Source of the DNA: Geobacter sulfurreducens PCA
GTDB taxonomy: Bacteria > Desulfobacterota > Desulfuromonadia > Geobacterales > Geobacteraceae
Direction of reading: 5' to 3'
Assembly: GCF_000007985.2 (NCBI RefSeq)
Contig: NC_002939.5
Span: 1,680,001 to 1,712,000, forward strand
Length of the DNA stretch: 32,000 bases
Under the pieces are notes generated by a model that worked only from the letters and a program-made list of their open reading frames with translations, was not told where the DNA came from and did no database searches. How positions within the stretch are numbered: the first letter of the stretch is position 1; every line of letters starts with the position of its first letter. This document shows, one piece after another, positions 1 through 32,000 of this stretch. Both the position numbers and the translations under genes were made by a program.

Positions 1-252
1 GACCCGGACACCGGTCTGCCCGTCGAGGTCTTCTGCCGCTTCGGCAAGGCGGGCGGGTGCGGCAGCGCCGTCATGGACGGCCTGACCCGGATGATCACCC
101 GCGGCCTGCTCTCGGGCATGGACCCGCAGGTTGTGGTTCGGGACCTGGCCGGGATATCGTGCCACCTGGGCGCCGCCACCTGTCTCGACGCCCTGGCGGA
201 GGCGGTGGCCCTGGCCCTGGATGAGGGGAAAGGAGAGGACCGTTGCCCCTGA
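1..252 (+). CDS. nrdJ: 3' end of a class II (B12-dependent) ribonucleotide reductase-like gene (partial, starts before the window)
   Basis: Frame 1 is open from base 1 to TGA at 250-252. The translation ..EVFCRFGKAGGCGSAVMDGLTRMITRGLLSGMDPQVVVRDLAGISCHLGAATCLDALAEAVALAL fits the NrdJ C-terminal pattern as I recall it (GK.GGC .. GI.C .. C.DA.A). It is not in the ORF track because it has no start in the window. Confidence 0.55.
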   Translation, partial: DPDTGLPVEVFCRFGKAGGCGSAVMDGLTRMITRGLLSGMDPQVVVRDLAGISCHLGAATCLDALAEAVALALDEGKGEDRCP

Positions 253-3200
253 CCATCTACACGAGCAACCGGATGGAGGCCCTGGTCGAGCAGCTTTGCG
301 CCGTGGTCGAGCCCCCCCTGTCGTCACCCTTTGTTCCCGAGACCATCGTGGTGCAGAGCCGGGGCATGGAACGGTGGCTCGCCATGGAGCTGGCAAAGCG
401 CCTGGGGATCTGGGCGAACGGCTCCTATCCCTTTCCCAATGCCTTTGTCTGGTCGCTCTTCCGGGCGGCGCTGCCCCATCTGCCGGACCAGTCCCCCTTT
501 GACCCCGCCATCCTGACTTGGCGGATCATGGACCTGCTGCCGCGCCTGCTCCCGGAACCGGCCTTCGGCCAGTTGCGGGGGTATCTGGCCGGGGAGGACC
601 GGGAACTGCGGCTCTACCAGCTTGCGGCCAGGATCGCCGACACCTTTGACCAGTACACCGTGTTCCGGGGCGACCTGCTGGCGACCTGGGAAACGGGGCG
701 GGACCAGCAGTGGCAGGCCCGGCTCTGGCGCGCATTGACCGCGGACAGCCCCGGTACCCACCGGGGGGCCGTGCGCGACGCATTTCTGAAACAGCTGGCC
801 GGGGGGCGTCTCCCTGCCGGCGTCTGCCCCGAACGGGTGTCGGTCTTCGGCATCTCGTACCTTCCGCCGTTCCACCTGGAGATCTTCACCTCCCTGGCCC
901 GGCTCTGCCCGGTGAACCTGTTCGTCCTGAGCCCCTGCCGGGAATACTGGGGGGATATCGTCTCGCCCGGCGCCCGGGCGCGGATGACCCCGGAGCGCCG
1001 GCAGCAGGCCGTGGAGGGGCATCCGCTGCTTGCCTCCCTGGGCAAGCCGGGGCGCGATTTCTCGTCCCTCATCCTGGCCTGCGACGACTTGTCGGGCGGC
1101 GAGCGCGACCTCTATGCCGACGCCCCCGGCGAAACGCTCCTGGCAGCGGTGCAGAACGGCATCCTTACCCTGGACGAGGCCGACGGCACTCCGCGCCTGG
1201 TCCGGGTGGACCCCGGCGACCGCTCGATCGGGATTCATTCCTGTCACGGCCCCATGCGCGAGGCGGAGGTGCTCCACGACGTCCTGCTGGCCATGTTCGA
1301 GGACCTGCCCGGCCTCACGCCCCGGGATATCCTCGTGATGACGCCGGACATCGAGACCTATGCCCCCTATGTTGCCGCGGTGTTCGGCGGCGGTCAGGAC
1401 CAGCGGCGGCGCATCCCGTTTTCCATTGCCGACCGGAGCATCAGGAGTGCGGGGGGAGCGGCCGACGCCTTCCTGGCCATCCTCGATCTCCCCCTGGGCC
1501 GCTTCCCGGCGACCGGTGTGCTGGACATCCTGGAGACCGGCGCGGTCCACCGCCGTTTCGGCATCGACGAGGCCGGTCTCGAACAGATCCGCTCCTGGGT
1601 TGAGGCCACCCGCATCCGTTGGGGCATGGACGAGAACGAGCGCCGGGCTGCCGGGCTGCCTGCCTACCGGGAGAACAGCTGGCAGGCGGGGCTCGACCGG
1701 CTGCTGCTGGGGGTGGCCATGCCCGACGAGGAAGGGGCCATGTTCGGCGGCATCCTCCCCCACGATGCCATGGAAGGGGACGGGCCGGTGCTCCTGGGGC
1801 GCTTCATCCGCTTCGTGGAGGCCCTGGAGCGGGTGCGGCAGGATCTGGCGCGCCCCCGCTCCCTTGAGGGGTGGACAGCGACCCTGCGCGGCATCCTGGC
1901 CGACTTCTTCAATCCCGATGACGCCACCGCCTTCGAACGTGCCGCCTTGGGCAGGATCGTGGACGGCCTCGGCGAACTCGGCGCGGGCTCCGGCTTCACG
2001 GACGAGGTGGGGCGGTCCGTGATCAGGGCCTGGCTCGGCGAACGGCTCGACAGGCCCGACCAGGGGCTCGGCTTCATGACCGGCGGGGTCACCTTCTGCG
2101 CCATGCTCCCCATGCGGAGCATCCCTTTCCGGGTGATCTGCCTGCTGGGGGTGAACGACGACTCCTTCCCCCGCCGGGACCGCGCCGCCGGCTTCGACCT
2201 GATGGCCGCAGACCGCCGTCCCGGCGACCGGTCCCTGCGGGAGGAGGACCGCTACCTCTTTCTGGAAGCCCTCCTCTCGGCCCGGGAGCGCCTGGTGATC
2301 AGCTACACCGGTCAGAGCGTCCGGGATAACGCCGAGCTTCCCCCGTCGGTGCTGGTGAGCGAGTTCCTCGACTACCTGGGATCGCGCTTCACGGACGGCA
2401 CCGACCGGTTCCCGGCCTCCCTGGTGACACGGCACCGGCTCCAGCCCTTCAGCCCCGCCTACTTCACCGGTGACGGCGGGCTGTTCAGTTACGCGGCCGA
2501 AGAGTGTCGCGCCCTGTCCCGTCGCGGCAGGGACGACGCACCGCGCCCCTTCCTGGAGCACCCCCTGGCCGAGTCCGGTCCGGCGTCGGCCGACGAAACG
2601 GAGATCCTGCCCCTGGCGCAGCTCATCTCCTTTTTCGAGCACCCGGTGCGCTACCTCATGCGTCACCGGCTCGGCATCCGCCTGGAGGAGAGCCGCTCCC
2701 CCCTGGAGGACCGGGAGCCCTTTGCCCTGGACTCTCTGGATGCCTTCCTGCTGGAACAGGAGATCCTGGACCACATTCTGGCGGGCGGCGACCCGGCCGA
2801 CCTCCTCCCCGTGGCCCGGGCCCGGGGCGGCCTGCCCCCGGCGCGCCAGGGAGAGCTGGCCTTTGCGGGGCTCACCGCCCGGGTGCGGGACCTGGCCGAC
2901 CGGGTCCGGCCGGCAACCAACGGCCAGCCCCCCCTCGAACCCCTGACCGTGGACCTGCGGGTGGGTGAGCGGCGGCTCGTGGGCGAGCTGGGTTCCCTCT
3001 GGCCCGCCGGCCTTATCCGCTGGCGCTGTGCCAGGCTGTCCGGCCGCGACCACATCCGGCTCTGGATTGAGCACCTGGTTTTCAATGCCCTGGCATTGCC
3101 CGCCACCGGGGCGGCAAGCAGGCTCCTGGCCGCTGACGGCGACCTGGCGCTCCGTCCCGTGGCCGATCCCCTTGCGCACCTGGAGGCTCTGGTGTCGTAC

Positions 3201-3433
3201 TACGGGCAGGGGAGCCGGGAGCCGCTGCGGTTCTTCCCGCGCAGCTCCCTGGCCTTTGCCCGCACGGGCGAGATGGCGGCGGCCCGCACCACCTGGGGGG
3301 GAGACTTCTACCCAGAGGGGGACGATCCCTACTATGCGCTCTGCTTCGGCACTGCCGATCCCCTGGACGACGCCTTCCGCGAGACGTCCGTCGCAATCCT
3401 GACCCCCCTGCTGGCCCACCGGGAGGACGAGCG

Positions 3434-3437
<4 letters not shown>
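243..3437 (+). CDS. recC: Exodeoxyribonuclease V gamma subunit RecC
   Basis: 1064-aa ORF. The N-terminus MPLTIYTSNRMEALVEQL matches the conserved RecC N-terminal block. The only in-frame start after the upstream stop is TTG 243, preceded by GGAGAGG. It is the first of three overlapping genes with recB and recD. Confidence 0.9.
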
Positions 3438-7044
<3,607 letters not shown>

Positions 7045-7048
<4 letters not shown>

Positions 7049-8832
7049 GTGCCGACGACCTGCAATTCCGCGACATCGACGCCTGTTTTGCCGACTTCCT
7101 CTGCCGCCTGGCCGGGGGCCGGAACGACGATCTCCATCGGGCCGCCATGCACGCCAGCGCCGCCGTAGGGGCCGGCCACGTCTGCCTGCACCTGGACGAG
7201 GCCTTTGGCAGCAATGGAGCGGCCCTGGCCGTCACCCTCAGGGCCCTGCCGGTGGTGGGCCCGCCCGGTGGCCGCACCCCCCTGATCCTTGACGAAAAGA
7301 ACCGCCTCTACCTTTATCGATACTGGAACTATGAATATCTAGTTGCTGAATTCATAAAGCAAAAATCCGCAGAGCTCCGTCCCGTTTCCCTGCCGCTCCT
7401 GCGGGCGGGTATTGACCGGATCTTCGGGCCGAAGGGGGACGATGCCGTGGACTGGCAGCGGGTGGCTGCCGCGGCCGCGGTGCGGAGCGGCTTTTGCGTC
7501 ATCTCCGGGGGGCCGGGTACCGGCAAGACCTCCACCGTGGTTTCGATCCTGGCCCTGCTCCTGGAGCAGGCCGGCGAGGAGGGGGCGGGCATTGCCCTGG
7601 CAGCGCCCACGGGAAAGGCCGCGGCGCGGCTCGGCGACTCCATCCGCGACGCCCGTCAGCGCCTGGCAGCGGTGACCCCCGTGGCGGAACGGATTCCCGG
7701 CCAGGTCTCCACCATCCACCGGCTGCTGGGGGTGATTCCCGGCTCGGTCCGTTTCCGTCATGACCGGCACAATCCGCTGCCCCACCGGGTAGTGGTGGTG
7801 GACGAGGCCTCCATGGTGCCGCTGCCTCTCATGGCCCGGCTGGTGGAGGCCCTGGCGCCGTCGGCTCGGCTCATCCTCCTGGGGGACCGGGACCAGCTCG
7901 CCTCGGTGGAGGCCGGGGCCGTGCTGGGCGACATCTGCGACACCGGGCGGGCGCACCGGTTCTCGGCCCCGTTCCGGGAGTTCATCCGTGATGCCGCGAG
8001 TGAGGAGATCGAGGGAGAAGCCGGGGACGACGGGAACGACCAGCCGGGTACGCCGGCCGACTCCCTGGTGATCCTGCGCAGGAACTACCGCTTCGGTGCG
8101 GCCAGCGCCATTGGCGCGGCCAGTGCGGCCGTGAACGAGGGCGACGGGGACCGGCTCATGGCGCTTGTGTCAGGAGAAGGGATGGACGGAGGCGTGGCGC
8201 TCCGGCCCGTGCCGCCGGCGGAGCGGCTTGCCGGGGCCCTGGCTGAGAGCGTTGTTGCGGGGTACGGCGAGTATCTGGGGCAGGCGGACCCGGAACAGGC
8301 CCTGGCCTGCTTCGACCGCTTCCGGGTCCTTTGTGCCGTTCGGCAGGGGGAGTACGGGGTGCAGGGGCTCAACCGGGCCATCGAGCGGGTCCTGGCACGG
8401 CAGGGGCTCATCGATGCCGACCGCGTCTGGTATCCGGGGCGGCCGGTCATGGTGACGGTGAACGACTACGGGCTGGGGCTTTTCAACGGCGACATCGGCC
8501 TGGCGGTTGCCGATCCCGCCTTCAGCGGCGGCCTGGCCGTCTGCTTTCCCGCACCAGGCGGCGGAGTCAGAAAGATTTCCCCGGCCCGGCTGCCCGCCCA
8601 CGAAACGGTTTTCGCCATGACGGTCCACAAGAGCCAGGGGTCCGAGTTCGACCGGATTCTGCTGGTGCTCCCCCCCTTCGACAGTCCCGTGCTCACGCGG
8701 GAACTGGTCTACACGGGACTCACCCGCGCCCGGACCGGTGCGGTCATCTGGGCGGACGAGGAGATCCTGCGGTCCGCTGCGGCGCGGAGGAGCGAACGGC
8801 GGTCGGGCCTGCGGGAAGCGTTGTGGGGATGA
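7045..8832 (+). CDS. recD: Exodeoxyribonuclease V alpha subunit RecD
   Basis: 595-aa ORF with Walker A GGPGTGKTS, Walker B VVVDEASMV, and TVHKSQGSEF near the C-terminus. The GTG start overlaps the recB stop (GTGA). Confidence 0.93.
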
Positions 8833-8845
8833 TGGGGTGATGGGG

Positions 8846-8867
8846 GGCGCGGCCGGACAGCCGCGCC
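8846..8867. terminator. GC-rich hairpin between convergent recD and gspB-like genes
   Basis: ggcgcggc-cggaca-gccgcgcc is a perfect 8-bp stem lying between the stop codons at 8832 (+) and 8871 (-). There is no clear U-tract on either side. Confidence 0.35.
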
Positions 8868-8870
8868 GGA

Positions 8871-9563
8871 TCAGTGACCGCCGGAGAGGGGGACGTCGAA
8901 GGTGCGGCCGTCCTTGGAGAAGCGGACCTTGCGCTCGCCGATGGAGACGATGCGGGCGCCCGCCACCACGTTTCCTTCCGCAACCAGGGTGCCATTCACC
9001 ACGGCCCGGCGCAGACGCCGCTCATCCTGCCAGGCGATGCCCGTTACGGACAGATCCGCGGGCTGGGCCACGGCAACGGGTGCCGGTGTGCTTGGGGCGC
9101 GTACCACCGGAGCACTTTCTTCTTCCTCCTCGTCCGGGCGCGGTGCCGCGGGCACGGGGCGCGGAACAGCCGCCGCGGGCGGGGCAGGGACGGGACGCGG
9201 CGCCTCAAGGGCCGGAGCCGGTTGCGGCTGCGGAACCGGGGGCTGCGGCACGGGGGCCGGCGCAGGCGCGGATTCCGTACCCTCGTCCTGGTACCCGGCC
9301 GTCAGCGGGGCCGGCCGGCCGGCGTCCCGGCGTTGTACCGCCGCCGTGCGCGTGGCGTCGTTGCCGCCCTTCAGTAACAGGCCCACTGCCAGACCCGCCA
9401 GGAGGATCACTGCGGCGCCGGCCGCGAACAGCCACCGTTTCCGGCTGTCGGAGCGCTGCGCGCCCCGGTGACCAAGCACGTCGGGACGGATGTTCTCGGT
9501 GGCCCCGCGCCGGGCTTTGCGCTCCTGCTCCATTTTTCTCAGCGCGTCAAGAATCAGGCTCAT
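8871..9563 (-). CDS. gspB: GspB/ExeB-like type II secretion accessory protein
   Basis: 230 aa. It has a GspB-type N-terminus MSLILDALRKMEQERKARR, one TM segment (WLFAAGAAVILLAGLAVGLLL) and a Pro/Ala-rich linker. The C-terminal block is LSVTGIAWQDERRLRRAVVNGTLVAEGNVVAGARIVSIG. Its ATG overlaps the stop of the upstream gspA-like gene (ATGA). Confidence 0.65.
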   Translation of the reverse strand: MSLILDALRKMEQERKARRGATENIRPDVLGHRGAQRSDSRKRWLFAAGAAVILLAGLAVGLLLKGGNDATRTAAVQRRDAGRPAPLTAGYQDEGTESAPAPAPVPQPPVPQPQPAPALEAPRPVPAPPAAAVPRPVPAAPRPDEEEEESAPVVRAPSTPAPVAVAQPADLSVTGIAWQDERRLRRAVVNGTLVAEGNVVAGARIVSIGERKVRFSKDGRTFDVPLSGGH

Positions 9564-11182
9564 TGCGTGCTCCCCTTTGCTCCCGTAAGTCCCGGCGGGA
9601 AAAACCCGCCCGCCCTGCGGTAGAGGAGCGCCAGCGTTTTCTCCCCCGCCTTGCCGTCAGGTTGCAGCCCCTCGGACTGCTGGAAGCGACGCACCCCTTC
9701 CTCGGTAGCTGCATCAAAGTCGCCCGTGGGTTTTTCATCGTAGAAACCGGCCCCCTTCAGCAGCTCCTGAAGCGGCTTCACTCCCTTGCCCCTGCTTCCC
9801 GCCCGGGTCCGTAACGGTATTCCGTGGAAATTCTTCCAGAACATCCAGGCCCGTCCTTCCCAGAACGCCTCGATCTCGCCGCGCGAAAGGGAATCTTTCC
9901 CCGCAACAGCCGGCACCACGGTGAACGAGCCGTTGTTCGCGGCCGTAAGGGTCAGGAACCGGCTGGTGCCGTCGGGAAGCTCCACCTGGAGCAGCACCGG
10001 CGCGTCGAAACGCAGGATGTCGTCCAGGCTCCCCTTGATTTCCGTGGCCGTGAAACCGCGCCGTGCCGCCAGGGTGCGGATATCGTCGCTGCGCCCGGCC
10101 CGGTCGATGGCGGGTGCCTGCCATGCCCCCAGCAGGGCGTTGGCCGCGGTCACCAGGTTGTCCCCCGCGGCCGTTGCCGTCAGGGATTTGCGGACAGCGT
10201 CGCCGGTCAGGGGAGGCGGCTGCGGCGCCGGGGCTGGCGTTGCCTCTCCGGCCACGGCCGGGGGCGGTGGCTCCTTGTCCGCGCGGTTGAACACGGCAAC
10301 GCCGATGCTTATCGCCGCGGCCAGGGTCAGAAGCTGCAGGGTCTTGCGGGGGATGGGAAAGCGCCGCCCCTCCTCCTGGCGCACGTCGATGATGGCTTCG
10401 GCCGCCATTGACGCGGTGATCTCCCTGCTGTCCCTGGTGTAGGCCAGCAGGAGCGCCCGGTCGCACACGGCATTGATCAGCCGGGGCAGCCCTTTGGAGA
10501 AGCGGTAGATCTTCTTCACGGCCCCCAGGGTGAACGCCACCGGCTCCCGGCCGCCGCCCGCCACCCTGATCCGGTGCCGGATGTACTCCCGCGTATCGTC
10601 GCATCCCATGGGCTCCAGGTGGTAGCGCACCGTGATCCGCTGGTTGAGCTGGCGCAGTTCTTCCAGCGCCAGCAGCCGCTTCAGCTCCGGCTGGCCCACC
10701 AGCACGATCTGGATCAGCTTGTCCCGCTCGGTCTCCAGGTTGGAGATGAGCCTGATGTGCTCCAGCACCTCGGCGGAAAGATTCTGGGCCTCGTCGATCA
10801 CCAGCACCACCGTGCGGCCGGCCGAGCTTTCCTCCAGCAGGAAACGGTTCAGGGCCTCCAGCAACTCGCCCCGCTCCGAGCTGGCGCAGGGGAGGCCGAA
10901 CTCCCGGTTGATCCCCTGGAGCAGCCCTAGGGACGACAGGGTCGGGTTGAAGATGAGGGCGGTGCGGTGCGTGGCCGGGTCGAGCTGGTTGAGGAAGGTC
11001 CTGATCAGGGTGGTCTTGCCGGTCCCCACCTCGCCCGTCAGCTCGATGAACCCCGCATGGGTGTCAATGCCGTAGAGCAGGTGGGCGAACCCCTCCTGAT
11101 GGTGGGTGCTCAGAAAGAGAAAATCAGGGTTCGGGGTGAGCGCAAAGGGTTGTTCGGTAAAGCCGAAATGGTCTCGATACAT
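9560..11182 (-). CDS. gspA: GspA/ExeA-like AAA+ ATPase with C-terminal peptidoglycan-binding domain
   Basis: 540 aa with Walker A GEVGTGKTT and Walker B VVLVIDEAQNL. The N-terminus MYRDHFGFTEQPFALTPNPDFLF is typical of ExeA. A central hydrophobic segment is followed by a C-terminal PG-binding-like motif GDFDAATEEGVRRFQQSEGLQPDGKAGEKTLALL. Confidence 0.85.
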   Translation of the reverse strand: MYRDHFGFTEQPFALTPNPDFLFLSTHHQEGFAHLLYGIDTHAGFIELTGEVGTGKTTLIRTFLNQLDPATHRTALIFNPTLSSLGLLQGINREFGLPCASSERGELLEALNRFLLEESSAGRTVVLVIDEAQNLSAEVLEHIRLISNLETERDKLIQIVLVGQPELKRLLALEELRQLNQRITVRYHLEPMGCDDTREYIRHRIRVAGGGREPVAFTLGAVKKIYRFSKGLPRLINAVCDRALLLAYTRDSREITASMAAEAIIDVRQEEGRRFPIPRKTLQLLTLAAAISIGVAVFNRADKEPPPPAVAGEATPAPAPQPPPLTGDAVRKSLTATAAGDNLVTAANALLGAWQAPAIDRAGRSDDIRTLAARRGFTATEIKGSLDDILRFDAPVLLQVELPDGTSRFLTLTAANNGSFTVVPAVAGKDSLSRGEIEAFWEGRAWMFWKNFHGIPLRTRAGSRGKGVKPLQELLKGAGFYDEKPTGDFDAATEEGVRRFQQSEGLQPDGKAGEKTLALLYRRAGGFFPPGLTGAKGSTQ

Positions 11183-11305
11183 GGGGCACGAACATCGGCC
11201 GGAAAACTGCCCGGCGAGTAAAATAATCAGATTTTCAACTAGTTATAAAGTTCAAATCCCTGGATGTCAAGGGGTAATTCATTGGCGGGCCCGGACGGAG
11301 GGCGT

Positions 11306-11339
11306 TTGACAAAGGTTAATCATTATGTAGAGTTAACCT
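11306..11339 (+). promoter_or_regulatory. Candidate sigma70 promoter with overlapping 7-bp inverted repeat (possible operator) upstream of the peroxidase gene
   Basis: TTGACA (11306-11311), a 16-nt spacer, then TAGAGT (11328-11333). AGGTTAA (11313-11319) and TTAACCT (11333-11339) are exact reverse complements bracketing the -10 element. Confidence 0.35.
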
Positions 11340-11490
11340 CTGCGGGCCCCGGCCGGACATGAGCGCCGGCAACAGACGTACGGGAAAGGAGGGTGATACG
11401 GCGCCGGGGAAGGCAGGGATGCGACCGCATATTCCGGAAACCTGTCCGACAACGACATGGTCAGGTTCCACACAACAAGGGGGTACAGGG

Positions 11491-12750
11491 ATGGTATCCA
11501 AACGACTCACCGGAGCAGTGGCACTCCTCTTCCTGGCGGCAGGCGCCGCCGGCGCGGCGGGCTTGACCGTCAAGGAACAACTGGGCAAAGACATCTTCTT
11601 CGACACCAACCTCTCCATCAACGGCAACCAGTCATGCGCGGACTGCCACGCCCCCGAGGCGGGGTGGACCGGGCCCACCTCGGAAGTCAACGCCCACGGC
11701 GCCGTGTATGAAGGCTCCATTGCCGGGCGCTTCGGCAACCGCAAACCACCCTCATCGGCCTACGCCACCACCGCGCCCATCCTCAAGTATATCCGTCAGG
11801 GCGGCGGCATGTTCGTGGGGGGTAACTTCTGGGACGGCCGCGCCACCGGCGAAAAACTGGGCAACCCCGCCGCCGACCAGGCCCAGGGGCCGTTCCTGAA
11901 TCCGCTGGAGCAGGGGCTGCCCGACTCGGCCTGCGTGGTCCACCGGGTCTGCACCGCCACCTACGGCACCGCCATGGAAACCCTCTGGCCCGGCTCGTGC
12001 GCCATTGCCTGGCCCGCCGACGTGGCAGCCGCCTGCGCCACCGAAGGGACCGTCGTGAACCTCGATGCCCCCAACCGGGCCGCATCCGATCTGGCCTACG
12101 ACTACATAGCCCTGGCCATCGCCGCCTACGAAGGCTCGACCGAATCCAACGCCTTCACCTCCAAGTACGACGCCTTCCTGGCCGGCAAGGCATTCCTGAC
12201 GCCCGAGGAGAGAAGGGGGCTCACCCTCTTCAACGGCAAGGCCAAATGTGCCCGCTGCCACGTGAATACCGGCCGCGCGCCCCTCTTCACCGACTACACC
12301 TACGACAACCTGGGCGTTCCCCGCAACAGCGAGAACCCATTCTATGAGTCCGCCTTCAACCCACTGGGGATCAACTGGATCGACCAGGGGCTCGGCGGCT
12401 TTCTTGCCTCCCGCATCGATTACAGCCGCTTTGCCACGGCCAACCTCGGCAAGCACAAGGTGCCCACACTGCGCAACGTGGACAAGAAAACTTCGCCCGA
12501 CTTCGTCAAGGCCTTCGGCCACAACGGCTACTTCAAGAGCCTGAAGGAGATCGTCCACTTCTACAACACCCGCGACGTTCTCCCCACCTGCGCGCCCGGC
12601 TCCCCCGGCGAAAAGGTGACCTGCTGGCCCGAGCCCGAACTGGCGCTCACCATGAACACCACCGAGCTGGGCAACCTGAAGCTCTCCGATGCCGAAGAAG
12701 ACGCCCTGGTGGCCTTCATGAAGACCCTCACCGACGGTTATCAGCCCTGA
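11491..12750 (+). CDS. Di-haem cytochrome c peroxidase / MauG-family protein (secreted)
   Basis: Two CXXCH motifs (CADCH, CARCH). The signal-peptide-like N-terminus MVSKRLTGAVALLFLAAGAAGAAG begins at ATG 11491, preceded by AAGGGGG. The ORF-track start at 11359 adds a 44-aa non-signal extension and is less likely. Confidence 0.85.
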   Translation: MVSKRLTGAVALLFLAAGAAGAAGLTVKEQLGKDIFFDTNLSINGNQSCADCHAPEAGWTGPTSEVNAHGAVYEGSIAGRFGNRKPPSSAYATTAPILKYIRQGGGMFVGGNFWDGRATGEKLGNPAADQAQGPFLNPLEQGLPDSACVVHRVCTATYGTAMETLWPGSCAIAWPADVAAACATEGTVVNLDAPNRAASDLAYDYIALAIAAYEGSTESNAFTSKYDAFLAGKAFLTPEERRGLTLFNGKAKCARCHVNTGRAPLFTDYTYDNLGVPRNSENPFYESAFNPLGINWIDQGLGGFLASRIDYSRFATANLGKHKVPTLRNVDKKTSPDFVKAFGHNGYFKSLKEIVHFYNTRDVLPTCAPGSPGEKVTCWPEPELALTMNTTELGNLKLSDAEEDALVAFMKTLTDGYQP

Positions 12751-12765
12751 CCGACCCGTTGCACC

Positions 12766-12797
12766 GCCCCGGACCGCCCGGTCCGGGGCACATTTTC
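12766..12797 (+). terminator. Rho-independent terminator after the peroxidase gene
   Basis: gccccggacc-gccc-ggtccggggc is a perfect 10-bp stem, followed by acattttcg. It starts 16 nt after the stop codon. Confidence 0.65.
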
Positions 12798-12889
12798 GCC
12801 CGCCTCGAGCCCGTTCACAAACCAATGGATAATGAACCCGCAATCTGCTAGTGATACGAGCACAATTCCCCTTTGCGAGGTGACCCGGG

Positions 12890-13705
12890 ATGAAACTCGT
12901 ATCCTTCAACGTCAATGGCCTGCGCTCCCGTCTCCATCAACTCGAAGAACTGGTCCGGACCCATCGGCCCGACATCATCGGCCTCCAGGAAACCAAGGTG
13001 CAGGATGCCGACTTCCCCCTGGCCGCCGTGCAGGCCCTGGGCTATCACGTGATCTACCACGGCCAGAAGACCCACCACGGCGTGGCGCTCCTCTCCCTCC
13101 AGCCGCCCCGCGACGTCCGGCTCGGCCTCCCCGGCGACGGCGACGAGGCCCAGAAGCGCTTCATCGGCGCCACCTTCGACCTCCCCGCCGGGCCGCCCCT
13201 GAGGGTCATCAACGGCTACTTCCCCCAGGGCGAAAGCCGCGACCACCCGGTCAAGTTCCCGGCCAAGGAACGCTTCTACGCCGACGTGCTCGCCTACCTG
13301 AAATCCTCCTGCGACCCCGACGCCCCCCTGGCGGTCATGGGAGACTTCAACATCGCCCCCGTGGACCCGGACATCGGCATCGGCGCCGACAACGCCAAGC
13401 GCTGGCTCCGCACCGGCAAGACCAGCTTCCTCCCCGAAGAGCGGGCCTGGTTCGCCGCCCTGCGCGACTGGGGGCTGCACGACAGCTACCGTGAACTCTA
13501 CCCCGACATCGACGACCGCTTCAGCTGGTTCGACTACCGCAGCCGCGGCTTCGAGTCCGAGCCCAAGCGGGGCCTGCGCATCGACCACATCCTCCTCACC
13601 CGTCCGCTCCAGCAAGCCTGCCGCGCCGCCGGCATCGACTACGACATCCGCGCCATGGAAAAGCCGTCCGACCACTGCCCCGTGTGGGTGGAGGTGGATG
13701 TGTGA
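12890..13705 (+). CDS. xthA: Exodeoxyribonuclease III (AP endonuclease)
   Basis: 271 aa. [24 protein letters not shown] and the C-terminal [10 protein letters not shown] are classic ExoIII/EEP motifs. GAGGTGA lies 7 nt upstream of the ATG. Confidence 0.93.
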
Positions 13706-13857
13706 TCATCGCCTGAAACACGGCCCGAGGTTGCGGCGTATAGGGGTTTTCCTGATTGAACGGAGATGGTAATTGATTTATGAAAGGGTGTTAGTGATGC
13801 GTGGAGTGAATTGATTCGGGTATGGGAAAACTAAGGCAGGTCCCTGCTTCCCTCGAC

Positions 13858-14004
13858 GAGCAGGTGGACGGAGCAAGTTTTCTGGGAGAGAGGCGGAGTC
13901 TTACAATGCCGATTTTACCGACAAAAGTGAGGTTCTAAGCGCTGGAAATGAGTTCTTTTGGGACTATTATGATGTTATTTCAGTTGGTTACCTTGGTCCG
14001 ACCC
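13858..14004 (+). pseudogene. Remnant of the 3' end of a RAYT-type Y1 transposase gene plus its right-end inverted repeat
   Basis: This ~147-nt stretch is roughly 85 percent identical by eye to 16335-16482, the last ~45 codons plus the end of the intact gene. A 1-nt length difference breaks the frame. It ends in gttaccttggtccgaccc, the same terminal repeat as 16465-16482. Confidence 0.7.
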
Positions 14005-14224
14005 GCAAGAGGTCTCCCCAAACTGACAACGCAAGTCAAACTGAGGCTATCAGCGAGCAAACTTCGACATCAGACAAAGCTGAAGCAACGGGGAGAAATC
14101 TACGAATTGCCAACCAGGAAGAAGCACCGGCCTAAAACCGCCGGTGTCCTCCCACCACGTTGGCATCATAGGTCAACACCATATCAAATAGCATCTACAT
14201 ATCATGGGAAGAGGATTAACTATA

Positions 14225-15439
14225 ATGAATCGATATTTTTTTAGAATGTGTTGTAGTCTCTTCATATGCATGCTGGTATCGAGTTGTGGAGGGCAGAATG
14301 AGGGCAATCAACAACCGCGAAATACTCAATTACAATTCTCCGCTGGCATAGGCTATCCGGTGCCTGCAACCGCTTTTACAAATGCATTCGGCGATATTGC
14401 TACTGGTGACTTGAATGGTGATGGCCGAAACGATGTTGCGGTAATTGAGGCAAATGGCAGTAAAGGAATCCTTATTTATTGCCAGAATGCAATGGGCGCA
14501 CTAAATGAGCCACTGATAATTGATTCATCGTTACAATTAAGTGGAATCACCGTTGGCGATGTTAATAATGATGGTTTGTCAGATTTAGTGGTTAGTGGAG
14601 ACGTACCAGGACTTCCAGAATTACGTGGCAGAACTAAGGTTTATATTCAGAATCGATCAACACATGCTCTCGATCCAGACCAGGAATATGCTCTTTCAAC
14701 TGATACAGCAGGAACCTTAGCTATAGCTGACCTAAATAGTGATGGTCGCAAGGATATTGTGGTAGCAAGTGTGCAGGGAAGTAATGGGCTGTTATCAATC
14801 TTTTTTCAAGAAACCGGTGGGCTAGGCGCTGAGCAAACCTACACCTCAGTTCCGGTTGTATATGGAGGAGAGGTTCATGTTGCGGATATGAACAATGATG
14901 GACGCAATGATATCATCGTTCAAAGCGACCTAAAGCAATTGGCGGTAATAAAGCAAAGTTCGCCGGGGATATTCAATGCAACACCCGATTATTACACAGT
15001 TCAAACAAGTTACTGGCCAGATTTTAGATCATTTGCTGTGGGAGACATTAACGGCGATGGTCTAGCAGATATTGTTGCCGCTGACCCTGCAAGTAATGGT
15101 CTCAATATATTTGTTCAAAATTCCACTGGAAGCATAACCGGCCCTCAGATTCTTCAGTTAACGCCCCTAACTGCGCAAGATGAAATTAAAATTGCCGACA
15201 TGAACTGGGATAGCTTGAATGATATCGTGATATTGAGTGAGCATAGCAAAGTACAAATACTGCCTCAGACAGCAAATCACTCTTTTGACACCTTTAAATC
15301 ATTCGATTTACAGACTCAGTTTTCTGGAGGGACATTTACTCATCAGGCAATGGCACTGATCGATGTTACTAGCGATGGAATGCCTGATGTCATTGCTACC
15401 TTATCAGGAGGAGGGTTATTTGTTCTACCAACGAAGTAA
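14225..15439 (+). CDS. FG-GAP/VCBS-repeat lipoprotein (predicted seven-bladed beta-propeller)
   Basis: Lipobox LVSSC follows a hydrophobic signal. There are seven D.N.DG..D-type repeats: DLNGDGRNDV, DVNNDGLSDL, DLNSDGRKDI, DMNNDGRNDI, DINGDGLADI, DMNWDSLNDI, DVTSDGMPDV. ATG 14225 has GAGGA 9 nt upstream; the in-frame ATG at 14204 is less likely. The gene is strikingly AT-rich compared with its flanks. Confidence 0.85.
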   Translation: MNRYFFRMCCSLFICMLVSSCGGQNEGNQQPRNTQLQFSAGIGYPVPATAFTNAFGDIATGDLNGDGRNDVAVIEANGSKGILIYCQNAMGALNEPLIIDSSLQLSGITVGDVNNDGLSDLVVSGDVPGLPELRGRTKVYIQNRSTHALDPDQEYALSTDTAGTLAIADLNSDGRKDIVVASVQGSNGLLSIFFQETGGLGAEQTYTSVPVVYGGEVHVADMNNDGRNDIIVQSDLKQLAVIKQSSPGIFNATPDYYTVQTSYWPDFRSFAVGDINGDGLADIVAADPASNGLNIFVQNSTGSITGPQILQLTPLTAQDEIKIADMNWDSLNDIVILSEHSKVQILPQTANHSFDTFKSFDLQTQFSGGTFTHQAMALIDVTSDGMPDVIATLSGGGLFVLPTK

Positions 15440-15506
15440 TAAGAAAAAAGGGGGGAAGGTCATGAGGAGTTGCGTCTCCAACTTTCAGTAAATGAATAGA
15501 ATGCAA

Positions 15507-15545
15507 ATCGTCTCGCAGGGCTTCTCCGCTGCGTATCCGGCACAT
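15507..15545 (+). repeat. 39-nt repeat copy 1 (left flank of the RAYT element)
   Basis: atcgtctcgcagggcttctccgctgcgtatccggcacat recurs at 18411-18449 with about 32 of 39 identities. Confidence 0.6.
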
Positions 15546-15560
15546 GGGTCACCGTGAATC

Positions 15561-16482
15561 GGGTCGGACCAAGCTAACATAACGATATTTCAACAATTAC
15601 ACCTCATTTTTGGGAGATTTTTACCCTTAGAAGCGCATTTTCAGGGTCATAATTGAGCACTTAACATGGCACGAGCGAATCGGCACTACATACCGGGTCA
15701 GGTGTGGCACATCACACACCGATGTCACAAGAAAGAGTTTCTTCTCAAGTTTGCCAGAGACCGGCGTCGGTGGCTGCACTGGCTCTTCGAGGCGAAGAAG
15801 CGGTTCGGGCTGCAGGTTCTGAATTATGCCGTCACCTCAAATCATGTTCATCTGCTGGTAGTGGATACGAAACCAGAGGTCGTGGCAAAGAGCATCCAAC
15901 TGATCGCCGGAAGAACCGCGCAGGAATTCAATCAGCGGAAAGATCGAAAAGGGGCGTTCTGGGAAGATCGGTACCACGCAACCGCGATCGAGAGAAACGA
16001 GCATCTCGTCCGTTGCCTCGTTTACATCGATCTGAACATGGTCCGCGCCGGTGTCGTAACGCATCCAGCGGAATGGGAAATGAACGGATACAACGAGATT
16101 CAGAATCCGCCGGACCGATACGCCATTATCGACAGGCACAGTCTTTTCGATGCTTGCGGTTTCCCGGATTACGGGAGTTTTGCCGAACAGCACCGTAAAT
16201 GGGTTGAGGATGCACTGAAGAAGGGCATGAATCGGGAAGGCCATTGGACCGAAAGCATTGCAGTCGGCAGTTCGGCTTTTATCACAGACACGCAACGGAA
16301 GATGGGGTGCAGCGCCAAGGGACGGAAGCTGGAAGAACAGGTGGACGGAGCGAGTTTCCTGAGAGAGGATGCGGAGCCTTACCATGCCCATTTTACCGGC
16401 AAAAGTGAGGTTCTAAGCCCTGAAAATGCATTCTTTTGGGACGATTACGATGTAGTTCCAGTTGGTTAGCGTGGTCCGACCC
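15561..16482 (+). mobile_element. REPtron-like unit: RAYT (Y1 HUH transposase) gene bounded by inverted terminal repeats and inverted REP-like hairpins
   Basis: The left end gggtcggaccaagctaac (15561-15578) is the reverse complement, with 2 mismatches, of the right end gttagcgtggtccgaccc (16465-16482). Imperfect subterminal hairpins at 15623-15647 (acccttagaagcgcattttcagggt) and 16417-16442 (gccctgaaaatgcattcttttgggac) are also inverted copies of each other. Confidence 0.7.
15666..16469 (+). CDS. rayT: REP-associated tyrosine transposase (RAYT, IS200/IS605-like Y1 HUH family)
   Basis: 267 aa with N-terminal R.NRHYIPGQVWHITHR, the HUH motif SNHVHLLV, FWEDRYHA, and the catalytic-Tyr block VYIDLNMVRAGVV. 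This is the standard COG1943-type layout. Confidence 0.85.
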   Translation: MARANRHYIPGQVWHITHRCHKKEFLLKFARDRRRWLHWLFEAKKRFGLQVLNYAVTSNHVHLLVVDTKPEVVAKSIQLIAGRTAQEFNQRKDRKGAFWEDRYHATAIERNEHLVRCLVYIDLNMVRAGVVTHPAEWEMNGYNEIQNPPDRYAIIDRHSLFDACGFPDYGSFAEQHRKWVEDALKKGMNREGHWTESIAVGSSAFITDTQRKMGCSAKGRKLEEQVDGASFLREDAEPYHAHFTGKSEVLSPENAFFWDDYDVVPVG

Positions 16483-16506
16483 TCAGGAGTTCCTGCTATC
16501 AGCAGG

Positions 16507-16800
16507 TTACCTGGCTTCTGCGTGCAGTTTAAGTCCAAGTGCCGCAATGATTTTAAGGATGGTATCAAAGCTGGGAACCCGCTCTCCTGAAAGTGCCTTA
16601 TAAAGACTTTCGCGGGAAAGACCGGCATCTCGTGCAACCTGCGACATCCCCTTGGCGCGGGCTATGTCTCCGAGTGCCTTGGCGATGAAGGTCGCATCGC
16701 CATTAGCCTCTTCGAGGGAGGCTTCAAGGTAGGCGGCCATTTCCTCCGGAGTACGGAGATGTTCGGCGACGTCATAGCGACTGGTTGCGGTTTTGGTCAT
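16507..16800 (-). CDS. higA: HigA-family antitoxin (addiction module antidote, XRE-type HTH)
   Basis: 97 aa. YDVAEHLRTPEEMAAYLEASLEE..FIAKALGDIARAKGMSQVARDAGLSRESLYKALSGE is the typical antidote-protein sequence. GGAG lies upstream of the ATG, and the gene sits directly downstream of the toxin remnant. Confidence 0.85.
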   Translation of the reverse strand: MTKTATSRYDVAEHLRTPEEMAAYLEASLEEANGDATFIAKALGDIARAKGMSQVARDAGLSRESLYKALSGERVPSFDTILKIIAALGLKLHAEAR

Positions 16801-16809
16801 GTTCAGCTC

Positions 16810-17089
16810 CTATAGGTTCTGTGCGAGGCGGATTGCCGCCTTGATATCCCGAGACTGGCTGCCTTTATCGCCGCCGGCCAAATTCGCTTCCTCGCTGGAA
16901 GAAATAAACTCGGTAACCAGGACCGTAGTCGATACGCATTTCCGAGATTCCATCGCCGACCGGTTTGACGTCTCCGGGATTTCCGGACGCAAGCCGCTCA
17001 ATCCTCACGAGGACCCGAGCCTTGGCCTTTACATCACGAAGATTGTCAAGCCATTTGGCAAACAGTTCGGTTTTGCGGATTTCAATCAT
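16810..17089 (-). pseudogene. higB: HigB/RelE-family killer protein gene disrupted by an internal deletion/frameshift
   Basis: The first frame gives MIEIRKTELFAKWLDNLRDVKAKARVLVRIERLASGNPGDVKPVGDGISEMRIDYGPGYRVYFFQRGSEF, then a stop after 4 more codons. The conserved C-terminus LAGGDKGSQSRDIKAAIRLAQNL is read in another frame (stop at 16810-16812). The residues normally lying between ..RG.E and LAGGDK are missing. Confidence 0.75.
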
Positions 17090-17097
17090 GATTATAC

Positions 17098-17115
17098 TGT
17101 AGCCAGTTGGCTACA
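17098..17115. promoter_or_regulatory. Perfect palindrome, candidate HigA operator
   Basis: TGTAGCCA-GT-TGGCTACA is an 8-bp perfect inverted repeat lying 9 nt upstream of the higB start codon. A TATAAT-like hexamer lies on the minus strand between the two. Confidence 0.5.
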
Positions 17116-17193
17116 AGCTGTCAACCCATAATACAGCAGTAACCATGCTCAGCCGTTGGACAGACCCGCAAGGGGCGGGGCAGCCTCAGTAAG

Positions 17194-17649
17194 GTGAACA
17201 TTGTGAAGCGATTGACCCTGTCGACATCCTGCACGCTTATGGCGGTGATCTTTTCACTGGTGTTCACCATCGGAGTCACTGGCGCCCGTGTCGAACCGAC
17301 CGCCACGGTCGCCCACTACTCACGCAAGGGCGATAAGAACCCTCCGCCGGCCAAGGCGTTTCCGATCCTCAGGGAGCCCGGCTCCACCACGGCGAAATTC
17401 TACTGCGGCGACAGGATCGTGGCGCCCGGAGATACGCGGGCAGGGGTGATCGAGAAGTGCGGCGAGCCGGCCCGGAAGGAGCAGCGGCGGGAAGAGCGGG
17501 TCCAGGCGGTGACCCGCGACGGGACGTTCCTGACGACGGTGACCACTGAAGAGTGGGTCTACAACTTCGGGCCCGACCGTTTCCTCTATCACCTGAAATT
17601 CCTGGATGACCGGCTCGTGGAGATCAGGACGGGCGAGTACGGATACTGA
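17194..17649 (+). CDS. DUF2845-family secreted protein
   Basis: 151 aa with a signal-like N-terminus. The C-terminal pattern is CGD..V..GD....V..KCGEP .. EEWVYNFGPDRFLYHLKFLDDRLVEIRTGEYGY. The in-frame GTG at 17203, with AAGGTGA 5 nt upstream, is an alternative start. Confidence 0.75.
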   Translation: MNIVKRLTLSTSCTLMAVIFSLVFTIGVTGARVEPTATVAHYSRKGDKNPPPAKAFPILREPGSTTAKFYCGDRIVAPGDTRAGVIEKCGEPARKEQRREERVQAVTRDGTFLTTVTTEEWVYNFGPDRFLYHLKFLDDRLVEIRTGEYGY

Positions 17650-17743
17650 TCCGACTGGATGCACGCCGGCCCGCAGCGTTGGGATGTTTGCCGGAAACCG
17701 TTTCTGAAGTGTCGAGACAACACCGATTCACACAAGGACAGCC

Positions 17744-18358
17744 ATGATCAGCGCCGAATTTCTCATCACCTCACTCATTGTCGTCCTCATTCCCGGTACC
17801 GGAGTCATTTTCACCGTTTCCACGGGGATCGCCCAGGGGCGCGCGGCCAGCGTCTACGCGGCGCTCGGCTGCACCGCCGGGATCATCCCGCATCTGCTGG
17901 CGACGATCCTGGGGCTTGCGGCGCTCATGCACACCAGCGCGCTGGCATTCCAGACCCTCAGGTACGCCGGGGTGGCGTATCTGCTCTATGTGGCCTATGC
18001 CACGTGGAAAGACACCTCTACCTTTGCCCTGGACAGCACCCCTTCGCGACGCTCGGCGTTGTCACTGGTGGTGAGGGCGCTGCTGCTCAACATCCTGAAT
18101 CCCAAACTGACCATCTTTTTCCTGGCCTTCCTGCCGCAATTCGTCAGGCCCGGCCCGGCCGGCCCCCTGCCGCAGTTGCTGGTCCTGAGCGGCGTGTTCA
18201 TGGCCATGACCTTTGCGGTGTTCGTGGTCTATGGTCTGCTGGCCAATGCCTTTCGTACGGTTGTGATCGAATCGGAATCGGTCCAGGCCTGGTTGCGCCG
18301 AAGCTTCGCCGGCGCGTTTGCCGCTCTGGGCGTGCATCTGGCTTTTTCGGAGAAGTGA
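17744..18358 (+). CDS. LysE/RhtB-family amino-acid exporter
   Basis: 204 aa and multi-pass. The N-terminus MISAEFLITSLIVVLIPGTGVIFTVS.. and the overall length and hydropathy are typical of LysE-family translocators. Confidence 0.88.
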   Translation: MISAEFLITSLIVVLIPGTGVIFTVSTGIAQGRAASVYAALGCTAGIIPHLLATILGLAALMHTSALAFQTLRYAGVAYLLYVAYATWKDTSTFALDSTPSRRSALSLVVRALLLNILNPKLTIFFLAFLPQFVRPGPAGPLPQLLVLSGVFMAMTFAVFVVYGLLANAFRTVVIESESVQAWLRRSFAGAFAALGVHLAFSEK

Positions 18359-18410
18359 AGTGGAAGGCTGATGGAGTGAGAGCCTGAGAATATTCCGCAG
18401 GGGAGTTCCG

Positions 18411-18483
18411 ATCGTCTCGCAGGGCTTCTCTGCCATTTATCCGGCGCATATATGCTTCAGAAAATACCGTGAGCGGCCAATGC
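18411..18483 (+). repeat. Copy 2 of the RAYT left-flank repeat (solo, with a degenerate terminal repeat)
   Basis: 18411-18449 atcgtctcgcagggcttctctgccatttatccggcgcat matches 15507-15545. Downstream, accgtgagcggccaatgc resembles accgtgaatcgggtcggaccaagc of copy 1. That extension is tentative. Confidence 0.5.
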
Positions 18484-18557
18484 TCATCTGCCATAGGGCG
18501 CACTTCATACCCTAGTCAGTATCTTCAACGGCCACATTGGCACCGGAACAACCTGCT

Positions 18558-19403
18558 ATGACGCACCCTATCGAGATATCCCCAAATCACGACCTCATCC
18601 GCGACAGGCTGAGGCTCTGCCTGGATTCCGCGAGGCATGACACGGCTACGTTTGCCATGCTGACGGTTGTTCTGACTCCGATATTCATGGTGGTGGGAAC
18701 GATATTCCTTGTTTTCACGCTGATGATTGTAGACGTGCCGCTAGTAGATCATCTTGGGTACGACGCGTCCGTGGCGACCGGAGCCAATCTGTCCCTCGCG
18801 TTCATGGCGGCTTCGTTCTTTTTGAGGCCAACGCAGGATTGCCAGCGAGGACGCAGAGGTTATCCGTGGTTCGTCGTCGGCGCATTACTGTTTTGTGTCC
18901 TGCTGGGAATATCTTACGGTACGACGCTTCCTGCCACTGCGCCGGGGCTGTTCTGGTCTCTCTATCTTGTTTTCGCTCTGGCCATGCTGGGGTGTATCGG
19001 CCATGTCTATGAGCCGCACGATGATTACTATGTGGGGTGGGTAGCTGGTCCGATCCTTATCGACGACCCCTTCACCATTGAGGATGATATTGACCGGGCA
19101 CATCTTTCCCTTGGGCTTGTCGGAGCGCTCTCGCACCTGATCATATCCTCCTATGGGGAGATATTCGGAAGCCTCTGGCTGTGGCGCGGGCTGAACGATC
19201 ACGAACTGTCGGCTTCGGTGGAGTTTCTTAAGGCGCTTGCCGCAAAGGACTCGAACCGGGCACGGACGCGAATGCTCTCGGTCGGCAACGCGTCTGCACG
19301 CGACATCATGCGCGCTCTGCAGAAACTTGAGATGATCCTTGTTGTTGACGGCGCTCCCCGGCTGAGCATGAAGGGACGGGAGTTGCTCGGGCTCAAGCCA
19401 TGA
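18558..19403 (+). CDS. Hypothetical multi-pass membrane protein with a soluble C-terminal tail
   Basis: The ORF is open from TTG 18537; ATG 18558 is the more plausible start. There are about four or five hydrophobic segments, such as FAMLTVVLTPIFMVVGTIFLVFTLMIV and WFVVGALLFCVLLGISY. I recognise no family. Confidence 0.55.
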   Translation: MTHPIEISPNHDLIRDRLRLCLDSARHDTATFAMLTVVLTPIFMVVGTIFLVFTLMIVDVPLVDHLGYDASVATGANLSLAFMAASFFLRPTQDCQRGRRGYPWFVVGALLFCVLLGISYGTTLPATAPGLFWSLYLVFALAMLGCIGHVYEPHDDYYVGWVAGPILIDDPFTIEDDIDRAHLSLGLVGALSHLIISSYGEIFGSLWLWRGLNDHELSASVEFLKALAAKDSNRARTRMLSVGNASARDIMRALQKLEMILVVDGAPRLSMKGRELLGLKP

Positions 19404-19482
19404 TTGCCCGGTCGATGAGATACGCTACGAAGTTGCGAAGTTAGGTTAACCCAGACTCCACACCAGCGAGCCGTTATCACCA

Positions 19483-20904
19483 ATGTCCATGAACAGCGAA
19501 CCCACACCCGCCGAAGCATTCTTTCTGGAAGGAAACCGCCTGCTGGCGGCTAGCGAGTGCCGCGCCGCGGAGGCCTGTTTCCGCGAGGCACTCGCGCTTG
19601 CGCCGGATTTTGCCGAGGCCCATGCCAATCTCGGCATGCTGCTGGACCAGGAGGGGATGGCGGCCGAGGCGGAGCGCCAGTACCGGCTGGCCTTGGCGCT
19701 GAATCCCCGCCTGGGGCATACGCATTCCAACCTGGGTGTGCTGCTGGCGAACCAGAAGCGGTTCGAGGAGGCGGAGAGCGCGTACTTGAGCGCCATCGAG
19801 CTTGAGCCGGACAGCCCGGCGGCGTGGTCCAACCTGGGGGTGCTGCAGGCCTGCCGGAAGCAGGAACGGGAGGCGGAGGAAAGTTATCGCACGGCCCTGC
19901 GGCTGGACCCGGACTATCACCGGGCATCGTTCAACCTCAGTTACCTGCTGCTGCGCCAGGGCCGCTTCGACGAGGGGTGGTCCCTGCTGGAGAGCCGGAA
20001 CCGGCGCTGGTTCGCCCGGCTGGAGGAGCATCTGCCGTGCCCCCGCTGGCGCGGCGAGGATCTGCAGGGGCGCTCCCTGTTGATCGGCCTGGAGGCTGGG
20101 CATGGGGATATGATCCAGTTCTGCCGCTACGCGCCGCTTCTCAAGGACCGGGGGGCGGCCCGGATCACCCTGGTGTGCCACGTGGCGCTGAAAGACCTCT
20201 TGAAGACCCTTGACGGTGTTGATACTGTTATCTCCTTTGACGAGATCCTGCCGGATGATGCGTGGGACTTCTGGACCCCGGCCATGAGCATCCCCTGTTA
20301 TTGCCGGACCCGTCTCGATTCGATCCCCGCCCGCATCCCGTACCTGCACGCCGATCCCGGTCTGGCCGAGCAGTGGGCGGCTATGCTGGAGCGGGAATGG
20401 GCCGGGCCGGAAATGCGGATCGGCCTAGCGTGGAAGGGAAATCCCCATTTCGAGAACGATGGGGACCGTTCCCTGCCGCACCTGAAGACCCTGGAGCCAC
20501 TTGGCGCCGTGGCCGGGGTGCGGTTCTTCAGCCTGCAGAAAGGGGCGGGCGAGGAAGAGGCGGCCCAGCCACCCGCCGGCCTGCCCGTGGTGAACCTGAT
20601 GCGGCATATTGCCGGCTTTGCCGACACCGCCGCCCTGGTGGCCAACCTGGATCTGGTCATTACCGTGGATACCGCCGTGGCTCATCTGGCAGGGGCGCTG
20701 GGCACGGAGTGCTGGGTGCTCCTGCCGGAGTACCGGACCGATTGGCGCTGGCTCACCGGCCGGACCGATTCGCCCTGGTATCCCGGGGTCATGCGCCTGT
20801 TCCGCCAGCCCCGCGTGGGAGACTGGGAGACGGTGGTGGCCGAGGTGGGGGAGGCGCTCCGGTTGTTTGCCGCACGTCCCCGCAGCCCGCGGGGGACGCG
20901 TTGA
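19483..20904 (+). CDS. TPR-repeat protein fused to a glycosyltransferase family 9 (heptosyltransferase-like) domain
   Basis: 473 aa. The N-terminal half has about 5 TPR units (AEAHANLGMLL.., GHTHSNLGVLL.., PAAWSNLGVLQ.., HRASFNLSYLL..). The C-terminal half carries GT9-like blocks (GHGDMIQFCRY.., DLVITVDTAVAHLAGALGTECWVLL). Confidence 0.8.
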   Translation: MSMNSEPTPAEAFFLEGNRLLAASECRAAEACFREALALAPDFAEAHANLGMLLDQEGMAAEAERQYRLALALNPRLGHTHSNLGVLLANQKRFEEAESAYLSAIELEPDSPAAWSNLGVLQACRKQEREAEESYRTALRLDPDYHRASFNLSYLLLRQGRFDEGWSLLESRNRRWFARLEEHLPCPRWRGEDLQGRSLLIGLEAGHGDMIQFCRYAPLLKDRGAARITLVCHVALKDLLKTLDGVDTVISFDEILPDDAWDFWTPAMSIPCYCRTRLDSIPARIPYLHADPGLAEQWAAMLEREWAGPEMRIGLAWKGNPHFENDGDRSLPHLKTLEPLGAVAGVRFFSLQKGAGEEEAAQPPAGLPVVNLMRHIAGFADTAALVANLDLVITVDTAVAHLAGALGTECWVLLPEYRTDWRWLTGRTDSPWYPGVMRLFRQPRVGDWETVVAEVGEALRLFAARPRSPRGTR

Positions 20905-21004
20905 GCGGCATGATCACGCCTTGAGCCTGATCATCCATGCGTACTGCAGGGGGAACCGGCGGGCGGGATGGCCCGGAGAATAGGGCGGAAGGGGGATATG
21001 ACCA

Positions 21005-21490
21005 GTGAAGCTTACCGCGGATGTGGTTTTGCAGATAGCTATGGAGCTGGAACGGCGGGGCCGGACATTCTATGAGTCGCTGGCCATCGGCTGCGGCAAC
21101 GGGCGGATCTCCGCGCTGGCCGCCGCACTGGCGAAGGCGGAGCTTGATCACCTGGAGACCTTCACGCGGATGCGGGAGAGGTTGCCGGAGAGCATGCGCG
21201 GCCCGAACCTGACGGACGAGGAACTCATGACGGCGGCGGACCGCGTGCGCAGGATGGTTCTGCCCCGGCCGGGCGTGGTGAGCGAGACGGTCATCGCCTC
21301 GAACCTGGCCAAGGCGCTGGACATGGCGATAGTCATGGAGGCGGATTCGGTCGCCTTTTACGCGGAGGCGGCAGCCGGTCTCGATGGAATTGATGCCGAT
21401 GTCATCGCGGCGATTGTGGCCGAGGAGAGAGAGCACCTTGTGATGCTCCAGGAGGTGCGCAACCTGTGTGCCGCGGTGTTCACCGAATAG
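21005..21490 (+). CDS. Ferritin-like / rubrerythrin-like di-iron four-helix-bundle protein
   Basis: 161 aa with a GTG start preceded by AAGGGGGA. It has paired E .. ExxH-like motifs: ELERRGRTFY plus AELDHL, and MEADSVAFY plus EEREHL. Confidence 0.65.
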   Translation: MKLTADVVLQIAMELERRGRTFYESLAIGCGNGRISALAAALAKAELDHLETFTRMRERLPESMRGPNLTDEELMTAADRVRRMVLPRPGVVSETVIASNLAKALDMAIVMEADSVAFYAEAAAGLDGIDADVIAAIVAEEREHLVMLQEVRNLCAAVFTE

Positions 21491-21517
21491 CCCGCGCCTG
21501 AAAGGAACGCAGCCGAC

Positions 21518-22126
21518 ATGGAACGATATCTGGCGGAGTCGGACATCATCGACTGGAAGCACCCGGACATTCTGTCCCTGGCAGCGGCGCTCTCGGCCGG
21601 TTGCCGCCCGGCGAGCGAGATCGCCGGAAGATGCTTTGAATGGGTGCGCGACAATGTCCGTCACAGCTGGGACTATCAGCTCAACCCCGTGACCTGCACG
21701 GCATCGGACGTCCTGCGCCACCGGACCGGGTACTGCTATGCCAAGAGCCACCTGCTCGCGGCGCTCCTGCGGGCATGCGGCATCCCGGCGGGTTTCTGCT
21801 ATCAGCGGCTGAGCCTGGACGGCAGCGGGGCGCCCTACTGCCTGCACGGCCTGAATGCGGTATTCCTGCCGGAGCATGGCTGGTACCGGATCGATCCCCG
21901 GGGCAACAAAGAGGGGATCGATGCCCGGTTCACCCCCCCGGTCGAGCGCCTGGCATTCTCGACGGACGACAGCCTGGAAGCCGATCTTCCCGAGATATGG
22001 CCGGAGCCCCTGGACTGCGTGGTCTCGGTGCTGCGCCGCCACGACGACTATCGGGACGTGTACGCCAACCTGCCAGACGTTGAGCTGGTGCGGACGATCA
22101 GCGTCCGGCCCTGCGCCGCACGGTGA
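21518..22126 (+). CDS. Transglutaminase-like cysteine protease superfamily protein
   Basis: 202 aa. The core motif is RTGYCYAKSHLLAALLRACGIPAGF (Cys nucleophile context), followed by HGWYRIDPRGN (His/Asp context). Confidence 0.82.
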   Translation: MERYLAESDIIDWKHPDILSLAAALSAGCRPASEIAGRCFEWVRDNVRHSWDYQLNPVTCTASDVLRHRTGYCYAKSHLLAALLRACGIPAGFCYQRLSLDGSGAPYCLHGLNAVFLPEHGWYRIDPRGNKEGIDARFTPPVERLAFSTDDSLEADLPEIWPEPLDCVVSVLRRHDDYRDVYANLPDVELVRTISVRPCAAR

Positions 22127-22301
22127 CCGACTCGCCGCCGATCCCCCAGTTGTCGGTATCCACCTCGTCGATCACCACCACCGTGGTGGCCGGATTCTTT
22201 CCCAGGACATCCACCAGCAGCTGGGTGGCCCCCCTGATCAGGGCCGCCTTCTGTTCCGCCGTCGCTCCTTCCCGGGTGATCTTGATGTTCACGTAGGGCA
22301 T
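22098..22301 (-). CDS. 4-oxalocrotonate tautomerase family enzyme
   Basis: 67 aa. MPYVNIKITREGATAEQKAALIRGATQLLVDVLGKNP has the catalytic Pro-1 context and the typical length. A strong GGAG lies upstream. Its 3' end overlaps the transglutaminase-like gene by 29 nt. Confidence 0.85.
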   Translation of the reverse strand: MPYVNIKITREGATAEQKAALIRGATQLLVDVLGKNPATTVVVIDEVDTDNWGIGGESVTVRRRAGR

Positions 22302-22354
22302 GGTACCGTTCTCCTCTCGGTTATCGTGCGGGTTGCCATATCCACCAGAATTCT

Positions 22355-22389
22355 ACACCACTGATCCACGCCAGGTGGTGTTTCTTTTT
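22355..22389 (+). terminator. Plus-strand intrinsic-terminator-like hairpin with T-run, located upstream (in minus sense) of the tautomerase gene
   Basis: acaccactg-atccacgc-caggtggtgt is a 9-bp stem with one bulge, followed by ttctttttg. No comparable U-tract follows it on the minus strand. Confidence 0.45.
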
Positions 22390-22524
22390 GGTGCAGTGAA
22401 GGGCGGTGCCGCGCAAGGACCCGTCGCAGTCGGTGAGGGGGGCACTACGCAGCCAGGCTGTTGTGAGACGGCCGAACCGGGAGTATCTTCGGGGATGGTC
22501 GGTTTAGGTGGTGTTAATCTAAGT

Positions 22525-22540
22525 TGGCGATATATTTGCA
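22525..22540 (+). promoter_or_regulatory. Candidate sigma54 (RpoN) -24/-12 promoter for the Sia-like operon
   Basis: TGGCGA-TATAT-TTGCA matches the TGGCAC-N5-TTGCW consensus with the correct GG-to-GC spacing. It lies 55 nt upstream of ATG 22595. Confidence 0.5.
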
Positions 22541-22594
22541 TGCTGTTTGCTGCGGAGTTGCAGGCGCGATGCGCCCGCCGCGGACAGGGAGACG

Positions 22595-24580
22595 ATGTCC
22601 ATGCAGGTCACGAGCCTCAAAGCAAAATTCATTTCCGTCATCGTCCTCATCAGTTTAGCGGTGGGGGGGCTGACCCTCTTCGCCTTTGACACCAGCACGT
22701 CCGGCATCATTGACGATCTGGCTCTCCGGTTCGCTACCAAGGAGGCGCTGCTGGAGAAAAACAAGGTCATCTCCGTCATCGAGCGGGAGGTGGCACTGGC
22801 CCGGATGATGGCCCGGGACGTCACCCTCAGGCACTGGGCATCGGACGAGGGGAACCGCGAACTGCAGCGCGCGGCCTTTGCGGAGCTGGAAAACTACCGC
22901 ACCCTCTACCGGGACAAAAGTTTCTTCATTGCCCTGGCGGCGTCGAACCATTATTACGTCTATGACAAGCGAAACGGACACGGCCGTGTCGAAATGGTGA
23001 CACTTGACGGGTCCAAGCCCCACGATCGCTGGTTCTTCGAGGGGCTTCGCTCAATCGACGACTACGCCCTGAACCTGGATTACAACGCCACCCTGCAGGA
23101 GATCAAGGTCTGGTTCAACGCGGCCATGACCGACGGCAGCGGCCGAAAGATCGGCATCTGCGGCGGCGGCATCACCATTTCCGACTTCCTCAATCAGGTG
23201 GTGCACACCCGTCAGAAGGGGCTTTCAACCATACTGATGGACCGCGCCGGGGTGGTGCAGGCCCACGAGGACCGGAAAGTGGTGGAGCATAACGCCAACA
23301 CCCGCGACGTGGACCGAAAGATCACGATCTTCACCCTCATGGGCGATCCGGCGCGGGAAGCGCAGGTGCGGGGGGCCATCGAGTCCCTGGCGGCCGGGCG
23401 GAGCGAGGTGGAGGCGTTCCCGGTGCGGTTCGGCGGCAAGAGCTATCTCATGGCGATTTCGTTCCTGGAGGGGATGGGCTGGTTCAACGTAGTTCTGGTC
23501 GACGTATCCCGCGTCATCAGCATGAAGCAGTTCCTCCCCATCATCGCGGTCATGTCCCTGTCGCTGCTGTTGGGCATCCTGGCCATCGGCTTCCTGATAA
23601 ACCGGATGGTGCTGACGCCCCTGGGGAGACTGTCCGCCGCGTCCCGGGAGATTGCCGCCGGGCGGTACGATATTTCGCTGCCCGTGACCGGCCGGGACGA
23701 ACTGGGGGAGCTGACCGGCTCGTTCAATGCCATGAGTGCCATGGTCCTGGACCACACCACCAATCTCGAAGCCAGGGTCAGGGAACGCACCGACGAACTT
23801 TCCGCGGCCAACCGACTGCTGGAGGATTCCCAGCGCAGGATCATGGAGAGCATCACCTATGCCCGCATGATCCAGACCTCGATCCTGCCCGACCGGGAGT
23901 CGCTGGAGCGCTGCCTGGGCGACCATTTCATCCTCTACCGGCCCAAGGAGCCGGTTGGGGGGGATTTCTACTACCTGCGCGAGTTCCCGGACCACTTCCT
24001 GCTGGCGGTGATCGACTGCACGGGCCACGGCATTCCGGGCGCGTTCATGACCATGACCGTTAACGCGGTGCTGAACCACGTGGTGGATGTCTGCTGCAAC
24101 GACGATCCGTCCCGCATCCTGGCGGAGCTCAATCGCGTGCTGCGGAACACCCTGCACCTGCGGGACGTGGATGCCGGACTCGACATCGCTCTCTGCATGG
24201 TGGAGCGGCGAGCGGGCCGGTTGACCTTCGCCGGGGCGGGGCTTCCGCTGGTGCTGGTTTCCGGCGGAGAGGTGCGGGAGGTGCGCGGTGACCACCAGCG
24301 CGTGGGCTACAAGGGCTCCCGGATCGACTACCGGTACACCAACCATGTGCTGACCCCGGCAGCCGGAGACAGCTGCTACCTGACGACCGACGGCCTGCTG
24401 GACGAGCCGGGCGGAGTCAAGGGATACGGTTTCGGCTCGGAGCGGCTCAGGATGATCCTGGCCGATCATGCGCACCTCGCCATGCCGGCCCAGGCCGAGG
24501 CTGTCGAGGCGGCCCTGGACGCCTATCGGGGCGACCATCGCCAGCGCGACGACATTACCTTGGCGGGATTCCGTTTCTGA
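22595..24580 (+). CDS. siaA: SiaA-like membrane sensor: periplasmic Cache-like domain, HAMP, PP2C (SpoIIE/RsbU-type) phosphatase
   Basis: ATG 22595 follows GGGAGA. TM1 (FISVIVLISLAVGGLTLFAF) is followed by a periplasmic region of about 290 aa, then TM2. Next come HAMP (LTPLGRLSAASREIAAGRYD..ELGELTGSFNAM), a coiled coil, and the PP2C motifs GGDFYY, AVIDCTGHG and DDITLAGFRF. Confidence 0.85.
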   Translation: MSMQVTSLKAKFISVIVLISLAVGGLTLFAFDTSTSGIIDDLALRFATKEALLEKNKVISVIEREVALARMMARDVTLRHWASDEGNRELQRAAFAELENYRTLYRDKSFFIALAASNHYYVYDKRNGHGRVEMVTLDGSKPHDRWFFEGLRSIDDYALNLDYNATLQEIKVWFNAAMTDGSGRKIGICGGGITISDFLNQVVHTRQKGLSTILMDRAGVVQAHEDRKVVEHNANTRDVDRKITIFTLMGDPAREAQVRGAIESLAAGRSEVEAFPVRFGGKSYLMAISFLEGMGWFNVVLVDVSRVISMKQFLPIIAVMSLSLLLGILAIGFLINRMVLTPLGRLSAASREIAAGRYDISLPVTGRDELGELTGSFNAMSAMVLDHTTNLEARVRERTDELSAANRLLEDSQRRIMESITYARMIQTSILPDRESLERCLGDHFILYRPKEPVGGDFYYLREFPDHFLLAVIDCTGHGIPGAFMTMTVNAVLNHVVDVCCNDDPSRILAELNRVLRNTLHLRDVDAGLDIALCMVERRAGRLTFAGAGLPLVLVSGGEVREVRGDHQRVGYKGSRIDYRYTNHVLTPAAGDSCYLTTDGLLDEPGGVKGYGFGSERLRMILADHAHLAMPAQAEAVEAALDAYRGDHRQRDDITLAGFRF

Positions 24581-24638
24581 CGGTCCGCCGGGACGCCGCG
24601 AACAGTGTTCGCGCCATTGCTATCAACAGGGAGGAATC

Positions 24639-25169
24639 ATGGATCTCTTTCAGCTCCGGGAACAGTTCTCCAGGGACGGCATCCTCATGTGCTTCAACGG
24701 CCCCTTCTCTCACAGCATCATCGAGGAGATCGGCATTGCCATCAGGAACCACTTGGCCGCCGAGAACATTGCCCGCATGGCGGTTCAGGACGTGTTCGCC
24801 GTCTACATCGAGATGACCCAGAACGCCCGCAACTATCTGACCCGCCGGGACATCTCCCCGGCCGAGGCCGGTTCGGCCACCATCGTCATTGCCCGGCGGG
24901 ACGAGTTCTACTCCGTCACCTCGGGCAACGTGATCCTGAATGATGATGTGGAGCAGCTGCGCACCCGGATTGACCACATCAAGGCCCAGGCGCCGGACGA
25001 GCTGAAAAAGCTCATCCGGCAGCAACTGCGTGCCGAGGTCCAGCCCGGCGCGATGGGGGCGGGCATCGGCCTCATGGAAATGGCTAAGCGGGCCTCCGGC
25101 CGGCTGGAGTACAGCGTCCGCCCCGTCGACGGCCGGCATTCGTTTTTCACGCTGACAGCGCACATCTAG
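24639..25169 (+). CDS. siaB: SiaB-like protein kinase (anti-sigma-factor/HATPase-like partner-switching kinase)
   Basis: 176 aa from ATG 24639, which follows GGGAGGA. ILMCFNGPFSHSIIEEIG.., VYIEMTQNARNY and GAMGAGIGLMEMAKRAS (G-box) fit the SiaB-type kinase family. Its position between the PP2C and DUF1987 genes also fits. Confidence 0.75.
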   Translation: MDLFQLREQFSRDGILMCFNGPFSHSIIEEIGIAIRNHLAAENIARMAVQDVFAVYIEMTQNARNYLTRRDISPAEAGSATIVIARRDEFYSVTSGNVILNDDVEQLRTRIDHIKAQAPDELKKLIRQQLRAEVQPGAMGAGIGLMEMAKRASGRLEYSVRPVDGRHSFFTLTAHI

Positions 25170-25179
25170 GAGGCTCCGC

Positions 25180-25560
25180 ATGCGAGTGTTCGATACCATA
25201 CAGCAGACCGTCTCAACGCCCCTGGTCAGCTATGAGCCCGGGGGGCGGGTCCTGGCGATTTCGGGCGAATCCTACCCGGAAAACTCCTTCGAGTTCTACG
25301 CACCCATCGCCCAGTGGGTGAAAGCGGCCCTCGCCGATCCCGAGGGGCTCACGCTGGACATCAACGTCAGCTACATGAACAGCAGCAGCACCAAGTGCAT
25401 GCTTGATCTGCTCGACCTGTTCGAGGACGCCTACGGCCGGGGAGCAGCCGTGTCCATCACCTGGCGCTACGACAGGGAGAATCCCCGGTCCCTTGATCTT
25501 GCAGAGGAGTTCAAGGAAGAGGTCACCCTGCCGTTTGCCATCGTGGAACTGGAAGAATGA
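25180..25560 (+). CDS. siaC: SiaC-like DUF1987 regulatory phosphoprotein
   Basis: 126 aa. LAISGESYPENSFEFYAPIAQWV and INVSYMNSSSTKCMLDLLDL are hallmark DUF1987 blocks, and the latter contains the likely phospho-Thr. AGGAGG lies upstream. Confidence 0.85.
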   Translation: MRVFDTIQQTVSTPLVSYEPGGRVLAISGESYPENSFEFYAPIAQWVKAALADPEGLTLDINVSYMNSSSTKCMLDLLDLFEDAYGRGAAVSITWRYDRENPRSLDLAEEFKEEVTLPFAIVELEE

Positions 25561-25567
25561 GGTGGGT

Positions 25568-26737
25568 ATGCCGCGAAAGAAGAAAACCGTCGAAGACCCC
25601 GCGCTGACCCGTGCCTTGAAGGTCATGGAGGCGGGCGCGTTGCCGGATGCTGACCTGGCCGCCGAATTCGCCACCCTGGCCGAGAGTTACGGGAAGCTGC
25701 TGCGCAAATTCAACAAGACGCTCGTGATCAGCGATGCCTACGAGGCCCAGCATCAGGCAATGGCCAAGAAGCTGGAGGAGGCCACCTGGAAGTATCGTCA
25801 GTTGAAGGATGTGGCGCTCCCGATCTGCATGTACTGCAAGAAGATCCGCTCCGACGACGACTACTGGCAGCGGCTGGAAACGTTTTTCTGCAACCATGCC
25901 GATATCATGTTCAGTCACGGGATCTGCCCGGACTGCATCAAGACCGCCTATGAGAAGATGGGGATGAACAGGAGGGCCATGCCGCTGCCGGATGCTGCCG
26001 TGACCGGACAGCCGGCGGCGTCTCCCGAGCGGCAGCCGGTGGAGGACGACGCCCTCAGGGAGATGCGGGCGCTGGTGCGCCGGAGTGCCTTTGACGGGAG
26101 TCCGGTTGCGCCCGAGGTGGAACAGTTCGTCGAAAAGTACGGCAAGCTGCTGCGCCGCTTCAGCAAGATCGTCTCCATCAGCGACAGCTACCAGTCACAG
26201 CTCCGGGAGCTCAACGCCCGGCTGGAGCTGATGGCCCGCACCGATCTTCTCACCGGTCTCGCCAACCACTGGGAGATGGTGATGCGACTGGCAGCGGAGC
26301 AGAGTCGTTCGGAGCGAAACGGGAAGGTCTTTTCGATCGTGCTGGCGGATATCGATCACTTCAAGAAGGTCAACGACACCCACGGGCACCAGGCCGGCGA
26401 CCGGGTCATCCGGGGGATCGCCGACACCCTGCGTACCAATATCCGCCGCGAAGACATCTGCAGCCGGTGGGGAGGGGAGGAGTTCCTCATCATACTGCCG
26501 GAGGCGGATTTGCCGCGGGCCGGGGCCGTGGCGGCGAAGCTCCTCGCCAAGGTGCGGAATACGGTGGTCCCGTGGGATGGGCGCGACATCCGGGTCACCG
26601 TGAGCATCGGCTATGGCACCAGCGAACCCGGCATGAGCGTCGATGAACTGATCAGGCGAGTCGACGATGCCCTCTACAGCGCCAAGGCCGCGGGCCGCGA
26701 CCGGTTCGCCGCGGCCGGTTCCCGCGCCGACGTCTGA
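25568..26737 (+). CDS. siaD: SiaD-like diguanylate cyclase (GGDEF) with a duplicated N-terminal stalk helix and an inserted Cys/His module
   Basis: 389 aa from ATG 25568. The GGDEF domain has DIDHFKKVNDTHGHQAGD, the RRED I-site and RWGGEEF. The ORF-track start at 25403 overlaps siaC and is rejected. Confidence 0.85.
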   Translation: MPRKKKTVEDPALTRALKVMEAGALPDADLAAEFATLAESYGKLLRKFNKTLVISDAYEAQHQAMAKKLEEATWKYRQLKDVALPICMYCKKIRSDDDYWQRLETFFCNHADIMFSHGICPDCIKTAYEKMGMNRRAMPLPDAAVTGQPAASPERQPVEDDALREMRALVRRSAFDGSPVAPEVEQFVEKYGKLLRRFSKIVSISDSYQSQLRELNARLELMARTDLLTGLANHWEMVMRLAAEQSRSERNGKVFSIVLADIDHFKKVNDTHGHQAGDRVIRGIADTLRTNIRREDICSRWGGEEFLIILPEADLPRAGAVAAKLLAKVRNTVVPWDGRDIRVTVSIGYGTSEPGMSVDELIRRVDDALYSAKAAGRDRFAAAGSRADV

Positions 26738-26747
26738 GCATGTCCCC

Positions 26748-26776
26748 TGCGGAGGCGCCGGTCCCGGCCCTCCGCA
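26748..26776. terminator. GC-rich hairpin between convergent siaD-like and histidine kinase genes
   Basis: tgcggagg .. cctccgca is an 8-bp stem with an inner gccgg/ccggc pairing. It fills the 39-nt gap between the two stop codons. There is no U-tract. Confidence 0.35.
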
Positions 26777-29700
26777 TCACCCCTGCAGCGCCTCCCTGAT
26801 TTTTCCATCCAGTGTTGTAATGGTGAATGGCTTCTGCAGAAAGTGCAGGTCCTGTCCCAGCTCACTCCGATTGGACAGGATGTCCGAAGTGTAGCCCGAC
26901 ATGAAGAGGATTTTTATGTCCGGATTGGCCGCGCGCAGCTGGACTGCCAGGTCGTGGCCGTTCATACCGGGCATGATGACGTCGGTAATCAGCAGGTTGA
27001 TGGACCCCGCATGTGTCACGGCACTCTGCAGGGCCTCCTCCGGCGAGTTCACCGGCAGAACCTTGTACCCCAGCTTTTCGAGCATTGCTGCGCCCATGTG
27101 CATGATGGCTGCTTCGTCTTCTACGAACAGGATGGTTTCCGTCCCGCCGATAATCTCGGGCGCTGCCGGGATCGGGGCATCGGTCGGGGCGCTTGCGGCG
27201 GGGAAATAGATACGGAACGTGGATCCGTTACCCGGTAAGCTGCTGACCCTGATCTGGCCGCCGCATTGCTGGACTATGCCGTAGACCGTTGCCAGTCCCA
27301 GGCCGGTGCCGTGGCCCAGTTCCTTGGTGGTGAAGAACGGCTCGAAGATGTGTTCAAGCAGTTCCGGCCCGATGCCGCAGCCCGTGTCGCTCACCTCCAG
27401 CAGCACGTAGTCGCCGGGGGGGATGTCGTCCGTGCCGCTGGCCTCCCCGAAGGTTCCATTCGAGGTCTGGATGTTGATCTCCCCCGTGCCGGCAATCGCG
27501 TCCCGGGCGTTCACGCACAGGTTGACCAGGATCTGGTCCAACTGGGAGGGGTCGATCTTAACCCGCCTGAGGTTATAGCCCGGATTCCAGCCCAGCTTGA
27601 TATTTTCGCCCAGCAGCCTGCGCAGCATCTTGAGCATGCTGGTAATGGTGTCGTTCAGGTCCAGCACCTTGGGCACGATGGTCTGCTTGCGCGAGAACGT
27701 GAGCAACTGCTTGGTGATTTCGGCGGACCGCTTGGCGGCGCCCTGAATCTCTTCCAGGTTGTGATACAGGGGATTGTCCCGGTCCGTCTGCATCAGCGCG
27801 AGCTCGGTCCGGCCGATGATGATGCTCAGCATGTTGTTGAAATCGTGGGCCACGCCGCCGGCCAAACGGCCGATGGAATCCATTTTCTGCGCCTGGAAGA
27901 GCTGTTGCTCCATTCTGCGGTGTTCCGTGATATCCAGGGCGATGGAGAGGAGCCGTTTTCGGCCCGCAACGGGGATGATCGTTCCCCAGTACTTGCAGAG
28001 CACCTTTGCGCCCGATTTGGATCGCGTCTCCAGTTCCAGATCCTGGATCGAGCCGTTCTTCAGCATCATTTCCTTCAACCGTGTCCGGTCGGATGCACCG
28101 AGCCACCCGAGGGACACGGCGGTGTTGGCCAAGACCTCTTCCCTGCTGAAGCCGGAGATGTCGAGGAACCGCTGGTTCACATCCAGGTACCGGCCATCCT
28201 CGATGGTGCTGATGGTGATCATGAGCGGGGCGTTGTTGAAGGCCGACGAGAATTTCTCGTCGCTCTCGCGGAGCGAGTCGTGGACTTGCTTGCGCTCGGC
28301 AATATCCCAGACGAGGTCCGCAAAACGGGAAACAACGGCGATGTCTTCCCGGGTGTAGTCGGTCTTCTTGTTACCGATGCCGAGGATTCCGGCAATCTTG
28401 TCATGGCGCATGATCGGCATGGTCAGCTGCCGGTTCACCGGGGCGTGCCCGAGGGGGAGACCCTTGCGGTGGGGCAGCGACGCATAGTCATTATGGATGA
28501 CCGGCTGGCGCAGAGAGGCACAGTCGGTCCAGACGCCGGCCCGGCTGATGTCGTAATGCCTGTGGCTGCACTCGGCCGTACACAGTTCGGCCGTGCGCGA
28601 AGACCAGGCATGAAGGGTGATGGTGCGCTGATCCTCCTGCAGCAGATGGAAAAAACCGAGTTCGCTGCCGGTAAGCTCTTCGAGACGGTCGAGCGTCTCG
28701 GTCAGCAGTTCGTCCAGCGAGTGGGAAACGCTGTACTCGATGAGGTGCGTCCTGGCCAGCAGGAGCTGTGCCTCCTTTTTCTCCGCGGTGATGTCCCGCC
28801 AGATGCAGTGGTAGACGTTCTTTCCCTTGATGTGAGAATACTGGGCCCTGACCAGGATGGACCTCTGCTCGCCCTGCTTGGTGCGCTGCAGGGTTTCGAA
28901 CTCGTCGTATCCGTCGCGCATAATTTTCTGAATGCGGTTCCTGGTTTGCTCCGGCGACTCGACGATGTCGATGTCGGATATCTTCAGGCGGCTGAACTCT
29001 TCCCGCGTATAGCCGAGCTGACGGCAAGCCTGGTCATTGAAGTCGATGAGGGTGGCGTTTTCGGGGTCGATGATGACGACGCCATAAGGGTTCTGCTCGA
29101 AAAGCGTGCGGTGGAGAAGCTCGCTTTCCCTGAGCCGGTCCTCCAGTTGCTTGCGTTCGCTGATGTCCGTGCAGGCTCCGCGGTAGCCGACCAGGGTTCC
29201 GTGCTCATCCAGTATCGGCAGGGCGTTGGTGCTCATCCAGATGGTCCTGCCGTCCACGGCCACAACGGGATGAACCACCTCTTCCACTATCGTTTTGCTC
29301 GCGAACATCTCCAAAAACGATGTCTTGAATCTCTCGCGCCCCTCTGTGGGGTGGATTTCGTAAAAACGCATCGCACCGACCAGTTCGTTCGGTAGATACC
29401 CGAACACCGACTCGACCACGGGGCTCACATAGGTGAACAGGCCGGTCACGTCGATTTCCCAGGTGATGGTGCGGCTCTGGGCGGCAAGCTGATTGTAGCG
29501 CGCTGCACTTTCCTCGAGTTCCTTTTCCAGCTGATACTTCTTGTGCCGTGCGGAGAGCAGGCCGCCGAGCAGCGCCGTGCACAGGGGGTAGATCAGGATG
29601 ACGGGGAGGGCGAGAGACGCCATGGTCCTGGCAATGAGTTCCGTGGGCAGGAGCAGCATACACAGGATCATCCCCAGGTGGACCACCACGCCGAACAGGT

Positions 29701-30115
29701 ACAGCTCGCCGAATGAGAATGCCTTTGCCTGCCGCAGCCGGTAGTGCCGCCACGCCAGGCCGCATGCGCCGGAAAGGACGATGGTGGTAATTCCCATTGC
29801 CGTCCCCCCGCCGCCGAGGGCAAGGCGGTAGGTAGCGGCGATGGCCATGGCGATTACCGTGGGAATGGTGCCGAAGAAGAGGCCGGTAAGCCCCAGTAGG
29901 ATGGTGCGGGTGTCGAAAATAATGCCGGGACCGAATATGACCGGTGTCGCCATGAGAGCCACCGCAATGGCACCGGTGGTGACTCCCGAAACTATTCGGT
30001 TCATCAGGGGTGTCTGAATGTTCCGGCGGTAGGACAGGATGTCGTAAATCAGACCCAGCGACAGCAATAAGGCGGCATTGTTGACAAGCCCCAGGATGAT
30101 GCGTTCATTCACCAT
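26777..30115 (-). CDS. Hybrid sensor histidine kinase: multi-TM (5TMR-LYT-like) N-terminus, PAS-PAS-GAF-PAS, HisKA, HATPase_c, C-terminal receiver
   Basis: The probable start is ATG 30115 (MVNERIILGLV..), which leads into about six hydrophobic helices. Phospho-His box GGVAHDFNNML; ATPase boxes NLCVNARDA, DTGCGI and GTGLGLATV; receiver ILFVEDE..LLITDVIMPGMNG..K. Confidence 0.9.
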   Translation of the reverse strand: MVNERIILGLVNNAALLLSLGLIYDILSYRRNIQTPLMNRIVSGVTTGAIAVALMATPVIFGPGIIFDTRTILLGLTGLFFGTIPTVIAMAIAATYRLALGGGGTAMGITTIVLSGACGLAWRHYRLRQAKAFSFGELYLFGVVVHLGMILCMLLLPTELIARTMASLALPVILIYPLCTALLGGLLSARHKKYQLEKELEESAARYNQLAAQSRTITWEIDVTGLFTYVSPVVESVFGYLPNELVGAMRFYEIHPTEGRERFKTSFLEMFASKTIVEEVVHPVVAVDGRTIWMSTNALPILDEHGTLVGYRGACTDISERKQLEDRLRESELLHRTLFEQNPYGVVIIDPENATLIDFNDQACRQLGYTREEFSRLKISDIDIVESPEQTRNRIQKIMRDGYDEFETLQRTKQGEQRSILVRAQYSHIKGKNVYHCIWRDITAEKKEAQLLLARTHLIEYSVSHSLDELLTETLDRLEELTGSELGFFHLLQEDQRTITLHAWSSRTAELCTAECSHRHYDISRAGVWTDCASLRQPVIHNDYASLPHRKGLPLGHAPVNRQLTMPIMRHDKIAGILGIGNKKTDYTREDIAVVSRFADLVWDIAERKQVHDSLRESDEKFSSAFNNAPLMITISTIEDGRYLDVNQRFLDISGFSREEVLANTAVSLGWLGASDRTRLKEMMLKNGSIQDLELETRSKSGAKVLCKYWGTIIPVAGRKRLLSIALDITEHRRMEQQLFQAQKMDSIGRLAGGVAHDFNNMLSIIIGRTELALMQTDRDNPLYHNLEEIQGAAKRSAEITKQLLTFSRKQTIVPKVLDLNDTITSMLKMLRRLLGENIKLGWNPGYNLRRVKIDPSQLDQILVNLCVNARDAIAGTGEINIQTSNGTFGEASGTDDIPPGDYVLLEVSDTGCGIGPELLEHIFEPFFTTKELGHGTGLGLATVYGIVQQCGGQIRVSSLPGNGSTFRIYFPAASAPTDAPIPAAPEIIGGTETILFVEDEAAIMHMGAAMLEKLGYKVLPVNSPEEALQSAVTHAGSINLLITDVIMPGMNGHDLAVQLRAANPDIKILFMSGYTSDILSNRSELGQDLHFLQKPFTITTLDGKIREALQG

Positions 30116-30308
30116 TGCACCCGTGAATTGACCTCGCGATGCACTGCGGACACCCATACTACCACAGGTAAATCGCGGGCATACATAATTTTGTTAACGA
30201 GATGCGAATGCGTATACGAAAACCATGCCATGCATGGAATGTCTGGTTGGTAACGATTTAAGGATGTGGATACGCTGAAGGTAACAGTGACGACAGTGGC
30301 TGCCAGAA

Positions 30309-30346
30309 ACACGAAGGGGGAGGCTTTCGCGCCTCCCCCTTCGTGT
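30309..30346 (-). terminator. Rho-independent terminator after the DUF4382 gene
   Basis: acacgaagggggaggc-tttcgc-gcctcccccttcgtgt is a perfect 16-bp stem starting 6 nt past the stop codon (30352-30354). The minus-strand tail is UUUCUGG. Confidence 0.6.
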
Positions 30347-30351
30347 AGTGC

Positions 30352-31281
30352 TCAGGGAAGGGGAATCAGGGGGATGGTACCCAGGTCGGTTGCCTGTCCG
30401 GTCACCACGGAAACGGCTGAAGAGGAGTAGACCTGGAAGCCGTTGGTAGTGATGAATGCCTTGTACGTCACCGGCAGAGTGTTCGGCGGAACGAACGCCG
30501 CAAAGGGGGCCTGCCACGCGCCGCCAGTGTAGTTACTGAAGATCAAGCCAGCGGCAATGGGATCGTTGTCGTTGGTTGATCCGCGGCGTTTTACCGACAC
30601 CGTTGCGCTTGACCAGGGCATGAATGTCGACATGACGTTTCCGGAAATGGATCCGAACTGGGTAAGGGGATCGGACAGGTGCACGACGCGAATCCCCGTC
30701 GGCTTCAGGTTGTAGTCGCCATTGCCCCTCGCAACGATGGCGGTATTGGGGTCGAAGTCTATCATGACCGCATTGATGACCCCGGCCCTGACTTCTACCG
30801 GGCCAAGAACCTTAACCCCGGATTGCTGGCCGCTGGGAGTCGTCAGGGGGATCTGCGTGACGGGATCAGCCTTCAGGGTCAGGTAGTTTGCCGGTGCCGG
30901 GTCGAGAACAAGCCGGATCTGGCTGTAGGCTCCCGCAGGGAGAACCGCCTCGCCCAGCGCTTCCTGCACGAACTGCAATTGCATCACGTCGATGACCCTG
31001 GATGGGGTGAATCGGGCGATCACCGGCAGGCCGGGGTCGTTGTCGGGCGCATTCTCCCTGCCCGCCGGCACGACACGTATTTCCCTGATGCTGATGATGA
31101 CCTTGTCGAACGAATCGCTCTGTTTGTCGGTAATGGAAAGTTTCAGGGTTCCCGTTGACGCCGCAGTGCTTGCCGATCCGCCATCCCCTCCGCCGCCGCA
31201 TCCGTGCATCAGCATCAGTGCCGCAAGCGCGGCGGCAAGAATCCCCAGTACTCCCATAGCTGACTTTTTCGCGCGTACCAT
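30352..31281 (-). CDS. DUF4382-family lipoprotein
   Basis: ATG 31281 follows AAAGGAG. The signal peptide MVRAKKSAMGVLGILAAALAALMLMHGC is followed by a Gly-rich linker. LKLSITDKQSDSFDKVIISIREIRVV.. and AGAYSQIRLVL are typical DUF4382 blocks. The upstream GTG at 31317 falls in the terminator tail and is rejected. Confidence 0.8.
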   Translation of the reverse strand: MVRAKKSAMGVLGILAAALAALMLMHGCGGGGDGGSASTAASTGTLKLSITDKQSDSFDKVIISIREIRVVPAGRENAPDNDPGLPVIARFTPSRVIDVMQLQFVQEALGEAVLPAGAYSQIRLVLDPAPANYLTLKADPVTQIPLTTPSGQQSGVKVLGPVEVRAGVINAVMIDFDPNTAIVARGNGDYNLKPTGIRVVHLSDPLTQFGSISGNVMSTFMPWSSATVSVKRRGSTNDNDPIAAGLIFSNYTGGAWQAPFAAFVPPNTLPVTYKAFITTNGFQVYSSSAVSVVTGQATDLGTIPLIPLP

Positions 31282-31319
31282 TGTCCACTCCTTTCCCCGT
31301 TTCGTCTGGACATCCACGC

Positions 31320-31440
31320 AAAAAAAAACGGGATGCCGAATTTGTGGTGATAGTTCGGCATCCCGGCTGTCTCGGTGAGACCCTGTGGGCTTTCCGCCCC
31401 ATCCTCGCGGATGGTTTAGTAGTATCGTGTATCACGCTCA
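31320..31440 (-). promoter_or_regulatory. Candidate GEMM-I (cyclic-di-GMP-I / cGAMP class) riboswitch with intrinsic-terminator expression platform
   Basis: The minus-strand RNA reads ACUAAACCAUCC-GCGA-GGAUGGGGCGGAAAGCCCACAGGGUCUCACCGAGACAGCCGGGAUGCCGAA. It shows the AAACC lead-in, a 6-bp hairpin capped by a GYRA tetraloop, a G.CG.AAAGCC junction, a second hairpin and the AGCCGGG.UGCC 3' block of GEMM-I. The terminator CGGGAUGCCGAA-13 nt-UUCGGCAUCCCG plus U9 (31365-31320) shares its 5' arm with the aptamer 3' end. Confidence 0.55.
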
Positions 31441-31451
31441 GTTGTGAAGAA

Positions 31452-31479
31452 AGTCTAACCAGTGATATCTCGATGTCAA
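31452..31479 (-). promoter_or_regulatory. Candidate sigma70 promoter for the riboswitch-DUF4382 transcript
   Basis: On the minus strand: TTGACA (31479-31474), a 16-nt spacer, then TAGACT (31457-31452). This places the transcription start a few nt upstream of the aptamer. Confidence 0.4.
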
Positions 31480-31576
31480 ACTGCGGCTTCACTGGACGGT
31501 GGCAGCCGGAGGGGATGGCATTTGCAGGGAATGACGATAGACTTGATTGGAATGGCTAACTTCAAGGAGGAATGGC

Positions 31577-32000
31577 ATGGACACCATGGGACAGTATCAG
31601 CAGCTGGTTGTCACGTATGCAACGGTAATCGGGACAAAGATCATCGCCGCCATTTTGTTCTGGGTTGTCGGCCGCTGGCTGATCCACCTGGTGCAGCGGA
31701 TGCTTCATCAGGTTCTGGAGAAGCAGAAAGTCGATCCCAGTCTGATGCGGTATCTGGGCAACTTCCTCGGAGTGGCTCTGAACATCGTGCTGGTGGTGGC
31801 GATACTCGGCTACTTCGGGGTGCAGACCACCACCTTCGCCGCATTGGTGGCCGGCGTCGGCATTGCCATTGGCGCTGCCTGGGGTGGGCTCCTTTCCAAC
31901 CTGGCGGCCGGGGCGTTCCTTCTGGTGTTGCGCCCCTTCAAGGTGGGGGATTTCGTCACCGCCGGAGGCATCACCGGCACCGTAAACGAGATAGGCCTCT
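31577..32000 (+). CDS. mscS: Small-conductance mechanosensitive channel (MscS family), 5' part, runs off the window end
   Basis: ATG 31577 lies 6 nt after AAGGAGG. The translation is MDTMGQYQQLVVTYATVIGTKIIAAILFWVVGRWLI..DPSLMRYLGNFLGVALNIVLVVAILGYFGVQTTTFAALVAGVGIAIGAAWGGLLSNLAAGAFLLVLRPFKVGDFV, which is the MscS TM3/pore signature. It is absent from the ORF track because there is no stop in the window. Confidence 0.85.
   Translation, partial: MDTMGQYQQLVVTYATVIGTKIIAAILFWVVGRWLIHLVQRMLHQVLEKQKVDPSLMRYLGNFLGVALNIVLVVAILGYFGVQTTTFAALVAGVGIAIGAAWGGLLSNLAAGAFLLVLRPFKVGDFVTAGGITGTVNEIGL

Follow-up and report, generated by a model that had tools for sequence, protein, structure and literature searches.

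The last gene of the operon siaA–siaB–siaC–siaD in the window, a stretch of 32,000 nucleotides from Geobacter sulfurreducens PCA, encodes a 389-residue protein that its sequence identifies as SiaD-like, the diguanylate cyclase of the SiaABCD partner switch. In this long form of SiaD, a first stalk unit continues unbroken into a helix and a Cys4 mini-domain, followed by a linker, a second stalk unit and the GGDEF domain. Desulfuromonadia and Desulfovibrionia have this form as their standard SiaD, and it constitutes a conserved subfamily of Desulfobacterota. We consider it probable that SiaC docks on both stalks of the protein, where it would drive the cyclase plus a second output carried by the Cys4 module. 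As a partner-switch route to c-di-GMP and biofilm formation, SiaABCD has been characterised structurally; to our knowledge, studies of it have so far been confined to Pseudomonas. The genes of the operon, with siaA, siaB and siaC directly upstream of siaD, are:

22547..24580, + strand: siaA, HAMP plus PP2C (SpoIIE) phosphatase (NCBIfam prot_phos_SiaA, E 4.6e-172; Pfam HAMP and SpoIIE)
24639..25169, + strand: siaB, SiaB-family protein kinase (NF038262, E 1.4e-56, above the cutoff; Pfam DUF6272)
25180..25560, + strand: siaC, SiaC-family phosphoprotein (Pfam SiaC, E 4.7e-36; PDB 6k4f/6kko/7e6g, E 3e-29, with alignment)
25568..26737, + strand: long-form siaD, whole gene, 389 aa, 99% identical to G. 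sulfurreducens WP_119332516 ('diguanylate cyclase')

The coordinates of siaA are those of the longest open reading frame; its real start may lie a few codons further downstream. In the Pseudomonas Sia system, SiaC is the partner that activates SiaD when unphosphorylated; the acceptor position is Ser in the SiaC of the window (YMNSSSTK) versus Thr68 in P. aeruginosa. The siaD gene starts at an ATG with GAGGTGGG just upstream, and its orthologues begin at the same MPRKK. An internal start at M138 (AGGAGG before the ATG, the remaining 252 aa equal to the length of the SiaD model) was rejected as a conserved feature, since this Met and its surroundings vary among orthologues.

The closest PDB match of the protein is P. 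aeruginosa SiaD (7e6g, E 1.6e-44, aa 188–382) and its top NCBIfam match is diguan_SiaD (NF038266, a model of 252 positions). Together with the three sia genes upstream, these matches bear out the assignment as a SiaD-like cyclase that an earlier note on this DNA had made. The NF038266 equivalog cutoff of 290 bits is missed (245.1 bits for the whole protein, 232.6 for aa 138–389 alone) and profile positions 1–54 stay unmatched, which indicates a diverged SiaD subfamily. The long architecture is common to at least 118 protein clusters (373–409 aa, 43–99% identity) from the anaerobes Geobacter, Trichlorobacter, Oryzomonas, Desulfovibrio and Fundidesulfovibrio; its presence in two classes rules out a sequencing artefact or a read-through of two genes. 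All four long SiaD loci examined, the window among them, have the sia operon context, with siaABC in the same order upstream of long siaD in Desulfovibrio sp. X2, a MAG and T. lovleyi (L003, L004, L005). The protein had been described as a fusion of [stalk + Cys module] onto [stalk + GGDEF]; the layout holds in the AlphaFold2 (AF2) model, but the number of clusters speaks against a one-off event. By the same count the Cys/His segment is a routine part of SiaD orthologues, which goes part of the way towards a refutation that the note had set for itself, but it is annotated nowhere. No stand-alone gene for a [stalk + module] donor came up in a search with aa 1–137, whose hits were limited to a fragment, a T. 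lovleyi copy with a frameshift and a single relative without GGDEF.

In the AF2 model of the full-length monomer, two helix units are seen together with a small β-α-β-α domain, and the linker is disordered. The features of the protein are, in order:

25577..25786, + strand: unit 1 (aa 4–73), short N-helix, loop and stalk helix 1 (self-alignment, hhalign, motif conservation; AF2 helices 11–21 and 27–83)
aa 50–61: docking motif of unit 1, K50-x3-I54-S55-D56-x-Y58-E59-x-Q61, conserved in 114 orthologues
25739..25960, + strand: module as delimited by profile (aa 58–131), pre-module helix, then the Cys4 mini-domain (hmmsearch with profile A1, 99.3 bits; the profile was built from 54 sequences, of which the window fragment is one)
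25817..25945, + strand: Cys4 core (aa 84–126), LPIC-x2-CKKIR...W...E...FSHGICPDC (AF2, orthologue identity)
25961..26026, + strand: disordered linker (aa 132–153), pLDDT below 50, 14% median identity
26027..26236, + strand: unit 2 (aa 154–223), N-helix, loop and stalk helix 2 (AF2 helices 161–175 and 182–224; conservation)
aa 200–211: docking motif of unit 2, K200-x3-I204-S205-D206-x-Y208-Q209-x-Q211
26237..26704, + strand: GGDEF domain (aa 224–379; Pfam GGDEF, E 2.8e-41), with GGEEF at aa 302–306 and an RxxD I-site at R293–D296

The units at aa 4–73 and 154–223 are paralogues. Residues 4–70 align with residues 154–220 without a gap. This alignment scores 114 with BLOSUM62; 2000 shuffles gave 25.6±4.7 and all stayed below 114. 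Profiles of the two units, each from 114 orthologues, match with an hhalign probability of 99.5% (E 3.3e-23, 67 columns), and the short N-terminal helix gives E 2e-4 between the units by itself. The earlier note had recognized the relationship for the stalk helices, and its coordinates are exact (copy 1, aa 30–72, nt 25655–25783; copy 2, aa 181–223, nt 26108–26236; C87–C123, nt 25826–25936); the duplicated segment is longer than it had claimed. It had also held the duplication to be visible in the DNA, pointing to 18-mers that do lie at 25688 and 26138 and agree at 17 of 18 positions. This argument carries no weight. The copies are 52% identical in nucleotides over 67 codons and share the codon at 14 of their 24 identical residues, where 12.3 are expected, so that their DNA is no more similar than conserved residues and codon bias predict. 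A recent duplication is ruled out, both because orthologous copies are closer to each other (49% and 63%) than paralogous copies are (39–44%) and because codon identity sits at the codon-usage expectation.

Both copies bear, as candidate docking sites, the K-x3-I-S-D-x-Y-Q-x-Q motif on which SiaC docks in the Pseudomonas complex. In alignment, unit 2 corresponds to the proximal motif for SiaC binding in 7e6g; it continues straight into GGDEF. In the Pseudomonas SiaC–SiaD crystal structure, 13 SiaD residues contact SiaC (PMC8457831); by alignment of 7e6g with that list, copy 2 retains ten of them as identical or similar residues (R197, K200, I201, I204, S205, D206, Y208, Q209, R213 and E214). 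The ISD-x-Y core is also present in copy 1, whose family consensus keeps K50, I54, S55, D56, Y58 and Q59, and usually K/R63 and E/D64. Docking residues of both copies are conserved family-wide in the 114 orthologues. Copy 1 changes faster than copy 2 among orthologues, and in the window strain it carries E59 where Pseudomonas has a key Gln. The proteins of P. aeruginosa (PA0169; 7E6G) and Geobacter are alike in being last in siaABCD and in having a GGDEF domain with an RxxD I-site and an N-terminal helical stalk with ISDxYQ and two docking motifs per protomer. The second stalk to which the earlier note drew attention is present, with its motif, but a second site is no novelty, since Pseudomonas SiaD has two tandem SiaC-binding motifs (S50/Q54 and S82/Q86) contiguous on one helix (PMC8457831). 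In Geobacter SiaD the motifs are 150 residues apart, each after its own short N-helix and loop, with module and linker between them. What is new in long SiaD is this separation of the docking motifs by the module.

The linker contributes to a region (aa 127–159) that spans 28–45 aa in orthologues, with about 30 aa for the linker itself. In the GGDEF domain, GGEEF, R293/D296, D261/D263, K266, N269 and D278 are invariant or nearly so in the 114 orthologues; the domain is intact, with its I-site, and the residues expected of a competent cyclase (GG[D/E]EF, Mg and GTP ligands) are present.

The module is the best-conserved segment of the protein among orthologues, with a median identity of 77% versus 56% for GGDEF and 14% for the linker. 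It takes in the preceding helix, as profile A1 aligns from aa 58 onwards. A CxxC-x17-CxH-x6-HxxCxxC motif had been proposed; its four CxxC cysteines (C87, C90, C120 and C123) are invariant in 114 orthologues, as are P85, W100 and P121, but its middle Cys and its two His are not. The middle cysteine, C108, is S, G or A in other orthologues; of the 114, 80 retain H110 and 90 retain H117. Orthologues of the Desulfovibrio type have lost the His residues, and K91 is often H or R across long SiaD. From the four invariant cysteines only, we infer that a single Zn (or Fe) ion is most likely coordinated in the module by C87, C90, C120 and C123. AF2 predicts a β-helix-β-helix arrangement (a small β-α-β-α domain) for the Cys4 core at a pLDDT of 74.7, which falls to 56–66 for the module within the full-length model.

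Neither Pfam (up to E 10) nor NCBIfam has a model for the module, also by profile search, and profile search found no PDB relative; no Foldseek match in the PDB was better than E 0.96. The open-access literature yielded no paper on the module, the SiaC–SiaD structure paper being the only relevant one. In these respects the earlier note, which knew of no assigned function, was right. Rubredoxin and zf-HC2 (ZAS) are without a Pfam match to the module up to E 10, and rubredoxin is absent among the Foldseek matches of the module model. The His–Cys spacing of the module is H-x2-C-x2-C, versus H-x3-C-x2-C with a conserved His in ZAS. A likeness to the N-terminus of glutamate dehydrogenase (IRRDDGSWEVIEGYRAQHS; E 0.2) was treated as chance.

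The note had described the module as a recurrent C-terminal element of PAS and receiver proteins, and this proved correct on a large scale. Profile search found it in 24,485 representative proteins (clusters at 50% identity), with the consensus L..AL..VK.L.GLLPIC..CKKIRDD.GYW..IE.YI..HSEA.FSHGICP.C..KLYP; single-sequence phmmer relates the window module to family proteins at E 5e-15 and weaker. The window protein carries every family invariant (C-x2-C-K-K-I-R, W and F-S-H-G-I-C-P-x-C) and shares the coiled-coil helix that always precedes the module. Its position differs: family copies follow a sensor domain and are nearly always C-terminal (median tail of 15 aa in the best 150 of 24,485), whereas the window copy is attached to a SiaC-docking stalk and is internal, with 258 residues after it. 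Among the same best 150, an internal copy is additionally present in 13 by regular expression and in about 40 by HMM stretches, and these internal copies sit in two-unit fusion proteins. Where sampled, the partners of the module are PAS, MASE6, GAF, REC and HAMP only; no other output domain stands beside it in the sampled family proteins, and the loci of five free-standing module proteins have no partner gene in common. As all partners are input domains and no other output is present, the pattern favours an output or interaction role of the module over an extra sensory input.

Known metal-site proteins offer analogies. The spacing C-x2-C-x29-C-P-x-C of the module equals that of clostridial rubredoxin. 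Fur/PerR Zn(Cys)4 sites and rubredoxin knuckles likewise place two CxxC knuckles on a small α/β unit, but this is analogy only, as the predicted topology differs and there is no significant match in sequence or structure. The top neighbours of the module are the Fur/PerR Zn(Cys)4 dimerisation domains, at non-significant values (Foldseek probability 0.23; PDB profile E 0.35). In DgcZ (YdeH), the zinc-regulated cyclase of E. coli, a CZB four-helix bundle with a 3His/1Cys site is fused directly to GGDEF. DgcZ, cited as a coiled-coil-regulated cyclase (PMC8457831), resembles Geobacter SiaD in combining a metal-binding domain (putative in SiaD), helices and a GGDEF dimer; it has no partner protein, and no relationship to the Geobacter module in sequence or predicted fold.

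We propose that long SiaD forms a parallel dimer on which unphosphorylated SiaC would dock at both stalks, giving 2 SiaD : 4 SiaC by analogy with the stoichiometry in Pseudomonas. SiaC on stalk 2 would zip the coiled coil and align the two GGDEF domains for c-di-GMP synthesis, and SiaC on stalk 1 would set the geometry of the Cys4 module. The module may then act as a second, non-enzymatic output or interaction surface around KKIR, W100, E104 and FSHG, presumably the same surface role that it plays in sensors without another output. The flexible linker would uncouple the two outputs mechanically, and phosphorylation of SiaC by SiaB would switch both off together. More tentative, and in our view doubtful at present, is the further step of regarding the Cys4 module as a true output domain for signalling, with a conserved target in the cell (a protein, a nucleic acid or a nucleotide). 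One hidden output would in that case be common to tens of thousands of PAS/GAF/REC proteins that seem to have none, and long SiaD would be an effector with two outputs, c-di-GMP synthesis and this second pathway, both controlled by SiaC as a single phospho-switch.

The Cys4 module could instead be a metal-stapled cap or dimerisation knot that has no separate target and only keeps the N-terminal coiled coil together. On this view long SiaD is a constitutive dimer, as opposed to Pseudomonas SiaD, which rests as an inactive pentamer, and unit 1 would merely supply the second SiaC site that short Geobacter-type SiaD lacks. The constant coiled-coil helix in front of the module is consistent with such a clasp, as are the single motif of short SiaD next to the two of Pseudomonas SiaD; the only weak structural neighbours, the Fur/PerR domains, are dimerisation domains too, but those Foldseek and PDB matches are non-significant. 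A cap alone would leave some 24,500 module proteins without an output, the module being the only domain after their sensors, and it does not account for invariant surface-type residues (KKIR, E104 and S116) in excess of what metal binding needs, nor for conservation above that of the catalytic domain. We regard the clasp as unlikely. Less likely again is an extra sensory input, the idea put forward in the note, in which a redox- or metal-sensitive switch of the Zn-thiolate or rubredoxin-like Fe(Cys)4 kind would unfold the module upon oxidation or metal loss and so alter cyclase activity, giving c-di-GMP synthesis another input. Three things count in favour of a sensor: other regulators are well known to use thiolate switches, the hosts are anaerobes and the knuckle spacing is rubredoxin-like. 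The module nevertheless lacks the Pfam and Foldseek matches to be expected of a rubredoxin or zf-HC2 domain, has two helices in its predicted fold and occupies the output position behind dedicated sensor domains. Moreover, the disordered linker makes allosteric coupling of the module to GGDEF unlikely.

We give the least credence to the idea that unit 1 and the module form a tethered SiaC sink, or an autoinhibitory pseudo-partner folded onto stalk 2, so that the cyclase would fire only above a threshold of free SiaC and the module would be baggage from a fused donor. The weaker conservation of copy 1 relative to copy 2, the Q-to-E change at its key position in the window strain, a linker flexible enough for folding back and the existence of a GGDEF-less relative consisting of unit-module-linker-unit alone would all fit such a decoy. 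However, conservation of the docking residues extends to copy 1 in the 114 orthologues, and a module under the strongest constraint in the protein is not baggage. The reading that we prefer thus remains SiaC docking on both stalks with a module-borne second output. Because its SiaC input and c-di-GMP output are known and measurable, and G. sulfurreducens is genetically tractable, long SiaD is a practical entry point to the function of the module; once that function is found, a very large number of orphan sensors of sediment and anaerobic bacteria would have an output assigned to them. The SiaD variant also has practical interest, as Geobacter serves as a model for electroactive biofilms.

Relatives of the protein show further arrangements of the docking unit. 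Geobacterales also have short SiaD proteins: P0182 (239 aa), whose gene comes immediately after siaC in a siaABCD operon, and P0181 (231 aa). Both are 57–60% identical to aa 150–389 and consist of unit 2 and GGDEF only, with a single docking motif and without unit 1, module or linker. There are thus at least three designs of the SiaD stalk: one motif (short Geobacter SiaD), two tandem motifs (Pseudomonas) and two separated units flanking Cys4 (long SiaD). At another locus (L006), siaC is followed by a protein of [unit + HisKA/HATPase] and then by [unit-module-linker-unit] without GGDEF. Judged from this arrangement, the docking unit is portable and attachable to effectors beyond GGDEF, such as a histidine kinase. 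A genome scan with the [unit + kinase] protein of L006 gave 72 loci, mostly in Campylobacterota, which matched through the kinase core and not through the docking unit. Three of the 72 (L016, L042 and L049) have SiaC-like genes nearby, and a docking-like motif is found in L049 only; L049 and L006 together suggest that docking units occur on histidine kinases too.

siaD is the last of four sia genes in the window, all in one orientation:

22547-24580, +, HAMP and PP2C phosphatase gene, SiaA (NCBIfam SiaA, E 4.6e-172)
24639-25169, +, SiaB-family kinase gene (E 1.4e-56, exceeds its cutoff)
25180-25560, +, SiaC phosphoprotein gene (Pfam SiaC, E 4.7e-36)
25568-26737, +, siaD, long form, 389 aa (ORF list and sequence; ATG start preceded by GAGGTGGG)

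The product is of the SiaD kind. Its top NCBIfam match is diguan_SiaD (245 bits against a cutoff of 290) and among solved structures P. aeruginosa SiaD matches it best (7e6g, E 1.6e-44, aa 188-382). It is 99-100% identical to Geobacter sulfurreducens 'diguanylate cyclase'. The Pfam GGDEF domain spans aa 224-379, and the catalytic and I-site residues are intact. An in-frame internal ATG (M138, 25966-25981) has AGGAGG in front of it and, like the true start, is followed by 'MP'; from there onward the protein has 252 aa, as many as the NCBIfam SiaD model has positions. A short isoform starting at M138 is unlikely, as neither the Met nor its surroundings are kept in orthologues.

The earlier note's coordinates proved right when checked on the sequence, and the stalk duplication that it reported is borne out and is longer than it had stated. 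Aligned without gaps, aa 4-70 and aa 154-220 score 114 (shuffles, 25.6 ± 4.7; none of 2000 as high). Profiles of aa 1-83 and aa 150-224, cut from an alignment of 114 full-length orthologues, match in hhalign with 99.5% probability (E 3.3e-23, 67 columns), and the short N-terminal helix by itself aligns in register (E 2e-4). Since this helix and the stalk both repeat, the repeated unit is more than the stalk: a short helix, a loop and a long stalk helix. Likeness at the DNA level, which had been taken as a visible sign of duplication, does not serve as one: nucleotide identity is 52%, and 14 of 24 identical residues share a codon, where local codon usage predicts 12.3. Between orthologues copy 1 is 49% and copy 2 63% identical; within one protein the two copies show a median of 39%. 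Judged from the sequences, the duplication is old.

In the Pseudomonas SiaC-SiaD crystal structure, SiaD is a parallel coiled coil of two chains. Each stalk has two very similar motifs, centred on S50/Q54 and S82/Q86, and these are bound by four SiaC molecules in all; SiaC phosphorylated at T68 is unable to bind SiaD (PMC8457831). We transferred these contact residues to the window protein via a phmmer alignment. Copy 2 retains 10 of 13 contacts (R197, K200, I201, I204, S205, D206, Y208, Q209, R213 and E214), and copy 1 retains K50, I54, S55, D56 and Y58. Position 59 of copy 1 is E in this strain and Q in 100 of the 114 orthologues, among which K/R63 and E/D64 are usual. The window SiaC aligns with Pseudomonas SiaC (E 3e-29) and keeps Y-x-N-[S/T]-S; the phospho-acceptor position (within siaC residues 63-70) is Ser (SYMNSSSTK) where P. 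aeruginosa has Thr68 (LYLNTSSIK). Because Pseudomonas SiaD already carries two SiaC motifs, a second site is normal for SiaD. Unlike in Pseudomonas, however, each of the two sites in the window protein has a helix of its own, and 150 residues separate them; as far as we found, this stalk design of separated units has no earlier description.

The AlphaFold2 model of the full-length protein (pLDDT 79.9) contains helices 11-21, 27-83, 161-175 and 182-224, followed by the GGDEF fold; aa 84-130 are predicted as a small domain and aa 132-153 as disordered. For the small domain a CxxC-x17-CxH-x6-HxxCxxC motif had been proposed. The outer four Cys hold, being invariant in long SiaD (C87, C90, C120, C123, along with P85, W100 and P121), whereas the middle Cys and both His are not conserved: other orthologues have S, G or A in place of C108, H110 occurs in 80/114 and H117 in 90/114, and Desulfovibrio and Fundidesulfovibrio orthologues read FSQGLCP or FAQALCP at that stretch. 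Since only these four motif Cys are invariant, the putative metal centre is likely a Cys4 site. Modelled alone, the module (pLDDT 74.7) has β10-13, helix 25-37, β41-44 and helix 47-56. Foldseek found no PDB match to this model below E 0.96; Fur and PerR came out on top, through their Zn(Cys)4 dimerisation domains (probability 0.23).

The long-form architecture is a conserved SiaD subfamily. Searching with the full-length protein gave at least 118 clusters (at 90% identity) with lengths from 373 to 409 aa; over 90-100% of the query they show 43-99% identity. Their sources are Geobacter, Geomesophilobacter, Oryzomonas, Trichlorobacter, Desulfuromonadaceae, Desulfovibrio sp. X2 and four Fundidesulfovibrio species. 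siaA-siaB-siaC lies upstream in all three distant members looked up. Short SiaD proteins (231 and 239 aa, one within a sia operon) consist of unit 2 and GGDEF. By segment identity the module is the most constrained part of long SiaD.

Median identity of long-SiaD segments to the window protein
Cys4 module: 77%
Stalk 2 motif: 70%
GGDEF: 56%
Stalk 1 motif: 48%
Linker: 14%

The module also occurs far beyond SiaD. A single-sequence search with aa 75-136 returned 62 short proteins, all with a common motif after a coiled-coil helix (LPIC-x2-CKKIRDD-x-GYW...E-x-YI-x2-HS-x-A-x-FSHGICP-x-C). A profile built from these short-protein matches, scored on 1.84 billion representative proteins, matched 24,485 at E ≤ 1e-3 (20,241 at E ≤ 1e-10). 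On the window protein it covers aa 58-131; the SiaC-docking motif of stalk 1 is therefore continuous with the module's own helix. In the best 150 of the 24,485 the tail beyond the module has a median of 15 aa. Partner domains in the 110 of these scanned with Pfam are of input type only (PAS 61, MASE6 21, GAF 11, REC 10, HAMP 4; also PocR and Cache), and no Pfam model covers the module itself in these 110; source names are generic ('PAS domain S-box protein', 'response regulator'). Two modules are present in 13 of the best 150 by strict regex, or about 40 by HMM stretches, with one copy inside the protein and a low-complexity linker after it, as in the window SiaD. Such proteins (P0183-P0223) are tandem fusions, e.g. 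[REC-coil-module]-linker-[REC or MASE6/PAS-coil-module].

Pfam and NCBIfam gave zero matches to the module up to E 10, no PDB sequence matched its profile below E 0.2, and no paper describing it was found among the open-access papers searched. At that non-significant E of 0.2, profile positions 17-61 (IRDD-x-GyW-x3-E-x-Y-x3-HS) resemble IRRDDGSWEVIEGYRAQHS of the mammalian glutamate dehydrogenase N-terminus (1hwy and others). A small Cys4 domain is unsurprising in itself; this one is a very large family, placed where an output domain is expected and undescribed in the curated libraries and literature searched. Long SiaD couples it to a switch that is known and can be manipulated, in a genetically tractable host. 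At three loci module proteins stand beside B12-binding (corrinoid) proteins, an adjacency that could be chance: at L001 (2935-4327) a 108-aa coil and module ORF overlaps the end of a B12-binding_2/B12-binding gene, and the related Desulfuromonadales loci L079 (4001-8447) and L080 (4001-8507) have the order REC-module, PAS kinase, B12-binding protein, URO-D methyltransferase.

The docking unit, too, is found on other proteins. With aa 1-137 as query we found P0343, a 237-aa protein made of unit 1, module, linker and unit 2 that ends before any GGDEF. Its locus, L006 (4009-5714), is a metagenomic sia operon (siaA, siaB, siaC, a 331-aa protein, P0343), and an aminotransferase gene comes next after that of P0343. 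The 331-aa protein has an N-terminal docking unit (…LLLRRLHKTLVISDSYHKQLHDL…), then HisKA and HATPase_c. At L049 (Halarcobacter) a small histidine kinase (5896-6846) has an N-terminal …RLDKIIKQSDKFQFQLL… that resembles the SiaC-docking motif, and SiaA-, SiaB- and SiaC-like genes (5054-5911, 1202-735 and 629-273) adjoin it, which hints that SiaC-regulated kinases exist in Campylobacterota. L006 and L049, single examples of each arrangement, suggest that the docking unit is a general 'SiaC receiver' able to drive different effectors; a portable unit of this sort fits unit 1 and the module as an input-output pair. SiaC-like genes also lie close to kinases of the L049 kinase's family at two other loci (L042, L016).

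Domain order, conservation, operon context and the docking residues in both stalks are directly observed. For the mechanism we propose that long SiaD forms a parallel dimer, in a 2:4 complex with SiaC. Stalk 2 would govern how the GGDEF domains pair, as it does in Pseudomonas, and stalk 1 would govern a metal-stapled Cys4 domain, the second output or interaction surface. Between them, the disordered linker would leave the two outputs uncoupled, and SiaB and SiaA, through the phosphorylation state of SiaC, would set both.

The module may instead be a purely structural dimer clasp, or this part of the protein a tethered SiaC sink or an autoinhibitory fold-back, but module partners that are exclusively sensors and the extreme conservation of the module argue against all of these. 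It may also be a redox or metal input; its location at the output position and the floppy linker that follows speak against this.

Convergent with siaD, with stop codons 40 nt apart, is the gene of a large hybrid histidine kinase (26777-30157, -, 1126 aa; 5TMR-LYT, three PAS, GAF, HisKA, HATPase_c, REC). About 4.6 kb from siaD, a c-di-GMP-I (GEMM-I) riboswitch aptamer (31354-31430, -; 40.4 bits against a gathering score of 35) immediately precedes the gene of a DUF4382 protein (ORF 30352-31317, -); some GEMM-I-class riboswitches in Geobacter respond to cGAMP instead.

Follow-up and report, generated by a model that had tools for sequence, protein, structure and literature searches.

The archetype of the c-di-GMP-I (GEMM-I) riboswitch family, RF01051, is Vc2 of Vibrio cholerae, which senses c-di-GMP and carries G20, a G21-C46 pair and a long P3 with a tetraloop receptor. 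G. sulfurreducens has 17 GEMM-I riboswitches, 12 of which were shown to bind cGAMP (PMC8835794). An adenine, A14/A20, is the determinant of cGAMP recognition (PMC6140456, PMC6456294) and pairs with the adenine of cGAMP (PMC6140456); when it was replaced in a paralogue, Gmet_0970 (A20G), selectivity moved from cGAMP to c-di-GMP (PMC6140456, PMC6456294). Aptamers with A20 may still take c-di-GMP by way of a protonated adenine, and Vc2 G20A binds cGAMP and c-di-GMP with similar affinity (PMC6140456). Natural A20 aptamers have also been reported as dual-binding, namely Cbe 1-2 and, in G. sulfurreducens, the OmcST riboswitch. Dual binding by Vc2 G20A and by some natural aptamers of this kind means that A20 alone is no proof of selectivity.

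Two characterized riboswitches are closest to the element described here. Gs1761 (pgcA, GSUR3008; crystal structures 4YAZ/4YB0) belongs to the GEMM-Ib subclass and is a paralogue, in the same genome, that lies upstream of a cytochrome gene. Its A14 (the equivalent of A20) contacts the adenine of cGAMP, it acts as an ON switch via an anti-terminator, it is GacA-dependent, and its measured affinity is ~0.5-1 nM with ~1200-fold selectivity. The pilM riboswitch of G. metallireducens, which controls the pilMNOP operon, is a transcriptional ON switch. With P1 complete it binds cGAMP with a KD of ~0.25 uM, and capture of the 3' side of the aptamer by the terminator strand puts an end to binding (PMC9262584).

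We analyzed the leader of GSU1556, a DUF4382 gene on the minus strand of a 32-kb stretch of G. sulfurreducens DNA (hereafter, the window). The original prediction had presented this leader as a candidate riboswitch; the element is real but not new, as it is the annotated riboswitch GSUR3007. The annotated feature (PCA 1715006-1715123, 118 nt) maps to window positions 31316-31433, which cover aptamer and terminator. PCA and the window also agree in the distance between the start codons of GSU1556 and GSU1557 (296 nt; 31281 and 31577 in the window) and in the length of the GSU1556 CDS (930 nt). GSU1556 is counted among "13 total GEMM-Ib riboswitches" (Table S1 of PMC8835794), it has a second GEMM-Ib listing in PMC6456294, and gsu1556 is named among genes with GEMM-I elements (PMC10599522). 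The exact GSU1556 protein was found on many contigs, five of them >1 Mb; among the matches listed, the best match to the DUF4382 protein was 94% identical and came from G. sulfurreducens YM18 (locus L002, AP017912). In the PCA annotation, GSUR3007 is described as a "cyclic diguanylate-responsive riboswitch".

A search of both strands of the entire window against 4227 Rfam families returned a single match at gathering thresholds, to RF01051. It lies at 31354-31430 on the minus strand, is full-length (model positions 1-87) and scores 40.4 bits, above the gathering score of 35 (E = 9.6e-5), confirming that the GSU1556 leader is a GEMM-I element, as had been claimed. The narrow margin of 5 bits over the cut-off reflects the departure of this Geobacter group from the consensus of the family. 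The related c-di-GMP-I-GGC variant (RF03167) was rejected at 38.3 bits against a gathering score of 59, and other low-score Rfam matches within 31200-31600 (ROSE_3, Pyrobac-1 and lncRNA fragments; E 6-10) were attributed to chance. The 160-nt region also folded ~5 standard deviations better than 200 shuffled sequences (z = -4.97), none of which folded equally well.

All elements of the leader are on the minus strand, in the order promoter-like site, aptamer, terminator, ribosome-binding site and ATG. The promoter-like site (31479-31452) consists of TTGACA (31479-31474), a 16-nt spacer and TAGACT (31457-31452), matching the consensus at 10 of 12 positions, and transcription is predicted from it to start near 31445. 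Its -35 hexamer is identical in YM18, where the -10 hexamer is TAAACT. Another promoter-like site, at 31448-31421, falls inside the aptamer and was judged a chance match. The regulated gene, taken from ribosome-binding site through CDS, occupies 31293-30352; the ribosome-binding site, AAGGAGU, is at 31293-31287 and the CDS (930 nt, 309 aa) runs from the ATG at 31281 to 30352.

The full aptamer, made up of the RF01051 core and the pairs of P1, spans 31435-31347. Its outer P1 helix pairs GUGAUA (31435-31430) with UAUCAC (31352-31347), and the inner P1 pairs, which are drawn in the related RF03167 model, are C31427-G31356 and G31426-C31357. An AAACC lead-in, read directly in the minus strand, is followed by the P2 arm (31419-31394), as placed by the RF01051 alignment. 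P2 is closed by C31419-G31394 (model pair 12-37) and next to it U31418.G31395 (model pair 13-36), and its hairpin comprises CCAUCC (31414-31409), a GCGA tetraloop (31408-31405) and GGAUGG (31404-31399). The closing pair stands for G21-C46 of Vc2, so the predicted replacement of that pair by C-G is borne out. Next comes the junction GGCGGAAAGCC (31398-31388), which keeps the A47 equivalent, A31393, just 3' of P2. The short P3 arm, AGCCCACAGGGUCUC-ACC-GAGACAGCCGGGAU, was placed at 31391-31360 by the same alignment; it reads GGGUCUC-ACC-GAGAC and then AGCCGGGAUGCC, and C31366, within AGC, is the C92 equivalent. At 31361 an A produces a G.A mismatch in P3 (a "v" mark in the RF01051 alignment), which on paper weakens this helix. 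The lead-in, P2, junction, P3 and terminator were thus each found where the original prediction had put them.

The leader is a type 2 GEMM-I element, with a GYRA loop on P2 and a P3 that lacks the 11-nt tetraloop receptor; P3 has 4 nt in place of the model's 16 and is too short to hold one. The type 2 assignment had been coupled to the description "receptor-less", and this second part is unproven: P3 contains a GUCU/AGAC helix that is invariant among orthologs and could be a docking site for the GYRA loop. Compared with Vc2, the leader shares the three-helix architecture, the A47 and C92 equivalents and a GNRA-capped P2, and differs by A20, the C-G pair, the GYRA loop, the short P3 and its predicted ligand, cGAMP.

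To place the element among its relatives, a profile of 14 DUF4382 homologs was used to collect 44 loci from species-representative genomes (Geobacter, Geomonas, Citrifermentans, Geotalea and many MAGs). RF01051 was then run on 40 loci, comprising 39 of these 44 and the YM18 locus. A match above threshold lay upstream of the DUF4382 gene and on its strand at 37 of the 40 (YM18 included), with scores of 37.7-49.8 bits. The riboswitch thus stays associated with the DUF4382 gene in Geobacter, Geomonas and their relatives. An apparent 77-nt insertion downstream of the gene at one locus (L047) proved to be a run of N in the assembly.

The 37 ortholog leaders were aligned with that of the window (n = 38). 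The equivalents of G20, G21, C22, G45, C46, A47 and C92 were A, C, U, G, G, A and C, respectively, in every sequence. All 38 likewise had a GYRA loop on P2, the same P2 closing pairs and the P3 pairs GUCU/AGAC. Three pairs of the P2 stem showed two-sided changes (UA in 17 and CG in 15 of the 38). In outer P1, most sequences kept the four inner pairs, with GC/AU/GU exchanges (at one pair, AU in 21, GU in 14 and GC in 3), and the outermost pair was unpaired in 25 of 38. Across the alignment, 94.1% of pair cells were paired, against 37-45% when partners were slid by 1-3 columns; two-sided changes occurred at six pairs, and the observed covariation score was reached by none of 500 shuffles. Covariation is nonetheless modest in this set because the aptamer is ~84% conserved and the sequences are closely related, so the assignment to the family is based on the Rfam model rather than on new covariation. 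Nearly all orthologs also have a hairpin that overlaps the 3' strand of the aptamer, beginning at the C92 equivalent or directly beside it and leading to a U-run; the simple U-run rule used in this tally truncated three of the hairpins, and the U-tracts of two are weak. At position 31361 the window and a single further locus have A; the other 36 of the 38 have U.

The expression platform is an intrinsic terminator (31365-31320) identified by reading and folding the sequence. It is formed by CGGGAUGCCGAA (31365-31354), a 13-nt loop and UUCGGCAUCCCG (31340-31329), followed by U9 (31328-31320), and its stem is a perfect 12 bp (-20.6 kcal/mol). A simple terminator scan missed it because the 13-nt loop exceeds the 8-nt limit of the scan, and this is no evidence against the terminator. 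Its 5' arm joins CGGGAU, the 3' strand at the base of P3, to GCCGAA, the 3' strand of inner P1, in which CG makes the inner P1 pairs with CG of CACGAU (31427-31426); the 3' strand of outer P1 sits in the terminator loop. As had been proposed, CGGGAUGCCGAA is thus shared by both folds, and since the 5' arm of the terminator is the 3' strand of the aptamer, the two structures are mutually exclusive. By nearest-neighbor energies, in which tertiary and ligand contributions are ignored, the minimum free energy of the full leader, terminator included, is -45.3 kcal/mol and that of the ligand-free aptamer secondary structure is -17.3 kcal/mol, so that the terminator fold is ~28 kcal/mol more stable. 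Termination would be the default and bound ligand would have to hold the aptamer for read-through; therefore, the leader is predicted to be an ON switch. Published work on the GSU1556 locus and its close paralogues agrees with this direction and with cGAMP as the ligand, both of which the original prediction had pointed to.

The equivalent of Vc2 G20 is A31420, as predicted; it aligns to RF01051 model position 11, within CUACUAAACC, and is the last unpaired base ahead of the first helix in that alignment. The replacement of G20 by A that characterizes GEMM-Ib is thus present. We consider it very likely that the GSU1556 leader is a GEMM-Ib riboswitch that senses 3',3'-cGAMP selectively and acts by ON-type attenuation. 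That cGAMP is the ligand, and which contacts it makes, is taken from the literature and from homology to Gs1761, pilM and Gmet_0970, which make cGAMP the most likely ligand. By analogy with these systems, cGAMP would bind the three-helix junction once the aptamer (31435-31347) has been transcribed, its adenine contacting A31420, its guanine pairing with C31366 and A31393 stacking between the two bases. Binding would lock P1 and the base of P3, and the gene, OFF by default, would be turned ON. Without ligand, CGGGAUGCCGAA would pair with UUCGGCAUCCCG to form the 12-bp terminator, followed by U9, and transcription would stop ahead of the gene.

The likeness to pilM extends over most of the aptamer. 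Of 81 nt of the aptamer core, 73 (90%) are identical between pilM and the window; both carry UACUAAACC, GGAAAGCC, GAGACAGCCGGGAUGCCGAA and the P1 strand UAUCAC, and both carry GGGAUGCC, with an A at the equivalent of 31361 and hence the same G.A mismatch. The switching strand of pilM lies ahead of the 3' strand of P1, an unusual layout that the window shares. They differ in that the P1 strand is also taken into the terminator stem in pilM (AUCAC/GUGAU) but lies within the terminator loop in the window, and in that the window riboswitch controls a DUF4382 gene rather than the pilMNOP operon. YM18 differs from the window at the same point: with U at 31361, P3 has a G.U pair and the terminator, 14 bp long and followed by U6, has a U.U mismatch, compared with G.A, a perfect 12-bp terminator and U9 in the window. 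The two terminator hairpins are nevertheless similar in energy (-22.7 and -20.6 kcal/mol, respectively).

Around the riboswitch, the window has the gene order of PCA: GSU1557 (MscS), which is divergent, GSU1556 (DUF4382), GSU1555 (histidine kinase), GSU1554 (GGDEF) and GSU1553 (SiaC-like). The MscS-type channel gene lies upstream, with its start at 31577, and a 5TM-LytS/PAS/GAF histidine kinase-receiver hybrid is encoded downstream of GSU1556. Further downstream, on the plus strand and 4-9 kb from the riboswitch, is a four-gene SiaABCD-like diguanylate cyclase module encoding a SpoIIE/HAMP phosphatase, a DUF6272 protein, SiaC and a GGDEF protein. One gene product of the neighborhood matches a Pfam family that is named after GSU1558. 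Against the NCBIfam SiaD model the GGDEF protein scores 244 bits, under the equivalog cut-off of 290. Hypr GGDEF enzymes, which make cGAMP, have Ser where canonical enzymes have Asp; natural Ser/Thr enzymes are exclusively GGDE[F/Y], and those with Asp and GGEEF are diguanylate cyclases (PMC6456294). The neighboring protein carries VNDTHGHQAGDRV (NDTHGHQAGD) and GGEEF, so the original prediction was right that this SiaD-like cyclase keeps the canonical Asp, the diguanylate cyclase pattern of PMC6456294. Its make-up is predicted to be that of a canonical c-di-GMP synthase and not of a Hypr cGAMP synthase. The SiaD-like cyclase would accordingly not be the source of cGAMP; the ligand would instead be supplied by the Hypr GGDEF enzyme GacA (GSU1658), which is known in G. 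sulfurreducens (PMC6456294) and is encoded elsewhere in the genome, its gene not lying within the 32-kb window.

Published RNA-seq data bear on the ligand. GSU1556 levels were 26 in the wild type, 36 in the esnD deletion and 8 in the gacA deletion (q = 1, low expression), and those of the riboswitch RNA were 31, 46 and 12, respectively (PMC6456294, supplement 1). GSU1556 is thus ~3-fold lower upon deletion of gacA, the cGAMP synthase gene, and higher upon deletion of esnD; both shifts run in the direction expected of a GacA-dependent gene, neither being significant (PMC6456294). Published capture on cGAMP beads gave no enrichment of GSU1556 or of any other riboswitch transcript.

Selective sensing of cGAMP has to be weighed against an aptamer to which cGAMP and c-di-GMP would each bind at physiological levels, in which case the adjacent SiaD-like cyclase, or others, would also turn on the DUF4382 gene. 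Vc2 G20A and some natural A20 aptamers (Cbe 1-2, OmcST) do take both ligands, and at a distance of 4-9 kb there is a canonical diguanylate cyclase module. Yet in the esnD deletion, where c-di-GMP is down and cGAMP is up, GSU1556 rose from 26 to 36 and the riboswitch RNA from 31 to 46, and in the gacA deletion, where c-di-GMP is unchanged, they stood at 8 and 12. The aptamer core is, moreover, 90% identical to that of pilM, itself studied as a cGAMP switch, and the published list places GSU1556 under GEMM-Ib. On this evidence we regard dual binding as unlikely. Equally doubtful is a local circuit between the riboswitch and the SiaABCD-like c-di-GMP module, whether through a dual-ligand aptamer that reads local c-di-GMP or through c-di-GMP from the SiaD-like enzyme inhibiting GacA via its I-site and thereby lowering DUF4382 expression.

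The genome annotation has GSUR3007 as an ordinary riboswitch responsive to cyclic diguanylate, and the Rfam family that it matches is itself named c-di-GMP-I. A c-di-GMP-selective aptamer is nevertheless highly improbable, since G20 is replaced by A in all 38 aligned sequences, the window included, and expression in the mutants tracks cGAMP rather than c-di-GMP. Finally, that the leader has decayed into a ligand-independent, constitutive attenuator, which might be read from a G.A mismatch at 31361 found in only 2 of 38 sequences, a terminator free of the mismatch seen in YM18 and the low expression of GSU1556, is hardly credible given that the functional pilM riboswitch shares GGGAUGCC, the terminator energy is near that of YM18 (-20.6 against -22.7 kcal/mol), all ligand-contact positions are intact, and expression differs ~4-fold between the esnD and gacA deletions.

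The gene under the control of this predicted cGAMP switch appears to stand alone. Directly 3' of the GSU1556 stop codon is a GC-rich hairpin (30345-30305, minus strand), read from the sequence as a 15-bp stem, CACGAAGGGGGAGGC / GCCUCCCCCUUCGUG, followed by UUUCU. This hairpin probably ends a one-gene transcript, and GSU1556 looks monocistronic. Expression of GSU1555 was flat (8/8/9, the gacA deletion included), which is consistent with a one-gene GSU1556 transcript. The GSU1556 product matches DUF4382 (PF14321) with E = 9.7e-35 and is annotated as a lipoprotein. Its sequence gave nothing usable against the PDB (E = 0.039). The AlphaFold model, of moderate confidence (pLDDT 70, pTM 0.57), places a signal helix at the N terminus; the Cys is followed by a disordered, Gly-rich linker, and the body is all-beta, with two sandwich-like domains. 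Foldseek matches of this model in the PDB were weak (TM ~0.2) and mostly to "putative cell adhesion" proteins of Bacteroides, pilins and Ig-like receptors. The model suggests a surface beta-sandwich lipoprotein, a statement of fold class and not of function.

The riboswitch itself adds no new biology, since it carries the annotation GSUR3007 and already figures in the G. sulfurreducens cGAMP regulon; its GEMM-Ib class, ligand type and ON logic were recognizable from the raw sequence without tools. If the doubtful local circuit were true, cGAMP signaling would have the DUF4382 protein as a core effector at the surface. The strict pairing of riboswitch and DUF4382 gene across the Geobacteraceae makes this protein worth studying for cGAMP-controlled surface attachment or metal respiration.

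The P3 helix of the GEMM-Ib riboswitch upstream of the DUF4382 gene (window positions 31377-31381 paired with 31369-31373, minus strand; columns 66-69/76-79 of alignment A3) was examined across the window leader and its 37 orthologs. The P3 pairs G-C, U-A, C-G, and U-A (GUCU/AGAC) are invariant in all 38 sequences, while the other helices do vary. One possible reading is that the GYRA tetraloop docks into this helix; if so, "receptor-less", the term applied to this aptamer in the original prediction, would be too strong. A single-base difference was found at 31361 (minus strand), which is A in the window vs. U in 36 of the 38 sequences. The A creates a G.A opposition that weakens P3, and the terminator mismatch is lost. 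The characterized pilM cGAMP ON-switch of G. metallireducens has the same A at the equivalent position, whereas the related strain YM18 has U; its terminator is also extended by two outer G-C pairs, and its U-tract is shorter than that of the window.

A second promoter-like match, TTCACA-16-GAUACU (31421-31448, minus strand), lies within the leader and aptamer. A transcript starting there would have a truncated P1. The match was judged to be due to chance. Directly 3' of the DUF4382 stop codon is a very strong 15-bp hairpin (CACGAAGGGGGAGGC...GCCUCCCCCUUCGUG; 30305-30345, minus strand) with a weak U-tail (UUUCU). The metagenome-assembled locus L047 has a run of Ns exactly at this site.

The DUF4382 gene, which is probably under cGAMP control, and the gene for a large 5TM-LytS/PAS/GAF hybrid kinase (26777-30157, minus strand) adjoin a four-gene SiaABCD-like module (22547-26737, plus strand) encoding a SpoIIE/HAMP/Cache phosphatase, a DUF6272 protein, SiaC, and a GGDEF protein. 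The latter has Asp/GGEEF and scored 244 bits against the NCBIfam SiaD model, below the 290 cut-off. Elsewhere in the window are a RecC/RecB/RecD operon (243-8832, plus strand), an IS200-like Y1 transposase gene (15666-16469, plus strand), and a 358-aa ORF without a Pfam match (8738-9814, plus strand), which overlaps an ExeA-like AAA/peptidoglycan-binding gene (9560-11182) on the opposite strand.

Further GEMM-I aptamers, or matches to a variant family, occur at DUF4382 loci of relatives. L014 has two more of the A20 type in tandem (674-750 and 894-969, minus strand), on the opposite strand and upstream of the divergent gene. Downstream of the DUF4382 gene in L018 is a c-di-GMP-I-GGC variant match (2611-2689, plus strand; 61.6 bits vs. 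59) with G at position 20. The DUF4382 gene of Geomonas genomes is closely followed on its 3' side by another GEMM-I, which shares the A20 signature (AAUACUCAACC) and has a terminator of its own (L024, 2819-2895; L026, 2833-2909; L027, 2812-2888; L028, 2827-2903; L042, 2965-3041; all plus strand). These genomes thus have two genes in succession, each with its own predicted cGAMP-type switch.
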